NCBI GenBank assembly: GCA_963712385.1
Contig: CAVQHS010000009.1
Coordinates: 603,146 to 667,145 of the forward strand
Source of the DNA: an uncultured Acidobacteriaceae bacterium
Lineage (GTDB): Bacteria; Acidobacteriota; Terriglobia; Terriglobales; Acidobacteriaceae
Reading direction: 5' to 3'
Length of the DNA stretch: 64,000 bases
Shown: one piece after another, positions 1-64,000 of the stretch
Numbering within the stretch: position 1 is the first letter of the stretch
Layout of the letters: every line of letters starts with the position of its first letter
Program-made: the position numbers and the translations under genes
The notes under the pieces: model-generated
The model's input: the letters and a program-made list of their open reading frames with translations, nothing else
Database searches by the model: none
What the model was told of the DNA's origin: nothing

Positions 1-1
1 A

Positions 2-1100
2 ATTTGTAAGGCTGATCCCGCCGTTCTTCCGTTTTTCCAGAGCTACACCAACGATCTTTTTGCCGTGGGAATCGATGCGGTCTCCGCGATCGCCTGCTAC
101 AAGAATCCTGACGATTACGGCGCATACCAATATGCCGGTTTCGACGGTATGCAATTGGGTGGAGACGATGAAGAAGAGGAACCTTATATCTTTCACTTTC
201 CCGACGGCAATGCGTCGATTGCGCGTTTGCTGGTGCGCAGCCTCATTCCGGAAGCCGTTCCCGGCCACACTATGGAGGACGTGGTTACTGCACAAGCCGA
301 CTACAGCAAGCTCGATCGATCAACGTTTCCAATCCGCATTCGTCTGAACGCAACCGCAGTTCGCGCGCGTCACTCCGCGCCAATCGGGGACGCGAAAGAG
401 GTGGAAGTTTCCTACGTTCAAGAGGGAAAACTCAAAAGTGTAAAGGCGAAGTCCTGCATTCTGGCATGTTACAACTGCATGGTTCCCTATCTGTGTCCGG
501 AACTTCCCGAAAAACAAAAAGAAGCTCTGCACTACTGCGTTAAGGAACCATTCATCTACACGCACGTCGCCATCCGTAATTGGACAGCATTCCACAAACT
601 CGGAATTCGACAAATCATGTCGCCCGGAAGCTACCACACCTTCACCATGCTCGATTTCCCGGTCTGCCTGGGGACGTATCAGTTTCCCAGCGATCCGCAG
701 GATCCGATGGTTCTCTTCATGTTGCGAACTCCATGCCAGCCGGGCCTCCCGCGCCGCGACCAGTACCGCATGGGTCGGGCGGAACTCATCGGCACGCCGT
801 TTTCTGAGTTCGAGACAAAATATCCGCGAACAGTTGAATCGTATGCTCTCTTCCGTTGGATTCGATTCCGCCCGCGACATTGCCGCGATCACTGTGAACC
901 GCTGGGCACACGGTTACGCCTACGAATACGATCCGTTGTCCGATCCGGAGTGGAAGCCGGAAGATCGCCCGTGCGTGATCGGCAGAAAACAATTTGGACA
1001 AATCTCCATTGCGAATGCCGACGCCGGCGCCAGCGCCTACACGAATGTCGCGATCGATCAAGCCTATCGCGCAGTACAGGAACAACTGAAACGTGCATAA
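2..1100 (+). pseudogene. FAD/NAD(P)-dependent oxidoreductase, spermidine-dehydrogenase-like; 5' end cut by the window edge and split by a 1-nt frameshift
   Basis: The frame of ORF 65..1156 is open back to nt 2. It reads sensibly to ...GTPFSEFETK (about nt 820), then becomes Arg/Cys-rich nonsense. The sensible continuation NIREQLNRMLSSVGFDSARDIAAITVNRWAHGYAYEYDPL...DQAYRAVQEQLKRA* is in the frame of ORF 834..1100. The shift lies within acaaaatatcc (816-824). Confidence 0.7.
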
Positions 1101-1130
1101 TCGAGGAGAGGTTCTTTCTCCGGAGCCATA

Positions 1131-2409
1131 TTGTTGAAAAAGCCAACCTGCCCTAACTTTCTACGAGGCAGTGTCGCCCCGTCCATTACGCGCCGCGATT
1201 TTCTCGGTTCCACCTTGCTTGCGTCGGGAGCAGTACTGCTCAGGAGCGACGAGTTGCGGCGCGCCGAGCGGCAACACCATCACCTGCACGGCCAGCTACA
1301 CGCCGACGACGGCGGACGTACCGGGCTTCTACACCGAGTCTGCGACGTTCTCCGGCGACGCGAACTACGCAGGTTCCAGCAGTCCGCAAACCAACAACTT
1401 CACCATCACCGACGCCACTTCATCCACGAGCGTGAGCTCGAACCTGAATCCCTCGACCTACGGCCAGTCGATGACGTTTACCGCCACCATTACCGGCGAG
1501 TACGGCGAGGTGAAGGGCGCAACGCGCAGGAACGCGCGCATGCTGAAGCCGCAGAATATCGGCGGCTCGGTGACGTGGAGCTCGAACACCGGCTGCGGCA
1601 CGACTCCGGTGACTGGCCCTATCCGGGAACGGCAACATGCGTTACCACGAGCCTGAACGGGGGCACCGACACGATCACCACCAACTACTCGGGTGATAGC
1701 AACCGCTCGAGCAGCAGCGGCACGTTGAGCGGCGGCCAGGTTGTCAATAAGGCCAGCCAAATGATCACGTTCACGACCGCGCCGCCTTCGAGCGCGGGCT
1801 ATTACGCCGCAGCGCCGGAGCTAACCCCAACGGTCAATGCGACCAAGGGCACTCCGGTCATTAACTGGCCGACGCCTGCGTCAATTAACTACGGCAGGGC
1901 GCTAAGCAGCACGCAACTCGACGCGACGGCGACGAGCGGGACTGGTAGCTCGATCACGGGTACGTACAAGTACACGCCGACCAGCGGCCACTTCCTCAAT
2001 GCCGGCGCGCAAACCCTATCGGTGACGTTCACGCCGACGGGGATGGCCAAGAACGACTTCACCACAGCGACGGCGAGTGTGATGCTGCAGGTGAATCAGG
2101 CCACAACCGCAACCACAATCACGTCCTCGGATCAAACTGTCACACTCAACAAGGCGGGCACTGCGGGGCAACGGTGGACTTCAACGTGAGCTCCTACAAA
2201 CCCACTGGCTCTGTGACGTTGACGGCCAGCACGGGCGAAACCTGCACGGGAGTAGTCGATGAGGCCGCGGGCGACGGTCACTGCAAGCTGACGTTCATGA
2301 CGACCGGAACGCGGACCATCACGGCCGGCTATCCGGAGACGGCAACCACACCGCCAGCAACTCGGATTCGCAGACACCGCCCGTCACGGTGACCGTGGAT
2401 CCCTACTAA
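1131..2409 (+). pseudogene. Twin-arginine signal fragment joined to remnants of an Ig-like-domain repeat surface protein; at least 4 frame changes
   Basis: SITRRDFLGSTLLASGAVLL (Tat-type leader) runs in one frame to about 1245. Ig-like repeat text (NTITCTASYTPTTADVPGFYTESATFSGDANYAGSS..., SVTWSSNTGCGTTPVTG, TATCVTTSLNGGTDTITTNYSGDSN, VDFNVSSYKPTGSVTLTAS, GDGNHTASNSDSQTPPVTVTVDPY*) then hops frames near 1245, 1618, 2165 and 2335. Confidence 0.6.
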
Positions 2410-2453
2410 CCCGCTCCGGTTTTAAGAGCGAATACAAACAGTGAAATAAGAGA

Positions 2454-2480
2454 AGCGGCTCGGCAACGAGCCGCTTTTTT
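2454..2480 (+). terminator. Rho-independent terminator-like hairpin
   Basis: agcggctcg-gcaa-cgagccgct is a 9-bp perfect stem followed by tttttt. It sits between the convergent 3' ends of the Ig-like remnant and the HD-GYP gene. Confidence 0.7.
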
Positions 2481-2548
2481 GTGCAAGCACACTTTGCTCC
2501 GGGTGACCTTGCCGTACTCTGCAATATAGACAGACTCGGAGGACCAAA

Positions 2549-3802
2549 TTATGTAAGGTAAGTTTTTCCGTGGGAGACTTTGTGTTGCAGCGTTGCCGCG
2601 AGTTGGTCGACATCGGTGGGCGCGATGTTCACGGCCATGTGATCGGCAAGCAGCGGAACGCGATTGCTCCCGACAGCATCCCGCCGCACTTGAATCAGCA
2701 GCGCCTGCACCACACTCGGATCGTATTTCTGCGGAGTCATGCGCACCAAATCGCTCAATGCCCCGCCAAGCGAGAGCGGTTCGCGGTAAGGGCGCGCGCT
2801 GGTCATGGCGTCGAAAGTATCGGCGAGCGCCATGATGCGGACGGGAACCGGCAAGTCATTGCCCGCCAGCGCATCGGGATATCCGGACCCGTCGCTGCGC
2901 TCGTGATGCCAGCGGACGCACTCATGAATCTTGGGCCAGGGAAACTGCACGCTGCTAACGATCTGATGGCCGACCACGGTGTGATCTGCGACCTCACGGA
3001 ACTCTTCGGGACTGAGCGCCGCGGGTTTGCTGAATAAACGACGGTCGACCGCCACTTTGCCGATGTCGTGCAGATATCCGGCGCTGCGCAGAGCGGCGAC
3101 TTCGCCAGCCTCTATGCCCATCGCTTCACCAATCGCGGCCGCATATCGGCCTACGCGCAGAGAATGACCGTGTATGTTGACGTCCTTTACGTCGATCGCG
3201 GTTGCGAAGGCTTCCAGGGCAGTGTCGTAGAAGCCGTGCAGCGAGGCCATAAGCCGAAGATTTTCCGAAACCCGCTGTGCCAGCGTCTGCGTTAATGCGT
3301 GGTTGTGAACGGCCAGACCGATGTAGTTGCACAACAACTCCACGGCATCGAGTTCGGCTTCCAGATAAGGTGCGTCGGCCGGACGTCGCCCGAGGGCGAT
3401 GACGCCTGCCAGTTTGCCGGCTGACTTGAGCGGGGCGACGCATTTGAACAATTCCGGAGCGACATTGCCATTGGAACTGAGAAATACCGAATACGTGGAC
3501 GCGTTCAAAACGATCGGCCCGCGCGCTGCGCTGAGCGCGTGCACATGTTTTGGCAGAAGAGGGACGAAGGCCGGCTCCGGAAGCATGGCGAAGCCCTCGG
3601 CTGCGACCGAGGTGAGCATTGTGGGCTTCTCATTAAAAACAAAAAGCGCACCTTCGCGTGCGCCCGCAGCTTCCATGACAGCGGAGAGCATGCGCCGCGA
3701 AGTTTCGACGAATTCGCGCTCGCCCGTCAGCTCCGGCCCAAGGTCGGAAAGAGCTTCGACGGTGCGCAACAGCCTGCGGAAATTGTTGGTCTCCACGGCC
3801 AA
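2549..3802 (-). CDS. GAF-domain HD-GYP protein (probable c-di-GMP phosphodiesterase)
   Basis: 417-aa ORF with HD-GYP motifs: HGHSLRVGRYAAAIG, YLHDIGKVAV, HHERSDGSGYPDAL. The N-terminal ~190 aa are GAF-like. Apparent TTG start. Confidence 0.85.
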   Translation of the reverse strand: MAVETNNFRRLLRTVEALSDLGPELTGEREFVETSRRMLSAVMEAAGAREGALFVFNEKPTMLTSVAAEGFAMLPEPAFVPLLPKHVHALSAARGPIVLNASTYSVFLSSNGNVAPELFKCVAPLKSAGKLAGVIALGRRPADAPYLEAELDAVELLCNYIGLAVHNHALTQTLAQRVSENLRLMASLHGFYDTALEAFATAIDVKDVNIHGHSLRVGRYAAAIGEAMGIEAGEVAALRSAGYLHDIGKVAVDRRLFSKPAALSPEEFREVADHTVVGHQIVSSVQFPWPKIHECVRWHHERSDGSGYPDALAGNDLPVPVRIMALADTFDAMTSARPYREPLSLGGALSDLVRMTPQKYDPSVVQALLIQVRRDAVGSNRVPLLADHMAVNIAPTDVDQLAATLQHKVSHGKTYLT

Positions 3803-3938
3803 GACGAGTGGTGCGAGAGCCTGAGCAAGTCGAGCGTAACATGCACGCTTTGCCTATAGCGCAAAGCTTTGTTGGTTAGTTTGGTGCTGATGCATGCGGC
3901 AGGTAACACCTGTGGTTCTGATGCTTCCGGGCAATTGC

Positions 3939-4655
3939 CTAGAAGTGTTGGCGCAGGTCTGCGAAACGCTGCACCGTGAGCAAACGCTGTGGCGGCGTGG
4001 CTGTGTCCACTTCGGCGTGTTCGAGAACCCAGGTATCACCATGCGGGATGAAGACAGCGTTTAATCCGGTGGCGAGCGCAGGATTAATGTCGGATTTCGG
4101 GCTGTTGCCGATCATCCACGTGGAGTCGTGCGTCAATTCATATTTTTCGACGATGGCTTCGTAGGCGGCCGTATCTTTTTCAGCGACGATTTCGCTGGCA
4201 GCAAAATACTCCTTCAACCCGGAGCGCTCGATTTTTCCTGTCTGTTCAACGAACGCGCCTTTGGTCACGAGAATCAGGTGATGGCGGTCGGAGAGATATT
4301 GCAAGGTTGCTGGAACTTCAGGCAAGAGTTCCACAGGATGATCGGCAATCGTGTGGGCAAAGCTGTTGATCTTGGCATGCAGTTCGGGAGTGACCGGCTC
4401 GACGCTGAGGCGTTCGAAGGTGTTCACGAGTGCGTGGGCAAAGCTGTGCAGGCCATAACCGTGCTTGACGATGCATTCGCGCTCAACATCGTTTAGAACG
4501 CCGCGTATCTGTTGCGCAGAATACTCGCGATGATTCAGAAACGAGATGAAGCGAGCGATGGCCCGCTCGAAGTAGATGTTGTTCTCCCAGAGCGTATCGT
4601 CGGCGTCGATGAGGAGGGTCTGGGACTCATACGAATTGGGTCGCGGATCAGTCAC
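3939..4655 (-). CDS. HAD-superfamily hydrolase
   Basis: 238 aa. Motif I LLIDADDTLWENN, LILVTKG, and WMIGNSPKSDI near the C-terminus. The GTG start overlaps the stop of the upstream ORF by 8 nt. Confidence 0.75.
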   Translation of the reverse strand: MTDPRPNSYESQTLLIDADDTLWENNIYFERAIARFISFLNHREYSAQQIRGVLNDVERECIVKHGYGLHSFAHALVNTFERLSVEPVTPELHAKINSFAHTIADHPVELLPEVPATLQYLSDRHHLILVTKGAFVEQTGKIERSGLKEYFAASEIVAEKDTAAYEAIVEKYELTHDSTWMIGNSPKSDINPALATGLNAVFIPHGDTWVLEHAEVDTATPPQRLLTVQRFADLRQHF

Positions 4656-5205
4656 AGTTCCACATAAGAGCCTTAAAGAATTCCATCAATTGGAAACCCA
4701 CATAGTCTTGCCGCCTTTGATCACGATAGTAGCAGTTCCAGTAGCTGGCAACGTGCTGTTCGGTCGTGACGAAGAATGATGGATTTTCTCGTAGAAAGCT
4801 TGCGTAAACTGACTTGTCCAGGCGTGGCAGGTTCTGTTGTATTGCCTGAAGTATCTCGATCACGTATTCGCCGGCAAGCTTAATGACGAACGGGGGAATC
4901 CATGCGTTTGCCGAATGGACGATCCTCTCCAGGTAATATTGGCGAACGAAGCCATCGGAGTGTCTGGTCATCAGGCAGTCAACAAATTCCGTTTGCTTGT
5001 CAGTCAGCCCCTTCGATTGGATCGCCTTGGGATCGTTCCAAAGGCGATTCGGCAGCGTGACGGTCTCAGTGCCGATTCGCACAGAGAAGCTCTGTCCAAG
5101 AAGTCTGGTTGCTGGAAACTGCGAGAGGGCGATAGAGGCGTCGGCTCTCGTCGCAACAGGAAAAGCCTGGGTCAATTCCGCTATGTTCAGATACTCGGTT
5201 GCCAT
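4648..5205 (-). CDS. Hypothetical protein with no recognisable family
   Basis: Long ORF 4648..5232. ATG at 5205 (MATEYLNIAEL...) is preferred because it clears the upstream gene's stop at 5220. Tightly packed in the bioY-to-HAD gene string and visibly more AT-rich than its neighbours. Confidence 0.55.
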   Translation of the reverse strand: MATEYLNIAELTQAFPVATRADASIALSQFPATRLLGQSFSVRIGTETVTLPNRLWNDPKAIQSKGLTDKQTEFVDCLMTRHSDGFVRQYYLERIVHSANAWIPPFVIKLAGEYVIEILQAIQQNLPRLDKSVYASFLRENPSFFVTTEQHVASYWNCYYRDQRRQDYVGFQLMEFFKALMWNCD

Positions 5206-5219
5206 CGACCCGCTTGTCG

Positions 5220-6116
5220 TTAGTCCACCCAATCCACGCGCGCTCCCGGGCCGATGACTCCGGCCTTGTGACCCATATCCAGCAGGCGTGTCACCGCTTC
5301 GCGTCCATCAGGGCCGTATTCGAGGGTTCGCTCATTCACGTACATCCCAACAAATCTGTCGGCGGTCGGAGTATCGAGATCGCGAGCGAATTGCATGGCG
5401 TAGGACAGAGCTTCTTCGCGATGATCGAGCGCGTACTGAATGCTGTCGCGAAGCGCGCCGGTGACAGCGGACATCAAGTCATGACCAAGAGCGCGTCGAA
5501 TCGCATTTCCTCCCAGCGGCAAAGGCAAACCAGTCATTTTTTGCCACCAGCGTCCGAGATCGACGATCCGATGCAATCCAGCCTTATCGTAGGTCAGTTG
5601 GCCTTCATGGATGATCAGTCCCGCTTCGAATTTGCCCTCCAGCACCTGAGGAATAATCTGATCGAAGGGAACGACCTCCGTTTCCACGGCCGGAGCGAAA
5701 AGTTTCAGCGCCAGATATGCAGTGGTAAGCGTGCCCGGAACCGCGATTCGCTTTTCTTTGATTTCGCTCTGTGTGAACGGGCGCGGCGAAACGACCATCG
5801 GTCCGTAACCCTCGCCCACGCTGCCTCCGCATGACATCAGTGCGTATAGCTCTTGGATATAAGGATAGGCATGAAACGAGATCGCGGTTACGTCGTAGAC
5901 GCCCTCCCGCGCTTTCTGATTCAAGGTTTCGATATCGCACAACGTATGTGTGAAGCGCAGGCCCGGCACGCGTACTTTGTTCGTGGCCAGCCCATAAAAC
6001 ATGAATGCATCGTCGGAGTCGGGGCTGTGGGCGATGGAAATCTCGCGCAGTCCGGACTCGTTCGGCCGAGATTGTTTTACCTCTTGCTCGGAAACTACAG
6101 TCATCATCCACTCCAA
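5220..6116 (-). CDS. MqnA/MqnD-family menaquinone (futalosine pathway) protein, possibly 1,4-dihydroxy-6-naphthoate synthase
   Basis: 298 aa. [21 protein letters not shown] and the periplasmic-binding-protein-like layout are typical of the VitK2-biosynthesis (MqnA/MqnD) family. The start is uncertain: TTG 6116, or ATG 6107/6104. Confidence 0.6.
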
Positions 6117-6737
6117 CTAACTTTGTAATCCCTGGTGGTGCTCCGCCGCATTGCGCGGCCAGCGCGTGGCTATTCCGGCAGCCATCATCACTTTGATTAC
6201 TTCCGCGAACAGAAACCAGTAAAGCCCCCAGCGGAACGCCTGGGCGATCGAATGAGTGAGAATCGCGAGCCAACTTAAGCCGCCGATGAAAAGTACGATT
6301 TCGCCGAGAAGTCCGGCGGCGGCTGCGCGAGCGAAGCTTCTCCGGCCGCGTTCCATCACATATCCCGCCAGCCATGCGACAAACGGGTAGGCCAGTAAGA
6401 AGCCTCCCGTGGGCCCGAACAACTGGGCGACTCCCCCGGGGCCTATGGGATTGAAGACGGGCATTCCGAAGGCACCCTCCGCAAGGTACAGCGCGAGCAC
6501 CGCGAAACCTGCCCGGCTGCCGAGAACCAGGCCCACTAGAAGGACCGCGAAGTTTTGAACCGTGAGCGGCACCGGCGTGAAGGGCAAAGGAATGGTTATG
6601 CGTGCGCAGAGCGCGATGAACAACGTGGCGCCGATAAGCACGGCAAGATTTCGCACAGCAGCGGAGCTACCGCTCCGCTGAACACTGACCGCATCCGCCG
6701 CCTTTTGCATGAAAGTCTCCCTGTATCCTTCTGCCAT
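6117..6737 (-). CDS. bioY: Biotin transporter BioY (ECF S-component)
   Basis: 206-aa polytopic membrane protein. ARITIPLPFTPVPLTVQNFAVLLVGLVLGSRAG...GMPVF is characteristic of BioY. Confidence 0.85.
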   Translation of the reverse strand: MAEGYRETFMQKAADAVSVQRSGSSAAVRNLAVLIGATLFIALCARITIPLPFTPVPLTVQNFAVLLVGLVLGSRAGFAVLALYLAEGAFGMPVFNPIGPGGVAQLFGPTGGFLLAYPFVAWLAGYVMERGRRSFARAAAAGLLGEIVLFIGGLSWLAILTHSIAQAFRWGLYWFLFAEVIKVMMAAGIATRWPRNAAEHHQGLQS

Positions 6738-6898
6738 TACAACTCGATGCTTCCCGATTGCCGTTCCATCTCGCTGGAATTAGCTTTCTGCGCGGCGTGG
6801 GTGGTCTGCAAATGGCGTCGTAGCCGGACGTATAGCGCGATGGCAACACACACTACCGCGAGGGTACTGATACCCAGGATCAGGAACCACCAAATCAT
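6737..6898 (-). CDS. Small (53 aa) single-pass membrane protein, below the ORF-track cutoff
   Basis: Hand translation: ATG 6898 MIWWFLILGISTLAVVCVAIALYVRLRRHLQTTHAAQKANSSEMERQSGSIEL TAA 6737. The stop overlaps the bioY ATG (TAATG). It has one clear TM helix followed by basic residues. No strong RBS. Confidence 0.4.
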   Translation of the reverse strand: MIWWFLILGISTLAVVCVAIALYVRLRRHLQTTHAAQKANSSEMERQSGSIEL

Positions 6899-6995
6899 CC
6901 GCACAGCCGATTAGGATATCAGATGAGCCGGCAACAGCCGAGAATTCGGCCCGACGGATGGCAACTCCGGGCAACCAAGACGCGGACGCAGTCGA

Positions 6996-7457
6996 TCAGC
7001 TGGCCTTGGCCGCGGCCCGTGTCTCGCGCAGAGCTTCGACGCGCTTCAAGGTCCACTTCAGTCTTTCCCGCCCGTATTTCGTGCTGTTGATGACTTTTTC
7101 AATATTGCCAAAAATTTCCGCATCATTCAGCTTTTCACGGATTTCCTTAAGAAAAGGATGGAGTTTTGCAAAGAGGAAGTACATTTCTCCGCTGACAGCG
7201 GGCTGGAGGAACAGATCTGCATTGAGCGCGCCGCTGAGCGCGAACGAAGCAGCCATGCTCCAGTAACCGCCCACTTGGCGCAGCCAGTTATTTTCCTGCG
7301 CGCCCAAGTTGGAGGCGATCTGAATGAAGTCGTCCGCGCTGGCTGGCCAAAACTGCGTGAGCCACCAACTGCGCGCCTTGCGCATTTCAGGCTCGCGCCG
7401 CAGATCGTAGAGATGAAGAATCAACTGTGCATCCATAGGAGTGGGCTTTTTTGCCAT
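6996..7457 (-). CDS. Hypothetical protein (153 aa)
   Basis: Clean ORF with ordinary residue composition (MAKKPTPMDAQLILHLYDLRREPEMRKARSWW...). No family recognised. Confidence 0.55.
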   Translation of the reverse strand: MAKKPTPMDAQLILHLYDLRREPEMRKARSWWLTQFWPASADDFIQIASNLGAQENNWLRQVGGYWSMAASFALSGALNADLFLQPAVSGEMYFLFAKLHPFLKEIREKLNDAEIFGNIEKVINSTKYGRERLKWTLKRVEALRETRAAAKAS

Positions 7458-7486
7458 GAAAACACCTCACATTAGATTAAGTTATT

Positions 7487-7575
7487 GCGAAATTGAGTAA
7501 TTGAGAAATTGTAGAGCGGCTCACGCGAACCTGTTTCTTTAAAATTGCCAATCACCAAATTTCCCAATTATTCAG
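7487..7575. repeat. AT-rich AATTG-word imperfect inverted repeat (8-nt periodic arms)
   Basis: Left arm gcgaaatt|gagtaatt|gagaaatt. Right arm aaaattgc|caatcacc|aaatttcc|caattatt. The reverse complement of the right-arm 12-mer aatttcccaatt matches the left arm at 11/12. The same 12-mer recurs at 22133..22144. Confidence 0.65.
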
Positions 7576-7581
7576 TGACTG

Positions 7582-10077
7582 TCACGCGCTAGTGGCCGCT
7601 GCTTCTGCGGGCGGAGCGGCCCGTTCGTACTCGCACTCCTTGTTGGGGCAGGCGATCACCGGGCCGGCTTTGAGATTCTTCTCGACCAGATATTCGCTGC
7701 CACACTTCGGACACTTCTCCGCAATCGGCTTGTTCGCCGAAGTAAACTTGCACTTAGGATAATTCGAGCACCCGTAGAAAGTGTTCCCCTTGCGCGCGCG
7801 CTTTTCGACGAGATCGCCGTCCTTGCAGTCGGGACACTTCACGCCGATAAAATTCTGCTTCACATACTTGCACTCGGGATATCCACTGCAAGCCGTGAAC
7901 TCGCCAAAGCGCCCATGGCGGATCATCATATTCCGTCCGCACTTGGGACAAGGTTCGTCGAGCGGAATGTCGGGAACTTTCTTGCCCTGATCGAGCCGCC
8001 GCGTCGTCTTGCAATCGGGATAGCCCGTGCACGCCATGAACTGCCCGAATCGCCCGCGCTTCAAAACCATCACGCGTCCACAGTTTTCGCAGTATTCCTC
8101 GGCAGCGCCCGTCTCCTGCACGTCGGCCGAATCGAGGTCCGGCAGATTGATCGGATTTTCTTTGGTGAACGTGCAGGTGTTCGGATCGTCTTTATCGTAC
8201 GTGCTGCAAGCGTAGAAGGAACCGTGCTTGCCCCACTTGATCACCAGCGGCGCGCCACAGCGTTCGCATTTCTCGTCTGTGGGCTTCTCCATCCGCTTGA
8301 TGTTCTCCATATGCTTTTCTGCATATTTGAGATCCTTCTGGAATTTCTTGTAGAAATCTCCGAGAGCGTCGGTCCACTTCTCCTTACCCTCTTCAATCTC
8401 GTCGAGTTCCTCCTCCAGGCGGGCGGTATAGGCCACATCAAAAATGTCGCGGAAGTTTTCCACGAGAAGATCGGTCACGACCAGGCCGATCTCCGTCGGA
8501 GTGAACTTGCCACCCATCTTCTGCACGTACTGCCGCTCCTGAATCGTCGACAGAATCGCCGAATACGTTGAAGGACGGCCAATGCCGCGCTCTTCCAGTT
8601 CCTTCACCAGCGAAGCCTCGTTGTAGCGCGGCGGTGGTTCAGTAAAGTGCTGCTCGGGTTTCAATTCCTTGAGCGTGAGTTTCTGACCAGCCTCAAGCGG
8701 CGGCAGCTTGTGCTTGAGTTCCTCGTCCTCTTCGTCCTTGCCTTCTTTGGACTCTTCGTAAACTTTGAGGAAGCCGTCGAACTTCAAAACTGATCCCGTA
8801 ACGCGGAACCAGAACGCGTCGCCATTTTTCGTCTTGGCGTCGATATCGACGGTAGTCTGATCGAAAACGGCCGGGTTAATTTGCGACGCCACGAACCGTT
8901 GCCAGATCAGCTTGTAAACCTTGTACTCGTCTTCTTTTAAGTACTGCTTGATCTGATCGGGATGCCGTACCACGGAAGTTGGGCGAATGGCCTCGTGCGC
9001 GGCCTGCGCTTCCTTCTTTTCCTTGAAAGTGTTTGGAGTTTCCGGCAGATAACTCGGGCCGTATTCTTTTCCAACGTACTCGCGAACCTCCGCAATAGCC
9101 TCTGGCGCAACGCGAGTCGAGTCGGTACGCATATACGTAATGAGACCGACCAGGCCTTCTTCGCCCAGTTCCACGCCTTCGTAGAGCCGCTGCGCGATCA
9201 TCATGGTGCGCTTCACGCTGAAACGCACCTTGCGGGAGGCATCCTGCTGCAATTTGCTCGTAGTAAAAGGAGCGGCGGCGTTGCGGCGGCGTTCTTTCTT
9301 ATCGACCGAACGGACGACCCAGTTGGCTGTCTCCAGGGCCGTGCGAATCTTTTCTGCTTCCTCGCCGTTGTTGACTTCGATTTTCTCTTCACCCTTGCCG
9401 ACAAAGCGCGCGTCGAAAGCTGGCGGTTTGCTGGCGGCAAGATGAGCGTCGATCGTCCAGTACTCCTTTTTCTCGAACGCCTTGATTTCGCGCTCACGCT
9501 CAACGATCAAACGCAGAGCGACGGTCTGAACCCGGCCCGCAGAAAGCCCGCGCCGAACCTTATCCCATAAAAGAGGAGACACCTGATATCCCACCAAACG
9601 ATCGAGCACGCGACGGGCTTGCTGCGCATCCACCAAATTCTGATCGATAGCCCGCGGGTGCTCGAACGCCGCCTGCACAGCACGCTTCGTGATTTCGTTA
9701 AAAGTGACCCGCTGAATGCGCGGCGGAGCATCATCCGCATCCTTTTTTTTCTTTTTTGATTTCTTCGCGTGCCCGTTCCCATCAAGCTCGTCGGCAAGAT
9801 GGGCCGCAATGGCCTCGCCTTCGCGGTCCGGATCAGGCGCCAGGTAGATCGCATCCATCGGCCCAGCCAGCTTTTTCAGTTTGGCAAGCACTTTTTCTTT
9901 GCCAGGGATCACGATGTACTCGGTGGCGAACTCGTCGTCAACATCGACGCCCAAGTTGCTCTTGGGCAGATCCTTGACGTGGCCGAGCGAAGCCTCGACC
10001 GTGAAACCCTTCCCCAGATATTTCTGGATGGTCTTCGCCTTCGCCGGCGATTCCACAATGACTAAACTTTTAGACAA
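7582..10077 (-). CDS. topA: DNA topoisomerase I
   Basis: 831 aa. TOPRIM N-terminus LVIVESPAKAKTIQKYLG, a core with TYMRTDSTR, and several C-terminal C4 zinc ribbons (CERCGAP, CENCGR, CPKCGR, CPDCKDG, CPKCGS). Confidence 0.95.
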   Translation of the reverse strand: MSKSLVIVESPAKAKTIQKYLGKGFTVEASLGHVKDLPKSNLGVDVDDEFATEYIVIPGKEKVLAKLKKLAGPMDAIYLAPDPDREGEAIAAHLADELDGNGHAKKSKKKKKDADDAPPRIQRVTFNEITKRAVQAAFEHPRAIDQNLVDAQQARRVLDRLVGYQVSPLLWDKVRRGLSAGRVQTVALRLIVEREREIKAFEKKEYWTIDAHLAASKPPAFDARFVGKGEEKIEVNNGEEAEKIRTALETANWVVRSVDKKERRRNAAAPFTTSKLQQDASRKVRFSVKRTMMIAQRLYEGVELGEEGLVGLITYMRTDSTRVAPEAIAEVREYVGKEYGPSYLPETPNTFKEKKEAQAAHEAIRPTSVVRHPDQIKQYLKEDEYKVYKLIWQRFVASQINPAVFDQTTVDIDAKTKNGDAFWFRVTGSVLKFDGFLKVYEESKEGKDEEDEELKHKLPPLEAGQKLTLKELKPEQHFTEPPPRYNEASLVKELEERGIGRPSTYSAILSTIQERQYVQKMGGKFTPTEIGLVVTDLLVENFRDIFDVAYTARLEEELDEIEEGKEKWTDALGDFYKKFQKDLKYAEKHMENIKRMEKPTDEKCERCGAPLVIKWGKHGSFYACSTYDKDDPNTCTFTKENPINLPDLDSADVQETGAAEEYCENCGRVMVLKRGRFGQFMACTGYPDCKTTRRLDQGKKVPDIPLDEPCPKCGRNMMIRHGRFGEFTACSGYPECKYVKQNFIGVKCPDCKDGDLVEKRARKGNTFYGCSNYPKCKFTSANKPIAEKCPKCGSEYLVEKNLKAGPVIACPNKECEYERAAPPAEAAATSA

Positions 10078-10150
10078 TGTACCCTCAACACTAGAGTTTC
10101 GTTTTTGAAGCTAGCACGAATGGGCGGAAAGCAACAAGTTACGGGAAGAG

Positions 10151-10311
10151 AGCTTCCAGCCGCCAGCTCCTAGCTTCCAGCTAAAAACTGGTTCGTGCAA
10201 CCGCCGCACCAAAGCCGCCAGCATGCGCTGAATTTCCGGATTCCTTTGTCCAAGCTCTCGAACGTCTTTGGTTCGAGCACGTGCAAATCCCTGGCTAGCA
10301 GCTAGAAGCTT
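10151..10311. repeat. AGCTNCC heptamer-periodic arrays in inverted orientation
   Basis: Left array agcttcc|agccgcc|agctcct|agcttcc|agct (10151..10182). Right array ctggcta|gcagcta|gaagctt (10291..10311), whose reverse complement agcttctagctgctagcc resembles the left array. Lies between the dprA 3' end and the topA start. Confidence 0.55.
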
Positions 10312-11513
10312 TTCACAAAATTCTTCCCCGGCATCTGCTTCACTTTGCTGGTCAGCTCCAGCTCGAACAGGGCTGCGAAAATTTCTGAGGAGGACATTTC
10401 TGTTTCCAGCCGCTCCACCAGTTCGTCAATATGCGTAGCTTCGTCGGCTTTCAGCAGGCTCAGGACTCGCTGCTCGTGGGGAGGAAGCCCTTCGTCCGGA
10501 AATAGAGATGCAGACGACGCGCCTGCGGATTCAGGCGAGGAGGTTGGCGTCAGCGCAAGCTTCACCTCCGGCGGCAGATCCTCCCACACATCTTCCCACG
10601 TGGCGACGAGCTTTGCGCCCTGTTTTATCAGGGTGTTAGGGCCCCAGGAATTCTTGTTCGTAACGTTGCCGGGAACGGCAAATACATCGCGATTTTGCTC
10701 GAGTGCGCAACGGGCCGTGATGCGAGTGCCCGAGTATTCGGCCGCTTCCACCACCAGCACGCCGGCCGACATTCCACTCAGAATCCGATTACGGATCGGG
10801 AAATTCTGAGGAGCGGCAAACGTACCCAGAGGGAACTCGGAAATCAAAGCGCCGCCGAGAGCGAGAATCTGTTCGGCTAGGCGAGAATTCTCTTTCGGAT
10901 AAATCACATCGACACCTGTGCCGAACACCGCGATGGTTTTGCCTTTGGCAGAGATCGCGCCGCGATGGCTGGCAGTATCAACTCCGCGCGCCATGCCGCT
11001 GATGATTACTAGTCCCTGGGCGGCCAAATCACAGGCCAGCCGTTCGGCCATCCCCGAACCATAAGGCGTGGGATGGCGTGTACCCACCATGGCTATTCCC
11101 GGCTGCTTGAGCAGTTCGGCACTCCCGCGCAGGTAGAGCAACAGGGGCGGGTCGTAGATTTCTTTCAGCCGCGGCGGATAACATGGATCTTCGCAAGAGA
11201 CCAATGTAATACCCTGTTCAGCAACACGAGCGATTTCTTCCCGCGCTAGTTCCGACGAATTGCCGGTCGCAATCGACTGTGCGGATGCGGCCTGAATTCC
11301 CGTGGCCTCCAACTCAGTCAGCGAGGCGTGAAATACGGCTTCGGCAGAGCCGAAGTGATCGACAAGTTTCCTTGCCCTGGGCGGTCCCATGCCGGGAGTA
11401 AGCGAAAGAGCAAGCCAATTCAAAATGTGGGTCGATGGGCTGGCAACGGCGTTGGACAAATCTCGCCTCCGGTTTGCGCTCGATTGGCGGACTGTAGTTT
11501 CTTCAGCGAGCAA
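10302..11513 (-). CDS. dprA: DNA-processing protein DprA (Smf)
   Basis: 403 aa. GIAMVGTRHPTPYGSGMAERLACDLAAQGLVIISGMARGVDTASHRGA and FAVPGNV motifs, with a C-terminal winged-helix-like tail. The exact start is uncertain. Confidence 0.9.
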   Translation of the reverse strand: MLAEETTVRQSSANRRRDLSNAVASPSTHILNWLALSLTPGMGPPRARKLVDHFGSAEAVFHASLTELEATGIQAASAQSIATGNSSELAREEIARVAEQGITLVSCEDPCYPPRLKEIYDPPLLLYLRGSAELLKQPGIAMVGTRHPTPYGSGMAERLACDLAAQGLVIISGMARGVDTASHRGAISAKGKTIAVFGTGVDVIYPKENSRLAEQILALGGALISEFPLGTFAAPQNFPIRNRILSGMSAGVLVVEAAEYSGTRITARCALEQNRDVFAVPGNVTNKNSWGPNTLIKQGAKLVATWEDVWEDLPPEVKLALTPTSSPESAGASSASLFPDEGLPPHEQRVLSLLKADEATHIDELVERLETEMSSSEIFAALFELELTSKVKQMPGKNFVKSF

Positions 11514-11573
11514 GTGTCAAGGAATGTCATCACGAAGTGCGGCGAAAAGTCCTCTGTTAGAATCAAAACAGGA

Positions 11574-12413
11574 ATGAGGCGTCTACGCATCTCGGCCATC
11601 TCCTACCTGAATACTGCCCCGCTAATGTGGGATTTCGAGCACGGGCAGGCGGGTCGCGAGTTCGACATTTCTTATACTCTTCCTTCTGTCTGCGCGCGTC
11701 AGCTCGCGGCGGGCACCGCGGATATCGGCATTATTCCCGTCGCTGCCTATGCCTCAATTCCTGATCTCGTAGTTTTGCCTGCAGTCGCGATCGCATCACG
11801 CCGTCCGGTGCGATCGATTCTGCTGGTCAGTAAGGTTCCGATAGAAAAAATTCGAACTGTGGCGCTTGATACCTCTTCGATGACCTCAGTTGCGCTCGCG
11901 AAGGTGATCTTCGAAAAGTGGTTGGGCGGTGGACGTACGTTTTCGTCAGCCCAACCGGACCTCGAAAAAATGCTGGCCACGCACGATGCCGGGCTGCTAA
12001 TCGGCGACCCAGCGCTGCGGGTGGATCGCGCACAATATTTCACGCTGGATTTAGCGGAGGAGTGGATTCGCCACACCGCCCGGCCATTCGTCTTCGCCTT
12101 CTGGGCGGTTCGCGAGAGCGCCCTGCGTGAAGCCGAATATCCGCAAGACTTGGCGGCTGTTTTTCAGGATTCCTGCGATCATGGCCTGGAACCTGCAAGC
12201 CTCGACCACATTGCACACGAATGGGGGCCGCGCCTGGGCCTAACCGAAGCGAGCGTTCGCTCTTACCTCACCGAAAACATTTACTACCAACTCGATCCCA
12301 TTTGCCTGGAGGGCCTGCGATTGTTCTATCGCTACGCGGCGGAGATTGGATCCCTGCCCGCCGCCCCCGAACTCCGGTTTGTGGACGCGGTAAAACCCTG
12401 TATAGCGCAATAG
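11574..12413 (+). CDS. mqnA: Chorismate dehydratase MqnA (futalosine pathway)
   Basis: The internal ATG at 11574 opens MRRLRISAISYLNTAPLMWDFEHG, the MqnA signature. The upstream part of ORF 11328.. is antisense to dprA and reads as nonsense. Confidence 0.8.
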   Translation: MRRLRISAISYLNTAPLMWDFEHGQAGREFDISYTLPSVCARQLAAGTADIGIIPVAAYASIPDLVVLPAVAIASRRPVRSILLVSKVPIEKIRTVALDTSSMTSVALAKVIFEKWLGGGRTFSSAQPDLEKMLATHDAGLLIGDPALRVDRAQYFTLDLAEEWIRHTARPFVFAFWAVRESALREAEYPQDLAAVFQDSCDHGLEPASLDHIAHEWGPRLGLTEASVRSYLTENIYYQLDPICLEGLRLFYRYAAEIGSLPAAPELRFVDAVKPCIAQ

Positions 12414-12445
12414 CTGCCGAGCCAGTACACTCCTACAACCTGAAA

Positions 12446-13090
12446 ATGGTGCATCCTCTTCAACCGTGGCTGGCAATGACGGTGTGGCGGCATCTGCGCC
12501 GCATGGGCGGCCCGGGCCTGCTTTTATTGGGCATAGCTGACAATTCCATCGTTCCGCTCACGGGAAGCATGGACGTGCTGAACATCTGGCTGGCGGCGCG
12601 GCATCGCGAGCCATGGCCGTATTACGCGTTCATGGCTACCTTGGGCGCGGTCGTCGGAGGCTACATCACTTATGCGATTGCCCGCAAGGGAGGCGCGGAA
12701 GCGATGGAGCGCAAGCTCTCAAAGAAACGAGCTGCGCAGGTTTCGCGAGCTTTTGCGCGCTGGGGATTCTTGGCCGTCGCGCTTCCGGCTCTCCTGCCCC
12801 CGCCGTTTCCCTTTGTGCCGTTCCTTATAGCCGCAGGCGCAGGGCAATATTCGCCAAAGAAGTTTGTAGGAGCACTGACTCTGGGGCGCGGAGTTCGCTA
12901 CACCATCGGCGCTTGGCTCGGCTTCGTCTACGGTCGGCATATTCTGCGTTTTTTCGGCGAATACTACGCGCCGGCACTTTCCATATTGATCGGATTAGCG
13001 GCTTTGGGGTCGCTGCTGACGCTGATTCAGTATCTCCGGTATCGGAGACATCATCCGTCGCCGGCGCGGGCGGGGGCGGGGGCGGCTTAA
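12446..13090 (+). CDS. YqaA/DedA-type (VTT domain) membrane protein
   Basis: ATG 12446 opens MVHPLQPWLAM... Contains GIADNSIVPLTGSMDVL, a hydrophobic core, and ALLPPPFPFVPFLIAAG. Confidence 0.65.
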   Translation: MVHPLQPWLAMTVWRHLRRMGGPGLLLLGIADNSIVPLTGSMDVLNIWLAARHREPWPYYAFMATLGAVVGGYITYAIARKGGAEAMERKLSKKRAAQVSRAFARWGFLAVALPALLPPPFPFVPFLIAAGAGQYSPKKFVGALTLGRGVRYTIGAWLGFVYGRHILRFFGEYYAPALSILIGLAALGSLLTLIQYLRYRRHHPSPARAGAGAA

Positions 13091-13171
13091 TTGAACTCCA
13101 CGGGCGAACGGAGGTTAGGCCGAGACTACAGTTTGATGTCGCGTACCTGTCGGCTAGAATGGAAGTGCACC

Positions 13172-14218
13172 ATGTCCCTAACCAAATCCCAAGCCCTCGA
13201 CCTCTTTCACTCCGACGACCTCATCGGCATCGGCATGGAGGCCGACGCTATCAGGCGACACAAGCATCCCGAGGGCGTAGTCACCTACATCATTGACCGC
13301 AACATTAATTACACCAACTTCTGCACCGAGTACTGCACCTTCTGCGCCTTCTACCGCCCGCTCAAGGGCCCCGCAGCCAAAGAAGGCTACATCCTCGACT
13401 TCGACACCATCTACGAAAAAATTCGCGAAACCGTCGAACTCGGCGGCACCGGCGTGCTGATGCAGGGGGGCCTGCATCCCGACCTCAAAATCGACTGGCA
13501 CGAGCAAATGCTGCGCGGCATCAAGCAGCGCTTTCCGCAGATTCATCTGCATTGCTACTCGGCCTCGGAGATCATCGCCATCGCCGAATACAGCAGCCTC
13601 TCGATTCGCGACACGATCCTTCGCCTGCGCGACGCCGGCCTCGACTCCATCCCCGGCGGCGGCGCAGAAATTCTGGACGACGAAGTCCGCTACAAAATCG
13701 CCCGCCTGAAGTGCCTGACGGGTGACTGGATCAATGTTCACCGCACCGCCCACCAGCTAGGGATGCGCACAACCGCCACAATGATGTTCGGCGTAGGCGA
13801 AAGCTACGAGCACCGCATCAACCATTTCCAGGAGCTATACAACCTGCAGGAAGAAACCGGAGGCTTCACCGCCTTCATCCCCTGGAGCTTCCAGCCCCAC
13901 AACACCGCCCTCGGCGGCCGCCACTGGGACGAAGCCACTGCCGTCGAATACCTCAAAGTCCTGGCCATCTCGCGCCTCTATCTCTCCAACTTCCTCAACG
14001 TGCAATCCAGTTGGGTCACGCAAGGCCTAAAAGTCTGCCAAATGGGCCTACGCTTCGGCGGCAACGACGTCGGCTCGGTAATGCTGGAAGAAAACGTAGT
14101 GCGCGCCGCAGGAGTGAATAACTGCACGACCGAAGAAGAGCTACGCCGCATTATCCGCGATGCGGGATTCCGGCCCGCGCAGAGGGATACATTGTATCGG
14201 CAGTATTTCCTCAACTAA
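13172..14218 (+). CDS. mqnC: Radical-SAM menaquinone enzyme, most likely cyclic dehypoxanthinyl futalosine synthase MqnC
   Basis: VTYIIDRNINYTNFCTEYCTFCAFYR carries the CxxxCxxC cluster. About 348 aa from ATG 13172. MqnE cannot be excluded without a search. Confidence 0.65.
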   Translation: MSLTKSQALDLFHSDDLIGIGMEADAIRRHKHPEGVVTYIIDRNINYTNFCTEYCTFCAFYRPLKGPAAKEGYILDFDTIYEKIRETVELGGTGVLMQGGLHPDLKIDWHEQMLRGIKQRFPQIHLHCYSASEIIAIAEYSSLSIRDTILRLRDAGLDSIPGGGAEILDDEVRYKIARLKCLTGDWINVHRTAHQLGMRTTATMMFGVGESYEHRINHFQELYNLQEETGGFTAFIPWSFQPHNTALGGRHWDEATAVEYLKVLAISRLYLSNFLNVQSSWVTQGLKVCQMGLRFGGNDVGSVMLEENVVRAAGVNNCTTEEELRRIIRDAGFRPAQRDTLYRQYFLN

Positions 14219-14229
14219 GTCGAGGTCCT

Positions 14230-14550
14230 ATGCCTTTCATCGACACCCACAATCTCAAGGTCATCGAGCGCTTGCCTGGATGGCATGGACGTTATTTTCA
14301 CTCGCCGAGCATGACGTTCGCGCATTATGAATTCACCCGCGGTGCCTCGATTCACGAGCACTTCCATCCCCAGGAAGAAGTTTATGAAGTAATCGAGGGA
14401 GAGATGGAAGTAACCATCGACGGCGAGGCCCAGATTGTCCGCCCGGGCGTGGTTGCCATCATCCCCGGCAATGTGCGGCATTCCGTAAGGGCCCTCACCG
14501 ACGGCCGGGCCATTATCATCGACTATCCCCTGCGTCGGGACTTCGCCTAG
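14230..14550 (+). CDS. Cupin-domain protein
   Basis: 106 aa. GASIHEHFHPQEEVYEVIEGEMEVTIDGE...PGNVRHSV matches the cupin motifs G(X)5HxH..E and P.G..H. Confidence 0.75.
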   Translation: MPFIDTHNLKVIERLPGWHGRYFHSPSMTFAHYEFTRGASIHEHFHPQEEVYEVIEGEMEVTIDGEAQIVRPGVVAIIPGNVRHSVRALTDGRAIIIDYPLRRDFA

Positions 14551-14606
14551 ATTGGTATACGCGCCTGTTGGGCTTCCCTCCGCTGCGGTAAGAAGGGCCG
14601 GGTGCA

Positions 14607-14659
14607 CCACTTCTCGCTTTCTTTGCGAGAAGTGGGATTGCAGCGCGAAAGCCGCGCTC
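14607..14659. repeat. REP-like double hairpin
   Basis: ccacttctcgc-tttcttt-gcgagaagtgg is an 11-bp perfect stem (14607..14635). It is followed by agcgcg-aaagc-cgcgct (14643..14659). Neither has a T-run. Confidence 0.6.
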
Positions 14660-14857
14660 GATTTCACAACGTCTGAAAATGCAAACGGCCCCGGAAATCC
14701 CGGAGCCGTCCGCGAGAACGAAAGACAGTTCCTCGCCAAGATGTCTTCTACATTATCGAAACAATCCGGCTGCAAATCAAGTTACTTTCAGGAGGGCTAC
14801 ACCTCGCTGGTCGCACCCTCCACTCGTCCCTGAGAGACATCCTCAATCATAGAGGAA

Positions 14858-14927
14858 TGGACCTGGAGGGATTCGAACCCTCACCTGTACCTTGGCAAGG
14901 AACTGTGCTCCGTTACACCACAGGCCC
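14858..14927 (-). tRNA. tRNA-Gly (anticodon GCC)
   Basis: Minus strand reads GGGCCTG TG GTGTAACGGAGCAC A GTTCC TTGCCAA GGTAC AGGT GAGGG TTCGAAT CCCTC CAGGTCC A. The 7-bp acceptor stem has one G-U pair, the T-loop is TTCGAAT, and the anticodon loop is TTGCCAA. CCA is not encoded. Confidence 0.85.
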
Positions 14928-15039
14928 GCGGTGCCAGAGGATACTACGCCAAAAGCCGCGTAGACCTGAGGTTACCGAGAAAATCTACAGGGAAGCGCTT
15001 TCGTTTTGGGAAAACACAGTCCACACAACGCGGGATAAA

Positions 15040-15273
15040 ATGGAGATTACGGTGGCCTACCCAATCAAAACCTGCGTTGTCTGTGGCGAGGAATTTGAAC
15101 TAAGGCCGGGCAAGCCGGGCTTCGCCAACCGCTGCCCTTCATGCAGCGAAGAAAATGCCGCCGACTCAACTTCCAAGCCTGCGTTGGATGCGGATGAACG
15201 TAAAACCCAGCGGGAGGCCGACGAAGCTCGCCGCCAGGCAATGCGCAATCTGCTCTATCGCAAAGATAGCTGA
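15040..15273 (+). CDS. Small zinc-ribbon-like protein (77 aa)
   Basis: ATG 15040 opens MEITVAYPIKTCVVCGEEFELRPGKPGFANRCPSCSEENAADS..., with a CxxC...CxxC pair. The upstream part of ORF 14857.. overlaps the tRNA and is discarded. Confidence 0.45.
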   Translation: MEITVAYPIKTCVVCGEEFELRPGKPGFANRCPSCSEENAADSTSKPALDADERKTQREADEARRQAMRNLLYRKDS

Positions 15274-16052
15274 GCAACAGTTTGCTCGGGAGCGACCTTA
15301 GCCCCGAGTTTCTTAGCGGCAATTTCAAAGTAGTTCGCAACTTCCAATAGCGGATCAACGCCCGTCAAGTGTCCGATCAGTGCAATCCTCACCCCTCCTT
15401 CCGGTGCTGGCAGGTCTGGCAATCTGTGTCTGAGTTCTGCGTTGAGGTATTGCATTTCGCCAAGGACGTGCATTTGCAAATCAAGGTTGTGAGAACGATA
15501 GAGCGAACTGGTTTGCTCGTTATACTGCGACGCCATCTGCCGGATCTGGTCGACGGTGGCGCCCCGGCTGGAAATCCTGAATGCGTCTAAGCTCGCCTGG
15601 TTCTCCTGGCTCTGTTTGGCATGCATTTCCCGGAGTTGTCTCACGAGCGACATCGTCCGGCGGTAAAGCAGGGAGTCGCTTATTTTACTCGCCGTCGTTT
15701 CTCGCGCAAGTTTCTCGATGACCTTCGCGATACCCGCGGATTGTTCTTTACTGAGTTTTTCAGTAGCGGACTGAAAAGCGTCCAAGGCCTGCTTCACTTG
15801 AAGCCGCTCTGCATCGGAGGTATCCAGTTGGGTTTTGAGTTGGAAAACCTCTTCACGTAGTAGCGCTACCTCCCGGCTGGCCGATTTCCGGTCCGACTGC
15901 CGATTGATGACCACATAGGTCTGAGTTGCAACCCACATGCCTGCCAATGCCATAACCCACCACTTGCGTTGCAGACGTTTGGGCAACCTTAAGCGAATGC
16001 CTGCCAAAGAAACTTCGATGATTCGCACTGCTTGAGCGATTTTTTGCTTCAT
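15255..16052 (-). CDS. Membrane-anchored coiled-coil protein, unknown function
   Basis: 265 aa with one N-terminal TM helix (WWVMALAGMWVATQTYVVI) followed by long heptad-like Q/E/K/L-rich helices. Its 3' end overlaps the convergent small ORF by 19 nt. Confidence 0.55.
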   Translation of the reverse strand: MKQKIAQAVRIIEVSLAGIRLRLPKRLQRKWWVMALAGMWVATQTYVVINRQSDRKSASREVALLREEVFQLKTQLDTSDAERLQVKQALDAFQSATEKLSKEQSAGIAKVIEKLARETTASKISDSLLYRRTMSLVRQLREMHAKQSQENQASLDAFRISSRGATVDQIRQMASQYNEQTSSLYRSHNLDLQMHVLGEMQYLNAELRHRLPDLPAPEGGVRIALIGHLTGVDPLLEVANYFEIAAKKLGAKVAPEQTVAQLSLR

Positions 16053-16205
16053 GCTATTTTCTGCCGAAGTTGGTTACAAATTCACAACTTCGCCCGAACC
16101 TGCAATTTGTTTCCCAAAAGATGATTAGGTTTTGCTAAACGCACCTAGGCCTGGGGGCGCCAAAATCACCTATGACGGAACAATGAAATTGCTCTAAAAT
16201 AGTCG

Positions 16206-16233
16206 TGTGTTCGCTCCTCACGAACACGTTTTT
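16206..16233 (+). terminator. Terminator/attenuator-like hairpin in the leader of the next gene
   Basis: tgtgttcg-ctcctca-cgaacacg forms 7 bp plus one G-U pair, followed by ttttt. It lies 43 nt upstream of ATG 16276. Confidence 0.4.
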
Positions 16234-16275
16234 CGGGCAAGGTTCAATTCTCTCCCAACAACTTGCCGGCAAGCC

Positions 16276-17935
16276 ATGAAACTGCTTTCCGCATTGTTTT
16301 GCTGTTTCCTTTCGTGCGCACTGGCAGCACAAGAAGCGCCGTCCACCAGCGGCGCAAAGCCTGCCACTCTACAAGGCATTGTCGTCAAAGAACCCGGCAG
16401 TGAGCCCGTCAAGAAGGCGCTCATCGAACTCATCGCGGAAAGCCAGAACGATGCCGGAAACTACACGGCGCTTTCCGGCAACGATGGCAGCTTTCGCATT
16501 GAAAACATCGCCCCCGGCCGTTATCGGTTGTTTGCCGAGCGCACTGGGTACCGGGAAATCACCAAGCACCGCCAACGTTCCGAAGGACGAGTGGTTACAC
16601 TGACTGCCGGGCAGGAACTCAAAGATTTTGTGATTCACCTGCAAGCCGCCGCAGTCATCGAAGGTCGCATTACCGATGAAGATGGCGATCCCATGGCCGA
16701 GGCTCAAGTCGTGGTTTTTCGCCAGACCTTTGTTGCCGGGCACACTCATTGGGAACAGATTGGCGCGGAGCGTACGAACGATTTGGGTGAATATCGCATT
16801 TCGGCGCTAGTTTCGGGACAGTACTTTATTTCCGTGACGCCTCCGCCCGATTTTCGAAGTCTGATCGAAACCGCGGGGAACAAACCCCACGACGCCACCG
16901 ATGCAACTGGCAAATCTGTTACTTACGCCTATCAGACCACTTACTATCCCGGCACTCACGAGCGCGCGCAGGCGACGCCAATTCAGTTGCACGCCGGGGA
17001 GGACTTTCCCGCGAATTTCTCCCTTACGCAAGGGCCGAGCCTGATGATCAAAGGTTCGGTGACGAATCTTCCTGCGGGAGCAAGTGCGGCAATCACCCTG
17101 CAATCCCGGGATTTCAATGTTGTGCTGAACGGCGCTGAGATGCGCAAAGATGGCAGCTTCGAGATTCGCGATGTGAGCCCCGGCGCATACACGATCATCG
17201 CGACTGTCGACAATGCGGCCGCGCCCATGATGGCGCGCCAGTCGTTGCAGGTGGCGGAGAACGTAGACGGCGTGCGGATGAGTCTTCAGGTCGGAGCCAC
17301 GATCCGTGGGCGGCTTCGGATTGAGAGCGGAGGCGGAATCCGACCTGGAGCTTCTCAGTTTTTTCTCCTATTGCGTCCAGCCGAAGACACCGAGGATGCG
17401 CTCAGCTCGTTTGGGCTGGCTTCGCAGCCCGCTCAGGTGAATGCAGATGGCAGTTTCGAATGGAAAGATGTAATGCCGGAGCGTTATTTCATTCAACTCT
17501 CGGAAGCCAGTGCAACTGCAGACTGTTTTCTGAAATCTGTGGCCGTGAATGGGCGCGATGTTTCTGAATCAGGATTCAACTTGGGAAGCGGAATGACGAT
17601 GGTAGATCTCGTGGCGAGCACGAACGGAGCCAGCGTCGAAGGAATTGCGACCAACGCCGCTGGCGACCCTGTGGCCGATGCCGTTCTTGTAGCCGTGCCG
17701 GAAGGGCGCCTCCGGCGTCTTCCCGATCATTATCGGAGATCTACGAGTGACCAGAGTGGGCACTTCCGCGTGCGGGGCTTGCCTCCCGGCGACTATACGA
17801 TCTTTGCCTGGGAGAGCGTTGAGGGTGAGGCTTACTTCAATTCGGACTTCATTAGAAATTACGAAGGGCAGGGCAAAGCTCTACACATGAGCGAAGGAGA
17901 GCGGGTCAGCTTGCAGGTGAAAGTAATTCCTGAAA

Positions 17936-17949
<14 letters not shown>
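16276..17949 (+). CDS. Secreted carboxypeptidase-regulatory-like (CarboxypepD_reg) repeat protein
   Basis: ATG 16276 gives the signal peptide MKLLSALFCCFLSCALAAQ. Repeated G.V.D..G.P...A.V modules are present (LQGIVVKEPGSEPVKKALIEL, IEGRITDEDGDPMAEAQVVV, VEGIATNAAGDPVADAVLV). Confidence 0.75.
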
Positions 17950-19636
<1,687 letters not shown>

Positions 19637-19660
19637 GAATTTGAAAAGTCGGAGGATACG

Positions 19661-20656
19661 ATGCTCTGCTTGCGCAAGCTCTATTCCCTTTCTGTTGCGG
19701 CCTTTCTTTCACTTGCATCGCTTAGTTGCGGCCCTCACGATTCCAACGAATATTTCGTTTTCGTAGCCGCCAATCTGCAAGTGCCCTATTGGCAGTCGGC
19801 GGGCGCCGGATTTACAAAGGCAGGAACTCAGTTCAAAGTGCGCACAGATTTTGCCGGACCAAGTAACTACGATCCGAAAGCCGAACGCGACGCACTCGAT
19901 CAAGCCGTGCAACACAAAGCGACTGGAATCCTGCTCGGAGTAACCGATCCGTCTTTGCTTAAAGAGAGCATCGACAAGGCCATCGCCGCCGGAATTCCCG
20001 TCATTACCATGGATTCGGACGCACCCACGAGCAAGAGACTCTTCTTCATTGGCACCAACAATTATCAGGTGGGCATGACCGGTGGCCTGCGCCTGGCAGA
20101 GGAACTCAAAGGAAAAGGCAACGTGGTGGTTTTTACCATGCCTGATCAGCACAACATGCAGGATCGTCTGCACGGTTATCGCGACGCGTTCGAGCGCACG
20201 CCGGGCATCAAAATTACGCGTGTGGTTGATATTCAAGGCGACCCACGCATCGCTTTCGACACGACTACAGAGATCATTGGCAAAGAAAAAGATCAAGTGG
20301 ATGCGTTCGTTTGCCTGGAAGCGCAATCCGGCAAGGAAGTCGCCGGCGTGCTCAACAGCTATCACATTACCGCCAAGGTGGTGATGGCGATGGACACGGA
20401 TCCGGAAACGCTGGAATTGATCAAGAGCGGCGCGATCGCGGCTACCATTTCGCAGAAGCCGTACACCATGGCATTTGTCGGCATGCAGATGCTCGACACC
20501 CTGTACCATCACAAACCCTCTTCGCTTGAAACCGAATGGTCCACGGATGCCTTTGCGCCGATCCCCACTTTCGTCGATACTGGTTCTGAACTCATCGATA
20601 AAAGCAATGTTGACGCCTTCTTGCAGGCAAAGCAGGGAGCGACTGGCACGAAATAG
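19661..20656 (+). CDS. Periplasmic sugar-binding-protein-family lipoprotein (type I PBP fold)
   Basis: ATG with a ggagga RBS. Lipobox-like SLASLSC. FVFVAANLQVPYWQS...GIPVITMDSD...FIGTNNYQ is typical of the ribose/galactose-binding family. No ABC permease or ATPase gene is adjacent. Confidence 0.7.
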   Translation: MLCLRKLYSLSVAAFLSLASLSCGPHDSNEYFVFVAANLQVPYWQSAGAGFTKAGTQFKVRTDFAGPSNYDPKAERDALDQAVQHKATGILLGVTDPSLLKESIDKAIAAGIPVITMDSDAPTSKRLFFIGTNNYQVGMTGGLRLAEELKGKGNVVVFTMPDQHNMQDRLHGYRDAFERTPGIKITRVVDIQGDPRIAFDTTTEIIGKEKDQVDAFVCLEAQSGKEVAGVLNSYHITAKVVMAMDTDPETLELIKSGAIAATISQKPYTMAFVGMQMLDTLYHHKPSSLETEWSTDAFAPIPTFVDTGSELIDKSNVDAFLQAKQGATGTK

Positions 20657-20693
20657 TCCGCAAAAGTTTTGGGGAAAACATTCGCACAACAGG

Positions 20694-22052
20694 ATGAATG
20701 GTTCAATGAGAGACTCGCGTCTTCGGCAAATCGTAATGCTTGTTGGCCTGCTCTTATTTGGTGGCACAACTCTGTTCGCAGTCGACCGTCAACCCAACGC
20801 CGATTACCATGCGCGCCGCGAAGCGCTGGCCAATAAAACCGGCGGCCTGGTCGTACTCTTCGCGCCCATGGAGAATGAAGGTCCAAACGATCTGTACGGC
20901 TTTCGCCAGGACGATGATTTCTACTATCTTTCCGGATTGACCGAGCCGGGCATTGCACTGCTGATTGCTCCAGCCGCCGAGGCCTCCGCTGATAAGCCGG
21001 CCCGTCCATATACTGAAATTCTTTTTCTTCCTGCGCGCAATCTGACGCAGGAAAAATGGACCGGACCCAAACTCGGTCCGGAAAACCCCGACGCCCCCAA
21101 GATCACCGGTTTCGATCGCGTCGAAGACATGGCCAAGCTGCCGGAAGAAGTGATGAAGGTCGCCTCCGGTTTGCATCCCGCGATTTACACCGACCTAGCT
21201 TCCGATGGTCAAACTTCGGCGAGCATGGAACCGCTTGAGTTTCTGAAAGACGTGAATTCGTTTCTTGTCTTTCCGGATGTGAAGCCTATGATCGAGTCTC
21301 TGCGCACGGTAAAAGATCCGGGAGAAGTTGCGCTCATCCGCAAAGCGGTCGACGCGTCCGTAGCCGCACACTTCGCGGCATTCAAAGCCGTAAAGCCCGG
21401 TGTGAACGAACGTGAAATCGCCGCGCTCATGGAGTACGAGTGGGGTAAGCGCGGCTGCGAGCGACCGGCTTACGCTCCGATTGTGGGATCCGGATTTTAC
21501 TCCACCGTTCTGCATTACTCCGACGATTCGAATGTAATGAAGGCGGGCGATGTGGTTGTCATCGATGCAGCGGGTGAATACTCGATGTACGCCTCCGACA
21601 TCACGCGCACCCTCCCCATCAATGGACATTTCACCCCGCGCCAGCGTGAAATTTACGCCATTGTTCTCGGGGCGCAGCATGCCTCCGAGAACGCTTTCAA
21701 GTCCGGCAAGTCCAGCATGAAGCGCGACGATCCCGACTCGCTGTACAAAGTCGCCTACGATTACATCAACACGCACGGCAAAGATCTGCACGGCGAACCG
21801 TTAGGAAAATATTTCATTCACGGCCTCGGCCATCCCGTCGGGCTGAATGTGCACGACGCGACTGATCACAACCTCCCGCTGGGGCCGGGACAGGTTTTTA
21901 CCATTGAGCCGGGAATCTACATTCCAGAAGAAAAGTTAGGCGTGCGCATCGAAGACGATTACTACGTGGACGCCGATGGCAAGCTGATCAAGCTCAGCGC
22001 CGCCCTGCCTTCGAAGGCGGAAGATGTGGAGAAGGCCATGGCCGGCCAGTGA
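20694..22052 (+). CDS. Xaa-Pro aminopeptidase (peptidase M24B), secreted
   Basis: ATG 20694 with a signal-like MLVGLLLFGGTTLFAV. M24 metal-ligand context VVIDAAGEYSMYASDITRT, HGLGHPVGLNVHD, and FTIEPGIY...GVRIEDD. Confidence 0.85.
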   Translation: MNGSMRDSRLRQIVMLVGLLLFGGTTLFAVDRQPNADYHARREALANKTGGLVVLFAPMENEGPNDLYGFRQDDDFYYLSGLTEPGIALLIAPAAEASADKPARPYTEILFLPARNLTQEKWTGPKLGPENPDAPKITGFDRVEDMAKLPEEVMKVASGLHPAIYTDLASDGQTSASMEPLEFLKDVNSFLVFPDVKPMIESLRTVKDPGEVALIRKAVDASVAAHFAAFKAVKPGVNEREIAALMEYEWGKRGCERPAYAPIVGSGFYSTVLHYSDDSNVMKAGDVVVIDAAGEYSMYASDITRTLPINGHFTPRQREIYAIVLGAQHASENAFKSGKSSMKRDDPDSLYKVAYDYINTHGKDLHGEPLGKYFIHGLGHPVGLNVHDATDHNLPLGPGQVFTIEPGIYIPEEKLGVRIEDDYYVDADGKLIKLSAALPSKAEDVEKAMAGQ

Positions 22053-22061
22053 AGATTGGAT

Positions 22062-22155
22062 AATAGAGAAATTAGAGTAATCGGTTAATTGAAAAACGAC
22101 GACGTGGCGACCCTCCAATTACTCAATTATTGAATTTCCCAATTGCTCAATTTTT
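22062..22155. repeat. Second copy of the AATTG-word inverted repeat (8-nt periodic)
   Basis: Right arm ccaattac|tcaattat|tgaatttc|ccaattgc|tcaatttt. The reverse complement of 22133..22153 (aaattgagcaattgggaaatt) matches 7490..7510 at 19/21. Lies between the convergent 3' ends of the aminopeptidase gene and mlaF. Confidence 0.65.
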
Positions 22156-23002
22156 ACGAGATATACTCCCGAATGTACTCATCCTGCGTGTGCGCCAGTT
22201 GCTCAACGTCTCCGTCAAAAATAATCTTGCCGTCCCGCAGAATCAGAAAGCTCATCGGCACTTCGCAGTGCTGTCCTTTTGGGAGAGCAACCATGCGGTT
22301 CAGTTGCTTGTCGAACTGATGCGTTGCCATCGTAAACGCATCCTGCAAACGATGCGTCACCAGCAGGGCGCTGGTCTTATTGACGTCGCGTTGCTTTACG
22401 ATCAGGTCGATAATGGTGTTTGACGTTACTGGATCGAGACCGCCGGTAGGGGAGTCGTAGAGCAGTAGCTCCGGCTGCGTAATCAGTGCTCGTGCGATGG
22501 CGACGCGGCGCCGCATGCCTCCTGAAAGTTCGGAGGGATCGAGATCGAGTGTCTGCTCCAGTTCCACGAAGCGCAGCACCTCGCGGACGCGGCGGTCAAT
22601 CTCGTCGTCGTAAACGCCGTGCTCCTCCATCAGGCGGAAGGCCACATTTTCCCGCACGCTGAGAGAATCAAATAACGCACTTTCCTGGAAGACCATTCCG
22701 ATCTTGGCGCGCAAGGCGAACAACTCTTCTTCCGGCATGTGGGTAATGTCTTCACCCAATACGATAATGCGGCCAGAGTCGGGACGAATTAAACCAAGCG
22801 ACAATTTGAGAACGAGGCTCTTGCCCGATCCCGCCACGCCGAAGATGGCTTTCGTTTCTCCGCGCGGCAAGTGGAACGAAACTCCGCGCAGAACTTCGTT
22901 GTCCCCAAAAGCGAGCGCGACGTTTTCAAATACGATGACGGACGAAGAATCGTCTCTTGTACTTACGCAGACGGAATCGAGCGGCAAAGTGGGGACTGAC
23001 AT
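22154..23002 (-). CDS. mlaF: ABC transporter ATP-binding protein, MlaF-like
   Basis: Walker A GVAGSGKS, signature LSGGMRRRVAIARAL, Walker B LLLYDSPTGGLD. Confidence 0.8.
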   Translation of the reverse strand: MSVPTLPLDSVCVSTRDDSSSVIVFENVALAFGDNEVLRGVSFHLPRGETKAIFGVAGSGKSLVLKLSLGLIRPDSGRIIVLGEDITHMPEEELFALRAKIGMVFQESALFDSLSVRENVAFRLMEEHGVYDDEIDRRVREVLRFVELEQTLDLDPSELSGGMRRRVAIARALITQPELLLYDSPTGGLDPVTSNTIIDLIVKQRDVNKTSALLVTHRLQDAFTMATHQFDKQLNRMVALPKGQHCEVPMSFLILRDGKIIFDGDVEQLAHTQDEYIREYIS

Positions 23003-23006
23003 GGAA

Positions 23007-23801
23007 TCAGTGGTATGAAAGAGTCGCCATCAGCAAGCGCGTGACGATCAGATCCACCGCGAGAATCAGGACTGACGCAGCCACCATGGCCTGTGTAGTA
23101 GCGCGGCCCACGCCCTGAGTTCCGCCCCGCGCGTTCATGCCATAGAAACATCCGACCGTAGCGATGATGAAGCCGAAAATGACAGGCTTGATTAAACCCA
23201 TGAACACATCCTGAAAAACCAGCGTCTGCCACGCATTCGACCAGTACTGCCGCGCATCAAGGCCGAGCAGCAATTTTGAAATCGCGAGACCCCCACCCAA
23301 TCCCACGAGATCAGAAATGATAGTCAGGAAAAAAAGCATGAACACGGTGGCGACCACGCGCGGCGTCACTAACTTCTTCATCGGATCGGTGCCAAGCGCG
23401 CGCATAGCGTCAATCTGCTCGGTCACGATCATCGATCCCAGTTCGCTGGCCATGCCGGAAGAATTTCGGCCAGCCACCATCAAACTCGTCAGCACGGGCC
23501 CGAGTTCCCGCACCATCGACGTGGAAACCAGTTGACCCACGAGAGTAATCGAGCCGAACCGTTCCAGCGTATTTGAGGTTTGCAGCGCGAGAACGGCTCC
23601 AGTGAAAAAACCGGTGAGCACCACAATCGGCAGAGATCCAACGCCAATCGTATCGGCCTGCGTCACCATATCGGCGAGGTACAGCGGTTTCCGAAAGAGA
23701 TTTGCCAACGCCTGCAGGCAAAACACAAAGTAGTTTTGAACCGTGAAGACCTTTTCTTTGGCGAGTTCAGTGGGCGAGATTAGTTCCATGCCGGTCTGCA
23801 A
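23007..23801 (-). CDS. mlaE: ABC transporter permease, MlaE family
   Basis: 264-aa polytopic protein. The LVSTSMVRELGPVLTSLMVAGRNSSGMASELGSM...EQIDAMRALG block is typical of MlaE. Confidence 0.8.
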   Translation of the reverse strand: MQTGMELISPTELAKEKVFTVQNYFVFCLQALANLFRKPLYLADMVTQADTIGVGSLPIVVLTGFFTGAVLALQTSNTLERFGSITLVGQLVSTSMVRELGPVLTSLMVAGRNSSGMASELGSMIVTEQIDAMRALGTDPMKKLVTPRVVATVFMLFFLTIISDLVGLGGGLAISKLLLGLDARQYWSNAWQTLVFQDVFMGLIKPVIFGFIIATVGCFYGMNARGGTQGVGRATTQAMVAASVLILAVDLIVTRLLMATLSYH

Positions 23802-23892
23802 GCGCTCTGGCCGACAACGCGCTTTTCCGAACTATAGCAGAGAACAGAGGTGGGTAGGCAGCGATCAACTCGCGGGCAGTCAGTTATCTTTC

Positions 23893-23977
23893 GTGATTCC
23901 GAGCGAAGCGAGGGATCTCGATCTCGGCTTCCACTGCCACAGGCAAGAACTCCGATCCTCACTCCATTCGGAATAAG
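23893..23977. repeat. REP/MITE-like inverted repeat of the SEARDL type
   Basis: Left arm gtgattccgagcgaagcgagggatc. Reverse complement of the right arm is cttattccgaatggagtgaggatc. The spurious translation is ...VIPSEARDL... About 35-nt centre. Confidence 0.6.
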
Positions 23978-23990
23978 AGAGAACGGGGAG

Positions 23991-25430
23991 CTAGCCGCGC
24001 GCTTTCTTCTTGATCTCGATATTGAGCCGACGAATCTTCTGATTCAGCGTGGAAAGCGGAACTTTAAAGCGCTCGGCCGCCTCGGTCTGGTTCCAGTTGC
24101 ACTTTTCCAGCATGTCGCTGATGATGCGCTTTTCCACGTCTTCCACGATTTCGAAGAGAGACGCATCGGAAGGCGGTTCGCCCAACATAAGCGCCGAGCC
24201 ACGGCCCAGAATGTTATCCGGCAGCAGATCCAACGTGATCTCAGGCCCGGAGGAAAGCACCACGGCGCGCTCGATCACATTCTCCAGTTCGCGCACATTG
24301 CCCGGCCAGGAATAGGACATCAAAGGACGCAAGGCTTCCGGCGTGATGCGGCGCACAGGTCGATCGTTTTCTTCCGCATACTTTTTCAGGAAAAACTGCA
24401 CCAGCAACGGAATATCTTCCCGCCGCTGCCGCAACGGCGGCAGTTCGATGGTAATCACATTCAGGCGGTAAAACAGGTCTTCGCGGAAGCGGCCTTCGCG
24501 CACCATCTGACGCAAATCGATGTTCGTCGCGGCGATAATGCGGACATCGACCTGAATCTCCTGCACTCCGCCGAGATGCATGAAGCGGCGATCCTGCAGC
24601 ACGCGCAGAATCTTGGCTTGAGTTTCGAGGCTCATGGTCGCAATTTCATCGAGAAACAATGTGCCGTGGTCAGCAATTTCAAATAAGCCCTTCTTGGAAG
24701 CGACGGCGCTGGTAAACGCGCCCTTCACGTGCCCGAACAAAGTGGATTCGAGCAAATCCGTAGGCATGGAGCCGGTATTCACTGGAACGAACGGTCGCTC
24801 CCGTCGCGGAGAGTTCAAATGCAGCGCCTTGGCGATAATTTCTTTGCCAGTACCGCTTTCCCCTTGCAGCAAAACTGTCGACCGGCTGTTCGCGACCTGG
24901 GCCACTAGGTCGAAAATCTTGAGCATCGGCTCGCTTTTGCCGACGATATTTTCAAAGTTGTAGCGCTCTTTCAGTGCGCGCTTCAGTTGAACGTTTTCTT
25001 CCTCCGCCCGCCGCCACCCCACTACCGCGCGAACATCAGCGAGCAGTTTCTCGTTGTCCCACGGCTTCTGAACGAAATTTACCGCGCCACCCTGCATGGC
25101 GCGAACCGCGTTTTCGACTGTGCCGAAAGCGGTGATCATGATGACAGGCAGGTTCGTCTCATGAGCGCGAATCTCGGCGAGAATCTCCATGCCATTGCGG
25201 CCAGGCAAAGTAAGATCAAGGAGGATCAAATCGAACGGATGTTCGCCAATCCGCTGCAAGCCAGCCTCGCCGCTGCCAGCAGTTTCCACGGCGAAGCCTT
25301 CCAGTTCCAGCAGAGTCTGCAGAGATTCGCGAATCTCCGCTTCATCATCGATAATGAGAACCGCACCGGCCATACCGGCACTTCCATTCAATCCCGACCG
25401 CGCAATCACCGCCGTTTCCGACATATTCAA
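23991..25430 (-). CDS. Sigma-54-dependent response regulator (NtrC family enhancer-binding protein)
   Basis: REC domain (VLIIDDE, DLILLDLTLPGRNG). AAA+ domain (GESGTGKE, and GAFTSA as a variant of GAFTGA). C-terminal Fis-type HTH (FKVPLSTLNQKIRRL). Confidence 0.9.
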   Translation of the reverse strand: MNMSETAVIARSGLNGSAGMAGAVLIIDDEAEIRESLQTLLELEGFAVETAGSGEAGLQRIGEHPFDLILLDLTLPGRNGMEILAEIRAHETNLPVIMITAFGTVENAVRAMQGGAVNFVQKPWDNEKLLADVRAVVGWRRAEEENVQLKRALKERYNFENIVGKSEPMLKIFDLVAQVANSRSTVLLQGESGTGKEIIAKALHLNSPRRERPFVPVNTGSMPTDLLESTLFGHVKGAFTSAVASKKGLFEIADHGTLFLDEIATMSLETQAKILRVLQDRRFMHLGGVQEIQVDVRIIAATNIDLRQMVREGRFREDLFYRLNVITIELPPLRQRREDIPLLVQFFLKKYAEENDRPVRRITPEALRPLMSYSWPGNVRELENVIERAVVLSSGPEITLDLLPDNILGRGSALMLGEPPSDASLFEIVEDVEKRIISDMLEKCNWNQTEAAERFKVPLSTLNQKIRRLNIEIKKKARG

Positions 25431-25458
25431 CCCCTAGACCTTGTGACGCGCCGCAGAG

Positions 25459-28401
25459 CTAGGCATGAATCGCTTTCCTGCTCAGCGGGAAGTCCAATAT
25501 GAAAGTGGTTCCAACACCTAGATTGCTTTCCACGCGAATCTTGCCCGCATGCTCCTGGATGATGCCGTACGTCACAGAAAGTCCAAGCCCAGTCCCGCGC
25601 GGCTGCCCATCCCGCGGAGAGGTTTTCGTAGTGAAAAATGGATCGTATATACGCTGAATGTGCTCAGGCGCAATGCCGGAGCCCGTATCGGAAATTGACA
25701 CGCTGACACTCTCGCCATTCGCCGTGGCCACACGCAGCTTGCCGCCTCCAGGCATGGCATCCTTCGCGTTCAGGAACAAATTCAAAAACACCTGCTGCAA
25801 TCTGCCGGCATTGCCTTGAATGGGCTGAAGCTTGGGTGCCAGCGCGTTTTCCACCTCAACCCTCGAAACTTTGAATTGATGTTCCAGGAGCGCGAGTGTA
25901 TCGGCGATGACTTTGTTCACATCGACGTCGGCAATTTCCGTGCCGCTGGTGCGCGAGAAATTCAAGAGATTATTTACGATCTCAGATGCGCGAAAAGTCT
26001 GCCGGGTGATCTTCTCGAGCAGTCCGGACTTCTGCGGATCTCCCTGCAACTGCTTCGAGAGCATCTGCGTGTAGGAGGAAATCACCGCGAGAGGCGTGTT
26101 GACCTCGTGCGCAACGCCGGCGGCAAGCAAACCGATCGACGAAAGCTTATCGGCCTGCGAAAGTTGAGCTTCCAGCTCAACCCGGTCCGTGATGTCGTCC
26201 ACAATGACCAGCCTGCCGATCACCTCAAACTTGCGCGTCACCAGTGGTGCGAGTGCAACGTTCACCGTGCGGGTTTCGCCGGCAGGAGTTTTCAGGCGGA
26301 ATTTGTACAGATTGCGAATGCCCGGCTCCTGCCGAATGCGGTTGAACTCCTCAACGAATTCCAACGGGAAAACCGCTTTCAACGGTTGTGTCAGCGCCTG
26401 CCAGCGGGGCAAAGCGTACATTACTTCCATCTGCGCGTTCCAGCTCTCGATGCGGTCTTCCATATCGAGCGCCATCACGCCCACGTTGATCGATTCGACG
26501 ATGTTCTCGTTGAAATCCTTGAGCCGCTCATACTCCGCAGCCTTCTTCTGCAGTGACGCGTAGAGTTGCCCATTCTGAATGGCAATGCCGAGATAGCCGC
26601 CCAGCGTTTCCAGCAACTCCATGTCTTCACTCGAAAGGAAGTCGCCTTGTGTGGTTTTTCCCAGGCCAAGAACAGCAACCGTTTTCTGCTGCGCGCGGCA
26701 AGGAATGTAATAGTTCAAATCCAGCCGGGCGATGGTCCATTGCGCCTCCGGCGTTTCCCTCGGAACCTGGTGCGTGTTCTCGAAGAAAAGATGCCCTGCG
26801 GTCTGTGGCCGCGGCGCTTCGAGAAAAGACAAATCGAGATTTCCAACGGTAGATAGGCCGGAAGACTTGGCCAACGCGAACCGTCCGGCTTCTTCTCCTG
26901 CCAAGAATACCGCTACCCGATCGACCGCCAGCGTCCGCGACAGCCGGTCGATCAACGAAGAGAGCATCGTGTTGAGGTCGGTTTCCGAGCCGAGCTCGCG
27001 GCCGAATTCAAGTAGCGTGCGGCGGTAGTCGTAGCGCGTGCGATAGAAGAACTGGTCGATGCGGTCCTGAATCCATTTGCGGACGGGATCGAACAGCAAG
27101 GCTGTTACCACGACCGCGAGAATCAGTCCAACCGGACCGCTGCTGGGCTGGCGCATATGCACGAGTTCCGCCACGCCCGCCACCAGGCCAAAATACATGC
27201 CCACCACAATCGCCGCGGCCAGCGTGTACACCACGCCGCGCTTGAAGATCAGATCCACATCCATCAACCGGTAGCGGAAGATGGCATAACCGAACGTCAG
27301 CGGCAGCAGCGCCAGGGACAGCGCAGAAATCTTCATTGCCGGCCCGGGCAGCGAGCCCATCAGGTAAGGAACTACGTAGAGCAGGGAGTATGGGATGACG
27401 GCTAGGATCGTGCCCCGTGTCACCCACTTCAGTTGCTGGCGCAGAATCGTGGTGCTGGCGCGCCGGTAGCTGTACCAGAGCACGCCCGCCGCGGCCAGAA
27501 ACAACGCCGACCCGTACGACATTTCCATGCGGTCGAGGTTCCAGCGCAGACGCTCGCTGGCCTGCAGCCAGCGCATCGCCCCGATGTGCGTCGCGAGCAG
27601 GATCGCTCCCGGCACATACACAAGGCCCAGCAGCCAGGGATGCTTGCGGACGAACTGCCGTTTTTCCGGAAAGGTCAGGACAAAATGGAGAAATAGCGCA
27701 GGTTGCAGAACTCCGGCGGCGATATTGCCCCAATAGATCGTCCAGTCAAAATCGTTCAGTTTGCCGGTGTACTTGAACGAATACGCAACAAAAGAAACCA
27801 GGCAGAAAATGTAGAAATGGGTCGATCCCGGGGCCGTCCATCGCCGCAGCAGAACATACAGCCCGATGCCTAAATAAATGAGTGCGATCAGTCGAAGCCA
27901 GTTGTTCAGCGAGCGCTCGGCCGGAACCAGAATCACGCTCGATTCAATGGGGACCGATTCACGAAGCAGGGAATAGGTGGCCTTCGACCAGACGCCAGTC
28001 CGGTACATCTGGGGTTCCAAACCGGAAATATCGCGCACGTCCTGGCCGTTGATCGAAACCAGTTGATCGCCAGCCTTGATCCCGCTGCGCGCGCCCGGGC
28101 CGTTGGGATCGAGGCGGTCGGCTGTGAGGTGTCCGCCGTTTTCGATCCACCACACGCCGTCATCGGGGACGGCGGACTTCATTTCTGAATTGAAATTGAA
28201 ACCGGCGAATACGACTGCCGCCACGGTCAGCAGAAACAGCAGAACCGCCACAAATCGGACTTGGCTTTCACGGTTCATGGACTTCGGCGGCCTTCCCGGA
28301 CCCTTTACGGGGTGGTCGAGAAGGGCAAAGACTCCTCGCCGATCATCTATAAGCACTTTCGCTGCCATGTCGCTTCCGATTTCGGGAACGCTAAGTGCCA
28401 C
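25459..28401 (-). CDS. Membrane sensor histidine kinase: extracytoplasmic PDZ domain, multi-TM block, GAF, PAS, HisKA, HATPase
   Basis: PDZ-like GPGARSGIKAGDQLVSINGQDVRD lies after the first TM helix, followed by at least 6 TM helices. H-box AAGVAHEVNTPLA. G-boxes DTGSGI and GTGLGLSV. The start could be ATG 28278 (MNRESQVRFVAVLL). Confidence 0.85.
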   Translation of the reverse strand: MALSVPEIGSDMAAKVLIDDRRGVFALLDHPVKGPGRPPKSMNRESQVRFVAVLLFLLTVAAVVFAGFNFNSEMKSAVPDDGVWWIENGGHLTADRLDPNGPGARSGIKAGDQLVSINGQDVRDISGLEPQMYRTGVWSKATYSLLRESVPIESSVILVPAERSLNNWLRLIALIYLGIGLYVLLRRWTAPGSTHFYIFCLVSFVAYSFKYTGKLNDFDWTIYWGNIAAGVLQPALFLHFVLTFPEKRQFVRKHPWLLGLVYVPGAILLATHIGAMRWLQASERLRWNLDRMEMSYGSALFLAAAGVLWYSYRRASTTILRQQLKWVTRGTILAVIPYSLLYVVPYLMGSLPGPAMKISALSLALLPLTFGYAIFRYRLMDVDLIFKRGVVYTLAAAIVVGMYFGLVAGVAELVHMRQPSSGPVGLILAVVVTALLFDPVRKWIQDRIDQFFYRTRYDYRRTLLEFGRELGSETDLNTMLSSLIDRLSRTLAVDRVAVFLAGEEAGRFALAKSSGLSTVGNLDLSFLEAPRPQTAGHLFFENTHQVPRETPEAQWTIARLDLNYYIPCRAQQKTVAVLGLGKTTQGDFLSSEDMELLETLGGYLGIAIQNGQLYASLQKKAAEYERLKDFNENIVESINVGVMALDMEDRIESWNAQMEVMYALPRWQALTQPLKAVFPLEFVEEFNRIRQEPGIRNLYKFRLKTPAGETRTVNVALAPLVTRKFEVIGRLVIVDDITDRVELEAQLSQADKLSSIGLLAAGVAHEVNTPLAVISSYTQMLSKQLQGDPQKSGLLEKITRQTFRASEIVNNLLNFSRTSGTEIADVDVNKVIADTLALLEHQFKVSRVEVENALAPKLQPIQGNAGRLQQVFLNLFLNAKDAMPGGGKLRVATANGESVSVSISDTGSGIAPEHIQRIYDPFFTTKTSPRDGQPRGTGLGLSVTYGIIQEHAGKIRVESNLGVGTTFILDFPLSRKAIHA

Positions 28402-28660
28402 ATCTACAGCACTTCTGTGATTATAGAAGGGTTTTCAGAAGTTCTATACGGTTTAATGGAGGCCAGTGTGGAATTTTGTAGGAGAAGGTTCCATCTCAGT
28501 GCGGCTTTGCTTCCGTCGCAAGCGGGATAGAAGAGATTCGTCTGGAGGGGAACACTAGGGCGTGCGCCGAGTTGGGTTTTCTGTCTGGCCTGCGCCAGTA
28601 AAATCGGCGAGAATGTCACGGCAACCGGGTGCAAAACAATTCCAACGCAGGAAAACAGCC

Positions 28661-29380
28661 ATGGCAACCAACACCCAACTCACCATTCGGGCTCAGGCAA
28701 AAGGCGGCATGTTCCTGGGTCCCGACAGTTATAACGGAGCGATCATCACCGTTCGCGACGGCTCGACCATTCTGGCCGGGCCTGCATTTACCAACCAGGG
28801 CGATTCCGGCACGCGTTCCACGAGTCAAGTACCCGGTTCGTCCCCGTATCAGATTAGAACGCCGCTTCTACCTCCCGCCTTCTATTGGGTGGTCGCTGCC
28901 GATACCACGGTCAATTACACCGCGATGTTCAACCTGTCGACGCCGAAGATGGTCACCGTCGAAGCACGCGTGCCGCTGCCAGCGGCACAGGGCGATCAAA
29001 TTGCCACGGCCCAGGTGATGGTCTCTCCCGGCCAGCAACCGAGTCTCCCAGGGTTTGTGATCGAAATTCCGGGACTCTGGGTGCAACCGGAACTGGTTGT
29101 GCTGGGGAACGTGGTGAACTGGAAGACCAAGGTTGCGATGATGTGCGGATGCGAAATCAACCTCAATAGCCCCTGGATTCCCAGCGACTTTCAGGTCTCC
29201 GCACAGATCATAAAGCCCACGGTCCAGCCGCCGGTCAGCTTGAGTTTCAATTTCAACAGCCAGTATGTAGGACAGACCCAAGTCCCTACCGCCAACTACA
29301 CGGCAGAGATCAGCGCACGCCAAATCAGCACGGGAAACGCGGGAAAGGCGACGATACAATTTCAGGTGCCGCCTGGTTAG
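28661..29380 (+). CDS. Hypothetical beta-rich protein (239 aa), no signal peptide
   Basis: ATG 28661 opens MATNTQLTIRAQAKGGMFLGPDSYNGAIITVRDG... Composition is ordinary. No family recognised. Confidence 0.5.
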   Translation: MATNTQLTIRAQAKGGMFLGPDSYNGAIITVRDGSTILAGPAFTNQGDSGTRSTSQVPGSSPYQIRTPLLPPAFYWVVAADTTVNYTAMFNLSTPKMVTVEARVPLPAAQGDQIATAQVMVSPGQQPSLPGFVIEIPGLWVQPELVVLGNVVNWKTKVAMMCGCEINLNSPWIPSDFQVSAQIIKPTVQPPVSLSFNFNSQYVGQTQVPTANYTAEISARQISTGNAGKATIQFQVPPG

Positions 29381-29433
29381 CGTTACGGAAGTCAAATCTC
29401 CCAGCCGCGACTGCAGCCAGTTCGCAGGAACCA

Positions 29434-29646
29434 ATGAAGCAGCACATTACCGGCTTCCATCAGGATGATGAAGGGCACTGGGTGGCGGAATTAGCTTGTG
29501 GACACACCCGGCATGTGCGCCATGATCCGCCGTGGCAGTTGCGTCCCTGGGTGACTACGGAGGAGGGTCGCGCGGCGAAGATCGGAAGCACGCTGGGATG
29601 CAAGAAGTGTGATGAGGCAGCCGCGACCGAGTCTCAAGAAGGTTGA
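29434..29646 (+). CDS. DUF3565-like small protein
   Basis: 70 aa. ITGFHQDDEGHWVAELACGHTRHVRHDPPWQLRPWV matches my memory of the DUF3565 signature. Confidence 0.6.
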   Translation: MKQHITGFHQDDEGHWVAELACGHTRHVRHDPPWQLRPWVTTEEGRAAKIGSTLGCKKCDEAAATESQEG

Positions 29647-29813
29647 CAAACCGACCTTGCTTTTTCACCTTGTACGTGCGCGCGATTGCGCCAGCACGCG
29701 CATAAGTCGAACGGCGCGACCCCAGGCACTATTTCCAGCTACTTAGAATCGAATGGCCACCCCTGCGCACATCGCAAGGGTGGACGCCCGAGTGTTTTGC
29801 AACTAGGAGAGGC

Positions 29814-30215
29814 CTACGACGGCCAAGGCATCGGGTGTTGGTTTCCCGGCGACAGGCTGACGCGGATCACATTCATCAGTTCGTCGTTGTCGGCAGGCTT
29901 CTGAAAAAATGCCGATGCTCCTGCCTTCAGGGCGCGTTCTTCATTGGCCTGCGGATCGCGCGCGCTGAGCACGATGACGGGTATGCTCGAAAGCGAATCG
30001 ATGGCTTGCAAACGGTCGAGCACCACAAAGCCATCGCCCACGGGTAAGCCGAGATCCAGAATGATCAGCGCTGGCCGTTCTTTCTGCGCGGCGGCCACGG
30101 CGGTATAACCGTCGGTTGCCGTGGTCACTTCATAATTGCTGGCCCGCAGGCGCAGGCGCAGGGCTCGGATTAAATCGGGATCGTCGTCGACTACCAGAAT
30201 CTTCGGTTTTGCCAT
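29814..30215 (-). CDS. Single-domain response regulator (CheY-like receiver)
   Basis: KILVVDDDPD...ALIILDLGLPVGDG...IPVIVLSA...KP. Confidence 0.85.
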   Translation of the reverse strand: MAKPKILVVDDDPDLIRALRLRLRASNYEVTTATDGYTAVAAAQKERPALIILDLGLPVGDGFVVLDRLQAIDSLSSIPVIVLSARDPQANEERALKAGASAFFQKPADNDELMNVIRVSLSPGNQHPMPWPS

Positions 30216-30244
30216 TGCTGTTCTCCTTAATGATTTGGGTTTCG

Positions 30245-31846
30245 TTAATTGCTGCCCGGCGCCTTGGCGGCGGGAAATGGTTTCCGATCCATATTTCTGA
30301 CAATCATGTCGTTGACGCAGTCAGCCAAAACTTGAACCTGCTGCTCCTGAGTTTCTCTGCGATTCTCCGCGGGAAGCTCAACCGGCAGCGTGGAGATGGT
30401 AAGTTTGGATTTGGACTGGAGCTCGGGAATGCGCTCCAGTTGTTCCCGTATACGCGCGGTCATCACTCCCGAGCGCTCCATATCGGTGGAGGCCACGACG
30501 AAAAACGTTTCGGCCGCGCCGGAAGCTCCCATGGGAGGAAGCACGAGGTCTTTATCGAGATACACGCAGCGGCGCAGGATTTCGAGGGCTTGCTGCCAGG
30601 TGTCCTTCCAGTTGCCGCGCGGGGGGTTGGTGAGCGGCATGAGTTCCACCCTGACCAGCACGAAGCATGGGCGTAATTGATTCTGGTAGGTGACAACCGG
30701 GGCAAGCAGCTTGGCCAGAGAGTAGAGCGGCAAAGTAAACGTGAAAGTACTGCCTTGCCCGGGTTCGCTGGAGACCCAGATGCGACCCTGATGAAGCCTC
30801 ACAATCTCGCGGCAGATGAAGAGACCCAGCCCCAGGCCCGAGCGATTGTTGTCAATGGACTCGCTATCTTGATAAAGGCGTTCAAAAATCAGCGACTTGG
30901 CTTCCGGGGAGATACCACGACCGGTATCGCTGACGGCAACATAAACAAAGCCCGGATCGGCATCCACCATGCTGGCTTGCAACATTACGGAGCCGTCCGG
31001 CGGCGTGAACTTGATGGCATTGTCCACGAGATTGATAAGCACTTCGAGAACGCGGTCGGGATCGGCATACACCAAGCGCAGCCTTTGGTCGATTGCTATT
31101 TCGAGTCCGATCTTTTTTTCCTTTGCGGTGGGCCGCAGCATGGCAACGGTCTGCTGCATCAGTTCGCTGAGCGCGATGCAGCGCGGTTCGATGCGCATCT
31201 TGCCGCTCTCGGCGCGCGTGGCTTCCAGCATGTCGCGGATCATGGCGTGCAGTTGATTCACGCTCTTCAGAATCGTCTTGAGATGATCGTTCTGGTCAGG
31301 CGCCATTGGACCGGCTAGTCCATCGAGAAGCAGCGTCACGTACTGGTGAATGCAGGTAAGCGGGGTGCGCAGTTCATGCGAGACGTGGGAGAGGAACTGG
31401 TTCTTGAACTCCAATTGCTGCTTCTGCGTGATCTCGATCGCGCGGATAAGGCCCTGCCGCTCCACGGCATAGCGGATCGCGCGCTCGAGGTGCTTGCTGG
31501 ATAGATTGCCCTTTACCAAATAGTCCTGCACGCCTTGATGCACAGCTTTCATGGCCAGCGCTTCATCATCCTGGCCGGAGAGCACGACTACCGGCACATT
31601 CGGCGAGTGCTCGATGACACGGCGAAAAGTTTCCGCTCCCCGGCTGTCGGGCAGATTCAGGTCCAGCAAAACCACCGAAGGAGTTTCGACGGTGAGCGAT
31701 GCGAGACCATCGGAGAGCCGATTCACGCAATTTACTTTCACCGGAGCCCGGCCTTCTACCAGGCGAAGGCGAACCAGATCCGCATCTCCGGGGTTATCTT
31801 CGATCAGAAGTACGCTTGTCATGGGGCGATCCATTGTGTTCTTCAC
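30245..31846 (-). CDS. Hybrid REC-HisKA-HATPase kinase with a ~160-aa C-terminal extension of unknown function
   Basis: REC (VLLIEDNPGDADL, VVLLDLNLPDSRG). H-box SHVSHELRTPLT. G-boxes DTGRGI and GLGLGLFICREIV. A non-kinase tail follows residue ~375. Confidence 0.85.
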   Translation of the reverse strand: MKNTMDRPMTSVLLIEDNPGDADLVRLRLVEGRAPVKVNCVNRLSDGLASLTVETPSVVLLDLNLPDSRGAETFRRVIEHSPNVPVVVLSGQDDEALAMKAVHQGVQDYLVKGNLSSKHLERAIRYAVERQGLIRAIEITQKQQLEFKNQFLSHVSHELRTPLTCIHQYVTLLLDGLAGPMAPDQNDHLKTILKSVNQLHAMIRDMLEATRAESGKMRIEPRCIALSELMQQTVAMLRPTAKEKKIGLEIAIDQRLRLVYADPDRVLEVLINLVDNAIKFTPPDGSVMLQASMVDADPGFVYVAVSDTGRGISPEAKSLIFERLYQDSESIDNNRSGLGLGLFICREIVRLHQGRIWVSSEPGQGSTFTFTLPLYSLAKLLAPVVTYQNQLRPCFVLVRVELMPLTNPPRGNWKDTWQQALEILRRCVYLDKDLVLPPMGASGAAETFFVVASTDMERSGVMTARIREQLERIPELQSKSKLTISTLPVELPAENRRETQEQQVQVLADCVNDMIVRNMDRKPFPAAKAPGSN

Positions 31847-32276
31847 TCTCCTCGTGGCGGCAGGCTCACCGAGCCGAACCAGAATCGTTCAATCGACTTC
31901 ATCACGGAAAAAAACTCGGTCAGGTTTCCGGGTTTGCTGAGGTAGCAGTTGGCTCCGAGTTCGTAACTGCGCGCAATGTCGCTGCCCAACTGCGAGGTGC
32001 TAAAGATAACCACGGGAATCTTGCGCAACTCCGGGCTCGCCCGCATTGCCGCCAGCACCGCCAAGCCGTCTCGTTTGGGCAAATTCAAATCCAGGATGAC
32101 CAAGTCCGGTCTGGTCGCGTTGGTGTAGCTTCCCCGGCGGTCCAAGAACGCCAGGGCTTCCGCACCATCCCCCAGACTCCTGATTTGTCCGCGATAAGCG
32201 CATGCCGTAAGCGCCTCGCGGGCTAAAGCAATATCGGCAGGATTGTCATCCACGATCAGCAGTTCGTGCGCCGGCT

Positions 32277-32286
<10 letters not shown>
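31843..32286 (-). CDS. Single-domain response regulator (Rcp1-like)
   Basis: LLIVDDNPADIAL...PDLVILDLNLPKRDG...IPVVIFSTS...ANCYLSKP. The start overlaps the upstream kinase by 10 nt. Confidence 0.85.
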
Positions 32287-33469
<1,183 letters not shown>

Positions 33470-33473
<4 letters not shown>

Positions 33474-33940
33474 AATGCATGCTCAACTGAGCTGGGGGTG
33501 CCGATGGGAGGCCGATTGATTACCATCCAATACAGGCCCGCGAGCTTGACCGTCTTCCGGAATTCGCCGAAATCCACCGGCTTCTGCAGATAGCTGTTGG
33601 CGCCGAGTTCGTAAGCGCTGACCATGTCGCGCTCTTCTCGCGAAGAGGTCAGGAGCACTACACAAATATTGCGCGTGCGAGGATCGCTTTTGATCTGCTT
33701 TAGGACCTGCAGACCATCCACCTTGGGCAGTTTGAGATCGAGCAGGACCAATTTCGGCGGGCGTTCGAAGCAACGATCAGAGTGCGGGCCGGTACAGAAA
33801 AGGAAATCCAGCGCTTCCGCGCCATCGCGCACGACAAAGACGCGGTTCGCGAGATTCTCCGCGCGCAGAGCGTGGATAGTAAGGTCCACGTCGTCTTTGC
33901 TGTCATCCACCAGAAGTATGTCAACTTCATTCACATTCAT
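33470..33940 (-). CDS. Single-domain response regulator (Rcp1-like)
   Basis: [13 protein letters not shown]...[14 protein letters not shown]...VVLLTSS...ANSYLQKP. Both ends have 4-nt overlaps with the neighbouring genes. Confidence 0.85.
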
Positions 33941-36900
33941 GTTCGAACTCCGGCCACAGCGGTTTTGCCCGCAGGTTCGGTTAGCTCAACTGGTGAGGAG
34001 TTTCCAGCTTCCGTCCGGTCTGGCTTGACGGCGCTTGGTTGAGCCGCGGTGATGGTGAAAAAGAAAGTCGCGCCTTTGTCCGGCTCCGCCTCGGCCCACA
34101 CCCGGCCCCCGTGCTTGTGGATGATGCGTTGCACAGTCGCCAGGCCGATGCCTGTACCTTCAAAATCCTCGGCGCGGTGCAGGCGCTGAAAAACCCCAAA
34201 CAATTTGTCCATGTACTTCATATCGAATCCGACGCCGTTGTCGCGCACGGTGAAGATCAGATTTCCGTTTTCCGGGCGGCAACTGATTTCAATATCGGCG
34301 CGTTCCCGCGGACGCGTGAATTTAAGTGCGTTCGCGATCAAGTTCTGGAATACCTGCTTGATCAGTACGGGATCACACGGGGCCAAGGGCAGGCTGGCAA
34401 TCCTCCAGTTCACGGCCCTTCCAGCAATTTCGGGCTGCAGCAGAGAGATAACCTCTTCAACGATCGAGTTCAGATTGGAACTCTGAATCCGCAGCGCGTG
34501 ACGGCCAACGCGCGCCAAATTCAGGAGTTCATCCACGAGCAGCCCCATCCGCTGCACCCCATCCTCGATGCGGAGCACGTGGTCACGGGCCTCAGGTGCA
34601 AGTTCGGGGCCGAAGTCCTCGATCAGAATTCGTGAAAAACCGCCGATGTGCCGCAGCGGGGCGCGCAGATCGTGGGAAACCGAGTAGGTGAAGGCTTCCA
34701 GTTCGCGGTTGGCGGTCTCCAGTTGCGCGGTCCGTTGCACCACTCTCTCTTCGAGTTCTTCATTAAGCTTGCGAGTTCTCTGCTCCGCCGCCCTGCGCTC
34801 GGTGACGTCGCGGAAGGCGACGACTCCGCCGCAGAGGTTGCCATGAGCGTCCTTCATAGGGCGCGCCGTAAATCCGAGAAAGGCCGGATTTCCCTGATCC
34901 CGGTTCGCAACAATCAACTCGACTTCCGCAGACTCTCCGTTCAGAGCTCGTACCAGCGGCAGGCCATCCGTGGGACATGGCGTGGTCCCGTCGAGCTGAT
35001 AGGTCTGGTAATAAGCGGCCCACTGGTCAGGCGGCAAGTTGGCTGGGCCGCGGCCCAGCAGCTTTTTCGCGGAATCGTTCCAGATGAGAAAGTGCCCTTC
35101 GCGATCGGCAGCAATCAATCCCTCGCCCGTGCTCTCCAGCACTAGCTCGAGCATCCGGGTCTGCGCCTCGAGGGCCTCACCGGAGCGGGCCAGCTCCACA
35201 GCTTGGCGTGAGAGCTCCTCCGCCTGGCCTGCGAGTTGCTGTTCTGCCTGCTTTCGTTCGCTGATATCCGTGTTCGTGCCAAACCAGCGAGCCACGCGCC
35301 CTTCCGAGTCTTTTACCGGCATCACGCGCGTGAGGAATTCGCGATAAACCCCATCCGCGCCGCGCAGGGGAAACTCCATCTCGAAGGGGTTGCCGCTGCT
35401 AATCGCGCCCTTCCATCTTTCCAGCACCTTGGGCAGCACTGTAGGATCGTGGACGGTCTGCCAGGCCCATCCCTGCATCTGCTCGAATGTAGTACCCGTG
35501 TATTCGTACCAGCGCTGGTTGTACCAAAAGATATGTCCGTCGGGATCGGCCATCCAGGCCAGTTGCGGGATGCCGTTGGCCATGGCCTGGAAGCGTTCTT
35601 CGCTTTCATGCAGCGCGTCTTCCGCTCGTTTGCGTTCAGTGATGTCGCGTGCAATTTTAGAAGCGCCCACAATCGCGCCCCTGTCGTCTCGAATCGGCGA
35701 AATCGTCACCGAGACGTCAATCTTCCCGCCGTCTTTCCGGAGGCGGACGGTTTCAAAATGTTCCACGCTCTCCCCGCGCCCGATGCGCATCAGAATGTCA
35801 GCTTCCTCGCCCACGCGCTCCGGCGGCATGAGAAACATAATTGATTTGCCCACGGCCTCCGCTGAGGAGTAGCCGAAGACCTTCTCGGCACTGCGATTCC
35901 AGGCGTTAATGGTTCCATCGAGGGTTTTGCTGATAATGGCGTCATCGGATGAGGCAACAAGGGCGGCCAGGTGGGCGTGAGCTTCCTCCACTCGCCTGCG
36001 CTCGGTGACATCCGCGCGGATCGCCATATATTGCCGGGGTTTGCCTTGGGCGTCGAGGAAAGGGACGACGGTTGTGTCCACCCAGTAAATCGAACCATCC
36101 TTGGCGCGGTTGCAGATCTCGTCCCGCCACACTTGTCCGCCGGCAATCGTGCGATACATCTGTTGGAAGAATTCTTTGGGGTGGTGGCCGGAGTTGAGGA
36201 TTCGGTGGTTTTTCCCGATCAGTTCTTCTCGTGAATATTGGCTGATGGCGCAGAACTTGTCGTTGACATACGTAATGGTTCCATGAACGTCGGTGGTGGC
36301 GACGATCGCGTGCTGGTCGAGAGCAAACTTCTGGTCGGCCAGGTCGTTAAGCGCAGCCTCGCTGGCGGCGAGGCTCTCTTTCAGCACCTCGTCGGCATGC
36401 TTGCGCTCGGTGATGTCGGCGAACGTAACTGCCAAATGACCCTGGTGGGTGCGGAATGCCGTCACCTCGAACCATCTCTGCAGCGGCTGCGCATAGTCCT
36501 CGAAATGAAGCGATTTTCCTGTTGTCACGACCTTGCCGTAGGTTTCAATCCAGAAAGGCTCGATACCGGGAAGAACCTCACGAAGAGTTCTCCCCAGGAC
36601 GTCGTCACGGGACAAGCCAGTGTGGGTTTCAAAGGCGGAGTTTACCTCCAGATAGCGCTGGTCGCAGGGCTTGCCATTCTCGTCATAGACGGCTTCGAAC
36701 AGCGCCAACCCCTCCAGCATTTCACTAAAGAGGAGACGATAGCGTTGCTCACTCTCGTGCAGCGCTTCTTCCGCCCTCTGGCGCTCGCTGACATCCCGCA
36801 CAATAGCGGTGAAGATCTTCCTGCCCGCGGTTTCGATCTGTGAGATCGCGATCTCCACCGGAAACTCGGTGCCATCCGTGCGCAATCCCGCCAGCACTCC

Positions 36901-37815
36901 CAGCTGGCCCATCACACGATGCGTGGTTCCGCTCTCATGGAAGCGCTGGTGATGTTCCAAATGCGCGGCGCGAAAACGTTCCGGAATGAACCGGCTAAGC
37001 GGGCTCCCGAGTGCTTCCTCGGCGGGACAATGGAATATTTCCTGGGCCGCCGCATTGAACAACAAGATGTGCTGCTGCTCGTCCACGGCGATGATTGCGT
37101 CCATGGCCGACTGGACGACTGCGTCGAGGCTGCCCTGGCTTTCCCGCAGCGCCGCCTGCACCCGTTGCAGTTCTTCGATGGCGGACTTCCTGTCCGCCAA
37201 CTCCGCCAGCGTGCGCTCGCGCTCTGCCAGAGTTTCTCTCAACTGCTGCTCCACCAGCTCTCGCTCGACAATCTGTAATTCCAGTTCACGGTTGACTCTG
37301 CGCAACTGTTGCGGACTGGGCAAAGCGATGGCCTTCGGAAGCAGCGGAATGAGCATGACGGCCGTTGCAACCGAAGCCGCCGCGGTGGCTGCTTTGACCA
37401 TGCCGGAGAGCACATAAGAAGCCCGCCAGACAGTCCATATCTCCATCAAATGCGTGGTGCCGCAGCCCAGGATGAACACGCCGAACATCCAGAAGGGCCA
37501 CTTAAACGGAAGGTCGCCGCGTCGCCGCAGAACCAGATAGATCAGCGCCGGAGGGATGCAGTAATACGAAAGCGTGATCAGACCGTCAGAGATGACATGC
37601 AGCCAAACGATCCACGGGTCCCACATGTAGCAGTAGCCGTGCGGCATGAAGTCTGCCGACCGCGCCGCCGCCCTCCGGATGGCCCCGGCGGCAAGCCAGA
37701 CCGACCCGGCGACCAGAGGGATGGCGATCCCGGCTTTGCCGAGGCGAGATGCCGTAGCGCGCTTCACTTGCTCGATGACTCCTTTTAGCCTTGGGTCTGT
37801 GAAAGGAAAGAACAA
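33937..37815 (-). CDS. Sensor histidine kinase: ETR1-like ethylene-binding-type TM domain, coiled coil, six PAS domains, HisKA, HATPase
   Basis: 1292 aa. Residues ~57-160 are [38 protein letters not shown]...[20 protein letters not shown]...[11 protein letters not shown]. Six ...D[IV]TERK/R...-terminated PAS modules follow. H-box [17 protein letters not shown]-boxes DNGVGF and GTGIGLATV. Confidence 0.9.
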
Positions 37816-38024
37816 GCTGCGATAACGCTTTGGACGCAGCCTCGTCAGTCTGAGTTATCGGCGAGGCGGGGGCGAGCTTTAAGGCGGGAAGTGTTGCGGC
37901 AAACCAAGGTACTAATGTGCGATTTTCGAGTAAGAATTTACTTAACTGGTTTATTGCGTCATTATTGGGTCAATTTAGTTACGGTGCAGTTCGATTCCAG
38001 CCGCGATGGGGCGATAGATTGCAG

Positions 38025-38078
38025 CCCACGCCGTAAGGCGTGGGTGGAAAGTGGAAAGGAAACAAGCTCCGAAGGAGC
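38025..38078. repeat. REP-like paired hairpins
   Basis: cccacgcc-gtaa-ggcgtggg (38025..38044) and gctcc-gaa-ggagc (38066..38078). The spurious translation is ...PRRKAWVESGKETSSEGAQE... Lies just 3' of rmuC. Confidence 0.5.
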
Positions 38079-38102
38079 GCAAGAAAGCTGCAAACGGTCT
38101 CT

Positions 38103-39474
38103 TCAGCCCACCTTACGTTCTGGCGTTTCCTCCGGGGCGTCTTCATCCCAGTCAAACGAAAGCGCCCGAGCCGTAGTCTCAACCGGCTGAAGTTCCGGAA
38201 TATCCTCCGCCACGGAAGCGCCCAACTCCGCAAACTTTCGCGCCGAAACGAGAACCCGGCTCTCCAGCGACCCTACGGCCTTGTTGTAAGCTTCGACCGC
38301 ACGGTCGAGTCCCGTGCCGACTGAGGTAATATGTGCGGCAAGGAGACGCAGGCGATCATGCAGTTCCTTGCCCAGCGCGCTGATCTGCTGCGCGTTGCGC
38401 GCCAGCTTTTCCTGGTTCCATCCGTAATTAATGGCCTTTAACAACGCGATCAGAGTAGTAGGCGAAGCCGGGATCACACGACTCAGGACTCCGTGCTCAA
38501 TCAATCCGGAATCCTGCTCAAGCGCCGCGCTGAAAAAAGTTTCGCCGGGAAGAAACATCACCACGAACTCGGGCGTCGAGTCGAACTGCTCCCAATATTT
38601 CTTTCCGCTAAGCGTATTCATGTGATCGCGCACCTGCCGCGCATGATTGGCCAGGCAGAGGCGGCGCGCATCTTCATCCGTAGTCTCGAAAGCATCCAGA
38701 AAAGCCTGCAGCGGCGTTTTCGCATCGACAACGACATTCTTTCCGCCGGGCAGCTTTACGACGAGATCGGGCCGCAGCCGCCCGCTCTCGGTGCTCACCG
38801 TTTCCTGCTCGGTGAAATCGCAGTAAGACAACATGCCGGCAATCTCAACCACCCGCCGCAGCTGAATCTCTCCCCAACGCCCGCGAACGTTGGGCGTGCG
38901 CAGCGCCCGCACCAAGATTTCCGGTTTGCGATTGCAGTTCTTTCTGGGTAGTGATCAGCGACTGTACCTGGGCGCGGAGTTCGCCGTAGGCGTCGCCACG
39001 CGCCACTTCCATTTGCTGAATCTGCGTGTCCACCTTATTCAGCGACTCGCGCACCGGCGTGACCAAGTCAGAGACAGCCTTTTGTCGCGCTTCCAGGTCG
39101 CCCCTCGCCTCCGTCTGAAACCGCTGCAGGCTCTCTCTCGCCAGCGTGAGGAAGGATAAGTTGTTGCTCTTCAGCGCGTCGGAAGCCATGGCCTTAAACG
39201 CGTTTTGCAACTCCTCGCCGGCCCGGGTCACTAACTCAATCTTTTCGTTGTTGCCCTTTCGTTCCGCCTCCAGAGCCGATTCGAGCCTCGCTTTATCCGC
39301 GATCAGTTCACCCTGAACCTGCAAGAGCCGCGCCAGATCCGCCTTTCCAGCCGATAATTCCTTTTCCATCAGAGACAAACGAGCCTGCAACGCAGCCGTA
39401 CGCCCGCGCAGCGCCAGCCAAGCAATCACGCTGCCAAACAACAGGCCAATGACCCCAGCCATGCCAGGTCCCAT
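38103..39474 (-). pseudogene. rmuC: DNA recombination protein RmuC, interrupted by a 1-nt insertion
   Basis: The N-terminal TM plus coiled-coil part (ORF 38845..39474) ends ...[11 protein letters not shown] and then reads nonsense. The nuclease part (ORF 38103..38915) starts at (L)[27 protein letters not shown]. Removing one G from cttGGtgcgg (CC at 38912-38913 on the + strand) restores ...[15 protein letters not shown]... Confidence 0.75.
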
Positions 39475-39581
39475 AGCGAAAGTAACTTCTCCCGGTGGAT
39501 TTCAGCTTCTAGCGTAGCACCAGCAGCAAGTTTGAGCCGCAATCAAGCCCTTCCCGAGGACTGTGGAGTAGGCGCAAACGA

Positions 39582-40502
39582 ATGCTAACCGGCCCGAGAG
39601 CGATTGGCAGGAAAATCATCGCTGCAGCGTTGCTGGGAATGAGTGGCGCGTCCCTGCAGCCGCCCGCCCGACTGATGGCCTCGTCCGGGACGGGCGAGGC
39701 CGGCAAGACCGCCTCGCAGGCGACCTTAAAGTCAGTCTCCGCAGCTTCCCCAGACGTTCCCCTTGCCGAGTTTGACGCCGATTCGGAGCGTCAGTTGTTG
39801 GAGCTTGTAAACCAGGCAAGAGCCGCAGCGGGCCTGGCGCCTCTCGCGCTCGATGGCGGTCTAACGCAAGCGGCCCGCGCGCACGCGCAAGCGATGTTCA
39901 CCGCTCGTCAGCTTTCCCATCAATTCGCCGGCGAGCCCTCCCTGGTCGATCGCCTGGTGGCCGCGACCCGCACGCAACTGGATCAGGAAGGCGAGAACGT
40001 CGCGCTTGATTTTGATGCTGCGGATGCGCACAAAAATCTGATGCTTTCGCCGCCGCACCGCGCCAACCTGCTGAATTCTGCCTATAACGTGATTGGGCTA
40101 GGCGTAGTGCGCAGCGGCGACCAGCTCTATGTCGTGCAAGACTTCGGCCATGCCCTCCCCAGTTATTCCGCCACAGAAGTAAAGGATAGAATTGCGCCTG
40201 CTGTCGTCCAGATGCGGCATCAGCTCGGCCAGCCGAATCTCGCGCAGCGCGATTTACCGGCTGCAGATGCTGCCGCGTGCTCCATGGCACAGGCGGACAA
40301 ACTCGGCACCTCCCCCGTTCAACAACTCGCCCAACGTTACACCGTGCTCACCTACACCTCGCTGCATCCCGAAACGCTTCCGGGAGAGGCCCGGCAGGTG
40401 CTCAAGAGCCACAACCTGCGCAGCTTCTCCGTGGGCAGTTGCTATGCGAAGACAGAGACTTATCCTACGGGAGTGTACTGGGTTGTTCTTGCGCTAGATT
40501 AA
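39582..40502 (+). CDS. CAP/SCP (PR-1-like) domain protein, secreted
   Basis: Signal-like N-terminus. ELVNQARAAAGLAPLALDGGLTQAARAHAQAM...NLMLSPPHRANLLNSAYNVIGLGV is typical of CAP domains. Confidence 0.7.
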   Translation: MLTGPRAIGRKIIAAALLGMSGASLQPPARLMASSGTGEAGKTASQATLKSVSAASPDVPLAEFDADSERQLLELVNQARAAAGLAPLALDGGLTQAARAHAQAMFTARQLSHQFAGEPSLVDRLVAATRTQLDQEGENVALDFDAADAHKNLMLSPPHRANLLNSAYNVIGLGVVRSGDQLYVVQDFGHALPSYSATEVKDRIAPAVVQMRHQLGQPNLAQRDLPAADAAACSMAQADKLGTSPVQQLAQRYTVLTYTSLHPETLPGEARQVLKSHNLRSFSVGSCYAKTETYPTGVYWVVLALD

Positions 40503-40623
40503 GAAAACAGCATGCTCGCCTTTTGGCATTGTCCCTCCTGGGCACGCAAGTAAGCGAACAAGGAGCAGGTGTGCACCGGTCTCATTGTGCTACCCTTCAC
40601 CCAGCCTTCCGTCCACGCTTCCC

Positions 40624-41580
40624 ATGGAAGCCCAACCCAACATCCGCATCGGCACAGCCGGCTGGTCCTACAAGGATTGGGACGGCATCTTCTACCCTCC
40701 CGGCATGCAGCGCCGCAAGCTGCATCCGCTCGAATACCTGGCGCGCTTCTTTGACACCACTGAAATCAACACTTCGTTTTATGGGCCAATCAAACCCGAA
40801 CTAGCCAAACTCTGGTGCCGCAAAGTAGCCGCAGTCAACAAGAATTTTCTCTTCACCGCCAAGCTGTATCGAGCTTTCACCCATTCGCCGATCGCTGTGA
40901 TGGAGCCGACTTCCGCCGCGACCATCCGCCCAAGTGACGAAGATGAGGCACGCACCCGCGAAGGCCTGGACGCCATCGCCAACGAGGGCCTGCTGGGCGC
41001 GCTGCTCATTCAGTTCCCCGTTTCGTTCAAGAACACATCCCTCAACCGCGAATATCTCGACCGCCTGCTGCGCCAGTTCATCGAGTATCCGCGAGTAGTA
41101 GAAGTTCGCCACTCCAGTTGGAACGACCCCGCAACGCTAGCCGAATTCGCCCAGAAAAACGTAGGCTTCTGCAACATTGACCAGCCGCAACTAGGCCGCT
41201 CGCTCGCGCCCACCGAGCACGTCACCGGAGCCATTGGCTACGTCCGCCTACACGGCCGCAACTATGAACATTGGTTTGCCGATCAAGGTTCCGGCTCCGA
41301 CAACCGCAACGACCGCTACAACTATCTCTACAAGCCGAGCGAACTCGAACGCTGGAAAGAGCGCATCCTAACCGTAGCCGAGAAAGCCCAGGCGACCTAC
41401 GTAATCACCAACAATCACTTCGAAAGTAAAGCGGGCGTGAACGCGCTCGAACTGAAAGCCATGATCACCGGCAAGCGCGTGCCAGCCCCGCCCACGCTGA
41501 TCCAGAAATATCCGGAATTAAGAAGCATCACCGATGCTGCGGATGTGGAAGGAACGACTCCAACGCTGGAGTTCAGGTAG
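40624..41580 (+). CDS. DUF72-family protein
   Basis: ATG 40624 opens MEAQPNIRIGTAGWSYKDWDGIFYP, the DUF72 N-terminal signature. Also contains ...VEVRHSSW... Confidence 0.8.
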   Translation: MEAQPNIRIGTAGWSYKDWDGIFYPPGMQRRKLHPLEYLARFFDTTEINTSFYGPIKPELAKLWCRKVAAVNKNFLFTAKLYRAFTHSPIAVMEPTSAATIRPSDEDEARTREGLDAIANEGLLGALLIQFPVSFKNTSLNREYLDRLLRQFIEYPRVVEVRHSSWNDPATLAEFAQKNVGFCNIDQPQLGRSLAPTEHVTGAIGYVRLHGRNYEHWFADQGSGSDNRNDRYNYLYKPSELERWKERILTVAEKAQATYVITNNHFESKAGVNALELKAMITGKRVPAPPTLIQKYPELRSITDAADVEGTTPTLEFR

Positions 41581-41583
41581 GTC

Positions 41584-41637
41584 GGTATCAGGCAAGCATC
41601 ATGCGAGAAGGTTCGTATCAGGGCGAGCATTCATGCG
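41584..41637 (+). repeat. Two tandem imperfect ~23-nt repeats
   Basis: ggtatcaggcaagcatcatgcg (41584..41605) and cgtatcagggcgagcattcatgcg (41614..41637), followed by the hairpin cccg-gact-cggg. Lies between the convergent DUF72 and cheX 3' ends. Confidence 0.55.
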
Positions 41638-41676
41638 CGCCGATCAGACGCCGCAATTAAAACCCGGACTCGGGAC

Positions 41677-42174
41677 TTAACGTGCTGCCACTGCGTGATC
41701 GCTCATCCGCCGCTTGTTGTACCGCAGTGCGACGTTCATAAACACATTGCCAAGGGAGGTCTCAAAGCAGATCATCAGAGCCTCAACATCTTCGCTGGTC
41801 TTATCGCCCTCCGCCGAGGTGAGTAACACGGGAGGATGCACGCGGAAGTGAAAGCCTTGATCGTTCAAGGCGGAGACGGCGTTGCCCACAACCTGGTTGG
41901 CTAGTTCGAAGATGGTTTCTTTGATCAGGCCGTCAGACTCGGGAAGGTCGGCGCCCGCGTAGTGGCTGGCTACGCGCACGGCCGTCTGCGGCTCGAGATC
42001 GAGAATGATGCGCCCCTCAATGTCTCCGGTGAGCCCCACCATGCCGGCCACGCCTTTGCGGCGATAGCCCTGCTCATCCATGGTGAGGTTCTCCACCTTG
42101 GTGGTTCCTGAAAGACCTTGCGACAACACAGCGTCGGCCGCGTTGATGAAAGGCTGGATCAGTTCCATCTTCAT
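41677..42174 (-). CDS. cheX: CheX/CheC-like chemotaxis phosphatase
   Basis: 165 aa. Its length, its position after cheY, and VGLTGDIEGRIILDL...ELANQVVGNA resemble CheX. Confidence 0.6.
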   Translation of the reverse strand: MKMELIQPFINAADAVLSQGLSGTTKVENLTMDEQGYRRKGVAGMVGLTGDIEGRIILDLEPQTAVRVASHYAGADLPESDGLIKETIFELANQVVGNAVSALNDQGFHFRVHPPVLLTSAEGDKTSEDVEALMICFETSLGNVFMNVALRYNKRRMSDHAVAAR

Positions 42175-42179
42175 TGCAA

Positions 42180-42620
42180 TCAGGCCCCCGCGCCGGCCGT
42201 GTTAGCGACGGCGCCGTCTTCTCCCATTACGTACTTGATAACTTCGTAGAGAACTTCCGGCTTCACCGGCTTCTGCACGAAATGCCGCGCCCCGCGCTGC
42301 AAGGCGGCTACGATGTTCTCCTGATAGCCGACGGAGGAGACCATGACGATGCGAGCGTCGGGATGCGCCTGAACGATTTTTTCGGCAGCCTCGATACCCT
42401 CCATCTGCGGCATGGTGATATCCATCAGCACGATATCCGGATGCGTGCGATCGAACTCGCTGATGGCAGTTAAGCCGTCGCCGGCTTCCCCGGCCACCTG
42501 ACCGCCGAACGTTTCAATCATCCGCGCAAGATTCTTACGCGCGAAGACAGAATCGTCCACGATCAAATAGCGGACGGACTGCCCGTCTTTGCTTCGTTTT
42601 ACTGGTGCGAACTGCTCCAT
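42180..42620 (-). CDS. cheY: Chemotaxis response regulator CheY
   Basis: YLIVDDSVFARKN, DIVLMDITMPQMEG, VMVSS, FVQKP. Single receiver domain inside the che cluster. Confidence 0.85.
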   Translation of the reverse strand: MEQFAPVKRSKDGQSVRYLIVDDSVFARKNLARMIETFGGQVAGEAGDGLTAISEFDRTHPDIVLMDITMPQMEGIEAAEKIVQAHPDARIVMVSSVGYQENIVAALQRGARHFVQKPVKPEVLYEVIKYVMGEDGAVANTAGAGA

Positions 42621-42705
42621 AACAACCTCCCCTTCGCAATTTCATCACGTCGGTTACACGCCAGCCAGATGACTGAAGTCACCCTGCCTGGCGTTCCGCA
42701 TTGCT

Positions 42706-43806
42706 CTAAAGTCCAACGCGAAGCGCCTTCTTTCCTACGCCTTCGGAGTTCTCACCTCGGCCGCAAAGCGCCTGCAATGTGGAAGAAAGCACATCCAGAG
42801 CCACCACCCGAGTGGCATAACCGCGTTCAATCGCGGCTTTTGGCATGCCAAACACCACGCAGGATTCTTCGCTCTGCGCGACGGTAACGCCTCCGGCTTT
42901 CTTCACCGCTCCAAGTCCCTCAGCTCCGTCGTCTCCCATTCCGGTCATTAAGACGGCGATTCCATTGCGGCCAAATTCGTTCGCCAGGCTTTGAAACAGA
43001 ACATCCACGCTGGGACGATGGCCGTTGACCGGAGCTTCGTCATTGAGCACTACGACGTCACCCATGGGCAGGTGCTTCACCGTCATGTGTCGGCTGCCCG
43101 GGGCAATAAACACGCGCCCTGCCTGCAGTTGGTCTCCTGATTGGGCCTGCTTTACGCGCAGCGCGCACATATCGTCCAGCCGGCGCGCAAACATGTCAGT
43201 GAATCCTTCCGGCATGTGTTGGACTACTACGATTGCTCCGGGAAAGTCGGCAGGAAGTTGCGCCAGCAGATATTCGAGCGCCTGCGGCCCGCCGGTGGAG
43301 ATGCCGATGGCGATGGTGCGTGCGGGAGATTTTGCCAGTTTTGCGGGCGCCAACTTGGCGGGACGGGGCGGAGCCGTGAGCAGCCATCCTGAACGAACCA
43401 CTTTGCATTCTGCGGCGACCTTGATCTTCGCAATCAGTTCCCGCGCCGCGTCAGCCATGTGCAAGGTCGCATCGTGCGGCTTGGCCACAAAGTCGAACGC
43501 ACCCAGTGCCAGAGCCTTGAGCGTGATGGAAGCGCCTTCAGTGGAATGCGAGCTCACAACGATTACCGGCAACGGCTGCCGCCGCATGACTTCCTTCAAC
43601 GTATCGATGCCGTTCATGCCCGGCATTTCCAAATCGAGCGTGACCACGTTGGGCTGCAGTTCTTCGATTTTCTTCAGGCAGAAGCTGCCGTCCATCGCGG
43701 TGCCGACGACCTCAATGGAATTGTCCGTGGCCAACATTTGCGGGATCAGCTTCCGCATCAAGGCCGAGTCGTCGACCACCAGAACGCGCACTTTATTACT
43801 GCTCAT
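42706..43806 (-). CDS. cheB: Protein-glutamate methylesterase CheB
   Basis: REC domain (VLVVDDSALMRK, VVTLDLEMPGMNG) plus an esterase domain (IGISTGGPQAL, VVQHMPEGFT, LMTGMGDDGA). Confidence 0.9.
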   Translation of the reverse strand: MSSNKVRVLVVDDSALMRKLIPQMLATDNSIEVVGTAMDGSFCLKKIEELQPNVVTLDLEMPGMNGIDTLKEVMRRQPLPVIVVSSHSTEGASITLKALALGAFDFVAKPHDATLHMADAARELIAKIKVAAECKVVRSGWLLTAPPRPAKLAPAKLAKSPARTIAIGISTGGPQALEYLLAQLPADFPGAIVVVQHMPEGFTDMFARRLDDMCALRVKQAQSGDQLQAGRVFIAPGSRHMTVKHLPMGDVVVLNDEAPVNGHRPSVDVLFQSLANEFGRNGIAVLMTGMGDDGAEGLGAVKKAGGVTVAQSEESCVVFGMPKAAIERGYATRVVALDVLSSTLQALCGRGENSEGVGKKALRVGL

Positions 43807-45980
43807 GCCCGGCCTCCGGCGGTGCCCAGAGCCAGACGCGCACGGTCGGCCGCATTCAGCAAGAGGCCAAAGCTGCTCATGCCCGTTTCGTCCCGCCGGA
43901 ATTTCGAGATATGTTCTACTACTGCTGGCAAGTTGAGGATCAGCACTACTTTCCCATCTCCCAGGATGGAGGCGCCGCTTACCAGATCGGTGGAGAAAGT
44001 TTGATCGTCCAAAGCTTTGATCACTAATTCCTCTTCGCCTTCGAGTGCGTCGACGATCAACCCGTATTTCTTCTCGCCGACCGTGATCACTAAAACGAAC
44101 AGCTTGCCCTTGCGATCTCCATCCGCGGGAGCGCCGCGGCCAAGGCGCAGCAGAGGCATGACCTGGTTGCGAAGCTGCCAGACTTCATAGTTGTCCACCT
44201 GATGAACTTCGTTCTCGGTTGTGCGTGCGATCTGGCTAACGGCGTTCAGCGGAATCGCGTAGAGCCGCTGTTCCACCCAGAACATGAGCGCCTTGATGAT
44301 GGCCAGCGTGAGCGGAAGCTTCAAACGGAACGTTGTTCCTTGCCCGGGGCGAGTCTCGATGTGAATGGTGGCCTTCAGACGTTGCAGTACGCTTTGCACC
44401 ACATCCATGCCTACGCCACGCCCGGAAACCTCGGTGACTTGCTCGGCGGTAGTGAAACCGGGACGGAAAATCAGCTCCACTGTCTCCGCTTCGCTCAGGC
44501 GCGCGGCTTCTTCGGCAGTAATGATTCCCAGCTGGATGGCTTTGTCGCGAACCTTCATGGCGTCGATTCCGCGCCCGTCGTCGGTGACTTCAACTACCAC
44601 CTGATTGCCCTGATGAAAGGCGTGCAAGCGAATCGTTCCCCGGTGTGCCTTGGCTAAGTTTTTGCGTTCTTCGGGCGGTTCAATGCCGTGACTGACAGCG
44701 TTTCTGACGAGATGCGTCAGAGGTTCGGCAATAGCGTCCAGAATGCCCTTGTCCAGATCCGTTTCCTGTCCACTCAGTTCGAGATCGACTTCGCGACCGC
44801 ATTGCAGCGCCACATCGCGCACGATGCGCGGAAAACGGCGGAATAGTTGATCCACCGGGACCATTCGAATCTTCATCACCGAGCGTTGCAGATCGTTGAG
44901 CACACGTGACTGAAAGGCCATGGCATCGGCGAATTTTCCGCGCAGCATTTCTCTGGGATAGCGTTTGCCGAACTCGATCATGACTTGTTGCAACATCGAT
45001 TTGCCGATGATGAGCTCTCCGACCAGGTTCAGAACGTTGTCGATGCGTCCAGCTTCCACGCGGAGGATATTCTCTGTTGCTGGCGCCTGTACCGGAGTTT
45101 CCTGCGCTGGGACGATGGTCTCGGCTTCCGAGAAAGACATCTCAGGTGGATTCTTCTCCGCAGCTTCCGTCGTGGGTGGTTCCGGTGACGCCGAAACCGT
45201 TTCCTGGGGCTTCTCGGCTTCTCTCGGTTCGGCCGCAGCAATCAGAGTTACACTGACTTCGCCCGCAATCGTCGGAATGCGGACTTTGGCGGCAATCTCA
45301 CGCTCGGAGTGTGAACTCGCGAGTACGAATTCCACCTGCTTGGCCGCAGCAGCCGATCTCGCATCGGGCCGTGCCATCAATACTTGGCCGATGGTGCTGA
45401 TCGCGTTCTGAAGAAGTTGGCGCGCTGCGATCGGCATGGCGCAATGCGGATCGATCTTCACCATCACTTCATGCAATGCCAGACCTGCGGCCCGGGCCTG
45501 AGCCATCGCCTGCTTCTCGGTAGCGGTCCAGTTCTTGCCGGAATCCATGCGGCCTTTGGCGGTCTTCTTTGTGGAGCGCGATTTCTTGGCGGCGGGAGCA
45601 GTGGTCAATTCTCGCACGCGCTTTCGCAATGCGTCCGTAGGAGGAAGGGAAGCTCCTCTGTGATATGCCGCGAGCATCTCGGCAAAAACATCCGCAGCAG
45701 TAAACGCAATTTCCGCCAGCGCCGCATGCGCAGCCGCGCTTTCCAGGGAGAGCGCATCTTCAAACTGATGCGCCAGTTCGCTCAACTCCCGGAATCCGCA
45801 CGCCGCCGAATCTCCCTTCAGCGTGTGGACCACGCGCCGGATGGAACGCACGATCTCCTCGTCGCCGGAATTTTTCTCCAGCTTCAGGGTCTCGTCGTTC
45901 AGCGTCTGCAGCAGTTCCTGGGAAGTTTCGAAGAAAAGTTCCCGCAGTTCTGCTCCACGCTCATCAGGACCGTCTGTCAC
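43803..45980 (-). CDS. cheA: Chemotaxis histidine kinase CheA
   Basis: Hpt VHTLKGDSAACGF. Dimerisation and HATPase domains (HLVRNAVSHGIE, DDGRGID, GRGVGMDVV). C-terminal CheW-like domain. 4-nt overlaps with cheR and cheB. Confidence 0.9.
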   Translation of the reverse strand: MTDGPDERGAELRELFFETSQELLQTLNDETLKLEKNSGDEEIVRSIRRVVHTLKGDSAACGFRELSELAHQFEDALSLESAAAHAALAEIAFTAADVFAEMLAAYHRGASLPPTDALRKRVRELTTAPAAKKSRSTKKTAKGRMDSGKNWTATEKQAMAQARAAGLALHEVMVKIDPHCAMPIAARQLLQNAISTIGQVLMARPDARSAAAAKQVEFVLASSHSEREIAAKVRIPTIAGEVSVTLIAAAEPREAEKPQETVSASPEPPTTEAAEKNPPEMSFSEAETIVPAQETPVQAPATENILRVEAGRIDNVLNLVGELIIGKSMLQQVMIEFGKRYPREMLRGKFADAMAFQSRVLNDLQRSVMKIRMVPVDQLFRRFPRIVRDVALQCGREVDLELSGQETDLDKGILDAIAEPLTHLVRNAVSHGIEPPEERKNLAKAHRGTIRLHAFHQGNQVVVEVTDDGRGIDAMKVRDKAIQLGIITAEEAARLSEAETVELIFRPGFTTAEQVTEVSGRGVGMDVVQSVLQRLKATIHIETRPGQGTTFRLKLPLTLAIIKALMFWVEQRLYAIPLNAVSQIARTTENEVHQVDNYEVWQLRNQVMPLLRLGRGAPADGDRKGKLFVLVITVGEKKYGLIVDALEGEEELVIKALDDQTFSTDLVSGASILGDGKVVLILNLPAVVEHISKFRRDETGMSSFGLLLNAADRARLALGTAGGRA

Positions 45981-46888
45981 TCCCGCACCTCAATCCGCTG
46001 ATATGCCGTTCCGCTGTCGCGATGCACCATCTTGAATTTTTCGGTTATCCCCAACAGGCTCTCCGCGTGTCCCACAAACAGATAGCCGCCGGGGTTCAAG
46101 CATCGGTAAAACTTCTCAATCAGCCGCTTCTGCTCCGGTTCGTCGAAATACATCATCACGTTGCGGCAGAAGATTACGTCGTTGCGTTGGGGCAAGTACT
46201 CCGTCTTCAGATTGTGGAAGTCGAAATGGACGATTTCTTTCAGAGCTTTCTTGATCGCGTAGCGATCACCGACTTTGTCAAAGTAGCGCAGACGGTAGGC
46301 GTAATCGACGGTGCCCATCTGGTGCTCGCTGTAGGCGGCTTCCTGGCCGGTGCGCAGCACCGAGTAGCTGATGTCGCTGGCCAGAATTTCTACGCGCCAC
46401 GGAGGCGGAATTAAGGGTTTCGGCAGAGCGATTTCGACGGGCAGCGGATTGCGCAGATAATAGTAGGCCAGCGAATCGGCCGACAACATGCCCAGCGTGT
46501 AGGGTTCCTGTCCGGTGGAGCAGCCCGCGCTCCAGATCCTTATGGAATATTCCCGCCGTGCTTGCTTCTGCTTCAACATCTCCTCCAGCACGTGCTTTTG
46601 AAACAGATCCAGTTGCGCCTTGTGCCGGAAGAAACTGGTCTCGTTCACCGTCAGGTTTTCGACCAATTTGGCCAGTTCGTCTTTGCCCTCGCGGCTGATC
46701 AACAGGCGATAGTAAGCGTAAAAGGAGTCGGCGCGGCATTCCTTCAGCCGCCGCAGAAGCCGGTCCTGCAGGAAGTGCATGCGCCGTTCATCGAAGTGCA
46801 TGCCGCACTCCTGATAGACCAGCGCTTGTAGGAGCCGAAGTTCCGCTTCCGTCAAAATGGGAGCTGGCGCCGCTCCGGATGTACTCAT
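45977..46888 (-). CDS. cheR: Chemotaxis methyltransferase CheR
   Basis: NETSFFRHKAQLDLF, IRIWSAGCSTGQEPYTLGML, DVIFCRNVMMYFD. Confidence 0.9.
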   Translation of the reverse strand: MSTSGAAPAPILTEAELRLLQALVYQECGMHFDERRMHFLQDRLLRRLKECRADSFYAYYRLLISREGKDELAKLVENLTVNETSFFRHKAQLDLFQKHVLEEMLKQKQARREYSIRIWSAGCSTGQEPYTLGMLSADSLAYYYLRNPLPVEIALPKPLIPPPWRVEILASDISYSVLRTGQEAAYSEHQMGTVDYAYRLRYFDKVGDRYAIKKALKEIVHFDFHNLKTEYLPQRNDVIFCRNVMMYFDEPEQKRLIEKFYRCLNPGGYLFVGHAESLLGITEKFKMVHRDSGTAYQRIEVRE

Positions 46889-46945
46889 TCGTGTCCTCGT
46901 TCTATGCGCGCACTCATCGATTTCGTCTGTCGAATTCCCATCGCC

Positions 46946-47440
46946 TTACTTGCCGGCAACCGCTTTTCGCGTTTCTTCCGAAGCTGTTTTCTTCGCCTCC
47001 GTTTGCAGCAAACTCGCGGGCGCTAGCAGCTTGTTCATATCGAGCAGAACAATGAGCCGGCCCTTGACTTTTCCCAGCCCAGTCACGCAATTCAGTCCGC
47101 CTTCCTGAAATGCGGCCGGCGGAGCTTCCACATCTTCGTTCGGAATCTTCACCACTTCAGAGGCCGAATCCACAATCAATCCCGCCAGCTTTCCTGAATG
47201 CTCCACCACCAAGATTCGATTGCGTCTCTTGCCTTCGACTTGCTTGACGCCGAAGCGCTTGCGCAGGTCCATCACGGAAACAATTTTTCCCCGCAGGTTG
47301 ATCACGCCTTCGAGATAGTCGGGTGCGTCAGGAACTGCCGTAATTTCCGGGACGCGCACAATCTCGTGCAGGGAAGTGATGGGCACGCCGTAGGTCTCGC
47401 GCCCAACCTGGAAGCCAACGATATGGAGTTCGCGATTCAT
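46946..47440 (-). CDS. cheW: Chemotaxis coupling protein CheW
   Basis: FQVGRETYGVPITSLHEIVRVPEITAVPDAPDYLEGVINLRGKIVSVMDLRKRFG. Confidence 0.9.
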   Translation of the reverse strand: MNRELHIVGFQVGRETYGVPITSLHEIVRVPEITAVPDAPDYLEGVINLRGKIVSVMDLRKRFGVKQVEGKRRNRILVVEHSGKLAGLIVDSASEVVKIPNEDVEAPPAAFQEGGLNCVTGLGKVKGRLIVLLDMNKLLAPASLLQTEAKKTASEETRKAVAGK

Positions 47441-47457
47441 CGCTCGTTCGTCAATTT

Positions 47458-49440
47458 CTAGCGGCGTGACCCAGCCGTTGCGCGGCGCGCATGTTGCGGC
47501 CTGTCTTCAGGCTCGTGCTCGCGTGATTCAGACTCGTCGAGCGTGAAGCGGTCGAGGTAGTCGAGCAGGCCGCGCGACATCTTCGACATCTGCTCGGCAG
47601 ATGCGGCCAGTTCGGTCGAGCCAGAAGTCGACTGCTGCACCAATTCGCGCATCCGCTCCATCGCTTTTACCACTGCCTGTGCTCCAGATGCCTGCTCTTC
47701 GACGGCCGAGTTGATTTCGTGGGTGATTTCGTTCAGCCGCGTGGTCGCGCGCGCAATTTGAGACGAACCGTGAGACTGCTCATTCGTAGCAGCGCCGATT
47801 TCCTGCGCGAACTTGTAGACTTCCGTGACGACGTTCGAAATCTTGCGCAACGCCGAGTTCAGCTCGCCGCCCAGATCGAGACCCTCGTTCACGATGCCGG
47901 TCGAGCGATCCATGTTCTCTACGGCCTTGCGGGCTTCCTTTTGAATGCTTTGAATCAGTTCGGAGATTTCCTTGGTCGACTGCGCTGACTTTTCCGCCAG
48001 CTTGCGGACTTCATCGGCGACCACCGCGAAGCCCAATCCGTGTTCGCCGGCGCGCGCCGCTTCAATGGCCGCATTCAGCGCCAGCAGGTTGGTCTGCTCG
48101 GCCAGATCGTCGATGACTTCGATGATCTTTCCGATATCGTCGGCTCGAGCTCCGAGTGCTCCGATGATCTCACCCGAAGAAGTGATGGTGGCATTGATAC
48201 GGTTCAGGCCGTCGGTGGCCTTTTCCATCGTGGTGATGCCGCTGTGAACTTCTTCGCGGGAGCGGTTGGAAATGTCGAGTAGCACCTTTGCCGTGTCGGC
48301 CACGCGCTGAATGGAGGCGACCATCTGATCGATGGAAGCCGAAGTTTCGCTTACGCTGGAAGCCTGCACCTGCGTGCTCTTCACCATGTTCTGCACGTTC
48401 ACGCTCATCTCGTGCATGGTGCTGGTAACTTCGTCGATGGCGGAAGAAGCTTGCAAGCCGACTTTGGCGGAATCATCCGAGGCGTTGGCGACCTGTCCGG
48501 ATGCGCTCGCCACTTGTGCTGAAGCGTCGCGGACGCTGCGCACTAATCGTGCCAGGCCTTCCACCATGCGGGCGAACGCGTTGCCCAACGTGTCGTGCGG
48601 AGAACGCGGCTTCACTTCCACGGTCAGATCGCCGCCCGCGATGGATTCGGAAACGCCCGCCATTTCCTTGAGGTAATTCACCATCTTGGCAAACGAGCGC
48701 GCCAGTTCTCCGATTTCGTCCTGGCGGGTTGCGTCGATGTTGTGTTCCAGGTCGCCCGTGTCGCCGATCTGCCGCGACACGATCATCAAGTTCGTCAGCG
48801 GCTGGGTGATCGATTTCGCCGTGGTGAAAGCGACGAACACGCCGAGCGCCAAAGCTACGAGAGTGCTAAGAACCGCCGCTAGAATCGTCCACGTGCTCGC
48901 CGTCTGATCTGACTTACTCCGTTCGTCCACTAGTTTGTGATTTTCGGCATCGGCCACATCGAGAGCGTCGGTTGAATTCTTCACCCAAGAGGATGCGTCT
49001 TTCTGCAGGTAGTAAATCTGCAACTCGGCAACTGTCGCGTTCCCCGAGTCCACGTCCTTGCGTTTGTCGATCAACGGTTGCGCAAACTCTTTGCCCCACG
49101 ACTGTTCCAGTTGTTCCACCCGGTCCAGCGCGGAGTGCTCCTGATCGGAATTCGCGAGAGACTTGCCCAGTTGCAGTTTCTCGTTGAGGATTCTCAGCCC
49201 CTCGTTCATCCGGTCCACTTCCCGGCTGTCTCCGCTGAGCAGGTAGTTGCTCAGGTAGAGGCGATTCTGCATCATCTGGAAGCGGACCTGGGTGGTGGCA
49301 TCCGTAAGCTCAATCGACTTTTTGGCGGCCGCTTTAGCGTCATGCTCCCGCTGCACCGCCAGAATGTTCACCAGGAACAGCACCACCACCATCCCCAGAA
49401 TGATTCCGAAATTTACATAAAGCTTTTTGCCGATCGTCAT
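47458..49440 (-). CDS. Methyl-accepting chemotaxis protein (two TM helices, helical periplasmic sensor, HAMP)
   Basis: TM1 [21 protein letters not shown], a ~160-aa helical ectodomain, TM2, and HAMP. Signalling hairpin [36 protein letters not shown]. Confidence 0.9.
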
Positions 49441-49470
49441 GCCGTTATTCCTCCGGCCGCCTTCTCACAA

Positions 49471-49815
49471 CTACTGATGAGGCTCGAACTTGAAATCCAC
49501 CACGCCCGTGCTTTCCCCGGGAGCAGGCTCAAAGCGCCACTTCTTCACCGCCTCCAGCGCCGCTGACGCCAAGACCGGGTGTCCGCCGATTACCTTGGCA
49601 TCCTTTACCGATCCGTTCGGGGCGACCGTCACCTGAACTTTGACCGTGCCCGTAATATTCATCTTTCGCGCCAGATCCGGATAGACCGGTGACACTTTGC
49701 TTTTGGCGCGACGGACAATCTCGTTGTCAGAATCCTGGGCTCGCACTCCCACCCAACCAGTTCCAGCCATAACTGCAACCACTGCGAACAGCGCTCCTGT
49801 CCGTCGCAAAGACAC
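49471..49815 (-). CDS. Secreted TonB C-terminal-domain-only protein
   Basis: SKVSPVYPDLARKMNITGTVKVQVTVAPNGSVKDAKVIGGHPVLASAALEAVKKWRFEP is a TonB_C fold signature. The preferred start is GTG 49815, with a GAGGAGG RBS and signal peptide MSLRRTGALFAVVAVMAGTGWVGVRA. The ORF-track start at 49866 overlaps the promoter motif. Confidence 0.7.
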   Translation of the reverse strand: MSLRRTGALFAVVAVMAGTGWVGVRAQDSDNEIVRRAKSKVSPVYPDLARKMNITGTVKVQVTVAPNGSVKDAKVIGGHPVLASAALEAVKKWRFEPAPGESTGVVDFKFEPHQ

Positions 49816-49849
49816 AGTTCCTCCTCGGGAATGTATTGCCTTGCTTCCG

Positions 49850-49865
49850 AGCAACGCCGTGGCCA
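49850..49865 (-). promoter_or_regulatory. Candidate sigma-54 (-24/-12) promoter of the chemosensory operon
   Basis: The minus strand reads TGGCCACGGCGTTGCT. GG and GC are separated by exactly 10 nt and a TTGC -12 element is present (consensus TGGCACG-N4-TTGCW). It lies 35 nt upstream of the GTG 49815 start. Confidence 0.6.
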
Positions 49866-50082
49866 CGTCTCACTTTCCGCGAAAACCAAAGTCACGTTCG
49901 CGATGTGCGTGCAAAAGACGGACTTAAGACAAATCGTCAGATTCTGGCGAGACTTCGCCCCGGGATTAGCCACGTCTCATAACCGGCCGAGCCCGCCTTC
50001 ATTCTCAAAGTGAGAGCGATCAGGGCTGAATTCTCGGGATTTCACACTTTGGCACCTGCTCCTGCATTTTTCTTGACTCAAA

Positions 50083-53000
50083 TTGAGATTGCAGGATATT
50101 TTTCCAATAGATTCAATCACTTGTGAGAATCTCGAAAATCCCGTTTCGGCCATCGGTGACGCTCTGAAACCCGCGGACGGAAAGTCGACGCACTCGTCGG
50201 TTCACATCAATTCGGACGAGGCTTTCCAACAATTGCTGCTTCAGATCGCCGCCAAGGCCGCAGAGCGCTCCGACTCTTCCGCTCTGATCAAGCTTTTCTG
50301 CAAAGCCACCAGGGAATTCTTCCAATGTTCCGGCGTCTATTTCTGGCGGCGGCATCCCGGCGACGAACTGGTTGCCGAATATGCTGACGGGAAGCTGGCC
50401 GAGCGCTTCGCCGGCATTCGCCTGCTGCCGCAGCAGAGCGCAATCACCATCGACGCCGTGCGCCGGCGGCGCACCGTTATCGTCAAGCATCAAATGCCCT
50501 CCGCCGTCCTGCCCGCGTTGCAACCATTCGAGCCGCGCTCGCTCATGGCTACGCCTCTGGTGGTCTTCGACGAAGTCATCGGCTCCGTCACCTACTTGCA
50601 TGACTCCCAGGATGATTTTTTTGACGATGACATGGGAGCAAAGGCCACGATTCTCGCCGGCCAACTCGGCAGCCTGCTCGAAGCCACCCGCCTTAGCGAA
50701 GTTTCGCGGGAAGAGCATCGTCGCGCGGAAATCCTGACGGAAGTGGCTACCGCGCTTCATGGCACTCCTGACGTCAATTCGGTCACGGAATCTCTTGCCG
50801 ACCGGTTGCGCCTCCTCCTGCGCACCCGCCTGGTATCAGTGCTCCTGCGGCGTGAGGGACCTTTCGAGCTAAGAGCTGTTTCTGCGGAAACGCCGCAACT
50901 GGCAAACTCTTTCCGTGCCCGTCACGATCGCCAGACGATCCGGTTCGCAGCCGATCTGGCGCAGCGTGCGGTTTCCGCAGGTGAGGCGATTACCGTTTCC
51001 GTCAGCAGCGATCAGCATTCCCTTGGCAGCGTGATCTCTCCCGGCATGCTGATTGCTGCGCCCTTCCGCACGACGCGAACGCAAGGCGCTGTTCTCGTTT
51101 ATCCACGAGCCGAGGGCGTTTACACGGCAGAAGAAAAATCGCTGGTCTCCGCGGTTGCCGGCTTCGGGGCCGTGGCCATGGCGCACGCCGAACGATGTGC
51201 CACGGCCCAGGGGCAGGCGCGCGAACTCCACCAACTTTTGGAGATTTCTTCGGAACTCAGTTCGAGTGGCGACCTCGACCAATTCCTGCAGGCTTTCGCC
51301 GTGCGCGCCGGCGACTTCCTTGGCTTCGGCCGCTGCTTCATCGCTTTGCTGGAAGACGATGTGTTTCGCGTGCGCCACAGCGTGAGCCACGGGCAATCGA
51401 GCCGGGTGGCGGAGGTTTTCCCCGAAGGAATCGCGACCCGCGCGCTCCGCGCCAAGGAAGTTTTCTGGTCCGACGATCTCAGCCACGAGCCGGGCGTAAA
51501 TCAGCAGGCCATCGCGCAATACGAGGCCCGGCAATTGCTGGCGGTGCCGTTGCTGGGCGCGAACGGCGGTGTGCTGGGAATGTTCGGCGTGCTTGACCGC
51601 CTCGATGGCACTGGCATCTCGCGCGAAGATGTGCGCCGCGCGAAGGCTCTCGCTGCCCAGGTGTCGGTGGTTCTCGAGGTCGCTCACAATCTGCATCAGT
51701 CCGAACTCAACCGCCGCCGCTCCGATGTCTTGATCCAACTGGCGCGTGAAATCGACGGCTTGCTGCGTTTGCCTGACTTTGCCCGCAAGTTTGTCGAGCG
51801 CGCGATCGAGTTGGCTGGCGCGAAGTCGGGCGCCCTCGCTCTGGTTCAGGATGGCCGATTTCAAACGATGGCCATTCACTCGATCCAGCGGCCATCGACA
51901 TCGGAACGGGATCTAAATGCAAGCGCGGCTTCGTTGGCTTCATCGGAAGCGGCTGTTCCCGAGGTTCGTCCGCACGCGGTAGATCATTTCCAGAATCAGC
52001 AACTCGCCCACGCTCTTTCCGCGCTCGTAGCAAAACGCTCAGAGACGATTGTGTCCGGTTCGGCTTCCGAGTTGCTGGGAGAGCGGCTGGCTTCCAGCCT
52101 GGGCTGGGCCGATTGCTTGATCCTTCGCCTTCCCGGCTCGAACGGAGAACTGGCGGGATTGCTTTGCCTTTCAGGACGCACGCATCCAGTCACGCAAGAG
52201 GATCGCGAGTTGCTCGAAGCCATTGCGGGCCACGCCTCCATGGCCTTGGAGAGTGCCCGCCTGTTTACCCGCATCGAACAGGCGAACCGTCATTGGCTGG
52301 AGATCTTCGACGCGATTAGCGATCTGATTGTCGTTCACGACGAGACCGACAAGGTTTTGCGCGTAAACCGCTCTCTTGCCGCAATGATCGGCGTGGCTCC
52401 GAGCGAATTGATCGGCGTGAATATGCGCGCGCTGCTGGCTCTTACCAACGACCCAGCGCTTTATTCCTGCCCTTTCTGCCGCACCATGGGCGAGGATTAC
52501 GATGAGTTCCTCCATCCCGCGCTCGATCGCACGTATCTGGTTTCTACTTCCCGCGTGCATGGCGCCTCGGGCGAGAATTTGCAAACCATCCATGTCTTGA
52601 AAGACATCACCGACCGCCGCGAGGCGGAACGGCGCTATCGCGAGCTGTTCGACAACATTCAGGAAGGCCTGTTCTTCAGCACGCCCGAAGGCCGCTTCGT
52701 GGAAGTGAACGATGCCCTGGTCGCCATGTTCGGATATTCCAGCCGGGAAGAATTGTTGCAGGTGGATATCCCCAGCCAGATTTATTTCACTCCCGACCAG
52801 AGAACTCTCCATGCCCAAACCATGGAGAAAGACGGCCACATGCGGAACTTCGAAGCCACCCTTCGCCGCAAGGACGGCTCGCCCATTTACGTGCTCATTA
52901 ACGCATTCGGCATGTACGACAACCTCGGGCGTCTGGTGCAGATTCGCGGCCTCATGCTCGACGTGACCGGTCTGCACACTTACCAGTCGGAGTTACAGCG

Positions 53001-54093
53001 CGAGCGCGATTTCTCCGCAAAGATTCTCAGCAATACGCAGAGCTTCATTCTCGTCTCCGACACTGCGGGACTTATCAGCTACGCCAACCGCCGCTGGCAC
53101 GAAGCTGGTTTCGAGCAGCGGGAATTGCTGGGACGTCCCGTGCTCGAACTTGCCGCTCCCGGCTACGTTCGCTCTCTCTCCGATGCTCTGCAAACCACCT
53201 TGCGCGGCGGGCAGGTCGATAACCTGGAGATGCAGGTGATGCGGGGCAACGGCCACGTCGGCCAGTTCTCGGTGAATCTGAGTCCGATGCGCGACGAGCA
53301 GGGAAATATCAACAGCATCGTCGTCGTCATGACCGACATCACCGACTCCGCCGATCTCCGCGACAAATTAGTTCATGCCGAGAAAATGGCGGCTGTCGGG
53401 CAGCTCGTCTCCGGTGTCGCCCATGAGGTAAACAATCCGCTGACTGCCATTCTCGGTTTCGCCGACCTGCTCCTCGAGAATCCCGAGATTCCGGAAAGCG
53501 CCCGCAAGGATATTCGCGTCATCCTGCAGGAAGCGCAGCGCACCAAGATGATCGTGCAAAACCTGCTGAGTTTTGCGCGGCAAATGCCTCCGCAGCGCAA
53601 CGCCGTGCAGATCAACCTCATCCTGCGCCGCACTATTCAACTGCGTTCCTACGATTTCTCCAGCCACGGGGTTGACATCGTTGAGCACCTGGACGAAGGC
53701 TTGCCGGAAGTCATCGGTGATGCGCACCAGTTGCAACAGGTGTTTCTCAACATCCTGAACAACGCTTACGACGCCGTGCATGAAGTCGGCCGGCCCGCCC
53801 GCATTGAGATCATGACCACGAAGGCGGGCAACGCAGTAGAAGTCTCCTTCCGCGACAACGGCACCGGCATTGAGAACCCTGACCGCATCTTCGATCCATT
53901 CTTCACGACGAAAGAAATCGGCAAAGGCACCGGCCTCGGCCTCAGCATCTGTTACGGCATCGTGAAGGAGCATGGCGGAGAAATTCTCTGCCACAACAAC
54001 ACAGACGGTCAGGGAGCTACTTTCATCGTCCGCTTTCCCGCAGCGCCCCACACTGCCACTCTGGGTGTGGCCGCAGGAGTGCTACAAAAATGA
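50083..54093 (+). CDS. Cytoplasmic multi-GAF / three-PAS sensor histidine kinase
   Basis: 1336-aa ORF with no TM helix. Repeated GAF-like blocks are followed by PAS modules (EIFDAISDLIVVHDE..., ELFDNIQEGLFFSTPEG..., KILSNTQSFILVSDTAG...). H-box SGVAHEVNNPLTAI. G-boxes DNGTGI and GTGLGLSICYGIV. The start is uncertain (TTG 50083). Confidence 0.85.
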   Translation: MRLQDIFPIDSITCENLENPVSAIGDALKPADGKSTHSSVHINSDEAFQQLLLQIAAKAAERSDSSALIKLFCKATREFFQCSGVYFWRRHPGDELVAEYADGKLAERFAGIRLLPQQSAITIDAVRRRRTVIVKHQMPSAVLPALQPFEPRSLMATPLVVFDEVIGSVTYLHDSQDDFFDDDMGAKATILAGQLGSLLEATRLSEVSREEHRRAEILTEVATALHGTPDVNSVTESLADRLRLLLRTRLVSVLLRREGPFELRAVSAETPQLANSFRARHDRQTIRFAADLAQRAVSAGEAITVSVSSDQHSLGSVISPGMLIAAPFRTTRTQGAVLVYPRAEGVYTAEEKSLVSAVAGFGAVAMAHAERCATAQGQARELHQLLEISSELSSSGDLDQFLQAFAVRAGDFLGFGRCFIALLEDDVFRVRHSVSHGQSSRVAEVFPEGIATRALRAKEVFWSDDLSHEPGVNQQAIAQYEARQLLAVPLLGANGGVLGMFGVLDRLDGTGISREDVRRAKALAAQVSVVLEVAHNLHQSELNRRRSDVLIQLAREIDGLLRLPDFARKFVERAIELAGAKSGALALVQDGRFQTMAIHSIQRPSTSERDLNASAASLASSEAAVPEVRPHAVDHFQNQQLAHALSALVAKRSETIVSGSASELLGERLASSLGWADCLILRLPGSNGELAGLLCLSGRTHPVTQEDRELLEAIAGHASMALESARLFTRIEQANRHWLEIFDAISDLIVVHDETDKVLRVNRSLAAMIGVAPSELIGVNMRALLALTNDPALYSCPFCRTMGEDYDEFLHPALDRTYLVSTSRVHGASGENLQTIHVLKDITDRREAERRYRELFDNIQEGLFFSTPEGRFVEVNDALVAMFGYSSREELLQVDIPSQIYFTPDQRTLHAQTMEKDGHMRNFEATLRRKDGSPIYVLINAFGMYDNLGRLVQIRGLMLDVTGLHTYQSELQRERDFSAKILSNTQSFILVSDTAGLISYANRRWHEAGFEQRELLGRPVLELAAPGYVRSLSDALQTTLRGGQVDNLEMQVMRGNGHVGQFSVNLSPMRDEQGNINSIVVVMTDITDSADLRDKLVHAEKMAAVGQLVSGVAHEVNNPLTAILGFADLLLENPEIPESARKDIRVILQEAQRTKMIVQNLLSFARQMPPQRNAVQINLILRRTIQLRSYDFSSHGVDIVEHLDEGLPEVIGDAHQLQQVFLNILNNAYDAVHEVGRPARIEIMTTKAGNAVEVSFRDNGTGIENPDRIFDPFFTTKEIGKGTGLGLSICYGIVKEHGGEILCHNNTDGQGATFIVRFPAAPHTATLGVAAGVLQK

Positions 54094-54491
54094 CAACTCC
54101 CAGCGTTCAATCCTCCCCGTTGCCGGTTTTACTCATCGAGGACGAACCCTCCATCATGGCGCTCGTCAGCGCCACGCTGGAACGTAACGGTTATCACGTC
54201 GAATGCATCGAGTCGGGCGCCGAAGCGCTGCGCATGCTCGAAAACGGCCGATATCTGGGTGTTGTCTCTGACATGCGCACACCCGGCGGCGTCGATGGCG
54301 CGCAAGTGCACTCCTGGATCGCGGCCAATCGTCCCGATTTAGTCGACAAAATTGTGATCATTACCGGCGATTACGCCAACGAAGAAACGGTTAGCACTCT
54401 GCGCAGAATCGGCGCACTCTATTTAGAAAAGCCTTTTCGTGTGCAGGACCTGATCGCCGCGGTAGAAAAAACCATGGGGAAAGCACGGTGA
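54090..54491 (+). CDS. Single-domain response regulator
   Basis: VLLIEDEPSIMAL...LGVVSDMRTPGGVDG...IVIITGD...LEKP. 4-nt overlaps with both neighbours. Confidence 0.8.
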   Translation: MTTPSVQSSPLPVLLIEDEPSIMALVSATLERNGYHVECIESGAEALRMLENGRYLGVVSDMRTPGGVDGAQVHSWIAANRPDLVDKIVIITGDYANEETVSTLRRIGALYLEKPFRVQDLIAAVEKTMGKAR

Positions 54492-55969
54492 CTACAGCCT
54501 TAAACAAAGACGAACTGCGCGTGCGTTTACTGATCGTTGATGATGAGCAGACCATCCGCAAGCTCTGCATGACCGTGGGCGAAGCCCTTGGCTTCATCTG
54601 CCTGGAAGCCGAAAGCGGCGAGGCCGCCCTGGCTCTGCTCGAAGAACAACCGGTTCACATGATCCTCAGCGACATGGTTATGCCCAACATGTCCGGCCTG
54701 GAATTTCTGGAAAAGGCGAAGAAACTTCTGCCGCGCTCCGAAGTCGCGCTGATGACGGGCCATGGCTCCATCGAAACCGCCGTGCAAGCCATGCGCCTTG
54801 GCGCCTACGACTACATTACGAAACCGTTCTCTCCCCTCGATGAGCTGCGCATGTTCCTGCGCCGCATGGCGGAAAAAGTCCGCCTGGTCGAGGAAAACGA
54901 ATTTCTCCGCCAGCGCATGGACTCCGAAACCGCGGTGCACGGCATCATCGGGTCGTCCGCCAAAATTCAGGAAGTTCTGCGGGTCGCTTCTCGTCTGAAA
55001 GACACGCGCACCGCTGTTCTTATTTCGGGCGAAAGCGGCACTGGCAAAGAGTTGATCGCGCGTGCCATCCATTTTCGCGGCGCATTCGCCAGCCGACCAT
55101 TCGTCGCCGTCGATTGTGGTTCGCTCGTGCCCACGCTAATCGAAAGCGAACTCTTCGGCTACGAAAAAGGTGCGTTTACCGGAGCGCTGCGATCGAAGCA
55201 AGGACTGTTTCAATCCGCCGACACGGGAACGGTTTTCCTCGACGAGATCGGCGAGCTCCCTCTAGAGTTACAAGCAAAACTACTGCGGGTCTTGCAGGAA
55301 AAAGAAGTCCGCCCGGTCGGCAGCAACCAGCGCGTCAAAGTCGACGTTCGCGTAATCGCCGCCACCAACCGCGATCTCGAAGCCGCCTACAAAAACGGAA
55401 CCTTCCGCAAAGATCTCTACTTCCGGCTGAACGTAGTAACGCTTCACGTCCCCGCCCTGCGCGAGCGCCGCAGCGATATTCCCATGCTAGTGAACTGGTT
55501 CTGTGAGCGCTACGCTCCCGGCGCGGAAATGCGCGTCTCAAACGCAGGCATGAAAGCCCTGATGAGCTACGACTGGCCCGGCAATGTCCGCGAACTAGAA
55601 AACTGCGTAGAACGCGCCGTAGCCCTCGGCAACGGCAGCCTAATCGATCTCGGCGATCTTCCTTCCTCGATCGCCGGATTGCATCCCGCGGCGCGTTCCG
55701 CAAGTGCAGCGCCGGAACTCGTCTCCGATCTCGCCGCCTCGGCTGCGCTCGGATCGAGCGACGGCTTGGCCGAAACCCCGCTCTCCACAACCGATCTCGA
55801 AGATATCGAACGTGCCACCATTCAACGCGTGTTCGAGCAAGTGAAGGGCGACAAAGCGCTAGCCGGACGAATGCTCGGCATCAGCCGCGCCACGTTGTAT
55901 CGCAAGCTGAAGAGATACAACATCACCGGCCAGTCGGCGGCTGGATCGTCAAGCCATACGCTGCAATAA
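54488..55969 (+). CDS. Sigma-54-dependent response regulator (NtrC family enhancer-binding protein)
   Basis: REC (LLIVDDEQTIRK, HMILSDMVMPNMSG). AAA+ (GESGTGKE, ESELFGYEKGAFTGA). Fis-type HTH (LGISRATLYRKLKRY). Confidence 0.9.
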   Translation: MTTALNKDELRVRLLIVDDEQTIRKLCMTVGEALGFICLEAESGEAALALLEEQPVHMILSDMVMPNMSGLEFLEKAKKLLPRSEVALMTGHGSIETAVQAMRLGAYDYITKPFSPLDELRMFLRRMAEKVRLVEENEFLRQRMDSETAVHGIIGSSAKIQEVLRVASRLKDTRTAVLISGESGTGKELIARAIHFRGAFASRPFVAVDCGSLVPTLIESELFGYEKGAFTGALRSKQGLFQSADTGTVFLDEIGELPLELQAKLLRVLQEKEVRPVGSNQRVKVDVRVIAATNRDLEAAYKNGTFRKDLYFRLNVVTLHVPALRERRSDIPMLVNWFCERYAPGAEMRVSNAGMKALMSYDWPGNVRELENCVERAVALGNGSLIDLGDLPSSIAGLHPAARSASAAPELVSDLAASAALGSSDGLAETPLSTTDLEDIERATIQRVFEQVKGDKALAGRMLGISRATLYRKLKRYNITGQSAAGSSSHTLQ

Positions 55970-55983
55970 GCAATCACGCAAAA

Positions 55984-56018
55984 ACCCCTGAAAATTTCGG
56001 GGTGTCATTGCGTTTTTT
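55984..56018 (+). terminator. Weak terminator-like hairpin after the activator gene
   Basis: acccc-tgaaaatttc-ggggt followed by gtcattgcgttttttc. The stem is short, so this is only moderately convincing. Confidence 0.4.
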
Positions 56019-56163
56019 CGGGCCGCGTTTTACTACGGCTTTTTCTCCTCCTTCTTTTTCTTCTCTTCCGGAGTCTGTGGTTTCGGCTGCGGGCTGTGCA
56101 GAGGCGCGGCTGGTTTTACCGTTTTCTAAGGGCCTGAAGGGTGCCCGCCGCGACGGCTCTTGA

Positions 56164-56180
56164 CTGAGACGATGTCTCAG
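56164..56180. promoter_or_regulatory. Perfect 7-3-7 palindrome CTGAGAC-GAT-GTCTCAG (candidate activator or operator site)
   Basis: Read directly from the sequence. A third TGAGAC half-site lies at 56183..56188. The centre is ~115 nt upstream of the sigma-54-like motif at 56283. Confidence 0.5.
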
Positions 56181-56282
56181 GATGAGACTGAATGTTTAGG
56201 GCATTACGAAGCAGATTGAATCAAGCACCGTAAACAATTGAAAAATCTAGTCCTGCAGTTCTAGCCCTTCCGTTCCCAGGCG

Positions 56283-56298
56283 TGGTCTCGCTCGTGCT
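56283..56298 (+). promoter_or_regulatory. Weak candidate sigma-54 promoter
   Basis: TGGTCTCGCTCGTGCT has the correct GG-N10-GC spacing but a poorer -24/-12 context than the site at 49865. It lies 110 nt upstream of the TTG 56408 start. Confidence 0.3.
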
Positions 56299-56407
56299 CT
56301 ATCTCCCGGCATAACCGCGTGTTTCGGCTCCCCAACGCTCTTCCTAACCGGGAAGAGGGGGAGCCCAACTCGCATGTTGGACGAGAAGTAGGAACGAGGA
56401 ATTTGTC

Positions 56408-56776
56408 TTGGGGCAGATCGGGTCAGCAAAGGCGCGGGCAAAACAGGACAGCGTGGTTGCTGACCTCGCTCGTTTTTTTCCCGAAGCTGCGCCCGTCCGG
56501 ATTCCCGTGCAGCTTACGCGTAAGAGTGGCACAAACGAAGGTCAGCCGGGCAACCTCGGACTTCCGGAAAATACCGTCATCGAATTCGGCACCCCGCGCG
56601 AAGTTCTTTTTGCCTGCAAAACCCCTCTCGAATTCGCCGATGTGCTGCGCCTGCGCAACTCCGATGGCTCTCTCGATACCGAAGCCTCCGTGGTCGCGCT
56701 GCAATATCGCCCCGATGCGACGATTGTGGCCGCCCGCTTTCTCAGCTCAGTTCCCAACTGGATCGTGAAATCATGA
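56408..56776 (+). CDS. Small hypothetical protein (122 aa), first gene of a four-gene operon
   Basis: TTG start preceded by gaggaa. Beta-strand-rich text (VRIPVQLTRK...TVIEFGTPREVLFACKTPLEFADVLRLRNSDGSLDTEASVVALQY). The stop overlaps the next ATG (ATGA). Confidence 0.5.
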   Translation: MGQIGSAKARAKQDSVVADLARFFPEAAPVRIPVQLTRKSGTNEGQPGNLGLPENTVIEFGTPREVLFACKTPLEFADVLRLRNSDGSLDTEASVVALQYRPDATIVAARFLSSVPNWIVKS

Positions 56777-57915
56777 CACCTTCTACTCAACCGGCATCCT
56801 CAGCTCCGGATTTTGCGGCGCTTTGGGCCAACGCCCGCCAGCTTCATCCCATTTACCTCGAGCTGGCACGCGAATTCGTGATTGACATGCCCGTCTGTCC
56901 GGCTCTCAACGAACCGCTGGATGCGCCCGATCAGGAAACCGTGCAGCAGGCGCAGCAATGGCTGCATGACATGGATGACCGCATTCAGGTTCACCAGTTG
57001 CGCCAGTTCCTGCAGACCAGTTCAATCGTGAATCCAGCCGGACTCGCGGCGCTCATCCAGCATTATTTATCCAAGCCAACGCACACCGATTCTTCCCGCG
57101 ACAAGATCGACTTTCTCCTCGTGCAATATTTCAGCCAGAAGGCCCCGACGGAACTCGATGACGACGGAGCGGACTTGGCCTATGTCGCCGGGGAATTGGA
57201 GCCGCTGCTGGGCAGCATCGAGTTAAAAGCACCTGTCTGGCTGAATGCGCTGGATCGCGTTTTGGAAGCGGCGCGCCGTTGCCAGTCGCTTGACGAGTTG
57301 TTGCATGGCGGCGTGCTGGAACAGGGCCGCAAGGCGAAAGCGCAAGCCGGAGAGCTGTTCTACATGCCGATCGCGCTGATCGCATTCACCCGCTTCGGCT
57401 ACCTCATGCGGCGCGCGTTCTTCCGCCTGATGCTTACCGATTTGAACAATATTCTCGACGGCCTCACGAAACTCGAGGAACGTGGAGTAGAAACCATCGA
57501 TTGCCGCCGAGCGCAGTTTTCCGCGCAGGAACCGATTGTGCGCCTGCGGATGATCTGCCATTCCTGGAAAGTGATGTTCCAGGCGGAATATTCGTCTGGG
57601 CAGCCGTTGCGCATGTTGGTCGACTTGCGGGCCGCGGTCGATGCAGCGTTGGGCAGCGATTCGGCAGAAGAGGACGAAAAAGCTCTGGAGCGCAGTGCGG
57701 CGGCCAAAGCAGTTTCTGCGGTGCCCGCCAAGCCTCGCGCCGCGGCCGCCGCTGCCAGCGCCGGCCGCACAATCAAAGCGACTGCGCCCCAGAAGAGTGC
57801 TCCCTCCAAAGCCAATTCCGGTGCGGCGAATGACGATGCTCCCGAATTTGACGTTTCCGCTGCGCCCGCGGAGTGGAGTGTAGACGAGGAGCCGCAGCCG
57901 AAAAAGAAGCGGTAA
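56773..57915 (+). CDS. Hypothetical protein (380 aa) with an Ala/Pro-rich acidic-basic C-terminal tail
   Basis: A clean helical ~300-aa body is followed by the low-complexity AAKAVSAVPAKPRAAAAAASAG...EEPQPKKKR. No family recognised. Confidence 0.55.
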   Translation: MTPSTQPASSAPDFAALWANARQLHPIYLELAREFVIDMPVCPALNEPLDAPDQETVQQAQQWLHDMDDRIQVHQLRQFLQTSSIVNPAGLAALIQHYLSKPTHTDSSRDKIDFLLVQYFSQKAPTELDDDGADLAYVAGELEPLLGSIELKAPVWLNALDRVLEAARRCQSLDELLHGGVLEQGRKAKAQAGELFYMPIALIAFTRFGYLMRRAFFRLMLTDLNNILDGLTKLEERGVETIDCRRAQFSAQEPIVRLRMICHSWKVMFQAEYSSGQPLRMLVDLRAAVDAALGSDSAEEDEKALERSAAAKAVSAVPAKPRAAAAAASAGRTIKATAPQKSAPSKANSGAANDDAPEFDVSAAPAEWSVDEEPQPKKKR

Positions 57916-57978
57916 GACAGAACTTATTACTAGTCGTTTCCATCATGAGCAGTGAGAGTTCGCGAAAGTTGCGAAACC

Positions 57979-58680
57979 ATGAACAAGGATCACGCAGTGG
58001 AACATCCGACCGTACTCATAATTTCCGATGAAGTCGAATTTTCCCGCAGTGTAACTGCGCGCTGGCAAGCCGAGCGCAGCGCGCCCACATTCACGGTGAT
58101 GAGCGGCGATCTTTGGCCGCGCACAGTCGAGAATTTCGAGGTCGCGATTGCCGGCCCATTGCGCCGGGAACTGCTTTCGCCAATCCTCGAACCCCTACAC
58201 TCAACTTTGCAGCCGGTTTTCTGTGTTTGCCCCGACGCGCCCACGGCGCAGTTGGTGCGCTCTCGGTGGCCGAGGATTTCCGTCTTGCGCCGCGACGAAA
58301 ACTGGCTGGACGCATTAATTTTCGCCGCCAGCGAAGCCGTTTACCGTTCCCAGGCTGAGGCGCGCGCCCGTGCCGCCGAACAGAATTGCGCCACGCTCGA
58401 GCGCCAGGCGATGTTGGGACGTTACATGCTGGAAATGCGGCACGGTCTGAACAACGCCCTCACCTCGCTGCTGGGCAATTCCGATCTGCTTCTGATCGAG
58501 CCGGGCAGCTTGTCAGCCCAGGCCCGCAGTCAGATCGAAACCATCCGCAATATGACGTTACGCATCCACGAAGTGATGCAACGCTTCTCTTCTCTCGAAA
58601 AGGAGATGAACGTGGTCGCGCAGCAGTTGGAACGGGATTCAGGCAAGATCCGGGTCGCCGCGGCGGCAGGGGCTGATTGA
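57979..58680 (+). CDS. Pseudo-receiver plus HisKA-like (DHp) domain protein lacking an ATPase domain
   Basis: ATG 57979. The receiver-like N-terminus (TVLIISDEVEFSRS...) has VAIAG where the phospho-Asp motif is expected. The H-box-like LEMRHGLNNALTSLLGNSDLLL is followed by a second helix, and the protein then ends. Confidence 0.6.
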   Translation: MNKDHAVEHPTVLIISDEVEFSRSVTARWQAERSAPTFTVMSGDLWPRTVENFEVAIAGPLRRELLSPILEPLHSTLQPVFCVCPDAPTAQLVRSRWPRISVLRRDENWLDALIFAASEAVYRSQAEARARAAEQNCATLERQAMLGRYMLEMRHGLNNALTSLLGNSDLLLIEPGSLSAQARSQIETIRNMTLRIHEVMQRFSSLEKEMNVVAQQLERDSGKIRVAAAAGAD

Positions 58681-58788
58681 GGAAAGAAGGTTCTCACACG
58701 GGGAAGTCGGCAGGAAGAATTCATTCTCTAGCAGAATTCGCCGATCTGTAAGTGATGGAAGTGCGAGTCGGTTGGATTGGGCAAAGCT

Positions 58789-59859
58789 ATGCATAGGTTA
58801 ATAGCGACCAGCACCATTCTGGAGCACGAAGTCTCCGAGTTGCGGCTTTTGACCGAGCGGCAGATCGGAGTGGTCCTCGATTGCCCGAACAGCGCTCTCG
58901 CTGCGCGGGTCGCCGATTTCCTGGAAGCCCACGAGTTGCCTTCCGTCGCAGCTCTTCTGGAACGCCTGAAATCTTCCGAGTCGGATGCTTCCGCGCTTCC
59001 CGACGTCCTCGACGGTCTGCTGAACAACAATACCGGCTTCTATCGTCACTCGAACGCACTCAACGCACTAACCCGGCAAGCGCTGCCACAGCTATGGGCC
59101 CGCAAGTCGGCGGATGGTCCAGCTCCCATTCGCATCTGGAGCGCGGGTTGTGGTTCGGGGGAAGAGACCTACTCCATCGCCATGGCCGTCTGCGAGGCGG
59201 TGAATCCTGCGAATATAAGCGCTGCCTTCACCAGTACGAGTAGCGCCGGCAAAGCGAGCCCCCGCAATGGAGGCATCGCAGAAAACTCGCAAGGCACAGC
59301 TTCGCAAACGGTGAAGGGAACCCCCGCATGTTCCGTGCACATCGTAGGCAGCGATCTGCTCCCTTCGAACATAGATGTAGCCGATCGCGGAGTTTATCCG
59401 CAATCGTCGCTCGATGGCTTGTCGCCGGCGATCATCCGTAATTATTTCTCGAAAATCAGCTCACCCACGGCCGCAGTCATGGAAGCCCAACCCGACCTGG
59501 ACAACGAGCGAACCTCGCCTTCGTCCTCCGCGGAAACCCGGCGTCCGTCTACCGCTCATCTTTTAGTGAAACCGCGCCTGCGCAGCCTGGTCACTTTCAA
59601 CTGCATGAACCTCGCACGCCCCGGCTATATCGGCCGCTTCGACTGCATCTTCTGCATGGATGTTCTGCCACACTTTTCGCGCGCCCAGCGCTTGGCGCTT
59701 CTGGAACGCCTGCACTTGTATCTCGAGCCTGGCGGTTATCTGTTCTTAAGTCAGACGGAGAAGTTGGTGGCGCCAAACCTGAACTTCCGTTCCGAGAGTT
59801 TCGATGGCTACACCTACCATCGCAAGCCGCTGGCCGCGAGCGCGGCGTACGGAAGATAG
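58789..59859 (+). CDS. CheR-family SAM-dependent methyltransferase with low-complexity insertions
   Basis: NNTGFYRHSNALNAL, IRIWSAGCGSGEETYSIAMAV, FDCIFCMDVLPHF, LEPGGYLFL. Two Ser/Ala/Thr/Pro-rich inserts are present. ATG 58789 (a TTG lies at 58777). Confidence 0.75.
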   Translation: MHRLIATSTILEHEVSELRLLTERQIGVVLDCPNSALAARVADFLEAHELPSVAALLERLKSSESDASALPDVLDGLLNNNTGFYRHSNALNALTRQALPQLWARKSADGPAPIRIWSAGCGSGEETYSIAMAVCEAVNPANISAAFTSTSSAGKASPRNGGIAENSQGTASQTVKGTPACSVHIVGSDLLPSNIDVADRGVYPQSSLDGLSPAIIRNYFSKISSPTAAVMEAQPDLDNERTSPSSSAETRRPSTAHLLVKPRLRSLVTFNCMNLARPGYIGRFDCIFCMDVLPHFSRAQRLALLERLHLYLEPGGYLFLSQTEKLVAPNLNFRSESFDGYTYHRKPLAASAAYGR

Positions 59860-59890
59860 GTAGCGCTATAGCAGCAACACCCATCGGCGT

Positions 59891-60634
59891 TCACGCGCTG
59901 AACTTTTCCAGCATCCCCGCCGTCACCAGTTTCTTCTCAATATGCCGCTGCAAAATCTGCATCAGCAACTTGCGCAGATCGGCTCCCTGCGCCCTCGGCC
60001 AAGTGACCCCAGCAAAACTTTCCACTGGAGCCCGGAACATCTGCCCTGCCAGCGCACGTGACTCGCTCGAAATCTCCGACGACGCCAGCCGCTTATCATC
60101 CGCGCACATCAATCCATCGGCGAGCGCGTGAAAGTATGCACGGCTGCCGTTTAAACTTCTGCCGCATACAACACACTCTGTCAGTTCAGGCAGGAAGCCC
60201 ACCAGCCGCGTGAGCCACAAATCAAAATAGGTGACCGGCATCCATATTTCATCCCCAGTCAGCGCCTGAAGCACGGAGAGCGTCAGGCGAAAAATGGCAT
60301 CGTTCGCTTCGTGGTCGGGCAAGAGTTCATCCAATAATTCAGCCAGATGAGCTAGTCCAACCGCTCTGGCATAACCAATTTCGCTTGTCAGCGGAGAATC
60401 GAGCACCTCGCACGAATCCAGGCGCGCAAGCTCTTGCCGCTCGCGCACGTCGTAGAACGCGCGCACGTGAGTCATCGGTTCGAGCGCTCCGCCAAATCTC
60501 CGCTTCGATTTTTTCGCGGACCGTGCCACCCCGTGCACTTTCCCTTCTTCGCGCGTAAATAGCGTGACCAGCAGATCCGCCTCGCGCAAAGGATAGGTGC
60601 GCAGAATAATCGCTTCCGACTCCCGCAGTGCCAT
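59891..60634 (-). CDS. recO: DNA repair protein RecO
   Basis: ATG 60634 opens MALRESEAIILRTYPLREADLLVTLFTREEGKVHGVARSAKKSKRRFGGALEP. Zinc-finger-like CVVCGRSLNG...CADD. Confidence 0.85.
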   Translation of the reverse strand: MALRESEAIILRTYPLREADLLVTLFTREEGKVHGVARSAKKSKRRFGGALEPMTHVRAFYDVRERQELARLDSCEVLDSPLTSEIGYARAVGLAHLAELLDELLPDHEANDAIFRLTLSVLQALTGDEIWMPVTYFDLWLTRLVGFLPELTECVVCGRSLNGSRAYFHALADGLMCADDKRLASSEISSESRALAGQMFRAPVESFAGVTWPRAQGADLRKLLMQILQRHIEKKLVTAGMLEKFSA

Positions 60635-60733
60635 GCAAGTTGAATATATGGAGGGACGAGCCAAAACGCCACTCGCGAATGACTAGGGGCGAGGGGCGTG
60701 GAAATAACCTGTCTCTTTGACTCAGTCGTGCTT

Positions 60734-60812
60734 CTTCCGGTTTCTCGTTCCGTGTTTCCAACTTCCGGATTCGAGCCGGGAAACTCGAAACCTGGAACCG
60801 GAAACAGAACGA
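60734..60812. repeat. GTTTC/GAAAC heptamer-periodic inverted-repeat element
   Basis: Left arm cttccgg|tttctcg|ttccgtg|tttccaa|cttccgg, spacer attcgagcc, right arm gggaaac|tcgaaac|ctggaac|cggaaac|agaacga. Lies just 3' of acs. Confidence 0.6.
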
Positions 60813-60872
60813 CTCTGGTTTCGCTCCAGCGAGGTAGTCGGTGCTGCGCTGAAGCGCCGCTCTTGCACGCCC

Positions 60873-62783
60873 TCAACCTTCCATCGTGGAGACATCTCCG
60901 GCGTCAACCCCTGCTTCCTTGGCCTTAAGAAAACGTCGCAGGATTTTTCCCGATCGCGTCTTCGGCAAGGAAGCTACAAATTCCAGCGCCGAAGGCGTGG
61001 CAATCGGGCCCAACTCCCGCCGCACATGTTCGATCAATGCCGCCGCCAGCGCATCCGAAGCAACATGATCCGCCCGGACCTGCACGAACGCTTTGATGGT
61101 CTCACCCTTCAGCGCATCCGGAACGCCGATCGCGGCGGCTTCCGCCACGGCGGGATGCGACACCAGCGCGCTCTCCACCTCAGCTGTACCAATGCGGTGT
61201 CCGGCCACATTGAGCACATCATCGTAGCGCCCAAGGACGGCGATGTATCCATCTTTATCTTTCATGGCAACATCGCCGGTCACATAGCAGCCGGGAATCA
61301 ACTGCCAATCGCGTTCGTAGCGCGCAGGGTCGCGCCACACCGTGCGCAGCATGTGCGGAAATGGCCGTTTGAGCACCAAGCGCCCGCCCACTCCCGGCGG
61401 CGCTGACTTTCCGTTCTCATCCAGAACATCCGCTTCCGCCCCAGGCACGGCCACGCCAACTTTCCCGGGACGCATCGCCATCGAAGGCGGAGTTGCGAGC
61501 GCAGGTCCGCCCAACTCTGTCTGCCACCAGTTGTCGATCACATATCCCCATCGGCCGTCGCCGCCCAAATGCGTCTGCGCCCAGCGCCACGCTTCGGGAT
61601 TCAGCGGTTCTCCCGCGCATGCAATCACGCGCAGGCTGCTGAGATCATGCGCGGCTGGATAACTTGCTCCGTAACGCATGAACATGCGCAGCGCCGTAGG
61701 CGCGGTAAACATTTTCGTCACGCCATAGCGCTCGACGATTTCCCACGCGACTCCAGGATTCGGATAATCGATCGCGCCTTCGCGAAACAGCGTAGTCACG
61801 CCCGCGCACAGCGGCGCGTACACAATATAGGAATGTCCCACGACCCAGCCGATATCCGAGGTGCACCAGAAAATATCGCGTGGGCCGACGTCGTAATAAT
61901 TCTCCAGGTGATAAGTCGTGCCGACCATGTAGCCGCCGTGTACATGCAGGACGCCCTTGGGCTTACCGGTCGAACCCGAGGTATAAAGCAAGAACAGTGG
62001 ATCGTCCGCTTCCATTTCCACCGCGGGACAATCGGACGGAAACTTCAGCAATTCGTTGAAATCGATTTCGCGCGGAGCCACCAGTTCGGCGCCACTTCGC
62101 GAATACACCACAATTTTCTGCACACATTCGAGGTTGTCCACGGCTTCATCGACAATCGCTTTGAGCGCGACGGTTTTTCCGCGCCGGAACCCCACGTCAC
62201 CCGCAATCACAATCTTCGCTTCTGCATCGATGATGCGGTCGCGCAGTGCCGTGTGGCCAAGCCCGGCATAAACCACGGAGTGAATCGCGCCCAATCGCGC
62301 GCAAGCCAGCATCGCCACCACGCCTTCAATCGTCAAAGGCATATAAATAATGATGCGGTCACCTTTTACCACGCCTAGAGATTTCAATCCATTCGCAAAG
62401 CGGCAAGCCATGCGATGCAATTGCCCGTAGGTAACAATGCGCTCGCTGCCGTCTTCGCCGAGCCAGATGAAGGCAGCGCGGTTCCGCCGGTCCGAATTGG
62501 CGTGCCGGTCGAGAGCATTAATCGTGATATTCGTCTTCGCGCCCGTAAACCAGCGATGATGAACTCCATCCCACTCGAGCACGCGATCCCATTTGCGCGA
62601 CCACTCAAAGCCCGAAGCATACGCGCCCCAGAACGCCTCCGGATCCTTCTGCGCTCGTGCGCACTCGCCCAGCCAGTCTTTTTGAATAGTGTTGCGGGCA
62701 ACGATTTCCGGTGCAGGATATTCCTCATCCATGGACAGCAAGTTGGAAATGTTTTCAATTTTGTCGGCGGTAAGAGGGCTCAC
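60873..62783 (-). CDS. acs: Acetyl-CoA synthetase (AMP-forming acetate-CoA ligase family)
   Basis: 636 aa. WFTGAKTNITINALDRH, AMP motif LLYTSGSTGKPKGV, WWQTELGG, and C-terminal LPKTRSGKILRR. The start is GTG 62783 or ATG 62732. Confidence 0.85.
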   Translation of the reverse strand: MSPLTADKIENISNLLSMDEEYPAPEIVARNTIQKDWLGECARAQKDPEAFWGAYASGFEWSRKWDRVLEWDGVHHRWFTGAKTNITINALDRHANSDRRNRAAFIWLGEDGSERIVTYGQLHRMACRFANGLKSLGVVKGDRIIIYMPLTIEGVVAMLACARLGAIHSVVYAGLGHTALRDRIIDAEAKIVIAGDVGFRRGKTVALKAIVDEAVDNLECVQKIVVYSRSGAELVAPREIDFNELLKFPSDCPAVEMEADDPLFLLYTSGSTGKPKGVLHVHGGYMVGTTYHLENYYDVGPRDIFWCTSDIGWVVGHSYIVYAPLCAGVTTLFREGAIDYPNPGVAWEIVERYGVTKMFTAPTALRMFMRYGASYPAAHDLSSLRVIACAGEPLNPEAWRWAQTHLGGDGRWGYVIDNWWQTELGGPALATPPSMAMRPGKVGVAVPGAEADVLDENGKSAPPGVGGRLVLKRPFPHMLRTVWRDPARYERDWQLIPGCYVTGDVAMKDKDGYIAVLGRYDDVLNVAGHRIGTAEVESALVSHPAVAEAAAIGVPDALKGETIKAFVQVRADHVASDALAAALIEHVRRELGPIATPSALEFVASLPKTRSGKILRRFLKAKEAGVDAGDVSTMEG

Positions 62784-62890
62784 GTGGACCTCCCAGGAAT
62801 GCGGCGAGATGTTAACAGAATAGAGGGATTCTGCGCTGGATCGAATGCACGGGCAGTGACGCAGATCACAGGCGCGTGTGCGGTGCAGAA

Positions 62891-62950
62891 GGTTTCGAGT
62901 TTCGTGTTTCTAGTTTCCAGTTCTTGACCGGAAACCAGAAACTGGAACTC
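62891..62950. repeat. GTTTC/GAAAC heptamer-periodic hairpin element
   Basis: ggtttcg|agtttcg|tgtttct|agtttcc|agttctt then ggaaacc|agaaact|ggaactc. 62906..62918 pairs with 62930..62942 at 12/13. The 13-mer ggtttcgagtttc is the exact reverse complement of 60780..60792. Confidence 0.6.
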
Positions 62951-64000
62951 ACTGCGTCCTAGCCGATGCTTTAGCAGCGTTATCCGGCTGGAATCCGATC
63001 TTGTCCAGCATCGGCTGAATCTCCGGATTCGACATGAACAATTTCCAAACCAGGCCGGAGCGGTAATTTTCCACCATCACAACAATCGGCGCCTGATCCA
63101 GCCCCATGTAGACCGGCGAGAACCAGTTCCGTCCAAGATTGAAAGCATCTCGCGGACCGTAAACTCCCCACAGTCGGTCTCCCAGCGTGCGATAGAAAAA
63201 TTTCAGCGCCGCCATGGAAGCTTCCGGAGTGTAGGGAAACGACGCGAGTGCTCCGGTGGGCGTGATCGTTCCGTTGTCGCTCGAGACATCGGGCGCATGT
63301 GCCAGGTATCCCAACTGATCATCACTGGCGGTCAATCCCCAGTCATCAGCGCCATAACCCTGAAAGTGTCCCGGGTTTGCTTCGCAATACTTCAAGTCGA
63401 TCAATGCCATATCGCGATTGTTATCGAAATAATCGGTATAGCGGTCGTGAATTCCCCGAGGGTCGAAGCCCATGAACGAGTACTGCGTGAAGAACAACGG
63501 CCCGCCCGTCCCCGATCCCACATCCAGCTTGACGCCATAATAAGTGTGGCCGTTGAGGTAGCGATCTCCCTCCGTCGATCCGGACCATCCGTTGCGATAG
63601 GTGATCGCCGCCTCCGACTGCCCCGCCCAGCCTGTGTAGTACAAACTCGCAGGTATGGGATGCGTAGGCGAAGCGATCGCCAATAGGTAAGTGATCATCG
63701 TCTCGTTGAATCCAGTGAGCCGGTGATCGATGAACCATGACCATTGCGGCGACCAATGCCAGAGCAGCGAGTCGCTCTGCGCAGTGCGCCGATACCAATC
63801 CCACTCCACTGTTTCCCACAAATGAGTGATTCTCTCGTAAATGCTCGTCTCGGCCTCGCTCGGCCCCTTGAAATACTGCCGCGCGGCCAGCAAGCCTTCC
63901 ATCAGAAATGAGGTTTCCACCAGATCACCGCCGTTGTCGTACATGCCGAACACCAGCATGGTCTGCGCCGTTTCGCCATTCAGGAAGTGCGACCAGGCGC
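62949..64000 (-). CDS. Putative glucoamylase-family / GH144-like beta-1,2-glucanase, 5'-partial (continues past the window end)
   Basis: The frame is open to nt 64000 (...[43 protein letters not shown]...). Trp/Tyr-rich (alpha/alpha)6-like text. The family assignment is from memory only. Confidence 0.6.

Follow-up and report, generated by a model that had tools for sequence, protein, structure and literature searches.

A predicted ethylene-receptor-type histidine kinase with a receiver and hybrid-kinase cassette in an uncultured Acidobacteriaceae bacterium

Experimental proof of an ethylene receptor exists for only two bacterial proteins, SynEtr1 of the cyanobacterium Synechocystis and AzoEtr1 of the plant-associated alphaproteobacterium Azospirillum brasilense (PMC11819568, PMC6682694). 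SynEtr1 is a dual-input receptor for ethylene and light (PMC6682694). AzoEtr1, which was validated in 2025 (PLoS Genet, PMC11819568), signals as a classical two-component kinase (PMC11819568). The Arabidopsis receptors of subfamily 1 (ETR1 and ERS1) and subfamily 2 (ETR2, EIN4 and ERS2) belong to the same domain family, but plant signalling proceeds via CTR1 and EIN2 and not by phosphotransfer (PMC11819568). The roles of ETR1 residues in binding or signal output have been described (PMC11819568, PMC6682694, PMC8879215, PMC6586836), including those of Cys65 and His69 (PMC11819568, PMC6586836); PMC11971883 gives no enumeration of the seven binding residues. Our literature search for acidobacterial ethylene receptors or for PF25487 found none.

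We analysed a 64-kb stretch of DNA, hereafter called the window, from an uncultured Acidobacteriaceae bacterium, for which an ethylene-receptor-type sensor kinase had been proposed from the letters alone. The ORF at 33937..37815 of the minus strand (1292 aa) is present as listed in this original prediction, the 104-residue peptide that it quoted is the exact translation of positions 37336-37647 on that strand, and Cys118 and His122 occur where it had placed them, numbering from the TTG codon at 37815. Pfam and complementary analyses delineated an extra N-terminal helix, an ethylene-binding domain (EBD), a coiled coil, six PAS domains, a HisKA and a HATPase_c domain, in that order; a histidine kinase with six PAS domains had also been part of the prediction, and the six PAS domains and the two kinase modules were all detected with Pfam. 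The features of the locus are collected in Table 1.

Table 1. Features of the EBD kinase gene and of the genes that follow it (positions in the window; residues numbered from TTG 37815 are marked ORF)
Feature	Position	Strand	Evidence
Shine-Dalgarno-like AAGGAG, 11 nt 5' of GTG 37767	37779..37784	-	Read directly
Sensor histidine kinase gene, 1276 aa	33937..37767	-	ORF, Pfam; start from homolog N-termini and orthologs
Extra hydrophobic helix TM0 (19-residue segment)	37678..37734	-	AlphaFold2 helix 8-36
PHGxCY motif, predicted periplasmic side	37627..37644	-	Invariant in 79/79 homologs
ETR1_N domain, three transmembrane helices	37321..37611	-	Pfam PF25487, residue mapping, AlphaFold2 helices
Cys118-x3-His122 (ORF), predicted Cu(I) ligands (ETR1 C65/H69)	37450..37464	-	Alignments
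Linker from TM3 to PAS1, helical and probably a coiled coil	37144..37320	-	AlphaFold2 helix 152-175, pLDDT 90-97
PAS1, FixL/DosP-like, probable haem-binding	36766..37143	-	PDB sequence matches, conserved His
PAS3, MmoS/Aer/NifL-type, probable FAD-binding redox PAS	35980..36348	-	PDB matches
Transmitter: HisKA H-box SHDLRAP (His1048); HATPase_c N, G1, F and G2 boxes	34048..34698	-	Pfam, motifs
Stand-alone REC, 156 aa, start overlaps kinase stop by 4 nt	33470..33940	-	Pfam
REC-HisKA-HATPase hybrid kinase, 398 aa	32277..33473	-	Pfam
Second stand-alone REC, 147 aa, overlaps both neighbours	31843..32286	-	ORF; Response_reg E 1.8e-18
Second REC-HisKA-HATPase hybrid kinase, 533 aa	30245..31846	-	Pfam
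Third stand-alone REC, 133 aa, closes the cassette	29814..30215	-	ORF; Response_reg E 8.3e-26

The organization of this kinase resembles that of AzoEtr1, as far as the published description of the latter, used here in place of its sequence, allows comparison: both have a three-helix EBD at the N-terminus in which the seven ETR1 binding residues are present, PAS and histidine kinase modules come next, and in each case the kinase stop codon is shared with an overlapping response-regulator gene. In contrast, AzoEtr1 has 525 residues, one PAS domain and one response regulator, whereas the acidobacterial kinase has 1276 residues and six PAS domains, with an extra N-terminal helix and five downstream genes coding for receiver-containing proteins. 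SynEtr1 and the Geitlerinema receptors GeiEtr1 and GeiEtr2 differ from it by GAF or cyanobacteriochrome modules in place of the haem- and flavin-type PAS domains. The plant receptors harbour a GAF domain (PF01590) after their membrane part, while none was found in the acidobacterial kinase, in which the coiled coil and the PAS domains take that place. Furthermore, the plant receptors have three additional residues in the loop that joins helices 2 and 3, and an Asn residue where the bacterial type has Glu.

The membrane domain was matched by the Pfam ETR1_N profile (PF25487) over residues 69-165, covering profile positions 2-97 of 97, with a score of 124.9 bits (E 1.6e-36) against a curated cutoff of 27 bits. 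A plant database entry annotated 'ethylene receptor' (P0261) was retrieved by BLASTP at 35% identity (E 4e-19), comparison of the acidobacterial and plant receptor profiles with hhalign gave a probability of 99.4% (E 5.7e-21), and the identity with the binding domain of GeiEtr2 reaches 58% (E 6e-52). The alignments with plant sequences and with one from a cyanobacterium superimpose the Cys-x3-His pair on C65 and H69 of ETR1, as predicted. In ORF numbering, D25, Y32, I35 and P36 of ETR1 correspond to D77, Y84, I87 and P88 in helix 1, F61, I62, C65 and H69 to F114, I115, C118 and H122 in helix 2, and K91 to K141 in helix 3. The equivalents of D25, Y32, I35, P36, I62, C65, H69 and K91 are identical and are kept in 75-79 of the 79 acidobacterial homologs, I35 and P36 being reportedly among the residues that Wang et al. 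found in 2006 to be needed for binding or signal output. The Cys/His pair itself is present in 78 of these homologs. In one protein from Edaphobacter (P0012), Gln replaces the copper-ligand His; some members of the family may thus bind no copper.

An AlphaFold2 model (mean pLDDT 78.6) showed three long helices for the domain (residues 51-82, 89-114 and 118-139), with a further helix upstream and with the Cys and His residues one turn apart on helix 2, in agreement with the three-helix topology and the shared helix of the original prediction. Four Lys or Arg residues are found in the loop between helices 1 and 2 and three in the segment after helix 3; based on this charge bias, we infer that the N-terminus is outside and the C-terminus cytoplasmic. 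A sequence search of the PDB with the membrane domain gave no relative at E values up to 10, and a Foldseek search of the PDB with the model returned only non-significant helical bundles (best E 0.9). Judged by sequence, the kinase carries at its N-terminus a genuine ETR1_N domain that is intact and belongs to the bacterial, cyanobacterial-like subtype; this domain is predicted to bind ethylene.

The beginning of the protein deserved scrutiny, as the prediction had mentioned an additional transmembrane helix ahead of the domain on condition that the TTG start at 37815 be real, with Met57 as an alternative. An AGGAG-N11-GTG type of arrangement is kept in 12 of the 13 orthologous loci that carry the extra helix, and in four of them the frame is interrupted by stops 6-11 codons ahead of the GTG position. 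GTG 37767 is likely to be the true start, and the protein therefore has 1276 residues, with an extra helix that is real, conserved and precedes the three-helix domain. The helix thus stood but neither proposed start did: homologs begin at the GTG position and stops occur just upstream of it in orthologs, which argues against TTG 37815, and Met57 was rejected because the helix ahead of it is conserved together with the ribosome-binding site. In the numbering from GTG 37767, C118 and H122 of the ORF are Cys102 and His106. Neither the 1276-aa nor the 1292-aa form of the protein had an exact match in public assemblies. Scans for sigma-70 promoters and terminators revealed signals at background level only. 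A conserved leader RNA was also considered and discarded; the upstream match to Acido-Lenti-1 is below threshold and is missing from four orthologous loci.

TM0 is preceded by four Lys or Arg residues, and protein comparisons show it to be kept in about one quarter of the 80 loci. It may represent a signal anchor or, alternatively, a signal peptide that is cleaved off. Plant subfamily-2 receptors similarly have an additional hydrophobic stretch before the domain, whereas the N-terminal stretch of the cyanobacterial receptors comprises about 30 residues without an extra transmembrane helix (PMC6682694). The Cys residue of the PHGxCY motif (C62 in ORF numbering, C46 from the GTG) aligns with Cys6 of ETR1. 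It is the only invariant N-terminal Cys and a possible disulfide site; a single Cys is also found in the cyanobacterial proteins, in contrast with the pair of N-terminal Cys residues of ETR1 and the other plant receptors. The PHGxCY motif is present in both GeiEtr1 and GeiEtr2. With GeiEtr2 the acidobacterial kinase further shares the MPHGxCYxW lead-in, the HL(M/L)E(I/V)W motif and the LPSPxxLR start of the linker, whose longer motif LPSPxxLRxxNxxLE is common to both.

Two of the six PAS domains have features of cofactor-binding sensors. Among 14 PDB sequence matches of PAS1, 13 are named FixL, DosP or haem-PAS, and the remaining one is labelled 'multi-sensor signal transduction histidine kinase' and is uncharacterised; the best E values are 8.4e-18 for BjFixL and 5.7e-13 for DosP. 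His285 aligns with His200 of BjFixL, which makes it the candidate proximal ligand, and it is kept in all 15 orthologous PAS1 domains. The equivalents of Arg206 and His214 of FixL are aligned as well. On the distal side, Gly is found at the position of FixL Arg220, an Arg residue that is not conserved. A pairwise alignment with EcDOS places the conserved Met302 two positions off Met95 of that protein, so that neither the Arg220 of FixL nor the Met95/Arg97 pair of EcDOS has an equivalent as distal ligand-sensing residue. Given its matches and the conserved His, PAS1 probably binds haem, and O2, CO, NO or redox state may be the input. PAS3 matches 3ewk (E 2.2e-51), Aer (8dik, E 1.5e-19) and NifL (2gj3, E 4e-16), and is present in 49 of 80 homologous EBD kinases. 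We take 3ewk, labelled only 'Sensor protein' in the database, to be the FAD-bound PAS pair of Methylococcus MmoS, and all three structures are presumably FAD-bound. PAS3 is thus a probable FAD-binding domain with a redox input. MmoS, NifL and Aer have no ethylene-binding domain. A LOV-type photoreceptor function was dismissed for PAS3, in which the corresponding ten-residue segment has His where the GxNCRFLQ motif has the photoactive Cys. The original prediction had the signal routed through six PAS domains; the array is present, but its resemblance to gas and redox sensors at PAS1 and PAS3 argues against a passive conduit.

The EBD kinase gene is the first of a six-gene operon coding for HK, REC, REC-HK, REC, REC-HK and REC proteins, and the multi-kinase cascade announced downstream of the kinase was thus found as receiver and REC-HK genes. 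Genes 1, 2, 3 and 5 recur in the same order in many Terriglobales genomes. Of 77 loci, 52 have a REC homolog directly after the EBD kinase gene, and most of these show the same overlap of 4 nt; the 398-aa REC-HK has a syntenic homolog in 43 of the 77. In 34 loci, a syntenic homolog of the 533-aa REC-HK is located ~2.1 kb downstream of the EBD gene. None of the operon genes codes for an output domain, and we found no genes for copper chaperones, copper transporters or ethylene metabolism in the 64-kb window. There is no second EBD copy in the window either, the best other tblastn match having an E value of 0.057.

The EBD kinase belongs to a large, already catalogued bacterial family, and its domain is not rare: the ETR1_N Pfam family comprises about 8,400 protein clusters at 50% identity, and we detected the domain in 254 species-representative genomes, with 78 of the best 80 belonging to Acidobacteriota. 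The homolog records include MAGs from bog, peat and soil. The find is therefore useful rather than surprising. Its novelty is also lower than originally held, because AzoEtr1, with its EBD-PAS-HK organization and overlapping response-regulator gene, has already been validated as a second bacterial receptor.

Altogether, the analyses support the interpretation of the locus as coding for an ethylene-receptor-type sensor kinase, as far as sequence and modelling can tell. We give a probability of about two in three to the complete explanation, i.e. an intact ETR1_N membrane histidine kinase that senses ethylene via Cu(I), receives additional inputs at PAS1 and PAS3 and feeds a receiver cascade. 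In this mechanism, TM0 as a signal anchor or signal peptide would place the PHGxCY segment in the periplasm, where Cys46 may form an inter-subunit disulfide like Cys4 and Cys6 of ETR1. In each subunit, Cys102 and His106 would hold a Cu(I) ion, with Asp61 and Lys125 in a supporting role, and ethylene diffusing from the membrane would bind to the copper. The resulting shift of helix 3 would be conveyed by the coiled-coil linker to the PAS array and alter autophosphorylation at His1048, the ethylene signal being combined with the O2, CO, NO or redox input of PAS1 and the redox input of PAS3. The phosphate would then be passed to the translationally coupled receiver and probably on through the two REC-kinase hybrids, each with a stand-alone receiver of its own after it.

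The domain might nevertheless bind copper and report another signal. This could be a small pi-acceptor ligand (CO, NO, an isonitrile or an alkene other than ethylene), the redox state of the copper, Cu(I) or Cu(II), or the availability of the metal. Ligands have been tested for very few family members, the bacterial subtype has an invariant PHGxCY motif and an invariant Glu three residues past the copper-ligand His, both absent from plants, and probable haem and flavin PAS domains on the same kinase are typical of redox and gas sensing. However, GeiEtr2 also harbours both PHGxCY and the Glu residue, and ethylene is bound by Geitlerinema cells, which carry GeiEtr1 and GeiEtr2, as well as by both tested bacterial receptors, SynEtr1 and AzoEtr1 (PMC11819568, PMC6682694). 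Moreover, conservation extends beyond the copper ligands to all ETR1 ethylene-binding residues. We consider a non-ethylene ligand unlikely.

It is less probable still that the three helices are a ligand-free anchor or dimerisation module, with the cytoplasmic PAS domains as the sensors. Six PAS domains, two of them with likely cofactors, could suffice for sensing, and PAS content differs widely among the homologs. Yet the EBD is the constant part of these kinases while their PAS arrays vary, and plain anchors drift fast: in an alignment of 51 proteins, 29 of the 34 invariant or near-invariant columns fall in the EBD, among them the polar residues D, C, H, E and K that lie within the membrane. 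Lastly, the membrane domain might also, or instead, form a cation-permeable pore, as proposed for plant ETR1 and ERS1 in a preprint that reports Ca2+ permeability of the plant receptors and proposes to test bacterial homologs (bioRxiv 10.1101/2025.10.20.683334). No sequence feature bears on a pore, and the histidine kinase with its receiver cascade already forms a complete output path; we hold this to be very improbable.

Returning to ethylene sensing as the preferred reading, the hormone of plants accumulates in wet, oxygen-poor soil and near roots, and a combined sensor of ethylene, oxygen and redox state would therefore report waterlogging or root proximity. Such a role can be proposed for the peat and soil Terriglobales. 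The fullest version, in which copper-ethylene, haem-O2/CO/NO and flavin-redox inputs are integrated and fed into a conserved three-tier cascade that senses waterlogging, anoxia or roots, with the extra helix as the counterpart of the plant subfamily-2 leader, is a tentative proposal that we regard as rather doubtful in its entirety. If it were true, ethylene perception would be widespread and ecologically important in one of the most abundant soil phyla.

Knowledge of the domain family itself is unchanged by this find. The Acidobacteria, which are difficult to study, rank with the most abundant bacteria of soils, and in many Terriglobales genomes an intact EBD occurs at a conserved locus, together with probable oxygen and redox sensors and a conserved phosphorelay. 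The locus thus offers a testable handle on the way in which Terriglobales sense the gases around them and perhaps the plants nearby.

The peptide behind the original prediction of an ETR1-like, copper- and ethylene-binding membrane domain is the exact translation of nucleotides 37336-37647 (-), within a listed ORF (33937..37815, -) of 1292 residues. The curated Pfam model of ethylene receptor N-termini, PF25487 (ETR1_N), aligns to ORF residues 69-165 at E 1.6e-36 (124.9 bits; cutoff 27) over profile positions 2-97 of 97, essentially the entire model; no NCBIfam model covers the N-terminal part of this sensor kinase. Beyond this ethylene-binding domain (EBD), Pfam detects the six predicted PAS stretches, together with HisKA and HATPase_c domains. 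The N-terminus of Arabidopsis ETR1 is 98% identical to P0261, a cluster representative named 'ethylene receptor', to which the EBD is 35% identical across 107 residues by BLASTP (E 4e-19). Comparison by hhalign of a profile of 46 acidobacterial sequences with one of 10 plant, charophyte and liverwort sequences gave a probability of 99.4% (E 5.7e-21). The EBD is 58% identical over 119 residues (E 6e-52) to that of the cyanobacterial (Geitlerinema) receptor GeiEtr2, whose sequence came from the supplement of PMC6682694. Because the two have in common an MPHGxCYxW lead-in, the helix-2 motif HL(M/L)E(I/V)W and an LPSPxxLRxxN linker, the EBD is of the bacterial, cyanobacterial-like subtype.

In ETR1, copper is held by C65 and H69, with D25 and K91 supporting the site (PMC11819568), at about one ion per monomer located between C65 and H69 (PMC6586836), and mutants in Y32, F61, I62, C65 or H69 lose binding (PMC8879215). 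MAFFT alignments pair C65 and H69 with C118 and H122 (ORF numbering, from the TTG at 37815), as originally aligned and at the positions originally given, and D25, Y32, I35, P36, F61, I62 and K91 with D77, Y84, I87, P88, F114, I115 and K141, respectively. The mapped positions are kept in 75-79 of 79 acidobacterial homologs, and the counterpart of ETR1 Cys6 is the invariant Cys of the PHGxCY motif. From these correspondences, we infer that the sensor kinase would bind ethylene. In P0012, an Edaphobacter sp. protein, Gln replaces the copper-ligand His (GCGATQLMEIW), and copper binding may be lost in some family members. No copper-handling or ethylene-metabolism genes were found in the 64-kb window.

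Searches of the PDB by sequence and by fold returned no experimental structure of the ETR1_N domain family. The AlphaFold2 model, built from 46 sequences (mean pLDDT 78.6), has helices at residues 8-36, 43-49, 51-82, 89-114, 118-139 and 142-148 and a long one at 152-175, numbered from the GTG start (ORF minus 16). The first EBD helix carries Asp61, Tyr68, Ile71 and Pro72, the second both Cys102 and His106, one turn apart, and the third Lys125. Positive charges are concentrated in the loop between helices 1 and 2 and after helix 3, a pattern that fits the ETR1 topology, N-out and C-in.

An extra hydrophobic helix precedes the EBD. Close homologs begin at Val17 of the listed ORF, and a GTG lies at that position, 11 nt past AGGAG, in 12 of the 13 orthologous loci that have the extra helix, four of which carry an in-frame stop 6-11 codons upstream. 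The window has the same arrangement, with AAGGAG at 37784-37779 and GTG at 37767 (-). The gene therefore starts at this GTG and encodes 1276 residues, and the TTG at 37815 was rejected on the grounds of the homologs' starts and of the stops upstream in four orthologs. Thus, the proposed extra helix is indeed translated, albeit from GTG 37767 rather than from the annotated start, and the suggested alternative start at Met57 does not hold, as both the upstream helix and the ribosome-binding site ahead of it are conserved. A conserved basic tail of 10 residues comes before the 19-residue hydrophobic segment, and AAARS after it. The segment is found in about a quarter of the best 80 of 254 loci, the others starting about ten residues ahead of F-(M/L)-PHG. 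It is either a retained fourth membrane helix or a cleaved signal peptide; in both cases the PHGxCY segment would lie on the periplasmic side. An additional hydrophobic stretch at the N-terminus is likewise a feature of plant subfamily-2 receptors (PMC6682694).

Among the PAS domains, PAS1, the first after the EBD, has 14 PDB matches, all but one to proteins named as FixL, DosP or haem-PAS (E-values: FixL 8.4e-18, DosP 5.7e-13, EcDOS 6.4e-12). Of the FixL residues, the proximal His200 is paired in the alignment with His285, and Arg206 and His214 are paired with Arg291 and His299, whereas the distal Arg220 is replaced by Gly. An orthologous PAS1 lies directly past the EBD in about 13-15 of 80 homologs; the His285 equivalent is kept in 15 of 15 orthologous domains and Met302 in nearly all, the latter two positions off Met95 of EcDOS. 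PAS1 thus resembles haem-binding PAS domains, with haem as its putative cofactor. PAS3 matches 3ewk (E 2.2e-51), the Aer PAS (1.5e-19) and NifL (4e-16), which are FAD-binding redox sensors, 3ewk being MmoS. It lacks the LOV cysteine and is the commonest PAS of the family (49 of 80 homologs at at least 50% identity); these matches point to a flavin-like PAS with a predicted flavin cofactor. Matches of PAS2, PAS4, PAS5 and PAS6 are generic or weak only. PAS2, with one weak PDB match (3fg8, E 3e-5) and no equivalent reaching 40% identity in any of the 80 homologous kinases, seems to be a lineage-specific insertion. In the PDB, PAS4 is closest to a 'CTR1-like protein' PAS domain (5iu1, E 4e-11). 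CTR1 is a kinase of the plant ethylene pathway, but this match probably reflects mere generic PAS similarity.

The sensor kinase heads a cassette of six same-strand genes with alternating kinases and receivers, of which genes 1 to 5 overlap start to stop and genes 5 and 6 are 29 nt apart. No output domain is encoded in it. In 77 complete homologous loci, a REC homolog lies immediately downstream in 52, mostly with the identical 4-nt overlap, the first REC-kinase in 43 and the second, about 2.1 kb downstream, in 34; rmuC is just upstream in 20, as in the window. The locus is orthologous and conserved. AzoEtr1 of Azospirillum brasilense shares this basic layout: it joins an EBD to PAS and kinase domains, and a response-regulator gene overlaps its stop codon (PMC11819568).

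Features of the window (REC, receiver)
Feature	Coordinates	Strand	Remarks
Gene 1, sensor kinase	37767..33937	-	
PAS1	36766-37143	-	ORF residues 225-350
PAS2	36352-36762	-	
PAS3	35980-36348	-	ORF residues 490-612
PAS4	35602-35982	-	
Gene 2, REC	33940..33470	-	
Gene 3, REC-HisKA-HATPase	33473..32277	-	
Gene 4, REC	32286..31843	-	147 aa; overlaps both neighbours, filling an apparent 430-nt gap
Gene 5, REC-HisKA-HATPase	31846..30245	-	
Gene 6, REC	30215..29814	-	133 aa; ends the cassette (29814-33940 without the sensor kinase)
272-aa ORF, then DUF3565 ORF	28562-29646	+	272-aa ORF: no Pfam match; between cassette and next kinase
DUF3565 ORF	29434-29646		70 aa; after the 272-aa ORF
PDZ, 7TM, GAF, PAS histidine kinase (980 aa) and NtrC-type sigma-54 activator	23991-28401	-	just past the cassette
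Acido-Lenti-1 RNA match	37999-38044	-	between rmuC and sensor kinase gene
rmuC, two overlapping ORFs	38103-39474	-	38103-38915, RmuC profile 57-289; 38845-39474, profile 2-56
Chemotaxis cluster, complete	41677-49440	-	CheX, CheY-like REC, CheB, CheA, CheR, CheW, CHASE3-HAMP MCP
TonB C-terminal domain gene	49471-49866		after the chemotaxis cluster
GAF/PAS histidine kinase (1336 aa), then receiver and sigma-54 activator	50083-55969	+	
VitK2_biosynth family gene	5220-6116	-	
CofH/MqnC-like radical SAM gene	13091-14218	+	

Signalling genes abound in the window, with a chemotaxis cluster, two more large kinases and two sigma-54 activators; about 390 N-terminal residues of the 1336-aa kinase have no family match. 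The split of rmuC points to a frameshift, to pseudogene status or to an error in sequencing. The Rfam match to Acido-Lenti-1 RNA falls short of the gathering score (34.8 bits, with 37 required; E 5.8e-5), includes a hairpin (CCCACGCC-TTAC-GGCGTGGG) and had no counterpart in four orthologous loci. The two menaquinone genes look like those of the futalosine route.

In a full HMMER search against 1.84 billion representative proteins, the number of clusters was 8,406 at E-values of up to 0.001, 6,242 at 1e-10 and 1,517 at 1e-30. Close relatives are encoded at 254 loci (one genome per species), and 78 of the best 80 belong to Acidobacteriota (Acidobacteriaceae, Terriglobales, Candidatus Sulfotelmatobacter), many being bog, peat and soil MAGs; the top relative is 86% identical. 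All 51 full-length homologs scanned have ETR1_N, with PAS in 47-48, HisKA in 46, HATPase_c in 45 and CHASE3 in 10. The 64-kb window contains a single copy of the EBD. Since the family is curated and large, with bacterial members on record for two decades and one of them a proven receptor, the sensor kinase is of a known kind. That receptor is the alphaproteobacterial AzoEtr1, of the same layout (PMC11819568). We found no paper on acidobacterial receptors in the open-access literature, which does not include the main surveys, where an earlier mention is possible.

The original reading is supported overall by all available tests, namely profile, alignments, AlphaFold2, PAS count and operon. What stands out in the sensor kinase and its locus is that the extra helix is conserved, that the EBD is combined with PAS domains of haem-like and flavin-like type, and that the multi-tier cascade is likewise conserved, in the setting of an abundant, poorly studied soil phylum.

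Follow-up and report, generated by a model that had tools for sequence, protein, structure and literature searches.

Four genes on a 64,000-nt stretch of DNA from uncultured peat-soil Acidobacteria (hereafter the window) appear to constitute an operon of the regulon of an NtrC-type sigma-54 activator, which is encoded immediately upstream together with a GAF/PAS histidine kinase and a single-domain receiver. In this reading, whose chances as a whole we consider to be evenly balanced, gene 3 would provide feedback, genes 1 and 2 would code for a complex and gene 4 would be a relic CheR gene. The operon looks like an accessory or feedback module built from known signalling parts, not like a free-standing new system. 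What appears to be new, from sequence comparisons, is that it possesses its own conserved sigma-54-type promoter, a tripartite TGAGAC/GTCTCA/TGAGAC upstream site and a hairpin in the 5' leader that shows covariation. The features of the region are as follows, with coordinates given within the window.

41677..49866, minus strand: che operon coding for a TonB_C-like protein, MCP, CheW, CheR, CheA, CheB, CheY and CheX (Pfam, ORF spacing)
49850..49979, minus strand: upstream region of the che operon, with a sigma-54-type promoter TGGCCACGGCGTTGCT (49850-49865) and TGAGAC at 49867-49872 and 49974-49979
50083..55969, plus strand: kinase/receiver/activator operon, presumed regulator
50083-54093, plus strand: GAF/PAS histidine kinase (Pfam hits)
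54090-54491, plus strand: single-domain receiver (own sequence and alignment with other receivers)
54488-55969, plus strand: NtrC-type sigma-54 activator (Pfam hits)
55976..56019, plus strand: terminator-like hairpin and U6 after the activator gene (inverted repeat)
56165..56188, plus strand: tripartite upstream site TGAGAC-GA-TGTCTCA-GGA-TGAGAC (palindrome and third half-site)
56231..56244, plus strand: conserved block TAAnnnnnTGAAAA between the upstream site and the promoter (conserved columns in the upstream-region alignment)
56283..56298, plus strand: sigma-54-type promoter TGGTCTCGCTCGTGCT, with GG and GC at the canonical -24/-12 spacing
56317..56375, plus strand: 5' leader hairpin with an invariant loop C-UAACCG-G and stems covarying between clades
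56408-56776, plus strand: gene 1, 122 aa, TTG start
56773-57915, plus strand: gene 2, 380 aa
57952-58680, plus strand: gene 3, 242 aa, GTG start, likely start at 57979
58777-59859, plus strand: gene 4, 360 aa, TTG start, likely start at 58789

As the sequence-only reading of this DNA had stated, the four ORFs are all on the plus strand and closely spaced, and they lie downstream of the kinase/receiver/activator operon, at a distance of 439 nt. The terminator-like hairpin that separates the two operons folds at -18 kcal/mol (z -2.4) and is followed by UUUUUU. The ATGA overlap of genes 1 and 2, also noted previously, persists in 152 of the 194 distinct loci among the relatives. Gaps of 36 nt and 96 nt follow genes 2 and 3, respectively, and no convincing terminator was found in either of them. 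Alignment with relatives points to shorter forms of gene 3 (ATG at 57979, 233 aa) and gene 4 (ATG at 58789, 356 aa).

Comparisons between related loci revealed three architectures. The tightly packed four-gene set, with CheR next to genes 1-3, is syntenic in 159 loci (type A). In 40 loci CheR is part of a complete CheY-CheW-MCP-CheR-CheA~REC cluster (type B), and in at least 10 loci genes 1-3 are present and CheR is absent from the operon (type C). The proposal that the four genes form one set must thus be amended, as the set is not indivisible. The conserved core consists of genes 1-3, whose order persists, together with the overlap of genes 1 and 2, at gene 2 identities down to ~30%, and in a few lineages of gene 2 alone. 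Two loci (L191 and L228) harbour gene 2 without gene 3, yet they have kept the kinase-receiver-activator operon. A synteny screen of the four genes had been suggested; it supports the association with the activator operon, which precedes gene 1 in 168 of 222 loci, at distances of 98 to 7528 nt, but not a constant presence of CheR. The upstream sequence available for approximately one quarter of the loci does not contain the activator operon, which counts against the reading that we favour.

The pattern TGG-N8-KTGCW is present upstream of gene 1 in all 223 loci, with an expectation of 0.06 per 350 nt. The loose sigma-54 pattern is non-specific in the window (24 matches versus 8.6 expected), so that position and conservation carry the weight; its frequency is a further argument against our reading. 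The tripartite site, presumed to be bound by the NtrC-type activator, conforms to a strict pattern in 195 of 223 related loci, with near-variants in the remainder; a median of 119 nt separates its start from the TGG of the downstream -24 element. Nearly all its matches across the examined loci are found here or upstream of the che operon, and in a genome-wide sample the tripartite pattern followed by a sigma-54-type motif is confined almost entirely to this locus in Acidobacteriota. Over the whole window, TGAGAC hexamers show no enrichment (18 found versus 28.8 expected). Read on the complementary strand, the conserved block TAAnnnnnTGAAAA is reminiscent of an IHF site.

The same TGAGAC motif had been reported upstream of the che operon. 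This is confirmed, as the site at 56165-56188 is conserved and recurs upstream of the che genes in relatives, where TGAGAC/TGAGAA sites precede the che promoter and are tripartite in 17 loci, on the opposite strand. For the che operon, 42 of 84 distinct relatives have a sigma-54-type promoter that satisfies the strict pattern. A sigma-54-type promoter and a TGAGAC-based site precede both operons, in line with the proposed link of the four genes to the activator and to the che operon, and the two operons appear to be co-regulated.

The leader (56296-56410), which contains the 5' hairpin, folds at -47.7 kcal/mol (z -3.55), and the YTAACCG loop motif is present in 158 of 223 loci. The hairpin was also folded sequence by sequence in 16 divergent versions. 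The minimum free energy structure closes the loop in 123 of 124 distinct leaders, and the third stem pair alternates between CG (89 leaders), GC (24), UG (9) and UA (2). The hairpin has no match in Rfam.

Gene 1 had been described as a 122-aa beta-rich protein without canonical PilZ motifs, and our analyses agree, except that the fold is still PilZ-like. The protein has no sequence matches in Pfam, NCBIfam or the PDB. Its AlphaFold2 model (pLDDT 80.6) comprises six beta strands, and the top Foldseek matches are mostly PilZ domains (BcsA, MotI, PP4397, PA0012, Alg44 and YcgR, probability 1.0). The c-di-GMP motifs RxxxR and D/NxSxxG are absent from its invariant residues. Gene 1 thus models as a single-domain PilZ-fold barrel devoid of c-di-GMP-binding motifs, and it is, by prediction, translationally coupled to gene 2. 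For gene 2, searches and the model bear out the earlier portrait of a 380-aa helical protein of no recognizable family with an Ala/Pro-rich tail: there are no Pfam or NCBIfam hits and no fold relatives in the PDB (best match E 0.25, TM below 0.2), and the all-helical AlphaFold2 model is confident (pLDDT 85.5), exceeding 90 across the greater part of residues 20-300. The conserved portion is an all-alpha domain of ~290 aa; the disordered tail that comes after it ends in the short motifs APEF[DE][VI]S and EW[NS]. Gene 2 relatives form 520 cluster representatives at 50% identity. In one gene 2 relative, a membrane helix links the protein to a TonB_C domain similar to that encoded by the first che-operon gene.

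Gene 4 belongs to the CheR family, as first proposed (PF01739, E 1e-36). Its best solved relatives are PDB 5xly, 5xlx and 5y4r ('Chemotaxis protein methyltransferase 1', E 7e-27), which we take to be P. aeruginosa CheR1, in some cases complexed with MapZ. The che operon has its own CheR, with which gene 4 does not group; in a tree with a single outgroup, it clusters instead with the CheR of a second che cluster found in sister lineages, in the order g1-g2-g3-CheY-CheW-MCP-CheR-CheA~REC. The CheA of one such cluster (locus L167) matches Hpt over two stretches, contains a CheW domain and terminates in a receiver. The second cluster is also found without genes 1-3 in other lineages. Judged by its sequence, gene 4 is a true CheR paralogue and a remnant of this second cluster, which sister lineages have kept intact and other lineages lack. 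Two low-complexity, lineage-specific insertions are present, at about residues 145-182 and 229-261, and otherwise conserved CheR motifs are altered (FCMDVLPHFS, SQTE); gene 4 may accordingly have another substrate or none. These altered motifs and the single outgroup weaken the part of our reading that concerns gene 4.

A module accessory to the chemoreceptor array, which would not act on the two-component system, is a rather unlikely alternative. Gene 1 would bind CheR, either gene 4 or that of the che operon, and gate the methylation of receptors, much as MapZ acts on CheR1 in Pseudomonas aeruginosa; gene 2 would anchor the complex and gene 3 would couple it to CheA or CheY. Consistent with this are the single-domain PilZ fold and MapZ-like size of gene 1, the solved relatives of gene 4, the single string formed by genes 1-3 and the che genes in the 40 type B loci, the enhancer type common to both operons and the TonB_C fusion. 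However, gene 1 lacks both c-di-GMP motifs and a Pfam PilZ match, type C loci have no CheR in the operon, the second che cluster can exist without genes 1-3, and the DHp domain of gene 3 resembles that of the GAF/PAS kinase, not that of CheA.

The sequence-only reading presented gene 3 as a pseudo-receiver followed by a DHp domain with a His residue and no ATPase domain. The latter part stands: the HisKA match is weak (E 9e-5, below the Pfam cut-off), the His residue is conserved, and no HATPase_c domain was found in gene 3 or its best 120 relatives, in which HisKA is the sole Pfam domain where any is on record. For the N-terminal half, weak profile matches lend slight support to a receiver-like nature, which also tempers our reading. 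Gene 3 would thus be composed of a CheY-like domain without the phospho-acceptor Asp (Gly occupies the equivalent position in 102 of 104 relatives) and a HisKA-type DHp domain with His164. Its relatives are 220-281 residues long (median 232). The DHp domain aligns His to His with that of the kinase 50083-54093 (33% identity, E 5e-7). The DHp alpha-1 sequence common to both proteins is typical of a large HisKA subfamily and is therefore no proof of common partners.

The His residue, a T, S, N or G at His+1 and an Asn at His+4 are each found in 109 of 113 relatives. In HisKA kinases, the acidic residue at His+1 is required for kinase activity only and the Asn at His+4 for phosphatase activity only (PMC3510030). 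The kinase determinants, i.e. the ATPase domain and the acidic residue after His, are lost in gene 3, and the phosphatase determinant is retained. This pattern appears to fit a phosphatase-only DHp domain at least as well as the His-phosphotransfer adaptor initially envisaged, which becomes one option. The near-invariant His would be dispensable for a pure phosphatase and fits phosphotransfer equally. Of the earlier idea of an adaptor set for the CheA/MCP array or the GAF/PAS kinase, the shared cis-elements and the homology between the DHp domains of gene 3 and the kinase are upheld, but the unity of the four genes and the adaptor role are not.

It is improbable, in our view, that these proteins form a Spo0-type four-step phosphorelay, from the GAF/PAS kinase to the receiver 54090-54491, His164 of gene 3 and finally the NtrC-type activator, with genes 1, 2 and 4 as co-expressed cargo. 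A PAS kinase, a stand-alone receiver and a terminal transcription factor are indeed encoded together, along with a DHp protein that has the near-invariant His and no ATPase domain. Nevertheless, expression of gene 3 from an activator-dependent promoter would require an activator that is already phosphorylated, the kinase is probably able to phosphorylate the activator without an intermediate, L191 and L228 retain the regulatory operon without gene 3, and the Asn at His+4 points to phosphatase chemistry. Finally, a historical accident that brought unrelated genes without common function under a shared sigma-54 promoter, with CheR as a decaying leftover, would agree with the dispensability of CheR in some lineages, the insertions and altered motifs of gene 4 and the lack of any link between gene 2 and a known function, but it is very improbable given the maintenance of the order of genes 1-3 and of the gene 1/2 overlap in distant loci, the conservation of the cis-elements, and a gene 4 that is intact (58-84% identity across 80 close loci) and has kept its SAM-binding loop WSAGCGSGEE.

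In the reading that we favour, genes 1-4 would form a single transcription unit expressed from the sigma-54 promoter and the tripartite TGAGAC enhancer. We infer that the latter is most likely bound by the activator encoded just upstream, which would be phosphorylated by the adjacent GAF/PAS kinase; a second sigma-54 activator in the window (23991-25430) could bind the site instead. The same type of enhancer and promoter would drive the divergent che operon, and hence the two operons would be induced jointly. As a kinase-dead copy of the DHp domain of the kinase, gene 3 would bind the receivers cognate to that kinase, namely the activator, the single-domain receiver or both, and remove or pass on their phosphoryl groups, thereby exerting feedback on the activator that induces it. 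The products of genes 1 and 2 would be synthesized in proportion to each other, and they probably assemble into a complex in which a PilZ-fold adaptor is joined to a scaffold. Gene 4, the presumed survivor of a Pil-Chp-like cluster, probably methylates the remaining chemoreceptors.

Parts of the operon resemble known systems. Spo0B and ChpT are DHp-type phosphotransferases, and the isolated DHp domain of EnvZ acts as a phosphatase. Like them, gene 3 has a DHp helix in which the His is conserved, lacks a functional ATPase domain and retains the Asn at His+4. Unlike Spo0B and ChpT, whose second domain is a C-terminal ATPase-like domain, it would have an N-terminal CheY-like pseudo-receiver, and PDB searches with gene 3 gave no sequence match to either protein. 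MapZ controls CheR1 in Pseudomonas aeruginosa (PMC6370697), and similarly gene 1 codes for a PilZ-fold protein of ~120 aa next to a CheR-family methyltransferase. However, gene 1 also occurs without CheR in the operon, and its lack of RxxxR and D/NxSxxG makes c-di-GMP control in the known mode unlikely.

The type IV pilus class of chemosensory systems is represented by pilH-pilI-pilJ-pilK-chpA of Pseudomonas aeruginosa (Pil-Chp, reviewed in PMC12632253). In sister lineages, genes 1-3 are directly followed by the order CheY-CheW-MCP-CheR-CheA, whose CheR is the one that clusters with gene 4; it is by gene order alone that the cluster is assigned to this class. Differences are that the window keeps only CheR, that the cluster has no CheB and that genes 1-3 have no Pil-Chp counterpart. 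In the Che3-CrdS-CrdA system of Myxococcus xanthus, a kinase and an NtrC-like activator are linked to a che cluster (PMC3147164), and here too che genes adjoin those for a histidine kinase and a sigma-54 activator of the NtrC type. The two systems have unrelated accessory proteins, and in the operon described here the activator seems to control che transcription itself, through enhancers upstream of both che-linked operons.

The operon lies on the + strand downstream of the activator operon, which encodes a GAF/PAS kinase (50083-54093), a single-domain receiver (54090-54491) and an NtrC-type sigma-54 activator (54488-55969). The ORF coordinates agree with those of the sequence-only reading, all on one strand:

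56408-56776, + strand, gene 1, 122 aa
56773-57915, + strand, gene 2, 380 aa
57952-58680, + strand, gene 3, 242 aa as listed
58777-59859, + strand, gene 4, 360 aa as listed

An ATGA overlap joins genes 1 and 2, as had been described, and gaps of 36 nt and 96 nt separate genes 2 and 3 and genes 3 and 4, respectively. A simple promoter and terminator scan revealed no convincing terminator between the four genes. Comparison with relatives suggests that the true starts are ATG 57979 for gene 3 and ATG 58789 for gene 4. Gene 2 of the nearest public locus is 81% identical to that of the window, whose source is related to Candidatus Sulfotelmatobacter (Acidobacteriota, Terriglobia). The idea of a four-gene set held for the order and strand of the genes, which are kept in 80/80 close loci as far as the contigs reach, but not for its CheR component, which is missing in type C loci, one of three classes (A, B and C) of related loci distinguished by what stands downstream of gene 3. 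A reading as a defence system was dropped, since PADLOC gave no match except a weak methyltransferase hit. Our literature search returned no description of this gene combination.

Gene 3 gave a weak HisKA match (E = 9e-5, 22.9 bits, with a Pfam cut-off of 26.9), and its DHp domain is 33% identical to that of the neighbouring GAF/PAS kinase (E = 5e-7), with His164 aligned on the kinase His. Its best 120 relatives range from 220 to 281 residues (median 232), and HisKA is the sole Pfam domain among those with any on record. HATPase_c was detected neither in gene 3 nor in any of these 120 proteins. The earlier description of a His-containing DHp domain without an ATPase is thus confirmed. The phospho-acceptor His is conserved in 109 of 113 relatives. 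HisKA kinases normally have an acidic residue directly after the His; it has been lost in this family, the position being occupied by Gly165 in the window and by T, S, N or G in 109/113 relatives. The Asn at His+4 is retained in 109/113 of them. A separation of the two activities has been reported for HisKA kinases, the His-adjacent acidic residue being needed for kinase activity only and the Thr/Asn for phosphatase activity only (PMC3510030). The relatives of gene 3 represent a widespread HisKA-only family whose residue pattern predicts a phosphatase-only function. We tentatively propose, at somewhat less than even odds, that gene 3 is a DHp protein that has lost kinase activity but is still phosphatase-competent, and that it would act on the cognate receivers of the kinase and thereby exert feedback on its own inducer. 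The main alternative is a Spo0B-like relay through gene 3. The parts list fits a relay of the Spo0B/ChpT type, but searches of the PDB yielded no sequence match of gene 3 to solved Spo0B or ChpT structures.

The N-terminal half of gene 3 displays a receiver-like strand pattern, with Gly at the position of the phospho-acceptor Asp (end of strand 3) in 102 of 104 relatives. Pfam Response_reg did not match gene 3. Alignment of the N-terminus to 10 receivers using hhalign placed strands 1, 3 and 4 in register, with an E-value of 0.004 and a probability of just 8%. The best PDB profile match of gene 3 is the de novo designed protein OR386 (E = 5e-6), presumably of flavodoxin-like alpha/beta fold. 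These data weakly suggest a CheY-like fold. Otherwise, PDB sequence searches with genes 1-3 returned nothing useful.

Additional signalling genes are found in a dense region of the window (23991-37815, - strand). They include a second sigma-54 activator (23991-25430, - strand) beside a 7TM-PDZ-GAF-PAS kinase (25459-28401), two REC-HisKA-HATPase proteins (30245-31846 and 32277-33473, - strand) and a multi-PAS kinase of 1292 residues with an ethylene-receptor-like N-terminal domain (33937-37815, - strand). Kinship of gene 3 with the REC-HisKA-HATPase proteins was rejected, as a comparison detected no similarity. RmuC is present as two overlapping ORFs (38103-38915 and 38845-39474, - strand) that cover profile positions 57-289 and 2-56, respectively, reflecting a frameshift, a pseudogene or a sequencing error.

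The following features were identified in the region upstream of gene 1 and at the divergent che operon (41677-49866, - strand):

55976-56019, + strand, terminator-like hairpin with a U6 tail, directly after the activator gene, missed by the simple terminator scan
56165-56188, + strand, tripartite site TGAGAC-GA-TGTCTCA-GGA-TGAGAC, about 95-120 nt upstream of the promoter
56283-56298, + strand, sigma-54-type promoter TGGTCTCGCTCGTGCT upstream of gene 1, with GG and GC at -24/-12 spacing
56317-56375, + strand, long leader hairpin downstream of the promoter, with an invariant loop C-UAACCG-G
49850-49865, - strand, sigma-54-type promoter of the che operon, with TGAGAC at 49867-49872 and 49974-49979

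Because a terminator-like hairpin followed by a U-run closes the activator gene, genes 1-4 need a separate promoter. The simple scan found no sigma-70-like site, and its terminator-like hits were at chance level. The loose sigma-54 promoter pattern is frequent in the window, and the argument therefore rests on conservation: TGG-N8-KTGCW is found 5' of gene 1 in 223/223 loci, against 0.06 expected. Similarly, the window shows no enrichment of TGAGAC (18 occurrences versus 28.8 expected), and the claim of a motif common to the four-gene and che operons had to be based on position and conservation. The strict tripartite pattern is present in 195 of the 223 loci, at a median distance of 119 nt upstream of the promoter, and near-variants are found in the others. 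A conserved block, which we take to resemble an IHF site, lies between the tripartite site and the promoter. In 17 loci the tripartite site also occurs on the opposite strand, 5' of the TonB-like/che operon, where a sigma-54-type promoter is likewise conserved. The shared motif thus stands, with tripartite sites and sigma-54-type promoters at both operons. In the genome collection, about 40 of the 48 listed matches to the tripartite pattern combined with a sigma-54-type motif correspond to this locus, in Acidobacteriota.

The gene adjoining the tripartite site codes for the NtrC-type activator, an arrangement of enhancer plus activator gene. In 168 of 222 loci the activator operon precedes gene 1, at distances of 98 to 7528 nt. 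An unrelated DUF6600 gene on the opposite strand is often intercalated, and the long + strand ORFs seen in this interval in other loci are probably its antisense shadows and were not counted as belonging to the system. We consider it probable that the GAF/PAS kinase phosphorylates the adjacent activator, which would then bind the tripartite site and turn on both the che operon and genes 1-4 through their sigma-54 promoters. Binding of the enhancer by the second activator of the window (23991-25430) instead is a live alternative.

A few observations relate to these sites. A candidate sigma-54 promoter of the kinase operon, at about 50049-50066, was rejected because its spacing exceeds the norm by one base and because it is not conserved. 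The che promoter falls inside the TonB_C-like ORF that starts the operon (49471-49866, - strand) as listed. The start of this ORF is probably listed too far upstream, as relatives favour GTG 49815 after a GGAGGA-type ribosome site. Two TGAGAC copies 12 nt apart (47759-47776, + strand) are located within an MCP gene on the opposite strand, possibly by chance. In three loci, L258 (from a Haliangium MAG), L339 and L346, a tripartite site and a sigma-54-type motif are found beside genes for NtrC-like proteins (33-38% identity), with no homologues of genes 1-3 nearby. This activator subfamily may recognise the tripartite motif more widely.

The stems of the leader hairpin vary in sequence between clades yet remain paired. 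The hairpin is found in clades with a three- or four-gene operon and is missing from Acidoferrum-type leaders. Rfam gave no match in 55950-56450 at E-values up to 1, and RNAalifold applied to a MAFFT alignment of the leaders recovered the inner 5 pairs and no more. A covariance model of the window's clade matched its training sequences only. Because it failed to reach the divergent clade, covariation was documented by per-sequence folds and ungapped counts of the inner stem.

Gene 1 has no match in Pfam (including PilZ, PF07238, at E-values up to 1), NCBIfam or PDB sequences. An AlphaFold2 model built from 82 relatives (pLDDT 80.6) has six strands and, together with Foldseek, indicates the six-stranded split beta-barrel of PilZ proteins. 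The top PDB matches of the model are mostly PilZ domains (BcsA, MotI, PP4397, PA0012, Alg44 and YcgR), with a probability of 1.0, E-values of about 2e-3 and TM-scores up to 0.68 on the target. Invariant residues in the 82 relatives include L20, A21, F23, F24, P25, R31, E54, E59, F68, P73, L74, E75, F76 and D78, among others. Neither of the c-di-GMP-binding motifs, RxxxR and D/NxSxxG, is among the invariant residues of gene 1 and these relatives, in agreement with the absence of canonical PilZ motifs noted earlier. As the fold matches PilZ but the profile and motifs do not, gene 1 is PilZ-folded yet fails sequence membership, and binding of c-di-GMP in the known mode appears unlikely.

Gene 2 was thought to be helical and devoid of a recognisable family, and both features were borne out. 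Its model is confident (pLDDT 85.5) and comprises 14 helices. A PDB fold search with this model found nothing similar (best E 0.25, TM < 0.2), and a profile search of the PDB returned no relative. The conserved domain spans about 290 residues. Its relatives amount to 520 representatives at 50% clustering, and those in the genome collection come nearly all from Terriglobia MAGs. The domain is followed by a low-complexity linker of highly variable length, which carries the terminal short motifs APEF[DE][VI]S and EW[NS] in the window's clade and leads into an additional helical domain in distant relatives. In one protein, P0247, a single cluster representative, the gene 2 domain is followed by a predicted membrane helix and a TonB_C domain that resembles the protein encoded first in the che operon. 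The fusion hints that gene 2 may act at the envelope with the TonB_C-like protein. In another, P0266, the end of the gene 2 homologue is continuous with the N-terminus of the gene 3 homologue, which represents a genuine fusion or else an error of frame on a short contig. With its unmatched fold, gene 2 is, along with the leader hairpin, the most novel piece of the locus. We tentatively propose, at clearly less than even odds, that genes 1 and 2 form a complex.

Gene 4 belongs to the CheR family, as recognised from the sequence (PF01739, E = 1e-36, 126.6 bits with a cut-off of 27). Its best solved relatives are PDB 5xly (E = 7e-27), 5xlx and 5y4r, named 'Chemotaxis protein methyltransferase 1', which we take to be CheR1 of P. 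aeruginosa. Gene 4 residues 22-140 pair with 11-125 of the 5xly chain; Pfam CheR_N has no hit in gene 4 and does match its relative in another locus (L167). The CheR motifs FCRNVxIYF and GHSE are altered to FCMDVLPHFS and SQTE in the window, and gene 4 has two lineage-specific insertions. The che operon on the opposite strand has a separate CheR of its own. Compared with the che-operon CheR, that of a second che cluster present in related loci is the closer relative of gene 4, and it shares with gene 4 an N-terminal EHExSExR motif.

In the 159 type A loci, CheR immediately follows gene 3, as in the window. In the 40 type B loci, gene 3 is followed by CheY, CheW, an MCP, CheR and a CheA of the hybrid kind, in which a CheW domain and a receiver accompany two matched Hpt stretches. 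At least 10 type C loci have nothing che-like after gene 3 and no detectable remnant of CheR. In a few lineages of Acidobacteriota, such as L191 (7721-16290), gene 2 is the only one of genes 1-3, and a second enhancer and the che cluster come after it. L256 and L286, likewise of Acidobacteriota, have CheY-CheW-MCP-CheR right behind the activator, with the enhancer but without genes 1-3 (about 6168-8000 and 1006-4856, respectively). Of the Pil-Chp core set (CheY, CheW, MCP, CheR and a multi-Hpt hybrid CheA with a receiver), the window operon has only CheR; L167 is one of the relatives in which a core set of this type is complete. Most simply, gene 4 can be read as the survivor of a Pil-Chp-like second che cluster, with genes 1-3 forming a co-regulated core of their own. 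The locus would thus document a che cluster reduced to an orphan CheR that was afterwards retained, which bears on the many orphan CheR genes of bacterial genomes. Methylation of the remaining chemoreceptors by gene 4 is conceivable, with chances a little below even.

The steps of the proposed mechanism draw on sequence, structure prediction and comparative genomics. Taken together, genes 1-3, the tripartite enhancer and the UAACCG-loop hairpin could constitute an undescribed sigma-54 two-component feedback device found in Terriglobia only, although we regard this overall reading as rather unlikely. In such a device, the phosphatase-only DHp stub with its pseudo-receiver, the non-c-di-GMP PilZ-fold protein and the new-fold protein would set the phosphorylation of the activator, which would switch on the chemosensory operons, and the leader hairpin would act as a cis-regulatory RNA motif of a new kind. 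If true, the feedback model would represent a new way to tune sigma-54 activators; if false, the locus still provides conserved unknowns in a clearly bounded set. Peat and soil harbour acidobacteria of the Sulfotelmatobacter and Acidoferrum groups in abundance. As they are mostly uncultured, their signalling is, to our knowledge, essentially unstudied. The locus offers a clean, testable regulon of one activator, one enhancer motif and two operons, a confidently modelled domain in gene 2 without a fold relative in the PDB, and a leader RNA that covaries around an invariant loop. Its parts are of known kinds, namely a PilZ fold, a HisKA DHp domain, a CheR and a sigma-54 enhancer. The known systems that come closest, Pil-Chp, MapZ-CheR1 (PMC6370697), DHp-only phosphotransferases and phosphatases, and Che3-CrdS-CrdA (PMC3147164), each have just one aspect in common with the locus.
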